From positions 1,116,001 to 1,180,000 of the forward strand of contig JBLDXI010000036.1 in the NCBI GenBank assembly GCA_047495785.1: a stretch of DNA of 64,000 bases, read 5' to 3'. This document shows, piece by piece, positions 1-64,000 of this stretch (its first letter is position 1; each line of letters begins with the position of its first letter). The DNA comes from Lepidodermella squamata. Taxonomy: Eukaryota; Animalia; Gastrotricha. The notes below the pieces were generated by a model. It had not been told where the DNA came from, did not search any database, and saw only the letters and a program-made list of their open reading frames with translations. Made by a program: the position numbers and the translations under genes.

Positions 1-689
1 CGAGGACGTCACTAACTCACCGGCAATTTTCTTCTGGTATATGATCCAGTAAAGAAAAAATACGGGACCCCTCTACTTCCGGCCCCCGGTACTTCGCACT
101 TCGAACTGTACTCGCTAGCGTTTCGGTATAACCCTCCTTTTGACAGTAATTCCATCTCGCCGTTGTTCTCTACTTGTGGTAAATAATTTATCAAGCATAC
201 AAAATCTCGCGGTAGAATGACTTTCTCTGCGGTAAGTTCAGCTCATATCATGAAGGAAGGAGTTAGAACTGCGCGCAGCGACAAAGGGTTATCTGATTGT
301 GTGTGCGCGCGCAGCCGCGGGCGTACTTACAATACGCGTACGTTTTACGCAACCGCTATAGTGCATGTCTTCCAATGCAAACTGTAAATCAGTTTAAAAT
401 CGTGTGCGTGAGAGAAAACAAAGTCATTCGTTAAATATTAACTGCCTTAAGTGCTTCTACGGTAAAACTACCGTTAGTTTTACCGCAAAAGCATTATGGT
501 AACCTTGTTTGCGTGCTGCAGTAAAATAATTACCGTCAAATTAAGAGTTATACCGAAACGCTAACGTAATGTAGTGGTCCCGTTTTGCGTCCTTGGAGAA
601 AATCGACGAAGATCGACTGAGCTACCCCAGGCCAGGTGTATCATCCGCAAAGGGCATGAATTTTCAATGGAATGGTTGGAATTGGCCCT

Positions 690-857
690 CCCCCTCCCCC
701 CAATTCCCTAGGGTATTCGCCTCGCCGCTCGGGAAACATTAAGTCCCCTACAGAGATTTTATTCTCTATGCTATAGCGCACGGCATGGCTTGCGCAATGC
801 CGGCGAAGCACGATCGAGGACGTTTCCTCATCGCTTCATTATACATACCACCCAACT
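690..857 (+). repeat. Dispersed repeat, copy 1 (direct repeat with 3440-3573), flanking A1
   Basis: Shared blocks gggtattcg..cgccgctcgg..attaag and gcgcaatgccg..gatcgag..cgtttcctcatcgcttcatta.acataccacccaac occur in both copies. Confidence 0.7.
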
Positions 858-1162
858 AAATTCTTAAGTAACTTGATATAAATTTCAAAAACCCAGGTTA
901 ATTTTCAATTTTGGAATTGGTTTCAACATGTCTTATGAACTGACGACAATAAATCATAAGCAATCAATTTTGAGGAAAATTCAGGGACCCTTGTATTTCA
1001 GGGACTTGAACAATTTCAGATTTACTTGTCCGGTTTGAGAATATTAAATAAAAACAACTTTTGAGCAAAATAAAAAGCCATGAATACATTTTGTAAAAAA
1101 AACTACGAAATCTAACGAATATTGGAATTTAGGAAAGCATTTAAGCTCAGAGCTCAGCTTTT

Positions 1163-2826
1163 TTATTTAGCATTTAGCATCACTTGAAACGTTACCCCAG
1201 TTAGGCAGTTAGCCCTGTTGGCGAATGTCGCAGACGAAAATTCACGCGTTTCAGACCCAGCCTGACAGCCTGCTGTCTCGAGGCGGCAATCGACAAAGCT
1301 TCCAGTTGACAAATCGAAGCACCTGACATGCTGCTTCTCGCTGTCTGGAACTTGCACTATAACAGTGCAACATAAAATGGTTCATGAAATAATTATGAGT
1401 CAATGAAAAACCTACATGTTGTCCCTGAGATGCAGAGGCTTAAATTAGCGTACGAGCTGCCACCTTCAAGCTGTGAAAAAATAATGTAAATTATGATCAG
1501 CTTGATGACAATCATTTGTTTCAAACCCAGTTCTCAGGACACGTGTAGTTGACTGGAACACATGTTTTCACCGCGCCATTGTCCGTGCAACGCTTGAAAA
1601 ATTGATTCTGAACATTAAACAAGTGAATTATTTGGATATAAATTAGCATTGATGAAATTACCGCGAATTTCGACTTCGCCTTATTGCAAGCGGCCAAGCT
1701 GTCCTTCAGCGTCGTATTCCTGAACCAATCAAGCTAAAAATTGAAATAAAAAATTGAAAAAACATCCAGTGGTAAGAGCTGGAATTCCACCTCGATTTCT
1801 CTGTCAGCGGCTGGTTCGCCAGTTAATTTGCAGTTGCCAAGACCGGGATTGCAACGTGGTGTTAGGGTGCCGTATTTGTAGCACATTTTAGCATTCTGTT
1901 TTTTAGCAATAATTAACAGTGGCGAGACCTAAATTTGAATTTTCTTACCCCTGATCGGCAGGATTCCAAGTCTGGGAACAAGGGACCCCACTGTATTCAA
2001 AATCATAATTAAACAATCAAATCGATAACATATGACAAATTATTCAGGAAATTAAATCATTTCGAGTAGATCTAAAAAATTTAATCACATACGGGCGCCG
2101 TCGTTCACAAATTCGAAAAACTGAGAAATTTTCAACACAATGGTTGCCCCCTTAAAAATTACGATTTCGCAATAAAAAACACAACCCAGTAGGTAATCGA
2201 TGACGCTTTGCACACTGGTTACCGATTTTTCTCTCAATTAGCTAACCGTAACCGGCAATTAGCGAAAAATGAAAATATTTGAATCGAAGTGTTTATCAAC
2301 TCATTTCTAGGGTTGAAAAAATCGCTGATTCCGAAAATCATATTTTCAACTAAAAATTCGGCAATTTAATTTTTTTCATGTCATTTAGGCCCGATTTCCG
2401 ACGAGTTAGACATATAATAAAAATCTGGAAAATTCACCAAAATGTGCGGCTCAAAAAGTTACTATTTAGACCTGTTTTCAGCGTTCTAGAATGATTTTTA
2501 AGGATGGTGACCATTGTCTCAAATGACAAAAATTTTGTGAAAAACATTTGTGAACGACGGCGCACGTATGCAAATGCATTACTTCTTTTAGGCATTTTCG
2601 AGCCAATAATTGTAATAATTCATTTTCATTAATGAAATAAAAACTCCTTTATTTTTATAATTGTTAAATAAAATACCTGATACTCGGTGATGGGATCACA
2701 TGTAGGGTTGTCATCACGGCACGAAGCAAATGCGTTGTTGGTCACCTGAAAGCATCGCTTGAACACTTGGCCCGATGCTTGGCTGACAAAAGCAAACGAA
2801 ATAACTATTGAAATAAACGCTCTCAT
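1163..2826 (-). CDS. Paralogue A1: secreted Cys-rich protein, short form (~232 aa; signal peptide + 4 four-Cys modules, no LamG domains seen in window)
   Basis: Exons 2826-2677 (MRAFISIVISFAFVSQASGQVFKRCFQVTNNAFASCRDDNPTCDPITEYQ), 1990-1949, 1895-1791, 1733-1662, 1607-1527, 1470-1416, 1356-1163; all GT-AG, in frame and collinear with A2/A3 exons 1-7. Exon 7 reads through the conserved donor to a TAA overlapping AATAAA; no exon-8 homologue in 1-1160. The gene could alternatively continue left of the window. Confidence 0.75.
2088..2570. mobile_element. MITE in A1 intron 1
   Basis: ~25-bp TIR catacgggcgccgtcgttcacaaat / atttgtgaacgacggcgcacgtatg; flanked by CA on both sides; absent from the short intron 1 of A3. 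Confidence 0.8.
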
Positions 2827-3439
2827 TGCTGTTCTATTTGAAAGAAAAAATGCTTAATGGCGTAAAATAGTTGAAAATTCTCTGATCTCGTCCTTTTTTT
2901 GCCTGGCTCGTGGCTCGTGCTTCAATTTTGTTTTTGAAAAAATCACGTGAAATATTTATCGCAAAACGCAGCAGAAAAACAACATTCAAATAATTGACCT
3001 GACCTGCTCAGCCGTGGACAACTGGCTCAGTTTAAATCCATCTTGTCGCGCAATATTTACGGAACGCTTATACCCGAACGACAAGCGGCCTAAACCGGAA
3101 TCCCCAATGACAGACCCCCGAATAAATGTTAGAATGATGCGCATGAATTACCCAGATCTTTCGCAGTTCCGAACATTTGTCCGAACAAATGGTTGGAAAA
3201 TGACAAATATAAGGAAGTTTTCATTTTTATTTGATCACGCTACCAGAACAATACGCAATGACGTTTCGAGATCGCGTTTAAGCCCAAATCAACAAGTAAC
3301 TAGTAATCTTTCACGAACATTTCCAGGTTAATTCTCAATTTATACCGATTGCCGATTGCCCATAACGCAGAAAATAAGGATGTTTCCGACATAAAGAAAT
3401 AAGGATCGACTAATTGAATTCTAATTCCCCACCTCTTCC

Positions 3440-3573
3440 TACCCCCTACCTAATTTCCTGGGGTATTCGGCTCGGAGCCCCGCCGCTCGGAATAAATTAA
3501 GCCCTCTGGCGCAATGCCGTCAAAGCAAGATCGAGCGCGTTTCCTCATCGCTTCATTAAACATACCACCCAAC
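3440..3573 (+). repeat. Dispersed repeat, copy 2 (direct repeat with 690-857)
   Basis: Same conserved blocks as 690-857. Confidence 0.7.
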
Positions 3574-3599
3574 CGAAGCGCGCTGTTTAGTAATACAAC

Positions 3600-4400
3600 G
3601 AGCTTCCGCCACAGAGTTGTGCTGAGGGCGCACCAAACTGCCAAAGACTAGAAGAAAGCAGCGCTCTGACGTAGGGTCTGTATGTGGCCTTCAGGCCAAA
3701 GCGGCGTTGGCTGACCGCTTTCAGGGCCGCAAGACTAATGTTGGCTCGGTCGATCACCTGCTTGACTTGCTGTTTCAGCAGAAGCTTCTATTCCACACCG
3801 AGATACTTCAACTTGTCAGTCCAGGCTATAGGCTACAGCTATAGCTATAGCGACTTGAGATTTCCGGGCGTTAATTTTCTACCGCCACTTGTTGAACCAT
3901 TGTCCTGATTTCTTGTGCTTTCTCGCAGCGGCGAGGTCGTCAGCGAACACGCTGAGAGGTTCCGATCGAGGTCAGCTGTGTATAGCGAGTACAAGATGGG
4001 GCTGAGTGGCGATCCTTGCGGAAATCCCCCAGAAATGGCGAAGATCGGCGAGTGGCTGTGCCCAACCGTAACTCAGAGAATCCTATAGAGCAGGAAATTT
4101 GAAATCCAGGCGATCGCTATATAGATGGGTAGTCATGGTTTATTAATTCGAAGCAGAGGCCATCGAGCCTCTCTAAGACCTTCGGTAGACTATTCAAAAT
4201 GGAAAACCTTATGGCGATTTCCAATTTTTCCCCTTTCCAGGGGTCATGGTCACAACTGCGACCTTCTACTTCTTAGGTACATGGCCAATTTGCAGGCTAG
4301 CGTTAAAAATTTCAGTGGCCTTGTTCCAAAACTTGACGTGAGCTCGTTTCAGCGTTGCATTCTTAATGCCGTCTCCACCTGGAGCGGTGCATTTAAGCTT
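3600..4400 (-). mobile_element. Decayed non-LTR retrotransposon (LINE) RT fragment
   Basis: Minus-strand motifs APGGDGIKN, WISNFL, GFPQGSPLSPILYSLYTADL and FADD, with stops and frameshifts. Confidence 0.8.
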
Positions 4401-4402
4401 CC

Positions 4403-7375
4403 TCGAACTTGTCAATGGCAAGGCCGCTGGTAACAAATTGTCTTCAATTGTAATCGGTGGGGACTTCAACCTGGATTTGAACGACTCTTCTATGAAGACG
4501 GCTTTACTCGACACATTCAGCGATCTCAGTATGACCCAAACCGGACAGTTCATCACCCGACCGTCATCTGGTACAGCTATTGATCACTGCTGGCATAGCA
4601 AAGAAACAAAATGTCTTGCCGCAGGTTCTGTTCAGGGCTTTAGCGACCATCATGGCCTGATCTCCGCATTTGACATGCCCAAAAGAAAACCCGATGAAGA
4701 AGTAGTTGAGTTCAGGAACTACAAGAACTTCTCGGAGACTGAATTCTCAAAGGATCTTGGTGAAGGATGCCAAAATCTTATTCCGCCAGAAAATGATGTG
4801 AACGATGCTTGTGACAAATTTACCGATCACTTCTGCAAGACCCTCGACAAGCATGCCCCGAAAACAAAAATAAAGAATTCCTGTCTTCCGAAAGTTACGA
4901 AGAAGTGCAAGGACCCGGAAGTACTTAATGCTTTGCGTGAAAAACAAATGGCCCACAGAGTACACTTAACGAAGCCAACACCTGAGTCTCACCTCCGTTT
5001 CAAAGCGATGAAGTCGAAAGCTCGCATCCAATTTCAGATTTCTACTCGAAGAAACTGCAAGAAGCAGCATCCAGCATCGGTAAATTTAATGAGTTTTTCG
5101 CCACAGTATGGGGTCAAAAGTCGCCTCCTTATTTGCGACAAACGACATCAGTCGTCTAGGTTCGGCAACATTTTTTAGCTTTCATGAAATCTCTGCTGAC
5201 GAAATCATCAAGGCTGCGGAAAAACTAACCTCAAAAACAACCACAGGTTACGACGGCGTCGCTGAACGGGCCCTGAAAGCTGCAGTGGCGTCGAAAAACT
5301 ATTGCGAATTTTTGTCCCAATTCTTCAACTTGATTCTACGTAACAACGAAATTCCTGAAAAATGTCTCACAAGCGTGGTCACTTCAATCCACAAATCTGG
5401 AGACCGATCTGACCCTTCAAACTACCGACCGATATCAATCCTATCGTCTGCACTAAAGTTATTCGAAAGATGCATCAGCGACCAAATTAAAGAGCACCAG
5501 TATGCACACAACATTGGGTGCGATTCTAAACTCGTGTTTCTGATTTTTTGTTTTATAAAATCGAAAAAATTAAGGAATCCTTAACGGTGTTGAGGGCAGA
5601 AACGAGATTTCGGCCCGCTGAAAATGCCCGAGGGCGTAGCGAAGCGAAGCGAAGCGAAGCCCGAGGGTATTTTCAAGGGCTGAAATCGAGTTTTTGCCCG
5701 AAACACAAGTTTAGGATTCCTGTTCCCACATTGTTGGTTATTTTCTGAATAAAAACCCAATTTTCCACTGGAAATCTGGATAAAATGCCTAAACACTCAT
5801 ACCCACTGTGTCTGACTAAATTAATTTTGTTGAAATTAAAAAATCAACCTTAAAAAATCGATTAACAAATTCTAATTGTTTCATTCCTTTTTTAAATCAA
5901 TTTTTGCACTGAATTCTTTGTTGGTTGAAACCACGCACGGCATCGGCGATTTAATCCTCGGAAACGCAGTCGATTCTAACCAAATGGATATGGCTGTTGC
6001 AGTCTGAGCGACACCAATCAGCTCGTGAAAACCGCAATGCTCAAGATATCGAGCTGCTATAGCAAAAGCCCGAATTTCCTCTTCGCCGATGTTCAGTGTT
6101 CAATCCAGTGTTCAATCCGACGGCGATGACGGCGATGACTTTGAAGGCGTTGCTGAATAACTGCAACAATACATCGAAGAATTGGCGCTTGAGACAATTG
6201 GCACGGTGCAAAATCCCAGGAAACGATACGCCGACTATGCTGTTCAACGACTTTCGGTGGAAAATCTCTATGCGAAGCGACGGCATTGGCATTGTTGGGC
6301 TGTGATCCTGTTAAGCCTGAAGAACCGGTTTGAATCACGCCATTTCACGGTCGACGCCAGTTGTCAAGTAATTTACTGCACGGTGCATGTCACATCCAGA
6401 ACTGACTATTGTTTATAAGCTCTCCCACAGTATTATTGTTCAATAAAAATGGTTTTTGTTAAAATGCTTTATTTTGGTTCACATTTTTGCTTTGCTAGTC
6501 CAATCCCTAAATGGAGTCTGGTTCGCCCAGTAATTCAATGATTTGGATTTTAACCGAAATTAATAATAAAAGATCCACCTTAAAACGCGTGAGCGGGCGG
6601 AATCACCGGGCGGAAACACCGGGCGGAATCACATTTTCCATTGAAGCAAAAAATAACCAACCATGTGGGAACATTACATTTCTTTAAAGCCGGTGTGTTT
6701 TACACATGTTAAGAGGCACGGGAGTTTATTTTGCTTAAAAACAACAAGAATAAAATAAAATTCAACAGAATAAAGAAACGCACCCATTCTTAGTAAATCG
6801 CAGTTTGGCTTCCGAAAGCACCACTCAACAGCAACGTGCCTACTAGCAATTGCCGAAGACTGGCTCGACGCGTTGAAATACGGCAAATATGTCGCAGCAG
6901 TCTATCTCGACCTCAGCAAATTGTCGTTCGACGCCACCGCTATCCTCAAACAGTTAGGTTGGCTACCAATCGACGGGAAACGCCTAATCCACGAAATACT
7001 CTAGTCTGGAAATGTCTGCACTCTCAAGCACCTGCCCTCATCAAAAACTTGATCAACAAACCATCGTCCGATCACAAAACCAGGCTTAGCAGCTCTGATG
7101 GCGTCGAAATCCCTCGACAAGCTCACCATCTCAGCTTTCGTGCTGCTAGCAAGTGGAACGATTTACCGCCATCGATCAGGTCTTCCGAAAACCCGAAGAT
7201 CCTCAGAGACCAACTCCTGAAAGCACTGCTGAAAGCAGAATACGTGGACGATTTCGTCTACACAAAGAAGAGGTAACTTGCCACCTTACCGCGACGCGCC
7301 CATCTGCGTCCGTTGAATGGAAGACCGAGTGCGAATTCAACGCTATTATACATACATATATACATACATACATTC
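4403..7375 (+). mobile_element. Decayed CR1/L2-like LINE (APE endonuclease + internally deleted RT), interrupted by a DNA transposon
   Basis: GDFN, TR..IDH and SDH endonuclease motifs (4366-5178); NYRPISILS; SQFGFRKHHST and VYLDLSK resume at 6789; C-terminal SFRAASKWNDLP; (TACA)n 3' tail at 7348-7373. Confidence 0.85.
5516..6785. mobile_element. Non-autonomous DNA transposon, PIF/Harbinger-like ends, nested in the LINE
   Basis: TIR gggtgcg(a/t)ttct; 3-bp TSD ATT (5513-5515, 6786-6788); removing it restores the LINE frame HNI-LSKSQFGF; internal ~150-bp hairpin at 5572-5721. Superfamily is inferred from the ends only. Confidence 0.8.
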
Positions 7376-8110
7376 ACTGTGCAGATGGCGCCTTTTTCAG
7401 TCTTGATCTCGAAGACAGTGTTGTTGCTGCTTTGCTCCAATATTTCAGCGATGCCGGCATCCTTGTAACGGAGCCATTGCGTTTTTAAATCTTGCCGACC
7501 ATTGGCGATTTCTAACAATTTTTTCCAATAAAAATCGTCGAATTTTTCGGCTAAGAAGTTCGCCAAGGCCGGTTGGTTGAATGCGCGGACGCGGCACAAA
7601 ATCACATCCTTTTGAGTGTGTGCAATTAAAAATTGAAAAAATCGGCGATTCCGCTTCTCAAGTAGGTTGATCTCAAGTGCCAATTAATGCAATAATATAA
7701 GTATGCGAGTAGAGGCTGAGAATTAGGCAAATTTGACCTACCTTTCGACGACATTGTTGGTCATGTGTCCATGGGAGTAGGCATTACGAAAAGCGGCGAC
7801 AAACTGGCGAGACCGGCAAAGCGCCTGTTGATATATTTCCAAGTGAGCAGCGAATCCAGGAGAGCGCGGCGCCCTGTTTCGTATTCGTCTTGCGTTTGAG
7901 AAAAAACTAGATTCTGGAAAACTGAGAAAAAGATATATCCTGAAATTTATGATTTCATACTTACGCTGCAACAACTCGGGAGCATCTTCTGACGAAATCT
8001 TGTGCTTTTTTCAACTAGCCAACGCCAGAGCGCTTGTAAAATGTGAAAGGCACACAATAGGATCGTAGCATTGACGAAAACTGATTTCAAAGCTTCTCGC
8101 TCGGCCAATA
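7376..8110 (-). pseudogene. Intron-containing MULE/Mutator-type transposase relic
   Basis: LAEREALKSVFVNATILLCAFHILQALWRWL (MULE CxxH motif) followed by a frameshift; FVAAFRNAYSHGHMTNNVVER; cut just before the expected SWIM finger (VFEIKTEKGAICTVN) by the LINE tail; GT-AG introns near 7964 and 7741. Confidence 0.7.
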
Positions 8111-8569
8111 TAGGCCAATCTATAGACGTAATGGAAGTTGGCGGACCCTTTTCAGAAAAACCTTAGCGAACCATAGCTAACTCGGTCCAAAAGTTTGTGC
8201 AACTCGATATTGTTCTTGTGTTAGACTCAACACATCTAATGAGGTAGACCACAAGGTGGTCGGCCATACCCAGACCTGGTCGGCTGGGGGTGGTCGGCCA
8301 ACTTCCATTTTCAGGCCTAAAATGGAAGTTGGCCGACCACTTTCAACCGACATCAGTGTCAACCAGTTCTTTGAATGTGTCAAGTCTAGACCTTTTAGAA
8401 ACCATACTGTGTCAAGGGCTGATGCTGAATATAAAGCAAACGAATTTGATCAAAAATTAAATAGCTATGATTGGAAATAAGATGACAAAACCTTGTCAAA
8501 ACATCGCTTGGAGAGAGAAAAACAAAGCAAATATAAGCGAATTAAGTAGAGTTTTTCTAGCTAACTCCA

Positions 8570-10660
8570 GATAGCTGCGATATCCACATTCGATCCTAGC
8601 CAGGAAACAACAAGAAGCTAGAAAATATTATTCTGGATGAAAAAATAGCGTAAAGAAACCTTCATAGCACGCGCCGATAATAAAAAATCGACTACAATAA
8701 CCAAACAAATTTAATCAATGGATCAAATCAAACAATATGGCTTCAGCAGTTGGAAATTTATCGGCGGTATTTAATGTATAATGAAGACGTGAGGCCGTTG
8801 TCGTATTTCGATATCGATCGAGCTCGGGAAATTATGGCGAATTTCAGAAAAATTGCGTTCCATCGAGACCCGATCGATAGGCTCATTTTGGCATGGCGTA
8901 AATGTCCACAATCCATTCGGATGGTTTTAACACAAAAGTCTTCAAGGTATAGAAAACTTGAAATAATTTGGAAATTGAGTTAACTCCGGAGTGTGCCAGT
9001 TATTTCAGATATTATATAGGAAAATTATATTCGAATTCGGATTGGTAACATTTTATTATGAAATTTTCAGACTTACAATTTTTGAAAATTTTGAAATTAA
9101 TTTTTCAAAATGTCAGAATTAAACTTTTAATGACCGAAAAAATGCACTCGGAATCTCTTATTGCCCACTGGGGAACGCGATGGCGGGCTTCATTTTCCTA
9201 TAAAAAATCGAGAAATAGGAGAAATCAGTGATTGACTGGAATTCGATTATCGATTATCGCCTCGGAATTTTTTTCCCAGCTAACGAGGCATTTCCATTTC
9301 GAGCGTGAAACGCCCATCAAATCATGTGAATTATACCGTGAGAAAAATATATTAGAATTTTTGAAAATTAAACTACTGATATAAGGGTATGTACTTCAAA
9401 ATTATACAAATCAGTCCCACTAGTGTTTTCTTCCAATCTGTTTTCTCAGCTGAAGTGAATTGACGATTCTCTCATGAAACAAATAATTTTCGAACTTAAC
9501 GGACAAATATTAAGAGACCAAATGACCAAATGAATCAGTTTTATTTTTCGTCCTCCGTAGGCATGTGATGTTAATATTAGAGAGAAGAAAAAAGGCCTTA
9601 CCCGTGAGGGTTTAGGGGACGGCTGACGACAGGCGATCGGCTTCAGGTGCCGACAGATCGGTCGCGAACAACCTGCTTTTGCCCAAAAATGCATAATTTT
9701 CGATGCTATTACACACTAATTGCCATTCATCCCGATCTCTGGCAGTTATTACCGCTAATTCTAGATCCGCAATTTTGTGAATTTCAGTGCGTCGCATTAA
9801 CAGGGTCGACTTACGAGGTCTCCCGCGTATAACTGGCTCATTTGGGTTTTTAATATATTTCACATGAATATCGAACAAACCAATTTTAAGAAGACTCCTT
9901 TTCAAGCTATCGGTCCAGCGGGTTGGCGGTTTACCGCGAGGGAAGCAACAACTCGGATCGACCGCTTTCCAATGATATATGGCATTCGTGAGACTTTCAG
10001 TGTCATACTCGTCTTGGCGAATAATGTGACCGAAATATTTCAGAGATTTTATTACCTAAAATTTGACTAGGTCTAACGCCCAATTACACACCGGTGTGCA
10101 ATGGAAAAAACTGTTATTACCTTAAAGCTTTGACGATTCGCGAATTTTAGTATACTTTCTCAGATTCCTTACAACAAGAGCTGTCAAAAAAGGTATCACA
10201 ACGGCAAAATTGTGGATGAATCGATTTTTGTTTTTCCCCGTCTCCAGAGTGTTGAATTCAATTTTTGAAAAAAAGATTTATCGTAATTTTAGAATTGAAA
10301 TTTTAAAATTCAACTCAATTTGAAAATGATTTCTTGTGGAAAAACTCTGGAATAAAGATTCATTATTTTATTTCATTCTGTATTGGATTCTATAGAAAAT
10401 TGGCCGACAAATAATGAGAAAACGCCGTTCAAATGCGACATTTGCGGAAATCGATCGCGGCCTTCCAGTCACCCTGGATGATTTTCTGTGCTTCATTGCC
10501 TCAATGCCGCCATCAATGTCCCTGAATCAGCACTGGCGATCTCAGTTTGACATTTGCAAATTTTGCGCTATCCACTACGATTATATCGAATGTGGCGTTA
10601 AGCGGGAAATTGCAAGATATGATGAGATTTATAGCTTGGAAAAAATATTCTATTGATTAT
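8570..10660 (+). pseudogene. Carbohydrate sulfotransferase (CHST/Sulfotransfer_2-like) fragments, probably decayed
   Basis: RKIAFHRDPIDRLILAW (8750-8983) resembles the 3'-PB motif KFxFVRxPxxRLxSAY; TLDDFLCFI..NQHWRSQFDICKFCAIHYDYI (10414-10656) resembles the conserved C-terminal block; no intact 5'-PSB (PKVAC-type) motif found. Confidence 0.55.
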
Positions 10661-11029
10661 TTACTATTCGATTTGAAAAGTGTGTAATAAAGAATCCGTG
10701 AATTTTTATTCGTTTTCTTTATGAATTCGTGGCAGCTACAGTCCATAGATCCATACCATGTCTTCAGGTTCAGGTTCATTTTCAGGGGATGGAGCTCTCT
10801 GAATTCTTTACTAATAAACGAATGCCGGAATCCTTGATGTTCGCAGTGCATTTTTATTTACCAAGTTCAAAAAACCCAGGAATACATTCGAAATGAGACA
10901 TGTTAAAAGATTTTTCGCCAAATAAATAAGTTCAAAACATTTAAAGATGCAGAGTCAGAGAATAATGAAGATCCTGAATTTTTCAGAAGTACACGAAGTT
11001 GTTGATGTGAAGTTCGATGTAAGCTGACT

Positions 11030-14000
11030 TCAGCGCATCCCAGGAATGGAGAAAGAAGCACAGTTGACCTCCGCAATTCGCAATTGGGCTGGGGTCAGCG
11101 TTGCATTGAATATGTTCAGACAGGCAATACTTCCCATCAGCGGCTCAACTGGATCTGTCCACGATCTTCAAAGACACAAATTTCAAATAAATAAATGCGT
11201 CGGGGTGAAGGTGAGCCTGAACTAACCGTGCCAAACTAAGTGACCCATTGTTTGGAATGGGATATATTACACCGGTAAGAGAGGCTCTATACCTATCGCA
11301 AGCAATATTGAAGCTGCCACTGGATGCGCCCGCTGAGTATATAACTGACACAAAGCGCCACAGATGACTGAGGGGACACGTGACCTCAGAATAAATGCTA
11401 CCAACTGCAACGCGGAAAGTATTGTTGCTCCGAGCTAGAATTTTCAGACCTTGCATCGCCCCATTTGGTGCGAATTCAAGAAGCGGCCTGTCCTGTTGAG
11501 TTGACAGCGTTGCGAAAAAGGTAATGCTGAAACCAGCGGTCATCGACCTGATTTTATCAGCTGATGCAATTCTTACATCACTCGACGCGAAATAGAGAGC
11601 TGTGTCAGAAACGCCGAACGGGCCAGGAACATATGGAAGGGCCGTGACTGGAGCTGAGAAATTAGCCTTTGGCTCGACACGGTCGTTCAAGTCGGATACC
11701 AACGGCCAAATTGCCAAGTTCGACGGCATCAGTGTTGTCAACGACTCAGGCATCCACGTTTTTCCTGAAAAAACCTCCACGCACTTTTTACGAACCATCC
11801 ACAGGTGTTGCACGAGAAGGGCGTGTTTGTAAATCGAAAGACACGTGAGACGACTACTATTGATTGATCCAGATTTCATTTTGTTGCTTGTGATTGGCGA
11901 TGTTGTGACATTGACCGTATTAACGACGTTGTCGCAGACTGCTGTCAGTTGATTTAATGTGTTGTCGTATGAAACCGCGATGTAGACCCACGATGGAGAT
12001 CGGGATGTGATTGACATGCAGCTGAATGAAATCGCGGCAGCGGTATCATCTGAAAAGGAAATGCCATTGATTACTACATCTCTGCCTAAAATCATTTTCA
12101 ACCAGCCAAAAGCTATGCTAAACTACTCAACTATACGAGCGCATTTCTTTGACTCTCAGAGTTCCGACACCCTATTCCAAGCCAGCTGCGATTCTACGAA
12201 TATTAACGACCCTGCTTTCAATAAATCCCAAGCTGTAGCATCATAGACAACTCTATACAGATCGGAAACTAGCGATCTTCCTATAGTAAATAAATTCACA
12301 CCAAAACGTGAAAAAGTGGGCACGCGACTTTCATTTTTATTCACTCATCGCCCTATCCGTCCATGGTAATTTTTCCGATTTTTAATTATTTTCTAAAATT
12401 CCCTGAGAAAATGTTTCATTTCCAACAAATTTCAAACAAATTTTCCGGACTACTAGAAGCGCTCCTTATTCGCTCCTTATTAATCTTATTCGATTTTTGC
12501 TCTATCCAAAGATATAAAACTTGAGCGAATCAGAATTTTTTTCGAATTTCGCGAAATTTGCATTCGCTTGATAATACTTTGAGCGAGCTAAAAATAGCTA
12601 CAAAAAACCTAATAGCTATTTTTAGATTTAGCAGTATCACGCAAAATCCAAATATTACAAGTCAGAAAATTTCGCGAAATTCGAAAGAAACTCTGATTCG
12701 CTCAAGTTTTATATCGTTGGATAGAGCAAAAATCGAAGGATAGATAGAGCAAAGATCATAGTATTTTTCTCGGAATTTTTCGGCTTAAAATGAAAAATTT
12801 TACCGTCCTGAAAGACTCTTGAAATGGCGATTTTTCGTAAAAGTGACCAACTTTGAGATAATTTTAAAAAAGTTAGAAAAAAACCGTCTCATGAGACGGG
12901 ACTCATTCGATAGAGGAGCGCTTCTAGTATTCCGGAAAATTTGTTTGAAATTTGTCGGAAATGAAACATTTTCTCAGGGAATTTTAGAAAATTATTAAAA
13001 ATCGGAAAAATTACAATGGACGGATAGGGCGATGAGTGAATAAAAATCGAAAGTCGCGCGCCCACTTTTTCACGTTTTGGTGTGAATTCAACTTCAAACT
13101 CACCCATGTATATGTCAATTCTGTTCAATCCATCGCTGGTTTTAGGGTGGTAGAAAATCCGGAAAAGATCCGTTGCGTCGTAAAACACAATAACGGGTAA
13201 AGCAATAGCAGATGAGCTCTGATACCAGTAGGTAGATAGCGTGAATGACGACTGGCTGAGATCGAGTTTAAGATTTTCCACCTTGAAATAATTGTTCGAA
13301 GTTAATACGTAGGCGGGGGCCGCAAAGTCGAAAGGGTTGTTAGCATAATTGACAGATCCAACAAACGATCCGTTGATTCCGTTTTCACTGATATCACTCG
13401 AGCCGTACGCTTGCGTAAGCGGGAAGAAAGCTAAGGCGGGAGGTAACGCAAACGGATTCTCTGTTAATAATTTTTATTATCATATCTGCAATACCAGACT
13501 TCAGACTAACTTACGCTGTTCGCAAATCTCCAAAGTGGTGTAGTTTGTACTGTTGTATAACAACTAAGTTCAAGGGAAACAATTGGGCATCTTGTATTAA
13601 AAGAGAGGAGAGCATAAGATTCGTCAGCTGATAACATACCCAATTTTCAGGACAATCTTCGTCAACGGAAACACACTTTGAAGCCATCAACGGGTTACTA
13701 GCGCATAGCATGAACTAATTGCAAAAAACACAATTACCCCTTTTTTCCCGAAGCAAAGAAAATCCCCTATTAGAGACTAGGAACTGGGAAGTGAGCGATT
13801 GATCGCGAACGGCTTTGCGGCGAATATTTTTCATTATAGATAATAAAGACTAGCACAGCCTTCCCCTTCCCTCCTTGGTCACCTGATTTGTTTGAGTAGT
13901 ACAACCTCAAACCCAAGCACATTATGTATTGTCTAGTTGTGCTACTGATTCCGCTGGACAAATTACATTTTTTCTTACGACTCTACCTCCTCGTATCCAA

Positions 14001-16920
14001 AAACGTTTACTTACCGCTGAAGGTTTCATACAGGCGGCGTAATTTTCGCTGAAATTTCCACTCGTATAAGATGATACCTGAAAATGCATTAAAACAAAGT
14101 AGAAATGAGTTTGTTACGAAATCAGGCTAACCGGAGAGATTCCTTGAGAGCAAGTTGTTGAGTCCTGGCATCGTTCTCCAGTTGCGCATCGATAAGCGCT
14201 CTAATTTATAATTAGTGAGTAATTTAGAAATTGCAAATACGAAGTCCCGTTCTTACAGCGCTATAGCAGGCACTTTCCGATGTGTAAGAAACGTTCTCAA
14301 TCTATGATGAAAGATTATTCTTACATGAAGTTCCCCACTTAAGCGCTAACTTACGCTAATTTGAGGATTGGGACAGGATAGTCCACTGACGCAGCCTACA
14401 AACGTTTTGTTGCTGTCGTAACAATGCACGTAATTGACAACTGTTCAGCGTCGAATAATCATAAAAGTAGCAGAATAGCGACAGAAGGAGAAACCAACTT
14501 TTGCATAGCTCAAAAGAGTCGTAGCTAGTCTCAGAAGCTCCAGAGATCTAAACACAATTGAGCTTCTTGTGAAATTCAAAGAAAATCAGGGGAAATTAAC
14601 TCACAGTAGATGCTGGGCAACTCGAGTTGACAGGAATGCACACGGTAAGTAAATTTGAATTCGGATCCAAGCAGCGTTTATGCTTCCCCTTTAATTATTA
14701 TTTGATACTAACGTAGCTTCGAGCTTCGAGCAAAATTGCAAAAACCTGAATTGCAGATTGGCAGGTTTGGAAATTGGTAGCGTATGGCCCGGAACTTGCT
14801 CCAAGGCTTCCAAGCTGTTAAATTGAAATATACGATAAAACAGTCAAGAATTCAAGAAAAGCTACTTACATCGTATTTCCCCGTTCCGTTTGGACATGAA
14901 TCAAAACAAGTACCACCAGTAGAAGCGTCATAACACATTCTGATACTCTGTTAGGAGAAAAACCGATTAAAATTTGCCGCAAAGCTAATAGCTAAATTCA
15001 AACCCCTGTTTCGCAAACTGTTCTCGTAGAGAACACGTTCAGGCTAGGGGTCTGTAAGTAAAACAAAAATAAAAAAAAGATATTACCTTATCAATTCCAC
15101 ATTCCAACCCGCTTTTTAATAGAAGCTCAGGACTTTACTTGACCGAATCAACTACAACCAGCTCAACTATGCTTCCATACATTAGCCCACTCTCAAACAA
15201 AGCCCGCTACTATAACCACTTCTCGGGTGATCTCGGGTAACCCCTTCTCAGACCCACTTGATTTAAAAAGCCTATGTATTAAATCGCAGCGTTAGGAGTA
15301 TCAAATGTGACTATTACGTCTGTTCCGTCGCATGGCAACTGAGCAGGCTTGCATCCGGAGAACGTGGACCCAGCCGAGCTAAAACAGCGTCGATGAGGAA
15401 AATAAGACTGCGGAGCTGGAAGAAACGAAGCGTATTAACAAATCTGTTTCATTGTTTTTCAACGAACCAGATTCGCACTCGCCAAGGTTTGAAAATACAA
15501 CGCCAATCGAAAATTGGTTCGTACTACCAGCCGAGCAGTTCGTGCTGCCGTCAGTAGGGATGCATTTGACAAGAGCGTAGGTTTGCGAGATCAAGCAGAA
15601 TTGATGCGGTTTCTAAACAGAAAAAATAGGAAAATCGAACAATTATGTACAAAAGTTTACCGTATATGTCGCGAGATAGCTAAGGCATTGAGCATAATTT
15701 GCCCCGAAATCGCCAACGCTGTTGAAAGTTGCCACCTAAATAGAGAGACAAATAATTCGAAATCATCCAAGCAATGACTGGCTCACCAAGCTCATGGGAG
15801 ATCGGCAAATTCCACGGCAAACGAATGTCGAAGCGGATTTGCATAGAGCTGCGGGCTACGAAAAGAAATAAAATCGGGAATGCTTCAACTAAAATAAAAC
15901 AAATCAACACACCCCTGAAGAGCAGTGTCTCTTGTCGATATAAATTCCGCCGCTGAAAGCCTGAAATAGAACAAAATTCGATAGTGCTTCCGAGATGTCA
16001 TTACATGACCTGTGATTGGGTGGCAGTGTTACAGCCAGGCGTAGCCAGCTGGCAGCCAGCGAATGTGCGATCCGATTTTGAGAAACACCGAACATGCGGC
16101 GAGAAGTCTGGGCTTCTGGCGGCTAAAATAACATTATGAGCCGAATCAATTACTATTCATTATTCTGTTCGAATCAAGCAAACCTTGGATTTTCTCAAGG
16201 CACTCATTCAAGCTGATTATCGGGTTCAAGGTACGCTAACATTCATAAAAAATGGAACAGGTAATTGCTAAAATCATTTGAAATCCTCACCCAGCCAGGC
16301 GGGCAATTGCTCTCATATGGGACGCAGGTCATAGCTGTATCATTCTCACACTTCATAGCTGGATTTTCCTTCGCAAAAACATAGAAAAAAATGTTCGATT
16401 CGCTGAAAAATAATCGCGCAATACCATGTACGGCCGAATTGCGTTGATGCAGTCATCGTACCGAGGTTTAAAAGTCAAACCCGTGAAATTTACGTGCTAA
16501 GAAAAAATTGAAATTAAATTCAGCGGCAATTGAAAGAATAAATTACCGGAATTTCGTTCTTTGAACACGAAACAATCTGAGGCAGGCATCGCAGTGTGAA
16601 CTGTTTCGGGTTGTAGCAGCTATGGGCAGACTGAATAAAGCAAATTCGATTTCTTATTGAACAGCGGCGAGCAAATAAACTAACGCCCTGCTTGCAAGTC
16701 GCGTAATCAGGAAATGACGGGCCCAACTAATCGCGAAAGCATTTGTTTAGATTGGGTTGGGTCAGCGAGTACCTTGACTTACCTGAGCTTCTTCAAATAG
16801 ATAACAGTCCTCTTTGCAGCCGATGAAATCATCGTTCCATCGCGAGATGCATCGCTTAAAGCAACTGGCACAGCTAACAGCGATCACAGCAAAAACCAAA
16901 TAACCACTCAATAAATTCAT
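11030..16920 (-). CDS. Paralogue B1: secreted protein, 12 four-Cys modules + 2 ConA-like/LamG domains (~1000 aa, apparently intact)
   Basis: ATG at 16920 (MNLLSGYLVFAVIAVSCASCFKRCISRWNDDFIGCKEDC); more than 20 small GT-AG exons; LamG exons ~13460-13103, ~12049-11226 and ~11165-11030 ending IPGMR*; motifs FFPLT..D.S.N, WVYIAVSYD, WPLVSD, GPFG. Confidence 0.8.
12242..13088. mobile_element. Foldback/MITE of the CATAGAC family in the B1 LamG intron
   Basis: Long inverted arms (aattcacaccaaaacgtgaaaaagtggg... at ~12293 and reverse complement at ~13088); left end catagacaac; right terminus clipped. Confidence 0.75.
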
Positions 16921-17414
16921 CTATTCTTTTTAAATGAAAAAATGAATGAATGAATGAGTGACTGTAAAAAGTGATATTTGGGTCGACTTTGCTACGTCAT
17001 AGCGCCACATTTACCACGCGATGTTTCCAAGTCGCGTGAATTACGTAATTTTATTTTTGTCCTACTTTTGCCGAAGGAGCACTCTCAGCCAATTTAATAA
17101 AAATAGGTCAAGGTTAACTGTACTGGAAACGTACTGGCTACGGAATTTAAGGCGTCGTGAATTGACTCCGAGCTGAGCTAGCGCAAACAAATCGACCATT
17201 TGCTGATCAGCGAATATAAAAAATTGAGTTTTAAGTGTTCCATGCACGGCAAAATATTGCGCATTGCGTACGCCCTTTTGAGAGACGAGAGGAGTTGAAA
17301 TTGTTAGAAAATATTAACATTTATGAATATTTATTCGTCCTGATTGAAAGTGAGATGCAAAAAGAAAGACTGAAGACGTAAGAAAAAATTGGAAAATGCT
17401 ACTTTGGATTTACC

Positions 17415-18316
17415 CATAGACAACACTGTAACAGATAGGAACGATCGCAAACGATCGTCCTATACTGAATTTCTTCAGCACGCGATTACTTTGTATGCCA
17501 AACAACGCCCTATCCGCTCAATACAATTTTAATTAATTTCAAAAATCGATAGGCTAAATTGTCCCTCATCTAATTGTTTGAGTTTCAGTAGATAAATAAT
17601 ATATTTCGCGGTCTATCGAATGAGCTCAGGTGCATCTTGGAGGCTCGCAAGATTAATTTACTAGAATTTGGTGAAAATTGCTATTTTTGTAGATTTTCGG
17701 CTAATCTGCCATCTGCCATTCTTCTGCCGCCGTTGGCTCTCCCGACAAATTTTTGAAAATTTTAAGGAAAATTGATTTATCAATGTTGACAATTTTCTCT
17801 ATCCAACGATATATAAGTTGCGCGGTAATTATTTTATTTTGATTTTCCGATATTTTTTGGCTCGAATAATGATTTTATTGGGGTGCAGCTTGAACTTTGG
17901 ATTCTCTTGTTGCGTTGTTCGAGCCAAGAAAATATCGGAAAATCAGAAAAAAATAATTACCGCGCAACTTATATATCGTTGGATAGAGAAAATTGTCAAC
18001 ATTGATAAATCAATTTTCCTTAGAATTTTCAAAAATTCAGGGAGCGAAGCACCGATAGGGATGGTAGGGATCATACCTACCAGTTCAGTCGGTACGCTAG
18101 GTGAACGCATTCAAAGATCAAACTGGACCCTTATGTCGATTTTCCTTATCCTTACTAGTTCTGCTGCCCTACTTCGCTCTCTGATTTCTTAGAATTTTCT
18201 TAGAATTTTCAAACATTTTCGGGAGAGCCATCCGCGGCAGACGAATGGCGCTTTATGCAATAACAGCTCGAATAAATTAACGAATGGAAGATCGTTTGCT
18301 CCCTATCTGTTACAGT
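17415..18316. mobile_element. CATAGAC-family palindromic non-autonomous DNA transposon, internally rearranged copy
   Basis: Starts catagacaacactgtaacagatagga and ends ctatctgttacagt; internal inverted arms. Confidence 0.75.
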
Positions 18317-19325
18317 CATAGACATCACTGTAACAGATAGGACGCAAACGATCTTTCTATAGTGAAATTATTCGAGCTGTTATTGCAAAAAGCGCGGCAC
18401 GCGACCACTTTTTATGCCACTAAACGCCCTATCCGCCCATTTTAATTTTAATTAATTTCAAAAATCGATAGACCGAATAGTCCTTTTTCTATTTTTTTTA
18501 AGTTTCAGTAGATAAATACTAGGATCCGCGGTCTATCGAATGAGCCCAGGTACATCTTGTAGGCTCGCATAGTTAATATTCTAAAATTTGGTAAAAACAG
18601 CTATTTTTGCTGATTTTCAGCAAATCTTCATTTCTTCTGCCGCGGTTGGCTCTTTTAGAAAAAATTTGAAAATTGTTAGAAAATTAATTTATCCATGTTG
18701 AGAACTTTCTCTCTCCAACGATATATAATTTGTCCGGTAATTATTTTATTATGATTTTCCGATATTTTTTCGCTCAAAAAACGATTTTTCGCTTAGAACA
18801 TCTCTGAAAAAAGCAACGCAGCGAGAGAATCCAAAGTCCAAGCTGCATGAAAGTAAAATCGCTATTCAAGCCAAAAAATATCGGAAATTCAAAATTAATT
18901 AATTACCGCGCACATTTTATATCGTTGGATAGAGAAAATTCTCAATATGGATAAATTAATTTTTCTAGAATTTTAAAAAAATTTCCGGAAGAGCCAACCG
19001 TGGCAGAAGAATGGCAGATTTGCCGAAATTCTGCAAAAATAGCTGTTTTCAACAAATTCTAAAAAATTAATCATGCGAGCCTACAAGATGTACCTGGGGT
19101 CATTCGATAGACCCTGAAATCTAGTATTTATCTACTGAAATTCAATATATTTCAAGAGGGACTATTTGGTCGGTCGATTTTCGAAATTAATCAAAATTAT
19201 AATGGGCGAATAGGGCGGTGGGTGATCAAAAAAGTGGTCGCGTGCCAACCTTTTTGCAATAACAGCTCGAATAAATTCACTATGGCAAGATCGTTTGCGT
19301 CCTATCTGTTACAGTGTTGTCTATG
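18317..19325. mobile_element. CATAGAC-family ~1-kb near-palindromic element
   Basis: catagacatcactgtaacagataggacgcaaacgatc ... gatcgtttgcgtcctatctgttacagtgttgtctatg; arms inverted over almost the whole length; no TSD identified. Confidence 0.85.
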
Positions 19326-19989
19326 CCCCCAGGAATAGTAAAATTAGACAGCATTCAATTTTTTTCAAAAATCACGGCAATTTTAATCTGGTATTTGAAG
19401 TGTATGAAGTTAGATGAAGTAGGATCTACGAGTTGTGGGTACGGTTGTGATTTTTTTCTGCCCCGAATCCCGAATTTGTGGTCTCGCCTATAATTTTTTG
19501 AATTGTCTTGCCTTGAACCCTCGAGGCGGGGTTACGGCACCCCCCTAACCCCCGTGCTTCGTACACTGGCTACATGTTGTTCTGATTTCTGATTTGTTGA
19601 CCAACATAGCACAGAATTATTTAACGTTCGCATTGCAAGTTTTTATTAATCAAGTACATCCGACATTTTTGCCGACAATCTAGGAATAAATAAGGCATAC
19701 TTAAAGCATGGTTCAGTGTCTTCGAATAAATAAATAAATAAGTTAAACAGTTTCAACATGTCAGAGAATGCTGTAGGTACCCGATTCATTTATGCAAAGT
19801 TAGAGATGCTAAGTTTCATGTAAGCTGGCTTCAACGCATGCCAGGAATAGAGAAAGAAGCACAGTTGATTTCTGCAATTCGCGTTTGGGCTGAGGTCAGT
19901 GATGCATTGAATATGTTCAGACAGGCAATACTTCCCATCAGCGGCTCGACCGGATCGGCCCACGATCTTCAAAGACACAGATAAATATG

Positions 19990-20821
19990 GGACGAGGCTA
20001 TTCGGACACAGCGAAATGTGTGTCACGCAATGGCTATTCGAACACATTGTGTGCGCGCTTTTCGCTATTTGAACACACTGTGTATGCGTGATTGGCTACT
20101 TGAACACAGCGGTGTGTGCGCGGAAGTGGCTATTCGAACACAACCCTCGAAGTCGAGGAATAACGGTAATAGGCTAGCGAAAAGACGGTAATTGACCGGA
20201 TTTAAGACGGATTTAGCGTTTTTAGCATAATTTCAAAGACTATCCCTGCTAGTGTCATGTATTCTTGATTTTAAACCTATCCTCACTGCCCGCGCCTCCA
20301 ATGGTATCAAGGGGTCTCACCTCGCCGCGCGCTTTTAAGACCGCCGGCAAGCCAAATTGAAATCAAACCGAAAGATGACGTCCGGCGGAGTCAAATTCGA
20401 GCTATCAAATCGCTAATTATCAGTTGCAATCACGCCGCGCAGCAGCCTTTTATCGGAATTCCTGCCAGACTCGATGGCCGCGACCCAAAGTCAAAGAGAG
20501 CGGCCTTTATTGCTTTATTGCTTTACTGCTTTATCGCCTTTATTGCTGATTCTAATGTGCGCTCGAATTTTGGACCGGGTATTTTCCCGTTATGCTGGTA
20601 TTTCGAATTTTCGCAGTTCTAGCATTTTCCGGACTAACAAAAAGTTGTTAAAATCCGGATTTCGGTGATTAGCAGGTGACTTTAGATGCTGTGTTCAAAT
20701 AGCCGAATGCGCGCACACACCACTTCACGCCCACTTGTGTTCGAGTAGCCAGTCACGCACACACACTGTGTTCGAATAGCCATTGCGTGACACACAATTT
20801 TGTGTCCGAATAGCCACATCT
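19990..20821. mobile_element. Mutator-like non-autonomous element in the last intron of B3
   Basis: TIRs with repeated tggctattcgaacaca subunits; 9-bp TSD ATAAATATG (19981-19989, 20822-20830). Confidence 0.8.
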
Positions 20822-21646
20822 ATAAATATGCAAATGGTTGAAAGCGAGCTTCAACAAACCTCGCCAAGCTGATTGATCCATTGTTTGGAATCGTATTGGT
20901 TGAGAGAGTACCGTAAAAAAAGCTTCTATTCCTGTCGCATGAAATAGAGAAGCCACTGTTGGTTGAGGTCGCTAAGTAAACAACGGCCACAAAGCGCCAC
21001 TGATGGTTAAAGAAACACGTCGTCGCAGTGGAAACGTTTCCAAGCTCAACGCGAACTGTGTTGTTGCTTAGAACCACAATTTTTAGCCCGGGCATCGCCC
21101 CGTATGGAGCGAATTCAAGAAGCGTCCTTACCGGTTCAGTTGACAGAGTTGCGAAAAAGGTAATGCTGAAACCAGCGGTCATCGACTTGATTCTATCAGC
21201 TGATGCAATTCTTACATCGCCTGACCCGAAATAGAGAGCGGCGTTCAAAACGCCGAACGGTCCAGGAACAGATGAAAGGGCCGTGACTGGAGCTGAGAAA
21301 TTTGCCTTCGGTCGACACGGTCGTTCAAATCTGATAACAACGGCCAAATTGCTGTTCGAAGGCATCACTGTTGCCAAAGATTCAGGCGTCCAAGTTTTGC
21401 TTGCATGAACCTCCAAGAACTGTTTACGAACCATCCACAGGTGTTGCGTGTTTGCAAATCGACATACAAGAAATACGGATAAGGGTGGCAACGTCACTTT
21501 TCCTGCGCAGTAAAATACACAGCCTTCGAAATTCAATACGAAATTCCCCAGAGCAAACCATATAAGGTCGAATTTTGGCGAGACAGGCTTCATAACGCGG
21601 CTTGAATACCAAGCCCGTAAAATCTAAATGCTGTTGGGAATCAAAA

Positions 21647-22125
21647 AAGTGTTGGGGATTTGATTTGAAATCAAAATCAAAATCAAATCTCGCTCACTCT
21701 AAAATCATTTCCTGTTCCCAAAATCAAATATCAAAACACTGAAATCAAATCCAAAAATCGTTGAAATCTCTGGAAATCATGCATGCTAGATTAAACCACA
21801 AAAAAACGCGAGGAAAAACATGTCCAAGAAGTTTATTACTTTAAATTGGGTTTCCTATGATGTCAAAAAAGACGTTTTTTGTCCAGGATGGGTTTAAACC
21901 AAATAAGCTTGAAGTTTCTTATGATCATCCCAGCATTTTGCGCATTTCTTACGACGTTTTCCCACGATGTTTATTGCCGTAATTGATTTTGAAATCACTA
22001 AAATCAATATTTTTTGCGCCAATCAAATCGCTATTCTTTCAAATCAAATCCTGAAATAAAATCACAACTAAAAATGGTCTAAAATCGTGAAAATCAAAAT
22101 CTGAAAAATCAAATCCCCAACACTG
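21647..22125. mobile_element. hAT-like MITE
   Basis: TIR (c)agtgttggggatttgattt / aaatcaaatccccaacactg; many internal aaatc subrepeats. Confidence 0.7.
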
Positions 22126-23303
22126 GCTGCAGGTTGTAACAGCTGTGGGCTGACTGAATAACAGCTCGTTAGAAAATCGTAACAAAAATCCTCGTATCAA
22201 CTTATGCCGAATTTTCCGGCGCCTGGCAGCCAATGATGCTATCACACCTTCGTCGAAATTTTGTTCAATTTTCACATTCGGTTCTAGAAACTGGACAGCT
22301 GGAAAACAAACTTTTTTGCCGACAAAATAGCGAGAACCGAGGAACATTTTCCTCATTGATAATAAGTATTGCAAGCACCATGTGGCTCACCCATTTATGA
22401 TGAATCATGTTCGCACAATAAAATTGAGTGGCAACAATCAATAGCAAGGATTACGAAAAACGAACTTCGAATCCAAATGTACCGCTCATCGTCTCACAAA
22501 GAAAAGCCAGAGTTGCCCTTTCGGCTGGTAATAGAGCACAGTCTGATGTCCCGATAGCCAAAAGGAAACGCTAAAATTCGACTTACCATTCTTGCTCTAA
22601 AATTCCCAAGTTGAACCACTTTTAAAAAAATCTTTCAACAGTGGTTCCACACTGCCAAGCTGCAACATTCGTATTTTGACGCAATGCTAAAATTCAAGGA
22701 AGTACGTCATCTGGGTCAGAAGCCCGACCATTTAGACTGAAGCCTTGCGCAGCGTTTGCCATGAGGGCTGTGCAATAAGAGTGAGAAGTTAGATTTGAAA
22801 AAATACCAACATTTCGATTTAACAAAAATGGACAAGTCTGTGGTCTGAGGGAAGGGAGATGGGACATTTATAACTTATGACGGTATTTTCTTCAAAATTA
22901 TTACTGAAAAAAATATAAATTGCTTCAATTTTCACCATTGATTGATTATGGATGGATTATTCTATGCCGCGACGTACTGGTACATGAACCACCAGCATCA
23001 GCATCGCAGCGTTTCTGAATAGCTGAATAGCCGAGTTCAATTGTGCATGCAATATGCAATACTGTGAAAGTTTATTAATTGGCATGTGAAAAGATTTTAT
23101 TTATCTGCCCTCCGTCTCAAAGACGCTCGCGGCTCACAATTTCAAACATAAAGATTGTCGAAAAGTTTATTAATTATATCTTAGCCTTGGTTCTATTTCA
23201 GTTTAGATTAGCAGCTTAGAAAAATATCACTGCAGAACTGTCTCGCTCACAATTTCAAACATAAAGATTGTCGAACTGTCAAAAGGCTTGAATACTTTGA
23301 TAG

Positions 23304-26300
23304 TTAAATTAATTGGCCCATTTCGGGAATGGAAAAGGCTGCGCAGTTGATTTCGACGATTCGCAGCTGGTTCTGCGTCAGAGCTGCATTGAACATGTTC
23401 ATGCATGCAATGCTGCCCAAGTAAGTTGTAGACGTATCAGCCCATGCTCTAAGAAATAAAGCCAAGTGAGACCGTAATTCAAACAGGCGCAAACGTGAAA
23501 ACTTACCGTGCCAAGGCGAGCTGCCCGCTGCCAGTAATGGGTCGGTAGGGGTTTGCTGTACTACCACCTTTTCGATCGCAAAGAAAAGTCATCGAGGAAG
23601 CGCTAGCGTTGTACGTCAAAGTCAGAAAACGCCAGCTGAAAAAAGCCGGGCAGCTGATTACAGTCTGACTGGAGTTGAAAACCCTGGCGACGAAAGACCG
23701 GCCTGTGTTACCATTGATTCTCAAACCTGGCGTCGACCCGTCAGGAGCGTATTCGATGACTGTTCTCTGTGCAGCCGAGGTCGTGACGAAGAAGGCGATG
23801 GTGAAACTGCCGGTGCTGAACTTGATCTTTTCGGCAACCAATTTGATGAGACTTGTCGAGTTGTAAAAATAGGCCGTGTTCGCTAAACCAAATGGCCCAG
23901 AAACTTGCCGAAGAGCTGTAGTGGGGGTCGTAAAATTGGCCCTGGGATCGACTGAATCACTCAAATCTGAAACCAACGGCCAGGTGGCTACGGTAGACGT
24001 TAGCAGGGCGCTCAAGTTCTCAGGAGACCACGTTTTGCCAGCGTGAATTTGCAAACATTTCTTCCGAACTATCCACAACTGATTCACAGTTAGGACGGAT
24101 TTGAAAACCGACAGACAGGACAGTTGACCAGCCAAGCTGGCAGAGTTGTTGAAATTTCGACCAACTTTCAGTTTCGTGCTGGTTACTGCAGGTGTTGCGA
24201 CACTGGCCGATTCGGCTAAGCTGTCGCATACTGCTGTAATTTCTTTCGAATTCATGTTGTAAGAAACAGCGATGAAGACCCATGTTTGAATCGAGCTGAT
24301 GACGGAGAAGCAGCCAAGTGTATCTAGATTATTGAAATTATCTGAGAAAGACAGAAAAAAATGTGAAAATGTATGTCCGAGAATAAACCAAAAATTGTTA
24401 ACCTGGTGCAATTGTAGCCAAATTTTCAATAAGCAAATGAAGGCAAAATTTGATCCGTTTAACATCTCACCTCTATATATTGCCAATATGTTCACAGATG
24501 GGTTGTAATAAATTCGGAACAGGGCTGAATTATCGTAAAACTCAATTATCGGATACAAGACGCCGGAGGTTGTGGCGAAACGGACGTAAACAGATATGGT
24601 AAATGACGAGTTGCTGAGGTCGAGCTTGCTATTGGTCAGATCCAGATAACCAGCCCCTGGGCTGAAAGTCAGCGACGAGCCTGGGAAATCAAACGGGCCA
24701 GTGCTGTAGACAGGATCTTGAATTGTACCACTGATTTGATTCCCGCTGATATCAGTCACGCCGTAAGTCTCGGTGAGCGGGAGGAACATCAGTTCTAGTG
24801 GTAACCCGAAAGCAGTCTCTGAAACAAATTTCAGCAAACATTAATTTTAGAGTCAGAAATTCGATAAACGCACGTTGTTTGCATAGCTCGAAATTGCTGT
24901 AAGGCGAATTGTTTGATGGTGTCTAAGATAGCGAGAAATTAGAGCGAGCTGTCACTTATCGATTCAAAGCTCACCCAATCTTGAGGACAGTTGCCTGCTA
25001 GGCATTTTGCAGTCATCAACAGCTGGTTACTGCACAAGTTGTACTGTTTGAGAGATGGGAAAATGTATTAGGAATTATATTAAAATTAAATTAAATAAAC
25101 TCAAAATTTCATGAATAGGCGTCTTTCTAATGATCTCCCCTGTAGTTTCATTATAGACTAAATATCTGCATTAAATCACATCAATTTCGTCCAAATTTCG
25201 AAGCATTCGACAAGAATGATGGCCAGTCAAAGAAAGCCTTCTTACCGGCATAGCAGCTAGGCAGGCAGCGTAATTGTCGGAAAAGTTGCCACTCGCATAA
25301 ACGCCAGACTACATAGAACAAAGCCTTGGTTGAACGAATTGGTTTGATCTACATTAAATAAACCGCTGATAATCCTTGCGGACAAGTTGGGGAATCTTGG
25401 CACACTCCAGCTGCAGCACATTGATAGGCGCTCTTTAAACATAAAGGGATGTAAAGTGTTTACAAAAAAAAATCAAATTTTTACCGATGTCACACAGGCA
25501 CTCTGAGACGTAAAGCTAACGCTTCCGATCTGCAAAATTGCCAAAAACATCCTTACCGGAAGCTTTTATCCATCAACTAACATTAACAAGAGGATTTGGG
25601 CACGACGGGCCAATGTAGCAGCCGTTGAATGCCATAGCGTTAACGTAACAGTGAACGTATTCGATAGCTAGTAAAACAAGATTTTATCCATCCCACAAGT
25701 CTTACGAATAAAAAGCAACTTTTGCAAATAGCGAAGGAGTCAAAGACACCGCCACCTGAACTCGCGATCTGAAAGCAGTGTTTCTCGGAAATAGGGATAA
25801 AAAACTAAGCAGACAACCCACAGCAGACGCTGGGCATGTCGAGTTGACGGGGACGCAAATGAAGAGGAAATTTGTATTAGATTCGAAACATCGTTTATGC
25901 TTTCCCTTTTCGACGAAGAGAGATAAATGAAGACGCACACTAGATCAATTTTCTCACCTGGATCGAAGCTACACATGCTTGGAAATTCGCCGCAAACTGC
26001 GTAGAGCTCGATCCAATGCTTCCAAGCTAAAAATTTGAAAAACAACCGTCAATTTCTGAAAGCTTGAAATTCCACAGTACCAGGCCGTAAAAAAAACAAA
26101 GAACAGAAAAAGAAGTCCATCTTAACTTCGCAATTTTAAAATTCATATTACGTCGAATTTATCGGTTCCATTCGGGCATGAATCAATGCAGCTACCACCG
26201 GTTGTATTATCGTAGCACATGTTGATCGCCTGTCGCAAGAAATTACTCGAAGCTTCAAATAATAAAGACTCAAAATCTAGTATACCCCAGCTTCACACGA

Positions 26301-28059
26301 TGGTTTCGTCGGGAATATTGTCACACCAGGTGTCTATAGAATGTAAATCGAAGTATTGAGGTGGAATTAACAAAATATAACTACATCTGTTCCATCGCAT
26401 GCGATTTGAGCGGGCTTGCATCCGGAAAATCTCAGCCCTCCAGTGCCGAAACAGCGCCGATGTGGGAAGAAAGACTGTGGTGCTGCAAAAATTAACCAAT
26501 ATCTTCAAAAATGTGTAATTCTATTAGTTTTACAAACCTGATTCGCATTCGCCGAGGTTCGTGAATGAAACGTCCGTTGAGAACTGGTTGGTACTACCAG
26601 CGGGGCAACTTTCGCTGCCATCTGTTGGTATACACTTGACAAGTGAATACGTTTGCGAGTTCAGGCAGAATGTATGCGGTTTCTAAATATGCAGAGGAAA
26701 AATCAGAAAATTGCAATAAACTCATGAGCCTTGTACATACCTTGTATATTGGGAGATATCTCAGGCATTGGGCATAATTTGTGCCGAAATCGTTCACGCT
26801 GTTGAAAGTTAAAACCTGAAATGACAAATCTAAACAATTTGTTACATCGATCCATTCCCTACCAGACTCATCGGCGAACGGCATATGCCTTGACAAATAA
26901 AAACAGAGGCAGATTTGCAAAGGGCTGCTGCCTGTAATGGAAAGACGAACATACAAAAGTAAAATTTATCACTGCAACAAACCCCAGCAGTGCAATGATT
27001 TTTGTCAATGTAGATTCCAGCGCTGAAAGCCTAGAAAATACAATTTTATTGAAATCGAAATTTCCAGGTGAAACGAAAAATGAATAGAATACAGCTTCAT
27101 GTCGAAAAACAGAAATAATGAAAATAATTTATAATTCCACTAATTTTAAAATTTCGACTTTGAATGCAGCTTCACCTGAGACTGCGTTGATTCATTGCAT
27201 CCTGGATTAGCCAATAGGCAGCCAGCAAATGATCCATCAGTTTTCGAGAAGCACCGAACGTGCGGCGAATAATCAGGACTTTTTACAGCTATAATACAAT
27301 TGAACATGTAACAAAGTGAACACATTGAACCGTCAACCTCTGATTCGCGATAAGCAGTCGGACAAAGTAATTATCAGGTTCAATTCACGCTAAAATACAA
27401 CATTAAATTTAAAGTTGAAATGGACTTCAGGGTACCAATCTCACCCAGCCAGCTGGACATTGGCCGTCAATCGGGACACAGGTTAGAGCGGAGCCATTAC
27501 CACACTGGATCGCTGGGTTGTCCTGCGCAGAAAAATACACAGCTTTCAATAGAAAATTTCTCATAGCAAACCATATAAGGCCGAATAGCGCCGAGGCAGG
27601 CTTCATAACGCGGCCTGAATGCCAAACCCGTAAAATCTAAATGCTGTTGGGAATCAAAATAATTTTCGGATAATTATTGAAAGAAAAAAATTACCGGAAT
27701 TTCCTCCTTTGAACAAGAAACGAGTTTGGGGAGGCATCTCAAAGTGAACAGCTGCGGGTTGTAGCAGCTGTGGGCTGACTAAAATAACAGCCCACGTGAA
27801 AATTGTAACAAAAATCCTCGTATCAACTTACGCCTTGTTTACAACTCGTGGAATCAGGAAGCGCTGGGCCCAGCTATTCCCATTAAAATAAATGAAGCTG
27901 TGTTGTATCATAGACCAAGCTTACCTGGACTTCTTCGAATTGGTCACAGTCAGGTTTGCAGTCGACGAATGCGTCGTTCCATCGTGAAAAGCATCGCTTG
28001 TAACAGTCAACACTGCTAAAAGCGAGCGTGACTAGCAAAAGAATTTGCAAAAAATTCAT
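23304..28059 (-). CDS. Paralogue B2: secreted protein, 12 four-Cys modules + 2 ConA-like/LamG domains (apparently intact)
   Basis: ATG at 28059 (MNFLQILLLVTLAFSSVDCYKRCFSRWNDAFVDCKPDC); exons collinear with B1; the LamG ORF 23503-24837 contains a ~130-nt in-frame intron; last exon ends FSIPEMGQLI*. Confidence 0.8.
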
Positions 28060-28947
28060 AGTAATTTCCGTGGTTGAAAATTGTTTGAATGAACAGTTGC
28101 GATACGTTTGCCTGAAATCACGTATTTTTTCAAACGTGGAGTTTCTTGGTCGCGTGCTGTGAAAAAGCGATGTTCCAATTTCCAACGACACTGAGGCAAT
28201 AGATCAAAGGTGCTTTACCATTAACGTTCATGATTTATTATATAATTGTCGTAAATGGTGCTTTAATCGCACGCAGCTATGAACCATATCACTGCTGATT
28301 GTTGTCGATGTTTTTATTTTTATTTTGTTTGCCTCTGCTGCTCTTCGAGAAAATAAGTCAGAGATTCAAGCTGATAGGCACTCCACAGACTCTATGACAA
28401 TACTTGGCTGCCATAACCATGCGAGCCGGTCTAGGTAGTTTTTGTGTTGAATCATATGTTCGGGGAGAGTATTTCTTCATACCGAAGTTAAGAAGCTAAT
28501 TTTCTATTGAGGCCCCAAGCTATCATGCGTTACCTTTCTTCCTGGTCAATGATTTGCATATGCACACGTGCATATGTGCAACATAAGCTGTGCGCGCCTG
28601 AGATTTTACAAAAAAAACTTGCAACACGAGCTGGGAGCGATCTCTTGGCGCTAAATTCACTACCCTGTTACCGTTCTCGCATTAAAAACTGTCTTGCTTT
28701 TATGCAAAACAGACAGCGTGGAGATTCTCTCTTCGCCTAAAGAGGTAGCTCCGTGCTCCGTGATTTTTTCAGTTCTGCTCATCTCGTCTAGCACGTATGT
28801 TATGCCGCCTTTCCCCTTCTGAAGTGTGACACTAGCGAAAGATGCCGCTCTTTCTTAAATTTCTTCGAAATTTCCTGCTCAGCCGCGTAGAACAGTTGTT
28901 AAATCTTAAAAGTTGCTCCACTATAAAATTTTATAGCGAAATAATAA

Positions 28948-29900
28948 GCCGAATTTTCCGGCGCCAGGCAGCCCATGATGATATCACACCTTCGTCTACA
29001 TTCTGTAACATTTTCACATTAGGCTTTTTAAACTGGGCAACATAAAAGTTGGTAAAACAAAATAGCGAGAACCGAGGAAAATGTTCCTCACTGATAACTA
29101 CTGCAAGCACCATGTGACTCACCCAGCTACGATGAATCATGTGCGCACTAGAAAATTGTGCGGCTACAATCATTGGCAAGGACTAGGAAAATGGATTAGG
29201 TAAAAGGTTTCTTTTAAATTTCGAAGCATTCGACAAGAATGATGGCCAGTCAAAAGGCTTCTTACCGGCATAGCTGCTAGGCAGGCAGCGTAACTGTCGG
29301 AAAAGTTGCCATTCGCATAAACGCCAGACTAAATAGAACAAAGCCTTGGTTAAACGAATTCGCTTGATGTAAGCTAGTCTTCAACGCAGGCGGGATTGAC
29401 GAAAACGTCGTCAAACCCCGCCCGTCAACGACATCAATGAACGAAATGAAATAAACCGCTGATAATCCTTACGGACAAGTTGGCGAATCTTGGAACATTG
29501 ATAGACGCTCTAGAAATACAGTGAAAATCAAAAGGTTTGAAAGAAAAAACGAACAAGATGTGCCTGAGATGCAGAGGCCTACACTGGCGTACGAGCCATT
29601 GCCTTCGAGCTTTTAAAATAGAGCAGCAGTTATAAGAGGCAACCAGAGAGCTAGAGAGGCTCAATTCTTTCAAACCTAGTTATCAGGACACGTGTAGTTC
29701 GATTGAACACATGTTTTCATCACTCCGCTGTCTGTGCATCGCTTGAAAGATTGATTCTGAAGATCAAAGGTGTACAATGTATTGAATAAATTAGCGCTGA
29801 TGAATTGACAGCAAATTTCAATAGAGCCGCGTTGCAAGCAGCTAAACTGTCCTTCAGGGCGGTATTCCTGAACCAATCAAGCTAAAACATTAATACAGTT
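28948..29900 (-). pseudogene. Collapsed duplicate relic: A2-like exons 4-6 + B2-like module-11 exons + spacer
   Basis: 29530-29900 matches 36445-36820; 29216-29511 matches 25193-25440; 28948-29185 matches 22205-22455; in-frame stop (TCPDN*). Confidence 0.8.
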
Positions 29901-31739
29901 ATAATACAGAAAAACAGTGAAAATGAAAAGTTACGCACGGTCAGGAATTCGTTCAGTTGAAACTAAAAATATCTCACATGCGCCTGAACTATTTTTAGCT
30001 TCAAGCTTGATTATGCCGGTATTAAGGTTTCATTTGCCAATTTTCACCTTGCCTTGTAGCTTGCCTTGCGTCACACATTGCCATGTGCCAGTATCCGTGA
30101 ACTCGTCAACATGCGTGCCTGTTGAGCGTCTCTCGCGAAATCCGTACCTAGCTGGAATTTTGATGGCATGGGTGCCCAATCCGTTGCGAACGCGTTTCAT
30201 TGCCGTGATAAAAATTTTTTGAGATTCGATTGTCGACCTTCTACGAAATTTCTATGAAAGTCGTGGCGGTAACAGCTAGTAAAGCTTTCTGCTCGAATTT
30301 CTCAACACTTCGTAACGCTTAGTGACACGATGATCCGTTACATGCCGTTACATGCCGCTACAAGCCTTGGGTTTGGTAAACGTGACGCGTGACATGGCAC
30401 AGAGTGATATAGCTAATTTAAATTGCCTTCAAACGCTGCGCCGAGTAGAAAGGGTAAAAATGAATTTCCAGAAAATGAAACACAGCAGCACCTCAGCTCG
30501 GCTTTGGATTTGACATTTTTTCATGTTTGGGAATGAAGCGCCGCTCTGCAACAAAATAGGCCTGGAACATGATTTAGGATTAAGGAAATCTGATGTTTGC
30601 TTTGATAGGACAGTGGCCATGCATTGTTTTATTTTCTTCAAGATGTAAGAATTTGCCGATAAATAACATTCGGATTCATATTAGTTATTAAGATTTAGGT
30701 TAGCAAGCAGCTAGCATAATTTAACAGCGGTCAGTAACGGCCATGGATTTCAGCGCATGCCTGGAACTTGGAAAGCGGCGCAATTGATCTCAACGATACG
30801 CCTCTGGCCGAAAGTGAGAACTTGGTTGAATATACTCAAGCAAGTCAAATAATTATCATAGTGGTCTTGTGGATCTGCCCAAGATCTGTCAAAAGAACAC
30901 GTATAACTCTTAACATATATGTATTGCTGTTTACTGATCAGACACTTACCGCCCTAGGATGAATTGACCACTTTTGGTAATGGGCCGCTTTCCACTGCCT
31001 ATCAAGCCACCGTTGCTGTCGCCATAGAAACTCAGCTTGTCGCCATCTGCATCGAGCGTGATTGTTAGAAAATGCCAGCCATCTCCCGCAAGAGCACTAG
31101 TGGCGATTGAAGTTAATGTATCGCCGTACGGCCGAATGTTGAAATACGTCAAGTTGGCTGCTATGATTTTAAGCCCCAGAGTCGTTCCGTCAGGGGCGAA
31201 TTCAAGAATCGGTTTGCTCTGTGATCCCGGGTTGTCATTTGCGTTCAAGGCAAACAATGCGATAGTGAAACTACCACTGTCGAGCTTGACTTTGTCAGCA
31301 GTCACAACAATAGGATCACTAGAGGTGAATTCGAAGACCTGCTCACCAAAAGGGCCTAGCCATGTAATGCAAAAGGGTGGTCAATTCTTCGGGGATCCAC
31401 GTTTTGCCGGCGTGAATTTGCAGACACTTCTTCCTCACAATCCACAATTGTTGCAGCGTTAGAGCTCGATCAAAAATCGATAGACAAGCTATTTGACCTG
31501 GAAGACTCGAGTTATCCGCGAAATTCCTACCAATTTTCACTCTACTACTCGTCTTGATCGAATTTGTATTAAGTCTGTAAACAACCGAGTCGCAAAGTAG
31601 AAGGAATCGTTTCGTTGATTTATCGTATGTGGCGGCGATAAAGACCCACGGCAGAGACGGCCCATTTACTGCTTTACATTGCCACACATTCATCGAATCC
31701 CCACTACCTGCGAAAATAACATTTTTTTATTCAGAAGGA

Positions 31740-33091
31740 TAGGAAAGACAGCTGAACTTGTTTACGCCTTCCGATTACTAGACCTGATTCAGACGTTCAG
31801 GCGCTGGGAAGAGTAACAAACAACCCCATTCAAATTCGCATTTCAAGTTATCGTCGGGCAACAGTGCGCGAAGTACGGGGGGGAATGGAGGGTATCATAC
31901 CCCCCAGTTCGCAAGGCCAAAGTGGAAAAACTCCAAAAAATCCACAGGGTGGACCCTTTGGTCATAAAATTTGGTCCCGAAAATACCCCCTAGTTCGAGG
32001 ATCCACTTCGCGCACTGTCGGGCAAGATTAATTTCACGGATGTGTAATTCTCAAAGCCATGATATCGAATTTTATGTAAACGCAGTACGCAGAGAAGCTA
32101 TGGAATTTGCTCCAAGAGCAGTCACAGTAAATCAAATTCGGCAAAGACGCGCCCCAGAGCAGGCATGCTGCGAGGCATAATGGCTCGACGTGTTCTACCG
32201 CAAAAGTTGGGTATAACTTTCCACAAAGCATTATCGGAAAGTGTGATGACGTACATTGCACCCGCATGGTATTGCATGCCGAAATCATCGAGAGAAAGGC
32301 TGTTCGAAATCCAAGCGAATGGCCTAAGAGCCGCGCTAGATCTGCCATATGACGCTGATGCTTACGGAACCCTATTTCTGGCAGAAGTAAAATCTATTGA
32401 AGACGTACTTTGGGACAGACTAGAAGAATATGGAAAGCGTTGCCTCCAGACCAGCGAAGTCATGGCCAGCTATCTGCGCTACATTTGGCACCTCGAATTC
32501 GACGCTTCCGGGAGTAAAATCATGAGCAATCACTCACCAGCTTGGAAGATCCGCCACCTTGCGGGCACCTCTGTTGAACCGTTGAAGGAAAATAAACCCA
32601 TATGGCTTCTATACGCGGACTAGCACTCAGATCTCCCGCGATCGTATGACCGCCCTAATTGAAACTCATTTGCTGGTTCAGTCCAGTTCACCCATTTTAC
32701 ACTTTGAGCTTGCCTTTCAGAGCCGGAGCCTTGAATCCCTGACCTGAGCCTACCGGTAAGCCCTTGCCCTATTTAATCCTTCCCTTTTGATTCATAGAGA
32801 GCCTTGAGCCTTCACCTGAGTCTTCACCTGAGCCTTCACCCTGAGTCTTCACCCTGAGCCTACGCCTTGAGCCTTCACCCTGAGCCTACGCCTTGAGCCT
32901 TCACCTTTGGAGTTAAATTTTGTAAGTCTAACAATCACCTGTAAGCTAACATGTTTTATTTTGTTGAATCCGACAACAACCTGTCAACACCTCTTCGAAC
33001 GGACAAACGAGAAAGACCGTTCAACTTGACCCAGCGAACAGCCCTGGATCCCTCGAACGAGTCGATAAAACAATAAAAACACAAAAAAAAA
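31740..33091 (+). mobile_element. 5'-truncated LINE 3' end in an A2 intron
   Basis: ORF 32165-32623 (MTYIAPAW..RLFEIQANGLRAALDLP) is typical of the post-RT region of LINEs; 3' UTR tandem tgagcc repeats at 32705-32905; AATAAA and A-rich tail at 33067-33091. The 5' boundary is approximate. Confidence 0.7.
31862..32017. mobile_element. hAT-type MITE (156 bp)
   Basis: TIR cagtgcgcgaagt; perfect 8-bp TSD TCGGGCAA (31854-31861, 32018-32025). Confidence 0.9.
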
Positions 33092-33325
33092 TCCTTACTA
33101 CAAATCATATCTGATCAAATACGTGATGTGTGAATATAAATATAAATATATATATATATATATGTGCTACGTAATGTGCTAATGACTCTGCTCCTTGACC
33201 GAGAGCACCTCTGGGTGAGTGGTCAAAAACAAATAAATCTAAAAATTTGCCAAATTCGTGAAATTAAAAGTTGTTTGCTGTTTCGTTGACTAAATGGCTA
33301 GAGATCAGCCAAAGAATGACCAATA

Positions 33326-34887
33326 CCGTAATCCGGTACACTTTTGAGCATATCACGCAAATCAGCTCTTCTCTGAAACCGTGGGGATCTACCGCTTGGA
33401 AATTTTACTGAATATTGGTCTCGTTGAGATCTAACATTTTGCCAAGTTTCGCCAACACAGCCCCCACGGTCTCGTCCTTAAAAATTCCCAAAAAACAACG
33501 TTTTTGGTCTACTTTCAAGTGTTGTCCTGTGATAATCGTAGCAGATATTCGCGAGGTCCAACTTGGCGAATTCAAGGTTATACTTTTCTGAAGAAGTAGC
33601 CAAAAAGGCACGTCCTTCTATAGAGTGGTTCATAGATAATAATAAAGATCGGAAGCTTACGATCCTGCCATAGTGTCGAAATTTTAGTGTGCAAAGGTCA
33701 CCATGTGCAAAGGTCACCATGTGCAAAGCCACATTTTTGTGCGTTTTATTTGTGCCATGTGCGCCTAGCTAAATGCATGTTAAATCGACCCATTTTTAAA
33801 TCGATTTTTTGGAAAACATCATTTTTCTGATTTTTTGATAATTTTTACCCTAGTACAACTCTTAGCGCTCTTTCGAACGAGACCAGGCTCATCATCCTGG
33901 GACCTTTGCAAGGCCACCTAGACATTCGCAAAGTAGGTCACAAAAATGCGAAGATCGAAATTTGTCGATTATGTCGGGGCGGAAAAAATTGTTAAAATTT
34001 GATCGAAAAATTTCAGAAAAAATATTTTCTTTACCAGGATGGGCTAAGCTATCGAAATATATATCGCTAAAAGTTGTACTAGGGTAAAAATTATCAAAAA
34101 ATCAGAAAAATGACGTTTTTCAAAAAATCGATTTAAAAATGGGTCGATTTTACATGCATTTAGCTAGGCGCACATGGCACAAATAAAACGCACAAAAATG
34201 TGGCTTTGCACATGGTGACCTTTGCACCCTAAAATTTTGACACTATGGCAGGATCGTAAGCTTCCGATCTTTATTATTATCTATGGAGTAGTTTTTCGCG
34301 TGGCATGCGCTCAAAGTTGCAAGGGTAGCCGGTACAACTTTGAACACGATAGAAATTCATTATTTTGACTTTGAGGAAAATGTTTCAATTTTTTATAGAC
34401 TTCGCTTGCATCTAATGAACTCCACTCCGCTCCATAGAGAACGTAGGGATCAGAAAAAACACTTTACACTTTCTATCTCTTTCTATCTATTGACAACCAA
34501 CTAATTTCAAATACCGAGTAAATGTCCACCATAAAAATGATAATGGCTTTTTATTTTTTCAATTTTCACGCACTTCGTTCTTTATGAGCAAACCAGTGAG
34601 TTGAAAATCGCAAATTTCACGCGAAATTCTCTGCGAACGAATAAAGTTGGATTTTTTATTACAAAAATTCTTGGTGTTCAAAGTTATATTGCGCTGTTCA
34701 AAGTTGTACTACCCCTTGCCAAATCCTTGCGCTTTAGAATTTCCGAGAATGAAAAATATCAGGATGTTCCGGAAGGCGACCCCTATCGAACTACGTTGAA
34801 AACCCGACCAAAATCGCATCTGTTGAATTTTCACAGCACATTGAAGTTTGCATGGACGTAGGTGTTCAAAGTTGTACCGGATTACGG
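33326..34887. mobile_element. Tc1/mariner-pogo-type non-autonomous element
   Basis: TA|ccgtaatccggtaca ... tgtaccggattacgg|TA. Confidence 0.85.
33631..34285. mobile_element. Nested foldback element with CATAG termini (P-element- or hAT-like)
   Basis: >200-bp inverted arms starting catagataataataaagatcggaagc; 8-bp TSD gagtggtt / gagtagtt (1 mismatch). Confidence 0.85.
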
Positions 34888-37800
34888 TAAAAGATTTTCC
34901 ACTAAAACACGATCAAAAATCTAAAAGCCTGTTTTCCGGCCTGGCTGAGCTCGGGAGAAGAAGGGGGCGAGACGATCCTATTTCCTTGAAAGTCGCACAC
35001 TGAATTTACCTTCTCGATAAAACAATACGTTCGTCGCGGGGTTGTAATATATTCGGAACAGCGCTTCGTTTTCATAGAACTCAAGAATAGGAAATTTGGC
35101 ATCGGAGAAATCCGCAAATCCAGCGTACAGGGAAATCGCGAATGAACTGTTGAGAATGAGCTTGCTACTTGCCACTTCCAAATAGCTAGCTGAACTTCCG
35201 ACAGAGAGTGCTGCGTTAGGATAGTCGAAGGGCCCGGGAACGAACGAGGCGGGAGAGTTGCCAACCAAGGCTGCTTCGATGTTATTGCCACTAATATCAC
35301 GTATGCCGTATTCCTGCGTGAGAGGGTAGAAAGCCATATTGCGTGGTAGACCGAAAGAAGTCTCTGCAGGTGGATTTATATTCTACTGAAAACGCGGATA
35401 AATAAAGGAAAACATACTCTGATTGCAGTTATCCAATGTGGCGTAAGTGGTGCTATCGGATTGCGTCTAATTTTTCAAATTTCGAAAAAACTGAATTAGT
35501 AAGAAGATGCCAATCATACCGAATTTTCCGGACAGCTATCTGTCACGGCTACGCACGTGGCCGACATCAGAAGCTGATTCTTGCAGAGCTTGTACTGAAA
35601 TATAAAAAATAACTTAATTTAATTAAGTTTTTCTGGAAAATTAAATGGGAACTTGGATGGGAATATTTGAAATTGCTGAATCAAATCATAAATTATATTC
35701 ATTATACCGTATACGACGTAATTTTCGTTGTGTTTTTATTTTCGCGATTCGGGTTTTCGAGCCTGTACTTAAATGTTCGTGGTTACATTGGGGAATTAAG
35801 AAATCCTAAACAATGGCGAATTAATCACGTAAAATCTATTTAAATTAGCTCATTCCCACACAATTCCACGCTAATTTTCGAATCACTCTATCTGAAGCCT
35901 AAAAGCTCCCTGAAATATAAAATTTGAGACGACGTTATAAACATTTTGCTCTTAACTTAACAATTAACAAATTTATAAATTAACAAAATTACCCGCAGTT
36001 CCATTTGACAGGCGTTGTGATTTTCTTCGAAAGACGTTGAGCTGCCATAGACTTTAACCTGGCAGCAAGAAATATTTCAAGACATATTTCAATTCTGAAG
36101 AGTATTCGTTATGACCAGCTAACCCGCGTTCCACTCGGAACAATTCCATAGCACTGCTTGCCCTTGCTTGTTTCGCACTGAACAGCTCTCTGTTGCAGCA
36201 TTATGGAAAAATATAAAAGATGGCGCGTCATTTAAAATGTTACTCCATTAAGGCAGTTTGCCCTGTTGGCGAATGTCGAAGACGAAAATTCTCGCGTTTC
36301 AGACCCAGCCTGACATCCTGTTGTCTCGAGGCGGCAATCGATGAAGCTCCCGTCAGACGTGCTGAAGCATCTGACATGCGGTTTCTCACTATCAGCAATT
36401 TGTACTAATAAGTGCATGATAAGCTAGTTAGTTAAACATTATTAGGGTTTGAAAGAAAAAACGTACAAGATGTGCCTGAGATGCAGAGGCCTAAACTGGC
36501 GTACGAGCCACCGCCTTCGAGCTATTAAAATAGAACAGCAATTATAAGGGTGAAACAAGAGAGCTAGAGAGGCTAAATTCTTTCAAACCCAGTTCTCAGG
36601 ACACGTGAAGTTGGATGGAATACATGTTTTCACCACTCCGCTGTCTGTGCATCGCTTGAAAGATTGATTCTGAAGATCAAAAGTTATAACATGTACTGAA
36701 ACTGAAAGATTAAGCGCTGATGAAATTACCGCAAATTTCGATAGCGCCGCATTGCAAGCGGCTAAACTGTCCTTCAGGGCGTTATTCCTGAACCAATCCA
36801 GCTAAAACATAATACAGTTATAACGAAATAGTTGATGGAGCTGTAAATTCACCTCGATTTCTCTGTCTTCAGCTGTTTCGCTGGTTAATTTGCAGTTGCC
36901 TAGGCCGGGATTGCAATGCGGTGTCAGGGCGCCGTATTTGTAGCACATTTTAGCATTCTGTGTTCGATACGGATCAACATAATTAGCAGTTGACCAGAAA
37001 CGTGAATATCAAGTTTCTTACCCCTGATCGGCATGATGGCAAATCTGGGAACAACGGGCCCCACTGGCGGATAAAAAAAAAATTTACAATCACATCGAAT
37101 GACGTATAAAAATGAATAGCTTCTCTTTATTCGAGTTTTTGTGCATTTTTTTTTAAATCAAATAAAAATACTTCAAACCCTTGATTTGTACGTTAACGTG
37201 AGCGGTCAAAAAATCTCAGAATTCTATCTAATGTGAATGTCCAATTAAAAAATTAGTCACCACTATAAATTTGTTGGAAACAAAATCAATAAAATTCTCT
37301 GACTTGATCGCAGGATGGCTAATAGCCGAGAACAATCACTCATACGTTTCATACATTCAAAATTACGGTTGAGAAGAGGCACGCGACGAATTTAGAGTTC
37401 GAAAATGAAAAAAACAGCGAGAAGAAATGGGCTTTTATTTAAGTGATCAAAATTGAAAAATGAGTGAATAAATGCTTAGAACTGGAATAAAACGATAAAT
37501 AAAAAAATATCCGAGAATTTTGAATCGCAACCATCTTCATTGCGGGATCTTTATCGCTCTAAGCACAGAAAATTTAATTTTAATTCCTGATTTTAGCTAT
37601 TTTTTTAACCCAAGTCCAATCCCTCTTGACGAAAAGCTGCGATTTATTAAAAAATTTAAAATAACCTGATTATCACTGTAGGTAATAGGTTACAATTGAC
37701 AAAGGGGAAAATTAAAAATTAGCAATTTTAAGGTTGAATAGTGATCAATTATTTAAACATTTTAAAATAAAATACCTGATACTCGGTGATAGGATCGCAG

Positions 37801-39201
37801 GTGGGGTTGTTATCGCGGCAAGAATTAAATGCATTATTTGTCACCTGGAAGCATCGCTTGAAAACTTGGCTCGATGCTAGGCTAATGAGAACGATCGAAA
37901 TAAATGCTGGAATAAATGCTCTCATTGCTGCTTTATTTGAAAAAAAATAAATGCTTAATGGTGTGAACTAGTTGAAAATTCGTTGATCCGGTCCGTTTTT
38001 GGTTGGCTCTTGGCGCGTGCTTCAATTTGCTTCGAAAACATCACATGATATCTCCTGGTGAAAACATAACACGCAATAGAAATACAGACAGAATTTTACT
38101 GCTTTAACCTGACCTGTCCAGGCATGGACAACGGGCTCAACTTAATTAATGAAAACAAAAATTGCTCATCACCCCAAAACCCGTATCTGCTGAATATTTT
38201 TGCAGAACGATTGACGCCTGAAACCGAATTCCCTAATGGCAGACATCCGAAAAAAGTTGGTGATGTGAGGTTCAGTTTAGGTTCAGAAGTGAAGCTTTTG
38301 TGCACATTTCAATTTTTCATTTTTCAAAATTGAGCAGAGATGACTCGGAAACGGTGAGGAATTAGCACATATGAGATTCTGTGAGCTTTTTCATATGGGT
38401 TCGGATTGTTTTTGGTCAAATACGAGCCCGAGGAACCTCAGAGTTAAAGAACACGAAGTTTTCAAAAGTCACAATTCTTAAGCACATCTATTAGGTAACC
38501 TCACCCTATGCTTTGTTCTCCCTGTTTAAGATGGCTTTTGTACAGCCTTGCTCAAGATGAAATGAAAATGTCCATCTGTTGTGTTGTCAAAATCACAAGT
38601 AAATCCGTTCTAAAACTACGTCTCCACTACTACAGCTGCCCTCACTGAATATGCTCAACAATCATGTGTGGCTTTTTCTTAACGTCATTATTAAGCTGTC
38701 CTCTCTCGTTTCTTGGGCGTAGAAGCTTTAAAATAAATAAATAAATTATGCGCAAATAAGCAAAGCAAGTATAACGCGTGTGAGATGCTTCCATGCGCCT
38801 TTTGATTCCTCACGGTTCTCGCTTCCAAAATAGTTGAATCCACGACTCACTATAGGCAGTTAGGCGCGTCTGCAACAAAGTGTACCCAGGTTTTTTGAAA
38901 AATTCAGCCGCACTCCACGGATTTCCGACTAAATTCAACTGCTTCTCAATACGTGAGCTATTTCAACATTATTTTTAGCTTGTTTATCAGAAACGGCATA
39001 GTTGAGCCCGTCTAGCACTGTGGACATGGAACCCAAAGAATGCTGATTATCCAAGTTATCTTTGATAAGAAAGCGACAATGCATAAATTTATTTCTTCGA
39101 ACTGGTTGACATTCAATAAATTACCTTCAGAATCACATTAGTAACGACAATTCAATTTAGCATTAATTAATTAGAAGCAAATAGTTATCGTTTTTCTTGG
39201 T

Positions 39202-42200
39202 TTAGCGCATGCCTGGAACTGCGAAAGCGGCGCAGTTGATCTCGACAATTCGCAACTGGTTCACAGTAAGAGCCTGGTTGAATATGTTCAGACAAGTCAA
39301 ACCATCACCATACTGACTTTCCGGATCTTCCCAGGATCTGCAAGAAAGGCAATTAGTTGGAAATTAAGCTGTGTGATGATTAGACACTTACCGCCCAATG
39401 ATGAATTTACCGCTTTTCGTGATTGGTCGCGTGCCATTCCATATCAAACGACCCTCAACGTCATCATAAAAACCCAGTTTGTTGCCGTCCGCATCGAGCG
39501 TGACTGCTAGAAAATACCAGTATAGGTCATATTGAGAGAGGAAGGAAGCGACGAAAGTATCATCGCCGTACGGCCGAAGGTTGAACTTGCCGCCTGCTGC
39601 ATAGATCCCAAGTCCCGGCGTAGATCCGTCAGGGGCGAATTCGAGAATCGGCTGCTTCACATTAGGGTGTGCTCGGCTGGGAATCGAGGCGAAGAGTGCG
39701 ATTGTGAAACTACCAGTGTCGAGCTTGACTTTGTCAGCAGTCACAACAATAGGATCAGCCGATTTGTAAAGGAATGTGGAGTTGTCCATTCCGGAAGGGC
39801 CCTTAGTGGTAGACAGAGGCGTGTTAGGTGGCGTGGCATCGGCCTTAGGATCGACAACATCTTTGAAGTCAGAGACAAGCGGCCAAATAGCAGTGTTCGA
39901 GGGCAGAAGGGTTGTCAAAGCTTCGGGCTGCCAAGTTTTACCTGCGTGAATTTGCAGACACTTCTTCCTCACGATCCACAATTGTTCCAACGATAGAGCT
40001 TGATCGAAAACTGACACACACGTTATTTGACCAGAATGACTCGGCAAAACATTCTCGTCGCCGGCGAAACTCCTCCCAAACCTGATTTTAGTGCTCGCAA
40101 TAGCTGGAAACCCAAAACTCTCTGTCCAATAATACTTGCCGCAATGTGAAGATATTTCGTTAGATGTGCTGTTGTATGAAACGGCGATAAAGAACCATGC
40201 CCCAATGTTACAGCATACTTTTTTAAACGAATGTTCCATGTATTCTGTAAATAGTGAAACAATAAATATTATTTTTCAACTAATTTTCTTATATGATGAC
40301 TTTTAATTTACGTGAACAATTTGTTTACGTTAGAAAGGAAATTATAATGCTTGGGGCAGAGGGGTTTTTTTTATTCGCAAAAATAATACACGATGTAATA
40401 CACGATAATACACAAAATACAGCATATACTGTTCGAAGTGTTGCGAATAAAAAAAACCCTCTGGTGTTTACGGTTCGATAGCTTCATCTTAATCTTAATC
40501 TTGATCTTTAAAGACGACGTTTTTTATCTCACCATTCAAGATCGTGCGCGCGTTTGATCTCTCGTACTTTATTCACTCACAAGCGCTACAACTATAGCCA
40601 TTGTTGATGGGATTTAGTGAATGGTAGTTCATCCGCATCTTCAATTTTTGTAAAACTAACTGCACATGTTAGTGCCTATTTTTTCCTGCTTTTTCTGTGC
40701 TGCTGCTGAGTGATAAGAAGACAAAGAAAAAAGTCAGCTCCAAAGAGTTTTGTCTAAATTAAATAATTTGAATTTATATGGCCACATGCCACATTTTGAT
40801 TCTATAGAATCTCAGCCACGTCGAAAATTATCGTAAAAAATTGAAAGAAAGCAAAGAAATGTACACCAGGCTATCATGGATCTTGGATATATAGCTAACC
40901 AAAAAAATCAGCGTCACCTTAGTAACAGAGAAAAAACCTAGCGAGGCATTCAAAATACTGAAAACAATTGTGGAGGGGGCCTGATGCCACCTGGAAATGC
41001 GTGCACGGGAAAAATTTACTGTACATATTAATCTATCAATCTATCTTAATCTCGTTTGCATGCCGCTTAAGCGAAACTTGAAGGAAAAGTGGCCTGACTA
41101 CTTGGCGCGAGGCATCATCGGCATTTTATATGTAGTGATGCCCACAGTTTTTCCGGGACCAAGAGAGAATGATAGGCTTGAGTGCATAGACAACACTGTA
41201 ACAGATAGGAAACTAACGATCTTTCCATAGTGAATTTATTCGAGCTGTTATTGCAAAAAGGGCGGCACTCGACCGCTTTTTATGCCACCCAGCGCCCTAT
41301 CCGCCCATTATAATTTTAATTAATTTCAAAAATTAAAAAAGAGGCAGGTACCTCTTTTGAAAATTTTGATTTTCTGCTCATAAATACTTGAAGCGGCCCT
41401 CTATCTAATGATACCAGGCACACCTAGTGTTCCCATATGGATAATTTTCTAAAATTCGCCAAAAAGTGCTATATTTGGTGTTTTTGGGCAAAATTGCCAT
41501 TCTTCTGCCACGGTTGGCTCTTTCGGAAAAATTTTGAAAAATTTGAAAAAATTAGTTTATCCACGTTGAGAAATTTCTCTATCCGACGATATAAAATTTG
41601 TAGGGTAAATAATTTATTTCAATTTTCCGATTTTTTCCGAGCTCGAACATTTTTTATTTGCTAGAATATTTCTGAATAAAGCAACGCTGTGAGAGAATTC
41701 AAAGTCCAATATGCATAGCCGGAAAAAATCGGAACATCGAAATAAATTATTTACCCTACCAGTTGTTAGCGGTCTGATGTTATCGTTAACATAATTAGGA
41801 AATACGGCATCAAACTTACTCGAAACGGTTGTCGCATAATAGGGTGAGTAAGGATTGATCTGCATTCGCAATTGCGCTGCATCGTCGTAGAACTCAAAAA
41901 CCGGGAAGTAATTCTTGGAGAAATCCGAAAAGCCAACTGAAGGGTTGATATCCCTGACCTGGTTCGGGGGAAACTAATAACAGCGATTAGACTGAATAAT
42001 ATACAAGGCAGTTCAGTAAAGCAGATCAACTGATAACTTTATTGTCATGATTTAGGGCTTATATAGCCAAGAGGACGCCAAATTAGATGAGTTGTAATGA
42101 AGTGCGTCACGTGATATTACTGTCACGAGCGCTAGCTAGAATAATAAGAATGGACTACTGAACTAATAATTGGGACAGGGTACATAGCGATCCTCTCATA

Positions 42201-45200
42201 TGCCCCTCCCTTACAAGTAAACGTCTTACGTTTTTTTATGAGAACAAGCAAATTAAGAAAATCACGATGAATCACAGGAGAAAAATTCGAAGTTAGTCTT
42301 CAAGCATCTTCATCATAATCATCTTCTTCATGTGTTTTGCCATGTCATCGCCAGCTTGCTGTGGCTTTGGACGCCCCAGAATCCCCCAACAGCGGCTGGC
42401 AGCATGGCCAAGTTTGCCGCAATTCGAGCAAGGCAGGGCAGAGCGACGAAAGTAGCCAGCGCCAGAAGTAGAGCCAGGGCCGGGGGGAAGAAGAGCAGCA
42501 GGGGCATCCGGTACAGCAGAGGCGGTGGCGACAGAGGGCAGAACAGTGGCAGGAACAGCGAGGGGAGGAGCAGGCAGAAGGGCTTCCTTGAAGGCGGTGG
42601 CCATGGCCTTCACAAGGCGGGTCCTGATGGACGCAGACGTGACGTGCTGAAGGATCAGAGGGATGAACAACAGCTTCCAGTCTGGTTCGCCACTCATGGA
42701 GGAAGCAGCTTCGCCAACCTGGGTCCTGGTTAGTCGAAAGTCGAATTTGGCATCGAGGATGCCGTCGCAGGCAAAAGCCGATTGAGCTATTGTTTTTACG
42801 AGGAATTCGTTTTCGGATTCGGTTGCGGGCAGGGCTGCGCTGAGTTGGTGCATCTCGATATCAGACATGATGATTAAATAACTGAAATTCCTTTGAGAAA
42901 GCGAAGATAAATATGATTGAAACTGAGAAGGCAGGGTGGTTGGTTGAAATTCTGTGAATTTTTGAGGGTTTAAGTAGAGGATTTTCCAATTATTGGCTGT
43001 GTGGCGTAATTATTGATGACAAGGATTGATAGCCATCATTGTACGGATGCCTTATTGCGATCCGGAAATCATTAGCAATTTTTAAAAAAATTGAAATTTC
43101 TGAAATTTTAGTCAGTTCTGTAATGAGCTAGTGAAGTTCCATTATAATTAGGCCGAGATAACAAAATGATGCCAAATGATATTTACAGTAAAATTTGAAT
43201 TGCGAATCCCATGATTAACTTATAATGTCCATTATCATAGCAATTTTCCAACCGACAACACTTTGAAGACTGCTCGATGACCTTGATGTCAAAACCAATT
43301 TTCCCTATCCTGGTTTCATGCTTTTATTGCTCATAAATGAAATATGGCATAAACATAGTCTAGCGTTAGAAAAAGTGGCAGATACAAAGCTCAACCTGAT
43401 TTCTGGTGCTAGCCAGGAGTAGAGACACGTTTCCGGTACCAGATTTAAAATTTCAACGCTCAATTTTTCCATTCACACTGTCCATTAATCAACACTCATG
43501 GCGGATTGCGCAGATTCGTAGTATTTTATATAGGTACTGAGAAGTTAAGAATAATTTTATTCATTCCAAGAAAATTGGATTAATTTATGAAGTGCCAAGT
43601 GGCAAACTAATTATATTCACATTATGAAGAGAAGACCTTCAATTATTATTTTTATTCATTTATTTTTTGTATCACTGAAAATGCTGTTGACAAACGATGA
43701 AAACTTCTCTTTGGCAGAGGACAGCAAATTTGTGCCCTTATTTTCGATGACAGGATTTACATCAGTATTTCTGGCTTTCGATCTTGTATTATACTGGTGG
43801 GGAACAGTCTTCTGCCCATCAGTAGCCAATATATTCGGGATGGAATAGTCGATAGCTTCTTCTCCTTCTTCTGTCACTTCTTCGATAGGATGGAAGATCA
43901 GGTGTTCAGGCTGATTTTTCCACAAGTCAATTTTTGAGACATTTACAGTGTCCGTATTAGATTCGCCGAATTTCAGCCTGACAATATTAGCGTTATCCGG
44001 AAAGACTTCTACAACTTCGAATGGACCCGCGAAGCGGTCACCGAATTTGCCGTCGCGATCAATGACCTTTTTTCGTACCAAATCACCCACCTTAAAGGAA
44101 ATGGGTTTCAAATTGGCATCAGCGCGCTTTTTCCGTGATTCGAAGTCAGCCTTGGCCCTTGTTTGAGCCTCTTTCCAGATTTTTGACATGATTTTCATTT
44201 TTTCTTCAATATACTCGGATGGAGAGGTGGTTTGGGTAATTTTGTTGTCACCGCACATGAGATAAAGTGGATCCTTGAGCTTTCGCCCAAAGACCATCTC
44301 ATGAGGACTTACACCCGTGGCTTTGTGAGCAGTAGCATTAAATGCATATGTTACAACATCAAGGTTTTTGTCCCAGTTTTTGCGGTATTTACGCGCCATC
44401 ATTGCAATGGTGTCGGCCAGAACCCGATTATACCTTTCCGTTACACCGTCACCTTGAGGATAATAACTCGTAGTTCGGACTTTTTCAATACCCCACTTTT
44501 CACAAAAGTCTTTAATCAGGTCACTTTCAAATTGGGTGCCACGATCAGTAAGTAGAACGTCGGGTATTCCGTACTGCAAGAAATAGGACTCAAGGGCATC
44601 GGCCGTCGCTTCAGCTGTGATTGTTTTCATTGGTTTTGCTTGGGCGAAGTGGCAAAAATGTTCAACAATCGTGAGGATGTGAGCATTGCCCCTTATGGTA
44701 GGCGGGTTAATGGGGCCTACGAAGTCAATGGAAATCATTTCGAAAGGTTTCGATGCCATAAGTGATTTCATTCCGCCGCGTAGAGCTCGAGTTTCGGCTT
44801 TACGTTTTTGACAGAGGTCGCAACCTTGGCAATAATGCCTAATGTCCGATGGCATCAGTGGCCACCAGTAATGATCCCTGACACGTTTGATAGTTTTATT
44901 GCTACCAAAATGACCGCCGGAAGGAGCATCATGGCTTTGGTACATGACGTATTTTCGCCACGCTCTTGGAACAAGGAGTGAAAGTTCACCAGTAGGTAGA
45001 CGTTTGCACCAGGCATTTCCACGAGAGGGATCTTGTTCAAGGCGATCAAAATTACGCATGATACAATCAATTCGCTTCTTAGTTTCAGGATTATCAATTT
45101 CACCGATTTCTCGAGTGCCTTGTTTTTTGGAATTAATCACAGGGCCTATTTCAGGATCTGTCCATTGAGCCTGACTAAGCTCGTCAAAATTCCAGCTTAA

Positions 45201-48200
45201 TTCCTTCAAATAGATCAAATGGATGAAATCGGTTTCCTGATCTTCTGAGGGAAAGCATCTCGTAAGTGCATCAGCATATTGATTCTTTCCTGGGACATAT
45301 TCTAGTCGAAACTCGAATTCTTGCAACTCCAGCATCCATCGGTTCATTTGAGCATTAGGAGTTTCAAGGGTTCTGAGCGCAAGCAGCGGTTGATGATCAG
45401 TTCGGATCACGAAAGTTTGACCCAGCAAATATTGCCTGAATTTTCTAGCTACAGACCAGAAGATGGCATACGCCTCCTTTTTAATGGTGGCATAATGTCT
45501 CTCAGCCTGAGTTAGACTTTTGCTCGCTGATGCTACAAGTTTCAACTTGCCGTCTACTTCTTGGCAAAGCAAAGCACCGAGTGCCTCATTAGATGCATCG
45601 GTATATAGAATGAAGGGCTTGTTGTAGTTAGGAGGTGTGAGAACTGGAGGGTTCAAAAACGCCTTTTTAACCTTTTCAAAAGATTCTAACATCTTATCAG
45701 TCCACTTCAATTTGCCTTTGCCTTTGCCACCACCTGTGGCTGCCGTTAACGGTGAGACTAATTCAGCATAATCAGGCACGAAATTCCTTAGAAAATTTGC
45801 CAGACCCAAAAAGGCTCTCAGCTTCTTGATCGTTTGAGGGGGTTCACAATTTCGAATTGAACTCAATTTGTTGGGATCAGCGGCTATACCCGATTCAGAA
45901 ATTATTGTTCCAAGAAATTTGACCTCTTTTACAAGAAATCGACATTTCTGAGGCTTCAAAAGCATTCCTGACTTGAGAATCCTAGATAGGACTTCTCTTA
46001 GCCTTTCCAACATTTCTTCGATAGTATCGGCCCAAATGTTGATATCATCCTGTAAAACGACGCACGTTTTATATAAGAGTCCGTCAAGAAGTTGATTCAC
46101 ATAATTCTGCATTTCATTCGATGCATTTTTTATTCCAAATGGCATTCGAGTGAAGCAATACACACCTGATCTTGTTCGAAATGCCGTTTTTTCTTGATCT
46201 TCCTCGCGAAGGGGGATGGTCCAGTAGGCTGAACTAATATCTATTTGGCAATAGAATTTATGTCCAGCTGCGGCTTCGATCAGTTTAGGCATGTTCGGCA
46301 TAATTTGGGCTTCTGGTTTCAAAAACGGATTCATAGGTGAAAAATCAATCGTAAATCTGAGCTTATCGCTATCTTTTTTCTTCACCAAAACCGGATAAAA
46401 TGCAAATTGCGCATGAGGACATTCACGAATGATGTTATTCTGAAGCATTTCATTTTTGTGTTCCTCAATAATTACATCTTGAGTGGGCGAAAAATTCTTC
46501 GGTTTGATAACAAATTTGTTAGCATCAGCTTCAGGTAAGAAATCAATTTTATGGTGGACGCCTTTTGCAAGACCCACCTCGCCGCGCTTGGAAAAGCATG
46601 GGTAATTATCGATAAGATTCATTATTTTCGCTCTTTCCTCAACCGAACTGTCTGGCATCGTTTCTTTCAGAAACTGAGCCCAATCAAATTCCTTCTCACA
46701 CATCTGTGGAACACAAATGCGATCAATGTCCTCATTATTACAAAATTCATCTTCTAGGTCGTTAAACCATTGCTTGCTGTCATACGAGATTACAGGAAGG
46801 GATGAACCTTTCTCAGTTAAGTACATCGGCAGGTGGTAGAAATTCGTTGGAGTTTCACCGACTAGCAACACAATCTCACCCTTGGAAAAGCCGATCGATA
46901 CTTTGGGCATGTTTATGCACCACGTGGTATTCTTGTCATCGTCTTCAAATTTCAAATTGCCATTTTTATGTTCAGTGATAGCTTTATTATTTTTCAAAAA
47001 TGTGCGGCCTAGAATAATAGTATCCTTTAAGACCGTGCTAGCGATAATAAAAGTGTCCCTCAGCTTTTTTGTGCCGAGACTAAAAATAAGCGTGACTTGC
47101 CCTTCATGTGGCAGATCAGTGCCATTGCCGCATTTCAAAATGACTGGGCACTTTTCAATATTTACATCAGTAAGTTGTTTCACAACACTCATTGGAATCA
47201 AATTGTATTTACATCCCGTGTCGACAACACAAACTTTCTCAATGCTTCCAGGAAGAGTTATCACATAAGCCAGCATATCACGACTGCCTTCAGCTTCAGG
47301 TGATAAAAGGAAATTATTTACATTAGAAGGGCTCTTTTCGACCTGAGGCACATTCATCGACCGGGTATCATCTAGTTTTTTGAATTACTGGTCGGTTGGT
47401 TGCGAGGCTTGGGGCAATTACGCTCAATGTGGTAGCGGTCACCACAGTTAAAGCACCCACGAATACTAGGATCACGCCAGTTTGAGGTTGCAGGTTGATA
47501 CTGCTGATTATTCCCACTGACTGCAGTTTGAGGAAATCTCCTATTTTGAAACGGAGCATTAGGAGTGTTGGAATAATTAGGCATCTGAGGCCTGCTGGGA
47601 AACGCCGAAGGTGGCGGATTGAAAGCATGAGGGTGGTTGTAGTACACCTGAGGAGCCTGTGTTGAAACTTGAGGAGTATCAAATTGTTTTGAAGCTAATT
47701 GTTTCTGAAAATCAGTGAACATATTCTTCAGGTCTGACACTTCACTTGCTAGCTTCTTGTTTTCCGTTTCAGCATTGGTAACAGAAGAAGTGACCTTAGA
47801 AGGTTTAGGATCCTGACCGCTCAATTGACTCGCAGTAATTGGGCCACTTAATTTAGCCTGAGTATTCTTTTTTTCCCAACTCCGATTCTCATTTTCAAGA
47901 AGCTGAAGAACCGCCGCATATTCAATGTGGGGATCTTTGTCCCATGCTTCAATCAGAATAGTTTGGATTTTCTTATTCGACATGCCTCCAATTAAGCATT
48001 CTGTGGCCCTGTCACACGCATCTCGTCCACCATTTGGGTAGCCGATGGTGACGAAAGACTCTATCTGTGAGATAAACACATCGATAGTATCATTTCCCTG
48101 AATAAGGTTTTTCAAGAAGACACGGGCAGTGCCCTGAGATACGGCAGTGCCTTCTGGCTGGCAAAGTCTCGCAATTGTCGCATCGAGAGATACGACTCGC

Positions 48201-51200
48201 TTGTTCAATTCTTGAGCGATAATTTCAGCTCTACGCTTATCGACCATTTTTTGGATGATCCTCAATTGCCTTAGAGCGCCTTTGATGTTAAAGACCTCCA
48301 TGTAATACTTTACATCAGAGATCCAAGTATTGAAATTGTTCTCATTGGGGTCAAACTTTTGCACCTTATCGTGAAGCTTTAACTCACTATTAGAGATTTG
48401 CTCGTCATCCGAGTCCGATTCCTCACGATTGATGAGAATCGACCTTCTATAACTGGCCATTTATGTTATTTTTATTTTTATTTTTAATAGTTAGTGGCTC
48501 AATGAGTCAACACAAGATAGGAGAAAAAATAATTCGACTGGAATTTCCTTCAGTCGTCACAAAACAATTAGACTGGAATAGCCTTTTTCGCAAAATAATA
48601 ATAATGGGCTGGAATTTCCTTCAGCCTTGAAAAATTAGCTGGAATGACCTTCAGCTTTTATTAAACTTTGACTGGAATGGCCGTCAGTCACAATACTTAT
48701 CAACTGGAATTTCCTTCAGTTGCCAGAAACAGCTTACCACTGTTTTCTATTAAACTTACCTACTGTTGTGAGTGGATGGTGGAATCGATCGTTGATCGAG
48801 CGGAGTCTCGGCGCCAATGAAGGGTTGATATCCCTGACCTGGTTCGGGGGAAACTAATAACAGCGATTAGACTGAATAATATACAAGGCAGTTCAGTAAA
48901 GCAGATCAACTGATAACTTTATTGTCATGATTTAGGGCTTATATAGCCAAGAGGACGCCAAATTAGATGAGTTGTAATGAAGTGCGTCACGTGATATTAC
49001 TGTCACGAGCGCTAGCTAGAATAATAAGAATGGACTACTGAACTAATAATTGGGACAGGGTACATAGCGATCCTCTCACCAACATACAGGGAGATTGTGA
49101 ATGAACTATTGGGAAGTATTGATACGAGCTTGCTGCTCGTCACTTCCAAATAGCCGGTTGAGTTATCGACAGAAAGCGCTGTATTAGGGTAGTCGAACGG
49201 GCCGGACACAAACGAGGGCGAGGAGCCAATGAACGATGATTCAACGTTATTGCCACTAACATCACGGATGCCGTATTCCTGAGTGAGAGGGAAGAAAGCC
49301 AGCGAGCCAGGCAAGCTGAAAGGAGTCTCTGCAAAAAGACGGAGATCATTCTCAAGAAACCGTTAATTGCTGATTAAACGCACGCTGTTTGCAATCCTTC
49401 AATGTGGCGTACGTGGTGCTATCGGCTTGCGTCTATTTCGTCAAATTTCGATATTCATAACTCGTATCAATAGAAATTCATACTCACCAAATTTTGTGGA
49501 CAGCTTTCCGCTAAGGAAACGCACACGGCCGCCATCAGAGGCTCATTCGTGCAGAGCTTGTACTGCAATAAAAAGAGGAAATTTTAGATATTTTCAAAGA
49601 TAGGGATCGGGAATCTCGGAATCCAATGTGGGATCTATTCTAGGAACCTAGATTCCATTGCTGCCTCGTTCCAGGTTGCCTTTCAACTTCTTTAAATTCT
49701 TAATCAGTACTAATTCGGCTGATAGATTGGCTAACAACAGTCAACCATGAAAATTGCAAATTTAGGCTCAATTCCGGACCCCGCTTAGTTAGAAAATCAA
49801 TGTTAGAAGCTTCCAGGTGCTATGGTTAGAGATCCACAGAGATGAATAAGTTTTCGCGCTACAACATAGAGGAGGTCAGGCGACGCGACGACCTGACCTC
49901 GCAAAATTTCTAAATTCCCCCCACAAATGCGTTACCATGGAAAATATTTTAAATAATTCTAAATTGTATTTAATTAAATATTTTTTGTGAGAATTTAATA
50001 AAATTATTGAACTTGCGTGAAGAAAATGAGGGAAAAGGCGGAATTTTTAAACTTTTACCTGCACGGAACTAAGCGGGGTCCGGAATTGAGCCAAATTTAG
50101 ACCCATTTTTTTTGTTTATGCCACTATAATTTTCGACCCTCCTCTGGAAATAAGACAAAGCACTCTGGGGTTGGGATTAACATCGCAAAATGGAGAGTTA
50201 GGTGGTTACGTTTTGTTGCGCACGTGTTCCGAGTCTTGGGTGGAGCGTGCTTGAAGTTAGCGGGGGTTGAAAATTATAGTGACATGACACTCAAAGCGCG
50301 GTACTACGGTAAGGCATTCCTGGATGTTTAGGCGCACCTTTGTTCCGATAGGAACGAAAGTTCCCACCCAATTGCCATTTTCCGCGCCCTTTCCCCTTTC
50401 CCTCATTAATTAAATGGCGACCCCCCCGAATCTCAGAAGGGCAAGGCTATATAGATCGCACAACCTTGCAAGTTATATCAATCGATAGCCCTTGACGAGG
50501 AGAGCTTAACAAAGATATTCCAGCTATTTTCGCCGGACCATCTCGAAGAAATCGTTAAAAAACTGAATTTGACCTACTTTTTCTGGGGGCATTGCCCAAT
50601 TTAAACTAGGTCAATTTGGTGCTATTTTTAGCTGCGCAATCACTAATATAGGGCCAGTACTGCGCACTTCACTAATAATAGAAATATACTGATCGCGATT
50701 TGGCCTTGGCCAGTGTTATTCGAGCTTGCATACAATTTGGCCTCCCTCCTCGGGGAGGGAGGCTTACGAAAGTTCATTGCTGACAATCATTTTATTGAAG
50801 ATGTATCCTCGTGAACAATGGCTTATTTTAGGTCACGTGACTGGGACAAAATTAAAAGCAAATTGAAAATCACACTATAGTTTAATAGATAATTTGATAT
50901 TGGGCAATCATTCGTCATTCGATCGGCATAATTGCTTCTAATATTACAGTTTTTCGGTTTATTCAAGTCATAGAGGCAGCTTATTTCCTCCCCTGTATTC
51001 GAGAACGCGATTGATCGCGTTGTATCATAGCTACCAAAGGCTTGCCCAGAGCATTAGCCATCGAAATCATGGAAAGCCATTAGCTCTGCGGTTATACATT
51101 GAACATTTCAATTGTTCCGTTAGGTGGACGCGAGATTTTAGATTCCAGTTGCTCTTCAGTGTAAAAACGGCAAATTAAGCACAATTCTTATCTCATTTAG

Positions 51201-54200
51201 ATCCATGTTTACGGCGTTCGCTTCTGCAGGATCCGATGTGTGCCATTCGAGAGTAATGGAGTATAACAGAGAGCGTTAAGGTGTTTAATCGTTGTTAATA
51301 TTACACAAGCGAGGCAAACGACTAGTAAAGCCATCAAAAGTATACAAGATTAGGCGGTGCGAATCAAACGATTGTCCCGATATGCGACAGCATAGGAAAT
51401 TTCGATCAAGTTTCGAAGGCTTGCGCCAGCTGATTATTGTACATTCAATCAAGCAAAGGTGTCGTTTTCTGTTTGTGCACTGGCATAACATAAACAACTT
51501 TGCGTAACTTCACGTTTTAACAGGTAACTTTGCTTAATTGAAGCTAAGTGATCGAAGGATGACAACAAATTGAGAATTGCGTAAGCCCGACTGGGGTTCA
51601 TTAAATCTCCCTGTCTAATTTCTAAGAAACCAGAGAAGCTCTATGGGCCCCTTCCATAGACATCAAAATCAATAGACATTCAATTAGACGACTCCGGTCT
51701 ACACAACTTTCCCTACACAACTTAGGTATAGCTATCGCTGTATACAAATTCAGATTGAAGTCGTGATTTTGGAGGTATGGATGGTCATTAGCCTTGCAAC
51801 ATACTAATGATGCCTTGCAAATAACTATCAAATAACTATCAAATCGCAGAAGGCGGGTCTCCTGTCTCCTCGACATACGACATTGGTGGAACCTGCGGTG
51901 AGCCGGTGTTGATCGGCCGTTTTATGGAGGGTGGGGCTCAGGCCCTTCCTTATGAAGGGAGGGCGTTTTGGGAGAGTTGGTTAGCCCTTTAAATCCGATC
52001 ATCTCCTACAATTCGCCTTTTTACTTTGAGCTAGCAATTCACTAGCACAAACAGCTGGATTTCTCTTTTTCAAATGATGCGTTATCATAATTATAAAGTA
52101 ATGAATAACAAATACCGTTGTCTCCATCTTGCAGGCGTCGTGATTTTCTTTGAAAGATGTTGAGTTGCCATAGACTTTAACCTGTAAACAAGACGTTGCG
52201 TTATGCAATTAAGCAGCGGTTCAAAAAATTGTTGTCTCGTATGGCACAGTAGTGTCCTATGAAAATGGCTCGTATGACACCTTGGTAAAATGACTGAAAT
52301 TTCGTTCGGAATGGGTACAATTTGAGCTAAAAATTGATCAGTTCAAGGTGAAGTTAGAAGTTAGTTAAGAAGTTAGAAAGCGAAGAAATTTTCAGAATTG
52401 CCCATGTTTATGGCTGGTTGTTTTCCGATTTTTAGTCAGAAAATGGTCAACAAATGCCCTGTTTCTTAGTCGGAATCTATTCTTGTCCGTCTACCATTTT
52501 TAGGCCCATAGAACACTTGAAATTTGGCTAAGTACACGAGTTTCCGGTTTTGGAAACGCTGCATATAATGCTGCTAAATATCTTTGGCTTCGCTGAATAA
52601 CCGATATTTTCAGGCTTATTTTCATGGAATTGTTTTAGCTATCGACAAAGCTCAGTCCAAAATACATCATTTTAATATTAACATAGCGTCATTGAATCGC
52701 TTGAACACCTTAACAAACGTTTACCCAGACAGAAATAAGTAGACCTAGAGCTCAGTAGATCTGAAAAATACTGGCTCAAAATGCCCTTTTCATGACCTAT
52801 TCCGGAAATACAGTAGTTTTGCGTTAAGCCGGACCGATTTTTAGTGAATTTAACGTCAGAAGGTTCGGCTTAGACCAAAAGTTTAGAAAAAATCGCACTT
52901 TTCATTCTGCGACAGGGTGGCTTTGGTGGGATGATTATTTTTACCCTAGAAAACAACTGTTTGAAATCGTTGTTGAACCTAAAATTCAGCTCAGCATCCC
53001 CATTTTGTCAACTCCAAGTAGTTCATTGATGTAAAATGCCTTTAAATAACTTGAATACATATGTGTTCATAAGCAGTAATTTTTCGCCCTGGTCCGGCTT
53101 AAAATTAGGCGGATTTGCATTAAGCCGGGCTGAATCGCATAGCGAGGGTCTTAACGCAGAGTGGAGTTTGTTAACTTTTTGTGATGTCGCGCATTTTTCG
53201 AAATAACAAATATAGAATTGTCGTCAAAAATATAGGTCGAGTAGCTTTGACAATTCGATATTTTACGGTATACAGTGCTCCCTCGATATAAGCAAGGGGG
53301 CGGGATCCACGCGATTGCTCTTATCGAGGGTTGCTCTTATAGAGGGCTGTTAAAGAGCTAGCGATGAATCATAAGTGCGTCGCCAGGTTTTTTTCTCAGT
53401 TGCTAGGGCGACGTTTATTTCACTGGTTAGCCATATCCAAGATAATCTGGTGTTCATGTAATGATTTTCGATGTGGTAGATAGTATTTGATATGCAAAGT
53501 TTGATCATTTGAATTCCAATTGTATTTTAAGCTGGCTGACATTTTTTAACATTTTTCTAATAATTTCTGAAAAATATTTCATCGAATAATTTCTTCATTT
53601 ATGATCAGGACACTTCGGTTACGCCAATTTACCCAGCGATAGTTGAGAGCCATCTAAATCGAATGCGATATTTTAATTTAATTGATCCAAATTTGGAAAT
53701 TTGAAGGTTAACAAAGCTTGAAAGCCTTCATTAGAATTAAATGTAGCAATTCCATTTGGTTCAAAGACAAACCATGGATACACTAGCGGATAAGCGAACA
53801 ATGTTAGGTAAAATTCGGCTAGGAGCCTGTGATGCCTAAAACCTATCCAAGGTTGAAACGCATTTTTTCTCATAAATCCGTGAAAAAACTGAAGGACTCG
53901 GGGCGAACATTGCTTGGAAATCTTGTTGGAAGTTTGCTTGAATCTTGAGTCGAAGCTGCATCCTAACTTCATTTTTTCAGAATTCTATAGAATTAAAACA
54001 GATTTACGGCATTACGATTCCTCGTGATGTGCTTTGATGGAATACAACAGCTTGAATGCCACCTTTATCTGTTCTGAAAACTTCGGTAGAACAGTAGATA
54101 ATCAGCGGTTTGCTTTTTATCGCTTTTTAAATAATTTTTCTAGACCCGTAGCGTAATCACTATCATTCTTTAAAAAATCTCATCAATGGCTAGTAGTAGT

Positions 54201-56175
54201 GTTTGTGAATGAAAAATACGAGAGAGCAAACGCGCGCGCACGATCTCAAAATTGAAGCCAGTGCTGAGATAAAAAACATCGATCTGTAAAGATGGAGATC
54301 AAGAGATCACGAGGCGCCGCCGTCCAACTGAAAAATCGAAAACGCCAGGAGCAGTGTTACAATTCTGTTGCTAACGTAAACAAATTCTTCATGTAAATTA
54401 AAAATTATCATGTAAACAATTTTAATTTGTCGAAAAATAATTTTTTAACAAATAAAATCAACGGGATCCAAAAAAAGTTGCTAGTAGCGAGGGATTGCTC
54501 TTATCGGGGTTGCTTATATCGAGGGAGCACTGTAACATTCGTAAATCGTTCATATCTGAACTCGCCGCACTCGATTTACTCATCGCAACTCGCCTCCGGC
54601 TCGTTCCGACTCGTAAATCTCGGGCGGCTCCGTACAGATATAAACGTTTTACTCATGTCATACCATACAAATATAAACTTTGAAGCCTATATACTCCTAT
54701 TTCCTATGAATATCAGCCTATTTTTATATCGATCGACTCCTGGTTAATTTGATCTTGAAAGCGGCATGAAAATCTCACGATCCTAACAAGCTCACAAACC
54801 CCAAGTTTTCACTAAGTATTCAAAGGCAGGATCTAAGAGCATCGATCTTGTATATGTCTTAATTTTACAATTACGATCACTATAAAGTCGAAACCATACG
54901 ATAGATCTACCTAACGAAATGATTCACTCACCCGCGTACCACTGGGAACAATTCCATAGCACTGATTGCCTTTGCCTGTGATACATTGAACAGCTCTCTA
55001 TTAAAGCATATGAAAACAAAATGATGACATAGCAGATTTCTTCTAAATGTTTACCCCAGCTAGGCAGTTAGCTTTGTTGGCAAACGTCGCAGACGAAAAT
55101 TCTCGCGTTTCAGACCCAGCCTGGCAGCCCGGTGTCTCAGGACGGCAATCGATGAAGCTTCCGGTGGACGAGCTGAAGCACCTTACATGCGGCTTCTCGC
55201 TTTCAGCAACTTTTACTGTTAACGGCATGATGAACTAGTTAGATCAATGATCATAAATCGAAAATAACTCACGTGATGTTCCAGAGATGCAGAGGCCTAA
55301 ATTAGCGTACTGGCTGCCACCTTCGAGCTATGCGGAAAGAATAGAAATTACGATCAGCTCGATGAGCACCAATTGTTATAAACCCAGTTCTCGGGACACG
55401 TGTAGTTGACTGGAACACATGTTTTCACCACGCCATTGTCCGAGCATCGCTTGAAAGACTGATTCTAAACATTAAAAAGACGTGAAATACAATGAATATT
55501 CTAGCGCTGATGAATTACCGCTAATTTCGATTTCGCATTATTACATGCGGTCAAACTTTCCTTCAGCGACGTATTTCTGAACCAATCAAGCTAAATAATC
55601 ATTTCAAATAAAATTAAAATAACACAGTAGATAGCGCTGAAAGTTTACCTCAATTTCTCTGTCGGCAGCCGGTTCGCCAGATAATTTGCAGTTGGCAAGG
55701 CCGGGATTGCAACGTGGTGTCAGGGCGCCGTATTTGTAGCACATTTTAGCATTCTGTTTTTTATTTGGATAACAATAATTAAAAGTAACGAGACCTGATA
55801 TTCAACTTCCTACCCCTGATCGGCAGGATTGCAAATCTGGGAACAATGGGCCCCACTGTATTCAAGGAAATAAATATATAATAATGATAGCGGAGTGGAA
55901 AATTGAAACGAATTCAAGATTAATTTGATGAAAATTGTTTATTGTTTCAGGCAATTTAAGGAACTAATTTTGCAATTTAAGATTCAATTTTCCTAATCCA
56001 AATTAAAATTCTAAAATAAAGATACCTGATACTCAGTGATGGGATCACAGGTAGGGTTGTTATCGCGGCACGAAGCGAAGGCGTTGTTGGTCACCTGGAA
56101 GCATCGCTTGAACACCTGGCCCGAGACCTGGCTGATACAAAAGATCGAGATGACTGTTGAAATAAATGCTCTCAT
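39202..56175 (-). CDS. Paralogue A3: secreted protein, 6 four-Cys modules + 2 ConA-like/LamG domains; LamG1 exon interrupted by a Gypsy element
   Basis: ATG at 56175; exons 1-8 at 56175-54932, exon 9 ~52181-52116, exons 10-12 ~49563-49080, continuation 41936-41820, then 40244-39392 and 39337-39202 (VPGMR*). The empty site reads SLYVGFSDFSKNYFPVFEFY, matching A2 SLYAGFADFSDAKFPILEFY. Confidence 0.8.
41184..41760. mobile_element. CATAGAC-family element, left half
   Basis: Begins catagacaacactgtaacagatagga and is collinear with 18317-18900. Confidence 0.75.
41938..42198 (-). repeat. 3' LTR
   Basis: Identical by eye to 48818-49078; preceded by the polypurine tract. Confidence 0.97.
42293..42868 (-). 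CDS. Gypsy ORF3 (191 aa), non-env accessory protein with a CCHC zinc knuckle
   Basis: Intact sense ORF between pol and the PPT; CSNCGKLGHAASRC; Pro/Ala-rich linker; TTTCAG acceptor ending 14 nt upstream of the ATG (42882); no signal peptide or C-terminal TM segment. Confidence 0.8.
   Translation of the reverse strand: MSDIEMHQLSAALPATESENEFLVKTIAQSAFACDGILDAKFDFRLTRTQVGEAASSMSGEPDWKLLFIPLILQHVTSASIRTRLVKAMATAFKEALLPAPPLAVPATVLPSVATASAVPDAPAALLPPGPGSTSGAGYFRRSALPCSNCGKLGHAASRCWGILGRPKPQQAGDDMAKHMKKMIMMKMLED
43656..47381 (-). CDS. pol: Pol polyprotein (protease, RT, RNase H, integrase), probably reached by -1 frameshift
   Basis: VVDTG protease; DISSAYW, RMPFG and LQDD RT motifs; TDAS and TDHQPL RNase H; H..H..CDLC, D-D-E and GPF integrase motifs; uninterrupted 1233-aa ORF from 47357, open upstream to the slippery site. 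Confidence 0.95.
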   Translation of the reverse strand, partial: KKLDDTRSMNVPQVEKSPSNVNNFLLSPEAEGSRDMLAYVITLPGSIEKVCVVDTGCKYNLIPMSVVKQLTDVNIEKCPVILKCGNGTDLPHEGQVTLIFSLGTKKLRDTFIIASTVLKDTIILGRTFLKNNKAITEHKNGNLKFEDDDKNTTWCINMPKVSIGFSKGEIVLLVGETPTNFYHLPMYLTEKGSSLPVISYDSKQWFNDLEDEFCNNEDIDRICVPQMCEKEFDWAQFLKETMPDSSVEERAKIMNLIDNYPCFSKRGEVGLAKGVHHKIDFLPEADANKFVIKPKNFSPTQDVIIEEHKNEMLQNNIIRECPHAQFAFYPVLVKKKDSDKLRFTIDFSPMNPFLKPEAQIMPNMPKLIEAAAGHKFYCQIDISSAYWTIPLREEDQEKTAFRTRSGVYCFTRMPFGIKNASNEMQNYVNQLLDGLLYKTCVVLQDDINIWADTIEEMLERLREVLSRILKSGMLLKPQKCRFLVKEVKFLGTIISESGIAADPNKLSSIRNCEPPQTIKKLRAFLGLANFLRNFVPDYAELVSPLTAATGGGKGKGKLKWTDKMLESFEKVKKAFLNPPVLTPPNYNKPFILYTDASNEALGALLCQEVDGKLKLVASASKSLTQAERHYATIKKEAYAIFWSVARKFRQYLLGQTFVIRTDHQPLLALRTLETPNAQMNRWMLELQEFEFRLEYVPGKNQYADALTRCFPSEDQETDFIHLIYLKELSWNFDELSQAQWTDPEIGPVINSKKQGTREIGEIDNPETKKRIDCIMRNFDRLEQDPSRGNAWCKRLPTGELSLLVPRAWRKYVMYQSHDAPSGGHFGSNKTIKRVRDHYWWPLMPSDIRHYCQGCDLCQKRKAETRALRGGMKSLMASKPFEMISIDFVGPINPPTIRGNAHILTIVEHFCHFAQAKPMKTITAEATADALESYFLQYGIPDVLLTDRGTQFESDLIKDFCEKWGIEKVRTTSYYPQGDGVTERYNRVLADTIAMMARKYRKNWDKNLDVVTYAFNATAHKATGVSPHEMVFGRKLKDPLYLMCGDNKITQTTSPSEYIEEKMKIMSKIWKEAQTRAKADFESRKKRADANLKPISFKVGDLVRKKVIDRDGKFGDRFAGPFEVVEVFPDNANIVRLKFGESNTDTVNVSKIDLWKNQPEHLIFHPIEEVTEEGEEAIDYSIPNILATDGQKTVPHQYNTRSKARNTDVNPVIENKGTNLLSSAKEKFSSFVNSIFSDTKNK
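47372..48460 (-). CDS. gag: Gag (362 aa) with C-terminal CCHC knuckle
   Basis: First ORF after the PBS; CFNCGDRYHIERNC. Confidence 0.92.
   Translation of the reverse strand: MASYRRSILINREESDSDDEQISNSELKLHDKVQKFDPNENNFNTWISDVKYYMEVFNIKGALRQLRIIQKMVDKRRAEIIAQELNKRVVSLDATIARLCQPEGTAVSQGTARVFLKNLIQGNDTIDVFISQIESFVTIGYPNGGRDACDRATECLIGGMSNKKIQTILIEAWDKDPHIEYAAVLQLLENENRSWEKKNTQAKLSGPITASQLSGQDPKPSKVTSSVTNAETENKKLASEVSDLKNMFTDFQKQLASKQFDTPQVSTQAPQVYYNHPHAFNPPPSAFPSRPQMPNYSNTPNAPFQNRRFPQTAVSGNNQQYQPATSNWRDPSIRGCFNCGDRYHIERNCPKPRNQPTSNSKN
47375..47381 (-). promoter_or_regulatory. -1 ribosomal frameshift heptamer A AAA AAC
   Basis: Gag ends TCA AAA AAC TAG; the -1 frame reads AAA CTA GAT GAT ACC CGG TCG ATG into pol and has a TAA just upstream, confining the shift to this site. 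Confidence 0.85.
48535..48722 (-). repeat. Array of six ~20-nt hairpin repeats in the Gypsy 5' leader
   Basis: Sense-strand core CTGAAGG-NN-ATTCCAG every 30-36 nt, with variable but complementary flanks; one copy degenerate. Confidence 0.9.
48818..49078 (-). repeat. 5' LTR
   Basis: Identical by eye to 41938-42198; minus-strand TATATAA and AATAAA (48918-48923). Confidence 0.97.
49765..50092. mobile_element. MITE in an A3 intron
   Basis: 26-bp TIR ggctcaattccggaccccgcttagtt; 7-8-bp flanking duplication (c)aaattta. Confidence 0.85.
50119..50284. mobile_element. Small MITE-like element
   Basis: Imperfect TIR tgccactataattttcgaccc / gggttgaaaattatagtgaca. Confidence 0.55.
53273..54532. mobile_element. 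Tc1/mariner-pogo (Tigger-like) element in A3 intron 8
   Basis: TA|cagtgctccctcgatataagcaa ... ttgcttatatcgagggagcactg|TA; a related inverted fragment lies at ~40290-40575. Confidence 0.85.
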
Positions 56176-59100
56176 TGCTGTTTTATTTGAAAAAATAATT
56201 GCTTATGGTGTGAATGAGCTGAAAACCACCCGATATGAGTCCGTTTTTTCCTGGCTCGTGGCTCGTGCTTGATTTTGTTTTGAAAACATCATGTGTGTTC
56301 ATTGTCGTCATTAAAAAGCATGAAACGCAGTAGAAAAACAAGTGATCGAACTTGACCTGCCCAGACATGGACACTTTTTATTTTCCACGAATCCATTCAA
56401 ATTGCTCTTGTCACGGTCAGGGAAACGAATGCCCTAATTACAGCTACTTGAACTGTATTTATTTCCTAATAATCTGTGCCTAATGAAATATTCGGATCTT
56501 TCGATGGTGATGGTTCTTGTTTATGGAAAACTGGAAATAGGATGAAAATATAGAATAGAGTGGAATAGAGTGACAAAATTTAATTGAAATTGAAATTGAA
56601 ACGCAACTGCAACATGAACAATGCGCAATACCATTTCAAGCCCGAATCACTTGGTTCTTTTACCACATAGTGCCGCCGGCATTGCGTGGGGACTGATTTT
56701 TAAGAAACGACCTGATTTTATTAATTAACAGGGGTTCATATCTTCGAATTATTAATAAAACAATATTTCAAACCATGGAAAAATATAAAAAGGCTTCCGT
56801 ATTGGTTTTCACATCAATTTATTAATGAGAACTGGCGCGCAATCAGGTTTTTGGCTGGTGTTAGGCAGTAGTTCGTGTTGCCCGTGGGTTGGGCTCGTCA
56901 AGTTAACTTTCGGCTGTCTGGCAGTGTATTAGTGCTTATTTTAAGTTGCGGCATTGTATATTGATCAATTTTTGCTATTGTAGGCGGCAGTGGAGTGGTT
57001 AAGCAGCATATTTTTCAGATTATCAGTTAGATCGGCTTGTTGCTGGCTGTTCTTCTGCAACTCATGACTTTGAAGATGAGCAAGCGACCATGTTTTGGTC
57101 TGAATTAGGAGCGCTTTGCTGTGAATTGAAACTCCTTATATCCAGAACACCACTCGTTTTCATAAATTTCGGGAATTTCTCGCGGAGTTACTCTGATTCA
57201 CATTTTAGATGCTATTGGAGTTCACAGGTTAGAGATGGGGTTTAATGGATGCTCCTTGTTTATGTTGGCTTGGCATGAGAGTACTAGAATTTACTTTCTT
57301 AATGCTTTTCTGTCTAAGAATTCAATCTAATTTTGCCCTAGGGTCTCTTTGCTGTCTTTCTAAAACCGAAGTTACGGCGTCGATGCACTCGGGGACGTTA
57401 TGTGTTATGTGCATTTGATGCTGGTTGGAGTCTCGAGTGTGACATCATTTTCATCTTGAACTTCTTGATAACTGGTAATGGCGGTCCGCTAGGGTTGTAA
57501 TATCTCTAGGCTTCTCACTCTAGGATCGAATGAATGATAGAAAAATGTTAGGCAACATGTAAAGTTTGAAATGCTTCAGGCTGTTGCTGTTTGGGCTTTT
57601 GTGAGCTAGCGTGTTTGAATGCAAGGCGAGTGTGGATCAGGGTGGCGCTGCGTAAACACTCTGATTTAAGTTTGCACATTTAAGGTGACTAATAACTAGT
57701 AAGAATCCGACTTTAGGCCTTTCATTTCAAGTCAACTGAACTTTCATTAGTTTCGGTCATTAGCCAGATTATTTCCGAGTTGCTTATCTGGCAGCGCTAA
57801 CGATACTTATACATCCAAACTCACACTAGCTAATCACGAGTTGCGGATGGGTAGCTAAATAACTAACGCTTGAAGCCAACAAAGGAATGAAGAATTGGAT
57901 GCTATAACCAAGACTTGTTAAGAAATTTAACGATGGATTTGTTTCATTTTGACTTCCGCCTTGCTTTGAAATGTATGATGATTATTTACGAAATTCAGTC
58001 GTGAGGTTAAATTGCGTTAATGTCTCATGTATGTGTAGAGTGGTAATATCCATTTTTTTCTTAGAATTTATCGATCAAACTTCAAATGGCTAGTCAAAAG
58101 GAGAATACGATGCGACTGATACGATCTATACCTTGAGCAGTCGGCTGTTCAGGCGCTTGACTCGCGGCAGACTAAATCAAAGCAAGAGAACCCAAACCGA
58201 AGATACTGGGTGTGTTATTCAGCCATGACCAAAAATCGTACTTTTAGTGTTGAATTTCTTAAAAAATTGGAAAAAATATAATTGTTTTCAAGGGATCGGA
58301 GAACTCTTCTAGAAGATAGTTACGAAAATAACTCTATCGTGGATCTATATGAGCCAAAGTAAAATGGTTGAATCCAGGAGCGTGGTATGTTAACATTTCA
58401 ACTGTTGTTCAGCCGCAATATTATTATTCTGATTATTTTCTCAGGTAGTCTGAGATTATTGAGACAGTTTTGGTATCGATTTCGGCTCTGTCGAAAATAA
58501 ATTGGCGCAAGAGAAATATCGTCAATAATCGAGCTAAAATTCAACGTTGTCTTTGTTTGAATGTCGCAGTTCAACTGTTACTTATTGAATTTCTAAATAA
58601 TTTTTCGAGGTAAAAATGCCAATAAAATGTCGAAACCAAAAGTGTAATTTTTCTGTGAAAATCTGTTGAAATCCATCTTAATTATCGATCGAGTGGCTGT
58701 TGCTGATGACGAAGGATGGCCCACTGCTCTATATCTGACAGGCTTTCATTCATGCAGAGATTGAAGCAGAAGCTACAAATGGCGAAAATATTTCACTACC
58801 ACCAATAAAAAAGCCGGCCTTGGGACCGGTTCCGGGAAAAAACCGCGGAAGGCCTTTACAATGCTAGCATTGCCCTCAGGATTATATCCACGAATTAGCA
58901 CGCAAATAAGAAATATTGCGAACAAGCCCGCTATCGAAGGCGAAAATGTTAGAGCGAGAAGAAAGCCAGCAAATAAATTATATATTTTTCGCATATTTCT
59001 TCGCAGCCGAAATTTTAACCTGAGCAGCACAACTACAGCGTGTCCCATAAGTAAGGCACGCAAAGAAAATACACGGAAAAGGGCTCAGAAAATTTAAAAT

Positions 59101-61324
59101 GCGAGGCGAAGTCACGCCTCGTGGCCAGAAAATTCTTAGAAAAATTCAAAATATCCCACGTAATCAATTTTGCGTCACTCTAAGTGAGATTAAAAATTCC
59201 GGAGAAATTTGGCCCAACCCGGTAAAATACCGAAAATTACCGAACCAGTTACCATCGGGATTTTCCGGGATTTCTCCGGTAAATCTTTAATTTCTTCGGT
59301 TAAATCGCCGATAAAAGATGGAAATTCTCTCGGTAGGTTTAATTTAATAAAAGTAATGAATTTCCTACTAAAAGTTACCAAATTAAAGAATAGTTGCACA
59401 AATTCTGGGACACTCTGTATTTATCCACCTTAATATCGATTTCGTCGCCATAAAACATCATGAAATTGATATTTTCAAGCTTTCCTTATTGTTAAAATGG
59501 CTAATACAGGTTTTTGTACATTTCAAATCGGCCGCCTCAGGGCGGAAAAGTGAGCCGCATGATGAGACTTGCGCTGAGCTAAAAATTAGGTAAAAACAGC
59601 GACTGGTCGAGGGTCGAGGGTCGAGACCATGATTCGCCGTTTCACACCGTTTCCATAATATGGAGGTACAGCCATTGGCCGTGGCCCGTAATTTTGGGTT
59701 GGCGGAGTCTGGCGAAATTAATTTCAAAATTAATCAGAAAATGTTCTTCTTCTTCTGGCTGTAGGTCATAGTCAAAAAAGCCGAAATAGCAACAATAAAT
59801 CTGAAAAATTTGTTACCACGAAGCTGTAATTGAACGCTGATGCCTTCACTTGAGCGGCGTAAATATACATATTTAAACATATTTCCAGAGGTATTGTATC
59901 AGTCTCTAAAAATACGTGTAGTCCCAGTCTTTAAATTTCGCGTCGAAAATCTCACTCAGAAAAATCAGCACTGTTTGTGTGACAAGCTGGCATTTACTTT
60001 CTTTGAGTTTAATTTAAAAGCGATTAAGAGTCACGTGACTAGTGTGGCTGTATTAATGACGCAACAATGAAGGCAGGAGCCCTTCTAAACGGGGGGTCGT
60101 GATTTTTTTTGGACTTTTGCTTAAATAGAGGTGATTTTCTCGGTCAGTTTGTAAAATTTTCGAATTTTGAACATATCCTAAGATTCCTCTGCTCTTACAT
60201 TATAATATCACTTGGAAATAGCTTTAGAATGAATTTTACCATTAAAATGCTGGCGGAAATACCTGTTATATATGCCCATTTTGAGGATTGTTCTGGTTGC
60301 TTGTTGACCATTGTTAAGCGATTTTAGGCGATTTTAACCGGATTTTCGAGCCATATATGGCTGCTAGCAGTCGTAGCAACCAGATTGTCGAGAAAAAACG
60401 GTTGCCGAAGCATTAAAACTGGCAGAAATCTACCTTTTAGGTAAGTGAAAAAGCAATAAAAACTGCCTTTTTCACGCACAAATTTTCAATCTGTGCGCTG
60501 CCCATGTGTTTTTTTAATAATCGATGAGTGAGAATTTTGCACAATGCTATTTTGCGAGAAATTTTGCGCGAGGCCAATTATGGCAATTTTTTATATTTTA
60601 GATTTTGGAACATAGAATTTTGTATCAAATGCCTGATTTTACAAAATTTACTCACCAGGCAATTAATATCCTGTTATCAAAGGTATAGATCTACATTCCG
60701 ATAAATTTTCCTAGTTATTTCAAATTATCTATGCTTAATTGCAAATTTGAAATTGAATTTTTAATTTATTGATTTTTGAATTATTTTTATGAAATTCCTG
60801 AGTAACTTTCATTAATGTCCATCCTTTCGATATATATTTTTTTTTCAATGAATTTCAACTTTTGAAGCTATTCAGTATTGATTGCCAGCGACGCCCGAAA
60901 TTTTAGATGGTCTAATTAATTATTTTTATTTTTATAGCACGAAATTTATCAGCTTCGTCTCTAATATTCGTCTGACCTCAATGCCTATGGCATATCAAGT
61001 TTAGATCTAGATACCGCGATAATTTTTTACCTTGCCAATGCCAATGCCAATGCCAGGACGATTATCCGGAATGAAGCAGTTGATAGAATTTCAAACATGT
61101 TAGTTAGACCTATTAATTATTGTTCTATTTTATTGCGGTTTTTCGAAAAATTTCTATGGACATGATAAATTGCTTCAGCCTGCGACAGTTGCATTGCTTC
61201 GAGGTTTCACGTAAAATTAATTATTGCCATTCACGCCGGGGGCTTGAATTTTTACATGCTAATTTAGCAGAAATATTTTCGAAAGTTTTTGAAAAATAGC
61301 CTTTCATATTTCCACGTGGCTTTG

Positions 61325-62942
61325 CTGACATTCAACTTTCCCAATGCAAGTTTCCCAATGCAAGTTTACCAATGTGTAAAACTAACACGGGAGTGCACAC
61401 TTAGCTAATTCGCCGGGAGGCGCTATTTAATCCACTGAAAATATGCAAGTTTACCACCGAAAACACGTAAAAACATTTATATTCGCTGAGCAACCTTGCA
61501 TCGCAGGATTTTATTACGCAACTCGAGGTAAACAGAAGGAACAGCATCAATCAAACCTGGCGGTTCATATCATGCAAATAACACTCAAATTTAGTGAGCG
61601 TGCAAATAGCTAGTTTAATTACTGCGTCGTTGCTAATGAGAGGCGCGCGTTTTTTCGCGTATTTGGCCGTGATGTTTCTCATCGCCTCGTTGATACGCCT
61701 GTATTTCGCCTTCTGTTTCTTAATTTGTTGACCAGCTTCCTGTTGCAGTAGGTCACTGTCGGTCTCGCCCTCAATGGTGATAATCAGATCGCAGAAGCGC
61801 CAAAAGACAAGGTGACTACAACGCACGGCCCGGTTGTAGCGGCTGTTGTTGCCTTCAACGCCGTTGTTCGTACGTACGTCCTCCCCATAAACACACCATT
61901 CTTCTGGCGGTACAGTCTTCAACCACTGGTTACCCCAATAGTCACAGAAGTCGAGAATCATCTTGAAAACAGTTAACACCTCATACTTATGACCCTGACG
62001 TAGAGTATCCCGCTCTGAATTCGACTATTTTTGGGTTTTTCCTACTTTGCCAACCACGTGAAATTTTAGAAAATATTCGGCAAATACAGAATTATAGAGT
62101 AGTTTTGGGCTATCCAATTGACCTCTGGGTCATCGCTAGATTGAGAAACTGGCGATTTTGTATACAAAATTTGCCCAGGAAGCATTTTTAGATGTGTCGA
62201 ATAGGAACCCAGAAGTGCCGGAGTTGGGTCGCAGCGCCCGAACATAGGACGTGGCCGAATTATGGCATCTTATAGCAAATCAGGGGTTGAACAGAATTAC
62301 TGCGCGAAGTGCGAGCGCGAATTCGGCGATGGCCGCGGCATAGCTCAACACAAATGTACCAAGACAGCGTTTACGGACGTTGTTCACACGAACAACGGCG
62401 TGGAGGGCAATGACAGCCGCTACAACCGTGCCGCGCGTTGTTGTCACCTTGCCTTTTGGCGGTTTTGTCACCTTATCATCACCACCGAAGACCATATAGA
62501 TAGCGATTTGCTACTGCAAGAGGCCGGTCAGCAGATCAAGAAGCATACGGCGAGATACCGCCGAATCGACGCCGCTATCAAGAAAATTACGGCAAAATAC
62601 TCGAAGAAGCGCGCGGCTCTTATTAACGATGATGATGGCTGTTAAAAAATTAGCATTGAATACGCTTATTCGTTTTGAGTACTATTTTCATGACATGAAT
62701 CGCCTAGTATAATCGCCATAATAAGGTTAATGAATAGCGCAATAAAATGACACGATGCAAGCTTCCCCAATAATAAGCAATTTTGTTACTAATGGTTCTG
62801 GGTAAACTTGAATAAAATCTGCAGAGTGGGAAGCGGATTAGAAGGAAATGCGTGCGTAACTGCTCAATTGCATTTTGGAGTGAGTTTTACACATTGGTAA
62901 ACTTGCATTGGGAAACTTGCATTGGGAAAGTTGAAGACACCG
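61325..62942. mobile_element. MULE-like foldback element with transposase 3' fragments in both arms
   Basis: Inverted termini ttcaactttcccaatgcaagtttcccaatgcaagtttaccaatgtgtaaaact; ORFs 61551-61979 (-) and 62262-62645 (+) share TNNGVEG..RYNRA.RC.HL.FWRFC, a MULE-type C-terminal motif. Confidence 0.8.
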
Positions 62943-64000
62943 TTTTTGATCATTCAAACTTCATGTCATAGCTCATTCCATGGATAATTTCTGCTGCAAG
63001 TCGCCGCAGCTGACCAGGTCATTTGATGAGGCCCGTGACCTAATAATGCCGCCGTCGAAGGTGTAATAATCCGCGATCCGCGCGCTCGTTTTATTACTGC
63101 TCTTTTATCACTAATCAGGTCATGATTGAGAGTGTGCGTGTTTATAGAAAGAACCGATTTTCCTCTGTGGACCTCCTGCTATCAAATTTTAGCACCCGGA
63201 GATTTCCATTGAAATAATCAAATTTTATAATTTTTTGGAGTTTTTATTTGTTTGTTATTCCGGGCCACCAGACTAGAATTTAATTACTATTGGCAAACGT
63301 TTTTATTCCTTACCCTCACCTGTGGCTGCTCCAATTTTCGGCGTTATGTGTCTTTCATCGGTCACTGTTTGCCTGGCTCCTATTACATGGTACGTTTCAA
63401 CTTCTATTTCTGCAGGCTTGAGATGGCGGGATGAATCAAATTAAATCATTACCCATTTTGTTGAGTGACAAAATTTCCGAGCATTGCTTTTTTCCCGAAA
63501 ATATTGAGGCATTTTCGCCCCCATGGGAATTTTTAATGATAGCATCGAAATCTAATCGTTGTCGAATTCGTTTATTCTTCTGCAATTACCGGTGCACCCG
63601 AAGGAGCCCGTTTACTCACTTATTTCGCGATAGCTATAAATAAGGTATCAGGTACTTTGCATTATTGAAAAAGGTTTCACCGGTTCTTCGATTTTTTTTA
63701 CCAATTTTTCCAATTTCCCACCTATGTTCGTAATTCTATCATTTTGAGGAGTATTCAACCTATTGAATAGCCATTATGATATCAGGAAATTAGCGAGAGC
63801 GTTGTGTCATTTATGCGCCGATGATCACCTGCATTTTATTATTTTATTTCAATTTTCTTGTATTTTTTTTCTCGCATTCTCGCAATTTTTTGTTCTCGGA
63901 CCGCTTTGCTTATTTTTAGCGAGATCATTTTGTGATCATTGTGTCTCGGGGGTGGCGCAAGATCAGATTGTTCTCTATCTAGTTTCATGAAACCCCTGTT

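Follow-up and report, generated by a model that had tools for sequence, protein, structure and literature searches.

A recent Ty3/gypsy insertion with GT...AG borders in a coding exon of a Lepidodermella squamata gene: a probable knock-out allele rather than a new intron

Introduction

Fridell et al. 1990 reportedly described the transposon 412 as being spliced out of an exon of Drosophila vermilion, with a leaky allele as the outcome. Rushforth and Anderson 1996 and Giroux et al. 1994 are said to have found that Tc1 in C. elegans exons and Ds in maize exons, respectively, are likewise removed by splicing and give leaky alleles; all three papers are cited in PMC2586383.

Target-site duplications (TSDs) that supply splice-site bases, as well as LTR and solo-LTR introns, have already been published (PMC11282704; bioRxiv 10.1101/2020.10.14.339549; PMC12130899). 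In the introner-like elements of dinoflagellates, the 5' dinucleotide is composed of the terminal G of the duplication and the element's first base, while the duplication, 5 nt long in class 12, also provides the 3' site (bioRxiv 10.1101/2020.10.14.339549). Furthermore, both solo LTRs and complete, autonomous LTR elements are reported as functional introns (Gozashti et al. 2025, PMC12130899), and LTR retrotransposons represent about 12% of the confidently classified transposon-derived introns (PMC12130899). The general idea, which includes exonic transposon splicing, splice sites borrowed from TSDs and LTR introns, is not new.

Here, we describe a Ty3/gypsy element located within a coding exon of the A3 gene of L. 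squamata, in a 64-kb stretch of DNA analysed as a whole (hereafter, the window). A first-pass annotation of this DNA had read the insertion as a possible intron gain in progress, which at this locus is a possibility and not a finding.

Results

The host gene and its family

The exon model of A3 was obtained from alignments with its paralogues and inferred from sequence only. It includes the following features:

39202..56175, minus strand: A3, 13 exons, 740 codons without the element
56175-56026, minus strand: exon 1, with the ATG and the signal peptide
55855-55814, minus strand: exon 2
55753-55649, minus strand: exon 3
55590-55519, minus strand: exon 4
55464-55384, minus strand: exon 5
55327-55273, minus strand: exon 6
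55215-55055, minus strand: exon 7
54997-54932, minus strand: exon 8
52181-52116, minus strand: exon 9
49562-49488, minus strand: exon 10
49326-41820, minus strand: exon 11, split by the element
49084..49326, minus strand: first part of exon 11, 81 codons, closing with ...SFTISLY
41820..41932, minus strand: downstream part of exon 11 (...GFSDFSKNYFPVFEFYDD...), with its natural donor CGA/GTAAGT at the end
40244-39392, minus strand: exon 12
39337-39202, minus strand: exon 13, with the stop codon

All the exons are open, flanked by GT-AG borders and compatible in phase, and the stop codon occupies the same position as in the paralogues; two small exons (V and W) and a CAGAG acceptor bring exons 8 and 11 into phase with each other. 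No other lesion was found in A3 on this exon model, which supports the same statement in the first-pass annotation. The host frame is open and unbroken over the empty site (...NSSFTISLY/VGFSDFSKNYFPVFEFY...), and the insertion point is uninterrupted in three paralogues within the window and in one distant database homologue. Eight of the 12 A3 introns measure 54-60 nt, and the gene also has introns of 2.5-2.8 kb that contain transposons.

A3 belongs to a tandem family and its predicted product is a secreted, Cys-rich, LamG_3-type protein. The pieces of A3 alone gave no Pfam match. Among the paralogous ORFs, those at 23503-24837 (1.6e-9) and 31343-31693 (3.2e-6) matched PF13385 (Laminin_G_3/concanavalin A-like lectin) over the cut-off, and the one at 30946-31305 (2.7e-4) fell under it. 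The exon-12 ORF of A3 (283 aa) shares 44-57% identity with the paralogous ORFs matching PF13385, and its exhaustive HMMER search returned two weak matches (P0080 and P0081, E about 1e-4), both carrying PF13385 and coming from a JGI metagenome contig and the assembly GCA_927797965.1. The LamG domain of A3 is divided between two exons. The paralogue A2 carries a frameshifting 89-nt deletion, thus the loss of family members is evidently tolerated.

The element

The 7,141-bp Ty3/gypsy element lies in exon 11 of A3 on the minus strand, the same as the gene (sense orientation). Its parts, in the direction of the gene, are:

49079..49083, minus strand: TSD copy 1, GTTGG (direct reading)
48818..49078, minus strand: 5' LTR, 261 nt, TGAGAGG...CCCTTCA, with TATATAA from 48945 and AATAAA from 48923
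48800..48816, minus strand: primer-binding-site-like (PBS-like) TGGCGCCGAGACTCCGC, 1 nt beyond the 5' LTR (direct reading)
47372..48460, minus strand: ORF in gag position, 362 aa
43656..47357, minus strand: uninterrupted pol ORF, 1,233 aa, with protease, RT, RNase H, integrase zinc-binding domain and integrase core
42293..42868, minus strand: third ORF, 191 aa, with the CCHC zinc knuckle CSNCGKLGHAASRC
42203..42212, minus strand: putative polypurine tract AAGGGAGGGG, 4 nt ahead of the 3' LTR (direct reading)
41938..42198, minus strand: 3' LTR, same sequence as the 5' LTR, with AATAAA from 42043
41933..41937, minus strand: TSD copy 2, GTTGG (direct reading)

The two LTRs are 100% identical over 261 nt and represent the sole long direct repeat in 41000-50000. 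Rereading the minus strand, we found the insertion within a coding exon, the GTTGG duplication and the TG...CA LTRs all as first annotated. The insertion is young, as indicated by the identity of the LTRs, the flawless 5-bp duplication and the intact state of the gag, pol and third ORFs: the element is apparently a very recent, intact and autonomous Ty3/gypsy LTR retrotransposon.

The pol protein matched gag-asp_proteas (aa 44-123, weak), RVT_1 (325-486), RT_RNaseH (578-681), Integrase_H2C2 (796-854) and rve (869-967), an order (PR-RT-RNaseH-integrase) in which the integrase comes last, unlike copia. This order, the TG...CA LTRs and the 5-bp duplication (within the 4-6 bp range of the kind) are as in Ty3/gypsy elements (Metaviridae), and the PBS-like TGG... 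by the 5' LTR and the putative polypurine tract by the 3' LTR would fit them too. On the other hand, Pfam gave no match for the ORF in gag position, the element's one CCHC knuckle is in the third ORF, downstream of pol, and the element showed no chromodomain. The relatives of pol are also distant: the exact look-up of the protein in public assemblies returned nothing on record, and the word-based homologue search found distant relatives only, with 24-36% identity for the best ones. Within the 64-kb window the element is present in one copy, with no further copies or solo LTRs, and the Rfam scan of the whole window found no RNA genes.

Junction sequences and reading frame

The upstream junction reads ...CTGTATGTTG/GTGAGAGG (TTG/GTGAGA) and the downstream one ...ATCAACCCTTCAG/TTGGCTTTTCG (CCCTTCAG/TTGGC). 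The candidate donor GT is formed by the last G of duplication copy 1 (49079) and the first T of the LTR (49078), and the candidate acceptor AG by the last A of the LTR (41938) and the first G of duplication copy 2. The internal LTR junctions (GGGGCATA/TGAGAGG and CCCTTCA/TTGGCGCC) present neither GT nor AG; direct reading agrees with the earlier remark that they form no splice site.

The stretch 49079-41937 measures 7,143 nt (3 x 2,381) and the insertion adds 7,141 + 5 = 7,146 nt, so that the predicted remainder is +3 nt (YVVGFS vs YVGFS). The calculation confirms what had been claimed: removal would be in frame with one extra Val and, after reduction to a solo LTR, the intron would measure 263 nt (1 + 261 + 1). 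The +3 nt remainder derives from the TG...CA ends and the 5-bp G...G duplication, and it is automatic for any such element. The rule as first proposed was limited to sense insertions: its arithmetic stands, but the limit is unneeded, since TG...CA reads the same on the opposite strand. GNNNG accounts for 114 of the 2,166 exonic 5-mers of A3 (5.3%), with 4.2% predicted by base composition alone. The GT...AG arrangement is thus unremarkable, being arithmetic plus a 1-in-20 coincidence.

Strength of the junction sites

The matrices used to score splice sites were trained on only 34 donors and 38 acceptors from the host family, partly paralogous and all deduced from the genomic sequence. With the host-trained matrix, the junction donor scored 5.1 bits (29th percentile of real donors, rank 27 of 413 GTs). 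It is identical to the real donor of A3 exon 10 (TTG/GTGAGT) at positions -3 to +5, and its intron hexamer is that of a paralogue's exon-11 donor (GAG/GTGAGA). The annotation had fairly called it a good donor, and it lies within the host range, although its percentile is only the 29th. An exonic GT 8 nt upstream (CCT/GTATGT, 49087) outscores it.

The junction acceptor, described as like the host's, has the host-like TTCAG core found in real host acceptors, but it is weaker than claimed: its upstream tract is T-poor, with a T content that ties the lowest among the 38 real sites. With short scoring windows it falls at the 5th-45th percentile of real acceptors and with 18-22 nt windows under all 38 real sites, being under the median in every window. 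At least three AGs within the last 220 nt of the LTR outscore it.

As the acceptor percentile depends on the scoring window, we added a control in which the sites of real family introns of 1,575-3,302 nt were ranked among 121-246 decoys, excluding homologous sites from the training. The real long introns had donor ranks of 1-12 and acceptor ranks of 2-24, and the candidate 7,143-nt intron had a donor rank of 23 of 339 GTs and an acceptor rank of 49-198 of 400 AGs. Against local decoys, the junction sites thus perform much more poorly than the sites of real long introns in the family. In general, host splice signals are low in information, and several GT/AG pairs of similar strength lie near the borders. 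In the solo-LTR state, no donor inside the LTR is stronger than the junction donor.

Other signals are present within the element:

48754..48762, minus strand: donor-like TAG/GTAAGT, intron start 48759, 9.8 bits, the strongest of the region
48065, minus strand: second strong acceptor-like site, 10.7 bits
43537..43555, minus strand: acceptor-like TTATTCTTAACTTCTCAG/T, 9.5 bits, right behind the pol stop

The donor-like site at 48759 would compete with the junction donor and may be the element's own splice donor. In the sense LTR, the AATAAA lies about 20 nt after the TATA box, near the element's own predicted start site. The first-pass annotation had warned that this AATAAA and internal splice sites would compete with the junctions; both are there, and the internal sites outscore the junction sites.

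Discussion

Taken together, the locus is probably a recent null or hypomorphic A3 allele in a birth-and-death gene family, and not a new intron. An apparently autonomous Ty3/gypsy element has very recently integrated into exon 11 of A3, the integrase duplicating by chance a 5-bp G...G site, and the GT and AG at the borders come from the TG...CA ends of the LTRs and the G-flanked duplication. Transcripts from the host promoter that read into the 5' LTR would, as we infer, mainly be cleaved and polyadenylated there, or would have exon 11 spliced to stronger sites within the element. In both cases the product would be truncated to roughly 395 aa, with the LamG domain left incomplete. The allele would be a null or a strong hypomorph, tolerated in a family whose members are redundant and already in decay. 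Splicing exactly at the junction sites could in principle occur, but we expect it to yield at most a minor product.

Some observations act as counterpoints to the knock-out reading. The junction donor is almost the same as a real A3 donor, and the scoring matrices draw on few, partly paralogous sites. The otherwise intact state of A3 fits a very young null and a still-functional gene alike, and the kilobase-sized, transposon-bearing introns of A3, as modelled, suggest that length alone is no bar to splicing. Furthermore, the extra Val would fall at the end of a beta-strand motif, followed by a segment of variable length among homologues; since this segment varies in length, the protein with one more Val could be able to fold.

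Between a null and an intron there is a leaky mixture, in which truncated or mis-spliced transcripts predominate and only a few percent use sites at the junctions or close to them, making the allele a hypomorph and not a null. The low-information host signals, with several similar GT/AG pairs near the borders, are coherent with it, and 412 in Drosophila vermilion, Tc1 in C. elegans and Ds in maize are said to be precedents. However, most alternative pairs are out of frame (-5 nt for donor 49087 with the junction acceptor, +58 nt for the junction donor with the acceptor at 41992), and we regard this mixture as unlikely, albeit with some chance of being correct. A nascent intron, in which the element and one G per side are spliced as a 7,143-nt GT-AG intron to give a working protein with the extra Val, is in our opinion distinctly unlikely. 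In its favour, GT and AG lie exactly at the borders, the 3-nt remainder preserves the frame, both junction sites have matches among real host sites (the donor at -3 to +5, the acceptor in its TTCAG core), and A3, otherwise intact, contains kilobase-sized transposon-bearing introns and has a loop of variable length past the insertion point. Full-length and solo-LTR introns are reported in other species (PMC12130899), and at a later stage LTR-LTR recombination could shrink the intron to 263 nt, with no stronger donor left inside the LTR. Conversely, the acceptor ranks well outside the range of real long introns (49-198 of 400 AGs vs 2-24), the GT at 49087 and at least three LTR AGs outscore the junction sites, stronger internal sites and the sense AATAAA are present, neither a second copy nor an LTR-derived intron occurs in the window, and the arrangement is expected by chance in about 5% of exonic insertions. 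The further-reaching version, that the insertion has been a working, precisely spliced intron from age zero, giving a functional protein with the extra Val, and that in this genome GNNNG landings of TG...CA elements, whatever their orientation, recurrently give in-frame introns with a 263-nt solo-LTR mature form, appears very unlikely.

Repeats often cause misjoins and the two LTRs are identical, so an assembly artefact placing the element into the exon was also considered. A misjoin would not produce a perfect 5-bp host duplication and two host pieces that meet, to the nucleotide, at a point where the paralogues run through without a break; we rejected this explanation, which is hardly credible.

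The current evidence describes a gypsy family that looks active and, in a tandem gene family with redundant and partly decayed members, an ordinary insertional hit. If precise splicing were shown, the locus would let us watch, as is rarely possible, how intron gain begins when a full-length autonomous LTR element is the source. The rule that TG...CA ends and a 5-bp GNNNG site always leave one additional codon is cheaply testable on any genome with RNA-seq, and herein lies most of the finding's value.

As in the 412, Tc1 and Ds cases, the A3 insertion is an exonic transposon with fortuitous sites at or near its ends that could allow whole or partial removal; splicing is said to be demonstrated there, whereas for the A3 element it is possible on paper only. 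Introners are known from many similar copies shown to be spliced from mRNA, whereas the A3 element is single in the window and known from DNA alone, and its predicted splicing would leave +3 nt, without restoring the mRNA exactly. Nevertheless, it shares with introners the position in a coding exon, the canonical dinucleotides at the borders, the duplication bases in the candidate splice sites and a frame that would be kept. The introner-like elements of dinoflagellates are short, with hundreds to thousands of spliced copies, in contrast to a lone gypsy element of 7.1 kb that is apparently autonomous and brings along a promoter and a poly(A) signal; yet the construction principle of their splice sites is the same as that of the A3 junctions, G+T(GAGA...) and (...TTC)A+G.

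Structure and age of the inserted element

The Ty3/gypsy LTR retrotransposon found in exon 11 of the host gene A3 is 7,141 bp long and lies in sense orientation. Its two LTRs, which start with TGAGAGG and end with CCCTTCA, are the sole long direct repeat in 41000-50000. A PBS-like sequence starting with TGG lies 1 nt past the 5' LTR, and the polypurine run AAGGGAGGGG stops 4 nt short of the 3' LTR.

Features of the inserted element
49083-49079 and 41937-41933, minus strand: target-site duplication GTTGG, on both flanks
48818-49078 and 41938-42198, minus strand: LTR pair, 261 nt each, 100% identical
47372-48460, minus strand: gag-position ORF, 362 aa, without Pfam match
43656-47357, minus strand: pol ORF, 1,233 aa
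42293-42868, minus strand: third ORF, 191 aa, with a CCHC zinc knuckle

The Pfam domains of pol follow the order protease, RT, RNase H, integrase zinc-binding domain and integrase core, which is the gypsy arrangement. The best relatives of pol among 5.8 billion proteins share 24-36% identity with it, and an exact look-up of the protein in public assemblies returned nothing on record. The search of the window for further copies or solo LTRs (single LTRs left after LTR-LTR recombination) found none besides the exon 11 copy. Since all three ORFs, which lie on the same strand between the LTRs, are intact, the family may still be active.

The LTRs show zero differences over 2 x 261 nt, which places the 95% upper bound of the insertion age at about 0.4-0.6 Myr at 1.0-1.3e-8 per site per year, a bound that becomes ~10x longer at 1e-9. 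The value of 1.3e-8 is the rate quoted for fungal LTR elements in PMC12130899.

A near-consensus donor (TAG/GTAAGT, 48759, minus strand) is present shortly past the PBS, and strong acceptors follow the pol stop, e.g., at 43537. Together with the third ORF and the lack of a Pfam match for the gag-position ORF, these sites suggest a spliced subgenomic RNA and an odd position of the zinc knuckle.

The host gene and its paralogues

The A3 model was built by aligning the gene with its paralogues, and its splice sites were taken from paralogue conservation.

Exons of A3
56175, minus strand: start, ATG with signal peptide
after exon 1 and up to exon 11, minus strand: nine small Cys-rich exons
49326-41820, minus strand: exon 11, containing the element
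40244-39392, minus strand: exon 12
ending at 39202 (stop), minus strand: exon 13

The first-pass annotation had reported no other lesion in A3, and this sequence-only model bears it out: every exon is open, the borders are all GT-AG, the phases are all consistent, and the product of the empty site (A3 without the element) is 740 aa long. The two flanks of exon 11 share one reading frame (...NSSFTISLY / VGFSDFSKNYFPVFEFYDD...). The insertion point is uninterrupted in the three paralogues of the window (near 35.3, 24.8, and 13.4 kb), and a distant database homologue is likewise continuous there.

The A3 introns measure, from 5' to 3', 170, 60, 58, 54, 56, 57, 57, 2750, 2553, 161, 1575, and 54 nt, and DNA transposons lie inside the two longest. 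Typical introns of 54-60 nt, an intact gypsy element and the lack of close database relatives mark the contig as non-human. Intron 8 carries a 1.26-kb element (53273-54532) with TA on both flanks, whose terminal inverted repeats are perfect and start with CAGTGCTCCCTCGATATAAGCAA. It resembles a non-autonomous transposon of the Tc1/mariner type, and helps account for the 2,750 nt of this intron in A3 vs about 67 nt in A2, a paralogue of the same tandem family. Intron 9 contains a short repeat with inverted-repeat ends (49759-50098; 32-nt inverted pair 49759/50067). A ~530-nt dispersed repeat, common to introns of different paralogues, occupies 41185-41716 in intron 11 and has relatives at 17415-18033, 18317-18848, and 18665-19326. 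Both repeat families look like MITEs. Furthermore, the exon 2 donor of A3 (55813, minus strand) reads GGG/GTAGGA vs GGG/GTAAGA in A2 and in the copy at the window start, and is weakened by a 1-nt deletion.

Paralogous ORFs match Pfam Laminin_G_3, and the exon 12 ORF of A3 (283 aa) has only two matches, with E about 1e-4, among all 1.84 billion cluster representatives. In comparison with A3, exon 12 of A2 (30950-31707, minus strand) misses 89 nt mid-exon, with a frameshift and a stop after ...HYMARPFW. A2 is thus probably a pseudogene or a one-domain protein, and this deletion indicates that the family is already losing members. The 5' border of exon 11 reads CAGAG in all four paralogues (49327-49331, 35362-35366, 24817-24821, and 13459-13463, minus strand); the reading phase demands the second AG, hence a tandem acceptor pair 2 nt apart. 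In the 24-kb paralogue (23503-24837, minus strand), exons 11 and 12 form one 444-aa ORF, as the short intron that separates them contains no stop and keeps the frame. The tandem array extends past the four exon 11 copies, since a third copy of the family's 5' block (exons 1-7), ~80% identical to A3, occupies 1160-2920 (minus strand), at the low-coordinate edge of the window. An ORF at 4366-5178 (plus strand), with weak endonuclease/exonuclease/phosphatase matches, is probably a fragment of a non-LTR (LINE-type) retrotransposon.

Geometry of the insertion junctions

On the minus strand, the upstream junction reads ...TATGTTG/GTGAGAGG and the downstream one ...CAACCCTTCAG/TTGGC. Excision of the candidate intron, i.e., the element plus one G of the duplication on each side (49079-41937), removes 7,143 of the 7,146 added nt and leaves GTT, one extra Val. 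The reading of the junctions and the nucleotide count thus confirm the GT...AG geometry and the in-frame gain of 3 nt noted earlier. Precise splicing would join ...CTGTATGTTG^TTGGCTTTTC in the A3 mRNA, while a solo-LTR derivative would form a 263-nt intron starting GTGAGAGGATCG and ending CCCTTCAG. GT-AG splicing is unable to restore the A3 mRNA exactly here.

In general, when a TG...CA element has a 5-bp G...G duplication, the insertion exceeds the length of the element by 5 nt and the intron exceeds it by 2 nt, so that 3 nt are left in every case; the A3 insertion is not special in this respect. The first-pass annotation had restricted this rule to the sense orientation, which is unneeded, because TG...CA ends read TG...CA on the opposite strand too. 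As read from the sequence, this LTR in antisense would place G/GTGAAGGG and ...CCTCTCAG/ at the junctions, and an antisense insertion would escape the LTR poly(A) signal. GNNNG accounts for 114 of the 2,166 exonic 5-mers of A3 (5.3%, against 4.2% expected from base composition alone), so about one in 20 exonic insertions shows the GT...AG configuration. One case of it is uninformative about selection.

Strength of the junction sites and predicted transcript fate

Splice sites were scored with log-odds matrices trained on the A3 family (34 donors and 38 acceptors). These training sites are few, partly paralogous and hence non-independent, and inferred from conservation. The host signals are low in information: donors include GTATCT, GTAAAC, GTAATT, and GTTTAT, and acceptors consist of a T-rich tract and YAG. 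The junction donor (the GT of the candidate intron) scores 5.1 bits vs a leave-one-out median of 7.2 for real sites, i.e., the 29th percentile, and ranks 27th of the 413 GTs between exons 11 and 12; over -3 to +5, it is identical to the real exon 10 donor TTG/GTGAGT. The junction acceptor had been described as like those of the host, which holds for its TTCAG core but not for the T-poor tract upstream: T makes up 0.24 of positions -20 to -4, which equals the minimum found in the 38 real sites (median 0.53). Compared with the real sites, the junction acceptor falls at a percentile of 5-45% when the scoring window spans 6-15 nt, and of 0% when it spans 18-22 nt.

As a control, we scored A3 introns 8, 9, and 11 and A2 intron 11 (1,575-3,302 nt), excluding their own and homologous sites from training. 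Among 121-246 decoys, their donors took ranks 1-12 and their acceptors ranks 2-24, whereas the candidate intron, measured in the same way, gave 23/339 for the donor and 49-198/400 for the acceptor. The matrices thus detect working long-intron sites, and the junction sites do not stand out in them.

Several competitors score higher. The top donor-like site of the region is the one inside the element near the PBS (9.8 bits), and the top acceptor-like sites, also internal, are at 48065 (10.7 bits) and directly past the pol stop (9.5 bits). An exonic GT at 49087, located 8 nt before the junction donor, outscores it with 5.9 bits, and several AGs in the final 220 nt of the LTR (41992, 42158, and 41974) outscore the junction AG. 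The alternative GT/AG pairings are mostly out of frame.

Two further signals lie in the sense LTR, TATATAA (position 134) and AATAAA (position 156), the latter ~20 nt past the TATA box and about at the predicted start site of the element. Retroviruses and LTR elements avoid polyadenylation in the 5' LTR. By analogy with this avoidance, RNA made by the element itself may lack AATAAA, or have only part of it, at its 5' end, while a host read-through transcript would contain it whole. Premature termination would yield about 372 host residues and 23 duplication/LTR codons, then a stop (ORF 49012-49314).

Considered together, these data are best explained by an insertion that is young and probably polymorphic and that disrupts one member of a redundant gene family, a reading we hold to be likely. 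Intron gain is a legitimate hypothesis, but the less likely outcome in view of the sequence evidence, and we regard an efficient nascent intron at the junction sites as improbable. Slightly better placed, although still unlikely, is a leaky hypomorph in which a little precise or near-precise splicing occurs. An assembly artefact appears very improbable.

Comparison with known systems

Exonic transposons that are spliced out have reportedly been known since 1990-1996, from 412 in vermilion, Ds in maize, and Tc1 in C. elegans (as cited in the references of PMC2586383). Taking splice-site bases from target-site duplications is the textbook introner mechanism (PMC11282704). Splice dinucleotides lying across the duplication/element boundary have been described in dinoflagellates, where one such class has a 5-nt duplication (bioRxiv 10.1101/2020.10.14.339549). 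Of the confidently classified introner examples, about 12% are LTR retrotransposons, and both full-length and solo-LTR copies of a Copia family are reported to be functional introns (PMC12130899). In the portions of the introner literature compared, the rule of one added codon for TG...CA plus GNNNG was not found spelled out; it is a corollary of published principles.

What the first reader, a model, noticed from the sequence alone, without database searches (positions are those of the whole stretch)
48535..48722. Six-fold hairpin array with covarying stems in the retrotransposon leader
Seen: a conserved core (plus strand ctggaatNNccttcag) at 48538, 48573, 48609, 48639, 48672 and 48704. The outer bases differ between copies but stay complementary (cgac/gtcg, ggc/gcc, agc/gct, tgac/gtca, caac/gttg; copy 2 is degenerate), and the AT-rich spacers are unrelated. 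This compensatory variation points to selection on structure: in sense RNA, a stem + GAA bulge + GG/CC stem + 5-nt loop. The array lies just downstream of donor TAG|GTAAGT (48759) and upstream of gag, so only unspliced RNA would carry it. Inference: a multivalent protein-binding element for packaging, dimerisation, nuclear export or translation control, bound by Gag NC or ORF3.
Basis: partly seen in the sequence, partly recalled or inferred. Interest (0 to 1): 0.8.

Follow-up and report, generated by a model that had tools for sequence, protein, structure and literature searches.

The report
Hairpin array in a retrotransposon leader
Five near-identical short hairpins (plus one decayed copy), whose stems differ in sequence but stay paired, sit in the untranslated leader of an intact retrovirus-like mobile element; they probably form a multi-site protein docking platform on its full-length RNA, but the strand and the protein are not settled.

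Summary
Two or three bases flanking each intact core pair with each other, and these bases differ between copies. Chance of that is about 1e-6, and the real left/right pairing is the best of 120 re-dealings.

The array lies on the minus strand in the leader of a complete 7,141-bp Ty3/gypsy-type LTR element. This element has identical LTRs, a 5-bp target duplication, and open gag, pol and ORF3. The array sits 41 nt downstream of a consensus splice-donor motif and 78 nt upstream of the gag ATG.

Selection on a single-stranded structure is well supported. On sense RNA the favoured form is a 5-6-bp stem with a conserved, purine-rich 10-nt loop. Every hairpin is also more stable on the antisense strand.

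My best reading is a multivalent binding platform on unspliced RNA for an element-encoded zinc-knuckle protein: Gag for packaging, or ORF3 for export. Function is inferred, not shown. I fetched no relatives: the host is unknown and the bar on fetching animal viruses may apply.

The parts
41938..49078 (-). Complete Ty3/gypsy-type LTR retroelement (7,141 bp), all three ORFs open
   Evidence: Identical 261-nt LTRs; TG..CA ends; 5-bp target duplication at 49079-49083 and 41933-41937; PR-RT-RNaseH-IN order in pol
48818..49078 (-). 5' LTR, with a TATA-like motif at 48939-48945 and AATAAA at 48918-48923
   Evidence: motifs read from the sequence; transcription start not measured
41938..42198 (-). 3' LTR, preceded by a polypurine tract at 42201-42210
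48799..48816 (-). Primer-binding-site-like stretch starting with TGG, one base after the LTR end
   Evidence: the matching tRNA was not identified (no tRNA in the window)
48754..48762 (-). Consensus 5' splice-site motif (exon end 48760, intron GT at 48759-48758)
   Evidence: motif only, no transcript data
48725..48748 (-). Seventh, unrelated 7-bp hairpin; its loop carries a second donor-like motif
   Evidence: Predicted on both strands
48701..48722 (-). Hairpin copy 6 (core 48704-48719 plus 3 flank pairs)
48669..48690 (-). Hairpin copy 5 (core 48672-48687 with one substitution, plus 3 flank pairs)
48637..48656 (-). Hairpin copy 4 (core 48639-48654 plus 2 flank pairs)
48607..48626 (-). Hairpin copy 3 (core 48609-48624 plus 2 flank pairs; a third pair is G.U on the + strand only)
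48573..48588 (-). Decayed copy 2: left arm and centre kept, right arm lost, no hairpin predicted
48535..48556 (-). Hairpin copy 1 (core 48538-48553 plus 3 flank pairs)
47372..48460 (-). gag (362 aa), C-terminal CX2CX4HX4C zinc knuckle
   Evidence: only one relative among 1.84 billion representative proteins
43656..47357 (-). pol (1,233 aa): protease, RT, RNase H, integrase
42293..42868 (-). ORF3 (191 aa), orphan, GC-rich, with a CX2CX4HX4C zinc knuckle
42882..42930 (-). Candidate splice acceptors (pyrimidine tract plus AG at 42923-42924; further AGs at 42891-42892 and 42882-42883) just upstream of the ORF3 ATG
   Evidence: read from the sequence, not predicted by a tool and not verified

Best explanation
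The array is a set of five working copies, plus one decayed copy, of a short stem-loop carried by the full-length sense RNA of an intact LTR retroelement.

Each copy presents the same conserved 10-nt loop. The loop always contains two adjacent unpaired G and is 7/10 purines in three copies. It sits on a 5-6-bp stem whose outer pairs differ from copy to copy. Different stems give each loop its own local partner, so the repeats do not mispair with each other.

The array lies after the leader's splice-donor motif, so only unspliced RNA would carry it. I infer that it acts as a multivalent docking platform for an element-encoded zinc-knuckle protein. The most likely partner is the knuckle at the C-terminus of Gag, marking the unspliced RNA for selective packaging. 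ORF3 is the alternative partner.

Shown: the repeats, the compensatory flanks, the position and the knuckles. Inferred: the functional strand, splicing, binding and the process served.
For: The core is repeated far beyond chance and is confined to this leader.

Flank complementarity has P about 1e-6 and is the unique best of 120 re-dealings. Three flank pairs each show double changes. The spacers are unrelated.

All copies face the same way, and the inner core is conserved but not palindromic. This suggests directional, sequence-specific recognition of a displayed loop.

The sense leader has 0 ATG against 6.3 expected (P about 0.001), while the antisense strand has 6. So the sense RNA is a scanned mRNA leader under selection. 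The hairpins (-4 to -7 kcal/mol) are too weak to stop scanning (the scanning threshold is established knowledge).

The consensus donor motif is 41 nt upstream of the array, and there are acceptor-like sites before ORF3. Gag and ORF3 each have a CCHC knuckle.

Precedent: unpaired purine loops on leader hairpins beside the major splice donor are Gag-binding packaging determinants in a retrovirus (PMC8096270).
Against: Every hairpin is more stable on the antisense strand, with 7-8 contiguous pairs and a 6-nt loop. One invariant core pair is G.U on that strand and A.C on the sense strand.

In the 480-nt context, the outer-stem pair probabilities are about 0.8-0.97 for four of five copies on the antisense strand, but only 0.03-0.86 on the sense strand. 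Array z-scores are -3.60 antisense and -1.13 sense.

There is only one element copy and no relatives were examined, so all the covariation is between paralogous repeats within one sequence. One copy has decayed, so the constraint per copy is not absolute. Splicing and binding are untested. Rfam has no matching family.
Confidence: 0.38

Rival explanations
1. The functional strand is the one antisense to gag (window + strand). The hairpins would act either in an antisense transcript running out through the 5' LTR or in single-stranded minus-strand cDNA during reverse transcription. There they would serve as protein-binding or pausing structures.
For: All five hairpins are 1.3-3 kcal/mol more stable on this strand. 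An invariant G.U pair and an extra G.U in copy 3 exist only on this strand. Array z-scores are -3.60 as RNA and -2.06 as ssDNA, against -1.13 for sense RNA. The linkers are A-rich on this strand, which favours clean local folding.
Against: There is no evidence that an antisense transcript exists. I know of no role for repeated hairpins in minus-strand cDNA. The position between donor and gag, and the ATG-free sense leader, point to sense-RNA function. A conserved mismatch can be a recognition feature rather than a defect.
Confidence: 0.22
2. The array is a sense-RNA element read by a host protein rather than by the element's own proteins. Examples would be a constitutive export element for the intron-containing RNA or an RNA-localisation signal.
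For: It would be present only in unspliced RNA under the splice model. Retroelements are known to need export elements for unspliced RNA (PMC4588558; PMC10309623). Repeated identical sites suit the recruitment of several copies of one factor.
Against: No match to any described transport element in Rfam. Known elements of this kind usually lie near the 3' end or inside coding sequence (PMC4588558). There is nothing to identify a host partner.
Confidence: 0.1
3. The cores are double-stranded DNA binding sites for a host transcription or chromatin factor, forming a leader enhancer or insulator. The flank complementarity would then have no function.
For: Regulatory DNA modules in the 5' UTR of Ty3/gypsy-type elements are well documented (PMC1885662). 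Here 14 of the 16 core positions are specified letters, conserved across copies, and spacing is 30-36 bp.
Against: A DNA-binding factor gives no reason for variable flanks to stay complementary (P about 1e-6). All sites share one orientation. The motif is absent from the LTR and from the rest of the window.
Confidence: 0.12
4. The array is a neutral remnant of a tandem duplication, and its palindromic flanks arose by chance or by a mutational process.
For: One copy has decayed. There is only a single element to look at. The column-shuffle control is only modest (6 of 500).
Against: The cores are almost invariant while the spacers have diverged beyond recognition, which needs selection on the core. 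Flank pairing is far beyond chance. The element is otherwise intact and recently inserted.
Confidence: 0.05

Closest known systems
Retroviral packaging signals (Psi), e.g. the single-stranded purine loop of the MMTV leader (PMC8096270)
   Same: A cis element in the 5' leader next to the major splice donor. Unpaired purines, including G, are displayed on a hairpin. It is read by a Gag protein with CCHC knuckles and distinguishes unspliced from spliced RNA.
   Different: Known Psi regions are built from different stem-loops held by long-range pairings, not from five copies of one hairpin. In MMTV the purine loop lies upstream of the donor. No binding or packaging data exist here.
Accessory protein plus response element for export of unspliced RNA (HIV Rev/RRE; Cer1 CERV, PMC10309623)
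   Same: An extra protein made from a spliced mRNA acts on the unspliced RNA that still carries the intron. The protein multimerises on structured RNA. CERV may use a zinc finger, and its RNA target is unknown.
   Different: The RRE is one branched structure of about 350 nt inside env, not a leader array. CERV is large and unrelated. ORF3 here is a 191-aa orphan with no detectable relatives. Nothing shows that ORF3 is nuclear or binds RNA.
Leader DNA modules of insect Ty3/gypsy-type elements (gypsy insulator, ZAM and Idefix 5' UTR; PMC1885662)
   Same: Short elements clustered between the primer-binding site and gag of an LTR element.
   Different: Those act as double-stranded DNA and need no stem complementarity. 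Here the flanks covary.
Iron-responsive-element cluster in the transferrin-receptor mRNA (own knowledge, not tested here)
   Same: Several copies of one hairpin with a conserved loop and variable, covarying stems, set in AU-rich sequence and read by one protein.
   Different: It is in a host mRNA 3' UTR, with a different loop and bulge. No Rfam match was found here.

Membership tests
Ty3/gypsy-type (Metaviridae-like) LTR retroelement (for the host element) | Direct LTRs with TG..CA ends and a short target-site duplication | tested here: met
   261-nt LTRs 100% identical; 5-bp duplication
Ty3/gypsy-type (Metaviridae-like) LTR retroelement (for the host element) | pol domain order protease-RT-RNase H-integrase | tested here: met
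   Pfam hits in that order, E from 3e-32 to 2e-10; protease weak
Ty3/gypsy-type (Metaviridae-like) LTR retroelement (for the host element) | Primer-binding site after the 5' LTR and polypurine tract before the 3' LTR | tested here: inconclusive
   A TGG-led stretch and a purine tract are at the right places. The tRNA was not identified.
Retroviral-type packaging signal | Lies in the 5' leader in a part specific to unspliced RNA | tested here: inconclusive
   The array is 41 nt after a consensus donor motif. Splicing itself is not shown.
Retroviral-type packaging signal | Displays unpaired purines/G in hairpin loops | tested here: met
   The predicted sense fold has a 10-nt loop with GG in all five intact copies; purines number 7/10 in three copies, 5/10 and 4/10 in the other two. 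This is a prediction only.
Retroviral-type packaging signal | Bound with high affinity by Gag and needed for encapsidation | not testable with these tools
   Only the presence of a Gag zinc knuckle is shown.
Rev/RRE-like or CERV-like export system | Accessory protein translated from a spliced subgenomic RNA | tested here: inconclusive
   Donor and acceptor motifs bracket gag-pol, and the ORF3 ATG would be the first ATG after them. There is no transcript evidence. The exons were not joined.
Rev/RRE-like or CERV-like export system | Sequence or structure match to a described response or transport element | tested here: not met
   No Rfam family matches at E <= 1 over the element or at gathering score over the window.
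Leader DNA enhancer/insulator array | Repeated short motif recognised as double-stranded DNA by a host factor | not testable with these tools
   The repetition is met, but the factor is unknown and the flank covariation is not explained by this model.
Structured RNA hairpin family (generic) | Base pairs kept through changes on both sides | tested here: met
   Three flank pairs each have two copies changed on both sides. Cells paired are 85% against 23-52% when slid. This is among paralogous repeats only.

The most novel reading that the evidence does not exclude
ORF3 and the array form a two-part system like Rev and its response element. The small zinc-knuckle protein would be made from the spliced RNA, which lacks the array. 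It would then bind cooperatively to the five hairpins that only the unspliced RNA retains, and license that RNA for export or hand it to Gag. This would be the first defined RNA target of an accessory protein of an LTR retrotransposon. For the one known case, Cer1 CERV, the target is unknown (PMC10309623).
Probability: 0.12. Interest if true: 0.8.

Novelty: new variant of a known kind. Interest (0 to 1): 0.5.

Why it matters
Cis-acting RNA signals of LTR retrotransposons are poorly known outside yeast and a few retroviruses. They usually sit inside complex folds that are hard to dissect.

Here the same small hairpin is written five times, each with its own stem, in a part of the RNA that spliced messages would lack. 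The element itself encodes two candidate zinc-knuckle readers.

If the array is a packaging or export signal, it is an unusually simple, modular one. It is a natural counterpart of the engineered hairpin arrays used to tag RNAs. It would also make the question of how a retroelement marks its genomic RNA approachable by purely structural and descriptive means.

The strand paradox is of interest in itself. The array sits in the sense leader but folds better on the antisense strand.

Tried and rejected
Searches that found nothing:
- Rfam over the element (E <= 1) and over the whole window (gathering score) found nothing relevant.
- Tandem Repeats Finder does not see the array.
- No tRNA in the window to match the primer-binding site.
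- pol's best database relatives are only 24-36% identical and come from very different eukaryotes.
- A host-like ORF and ORF3 have no hits.
- gag has one distant relative, P0086 at 29% identity.
- Pfam and NCBIfam do not recognise gag or ORF3 beyond a weak knuckle. PDB sequence hits are weak knuckle matches only.
- The host could not be named. CpG observed/expected is 1.10, which is not vertebrate-like, and I do not take the contig for human.

Low-value result: a structure model of gag from a two-sequence alignment had pLDDT 48.8. It was too poor for a fold search, so none was run.

Ideas rejected:
- Translation block by the free hairpins. They are too weak and lie far from the cap (scanning thresholds are established knowledge).
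- Kissing-loop dimerisation. Only three copies have a 4-nt AU-only self-complementary centre.
- Further copies elsewhere in the window.

Likeness to known transcription-factor sites could not be tested, because no motif library is on hand. No recalled motif was used as evidence.

Full report
WHAT IS THERE

Chance expectation is 0.36 matches. A sixth copy at 48573 keeps the left arm and centre but has lost the right arm. Fourteen of the sixteen core positions are the same in the five intact copies, apart from the single change in copy 5. The two central positions vary. A covariance model built from the six copies, used only to search this window, finds nothing else on either strand. Start-to-start spacing is 30-36 nt. 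Tandem Repeats Finder does not report the array. The spacers are no more alike than shuffled sequence, except for a weak S1/S2 likeness.

FLANK COVARIATION

Next to the intact cores, 3, 2, 2, 3 and 3 bases pair by Watson-Crick rules, and their identity differs between copies.
- With the spacer composition, the chance that all five have at least two pairs is 1.5e-6.
- If the right flanks are re-dealt among the copies, only the true arrangement reaches the observed total (1 of 120).
- On the six-row alignment, each of the three flank pairs has two copies changed on both sides.
- Cells paired are 85%, against 23-52% when partners are slid by 1-3 columns.
- The within-column shuffle is less impressive: 6 of 500 reach the covariation score. 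Little more can be expected of six rows.

I conclude that pairing of the flanks is selected. This evidence comes from paralogous repeats inside one sequence, not from independent lineages.

CONTEXT

The array lies on the minus strand inside a complete LTR retroelement, 41938-49078.
- The 261-nt LTRs are identical, have TG..CA ends, and are flanked by a 5-bp target duplication.
- There is a TGG-led primer-binding-like stretch after the 5' LTR and a purine tract before the 3' LTR.
- gag (362 aa), pol (1,233 aa; protease, RT, RNase H, integrase) and a 191-aa ORF3 are all open.
- Nothing in the element is broken. gag and pol are in different frames, which is a natural arrangement.
- Gag ends in a CX2CX4HX4C knuckle, and ORF3 has one too. 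Both resemble retroviral nucleocapsid knuckles only weakly by sequence.

The family is almost unsampled. pol's best relatives are about 30% identical. gag has a single relative among 1.84 billion representatives. ORF3 has none. The host could not be named. CpG is not depleted, so I do not take the contig for human.

LEADER ANATOMY

The leader runs 357 nt, from 48817 down to 48461.
- A consensus donor motif ends its exon at 48760. It is one of three such 8-mers in 64 kb on both strands.
- An unrelated 7-bp hairpin follows at 48725-48748.
- The array then spans 48722-48535, and 78 nt further on is the gag ATG.
- The sense leader has no ATG against 6.3 expected (P about 0.001), while the antisense strand has six. 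So the sense RNA is a scanned messenger leader.
- Pyrimidine-tract/AG sites lie just before ORF3, whose ATG would be the first after them.

This splice model is read from motifs only. No tool predicted it and no relatives were checked. ORF3 lies wholly in the putative second exon and was searched by reference as it stands. The exons were not joined.

FOLD AND STRAND

On sense RNA the minimum-energy form of each copy is a 5-6-bp stem with a 10-nt loop (-4.2 to -6.2 kcal/mol). A form with an A.C mismatch and a four-base loop is within 0.2 kcal/mol in four of the five copies (1.1 in copy 5).

On the opposite strand, the same positions give 7-8 contiguous pairs and a 6-nt loop (-6.7 to -9.1 kcal/mol). 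One invariant core pair is G.U there and A.C on the sense strand. Copy 3's third flank pair is also G.U on that strand only.

In a 480-nt context the outer stems have pair probabilities of about 0.8-0.97 for four of five copies on the antisense strand. On the sense strand the range is 0.03-0.86. Array z-scores are -3.60 (antisense RNA), -2.06 (antisense DNA) and -1.13 (sense RNA).

Thermodynamics therefore favour the antisense strand, while position, orientation and the ATG-free leader favour the sense strand. I cannot settle this with the data in hand.

MECHANISM

I commit to the sense-RNA reading at 0.38. In it, a conserved, directional loop with two unpaired G is displayed five times on stems that each have their own sequence. 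This keeps the folding local. By established knowledge of reverse transcriptases, it would also lessen deletion between repeats.

Such loops are what retroviral Gag knuckles read in packaging signals next to the major donor (PMC8096270). Packaging by the Gag knuckle is therefore the favoured function.

The alternative partner is ORF3. An accessory protein made from a spliced RNA, and needed for export of unspliced RNA, is known for one LTR retrotransposon, and its RNA target is unknown (PMC10309623).

The rivals are antisense RNA or cDNA hairpins (0.22), a host-read export or localisation element (0.10), a DNA-level leader module as in insect elements (PMC1885662; 0.12) and a neutral remnant (0.05).

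NOVELTY

Structured leader signals are a known kind. I did not find a described case of a leader array of near-identical hairpins with covarying stems in a retroelement (Rfam; literature searches). I rate it a new variant of a known kind, with interest 0.5. The pattern is real and testable, but it rests on one copy and the function is inferred.

STEPS LEFT OUT, AND A SLIP

This includes the contig of the one gag relative. The element is retrovirus-like, its host is unknown and may be an animal, and I could not tell whether the bar on fetching animal viruses applies.

Slip: early in my reasoning I recalled from memory short primer-binding-site strings of known retroelements and some transcription-factor consensus strings.

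Noticed in passing
42293-42868 (-): ORF3 is 57% GC inside an element that is otherwise 34-44% GC. It has no detectable relatives. It may be a captured or recently acquired sequence.
   Followed up: partly
42869-43655 (-): A 787-nt AT-rich (34% GC) stretch lies between the pol stop and ORF3, with no ORF of 60 aa or more.
   Followed up: no
47357-47387 (-): pol is in the -1 frame relative to gag. Its frame is open for only about 10 nt before the gag stop, and it has its own ATG 14 nt after that stop. How pol is expressed is unclear.
   Followed up: partly
48725-48748: A seventh hairpin of unrelated sequence sits between the donor motif and the array. Its loop holds a second donor-like motif.
   Followed up: partly
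11145-12101, 20820-21593, 23503-24837, about 31369-31509, 39388-40239 (-): A tandem family of related ORFs. One has a concanavalin-A-like/Laminin_G_3 domain. No database relatives were found.
   Followed up: partly
4366-5584 (+): Short ORFs with weak endonuclease and reverse-transcriptase matches, apparently pieces of a non-LTR retroelement.
   Followed up: no
about 1180-2856, 36228-37955, 55039-56205: A dispersed repeat of roughly 2 kb in three copies, 70-92% identical. The LTR element is inserted between two of them.
   Followed up: no
12333-13047; 33631-34285; 17478-19325: Near-perfect inverted repeats (arms 82-291 nt, 81-98% complementary) of unknown nature, possibly small foldback or MITE-like elements.
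   Followed up: no
window 1-64000: CpG observed/expected is 1.10 for the window and 0.84 within the element. There is no sign of CpG depletion, so the genome is not vertebrate-like.
   Followed up: yes
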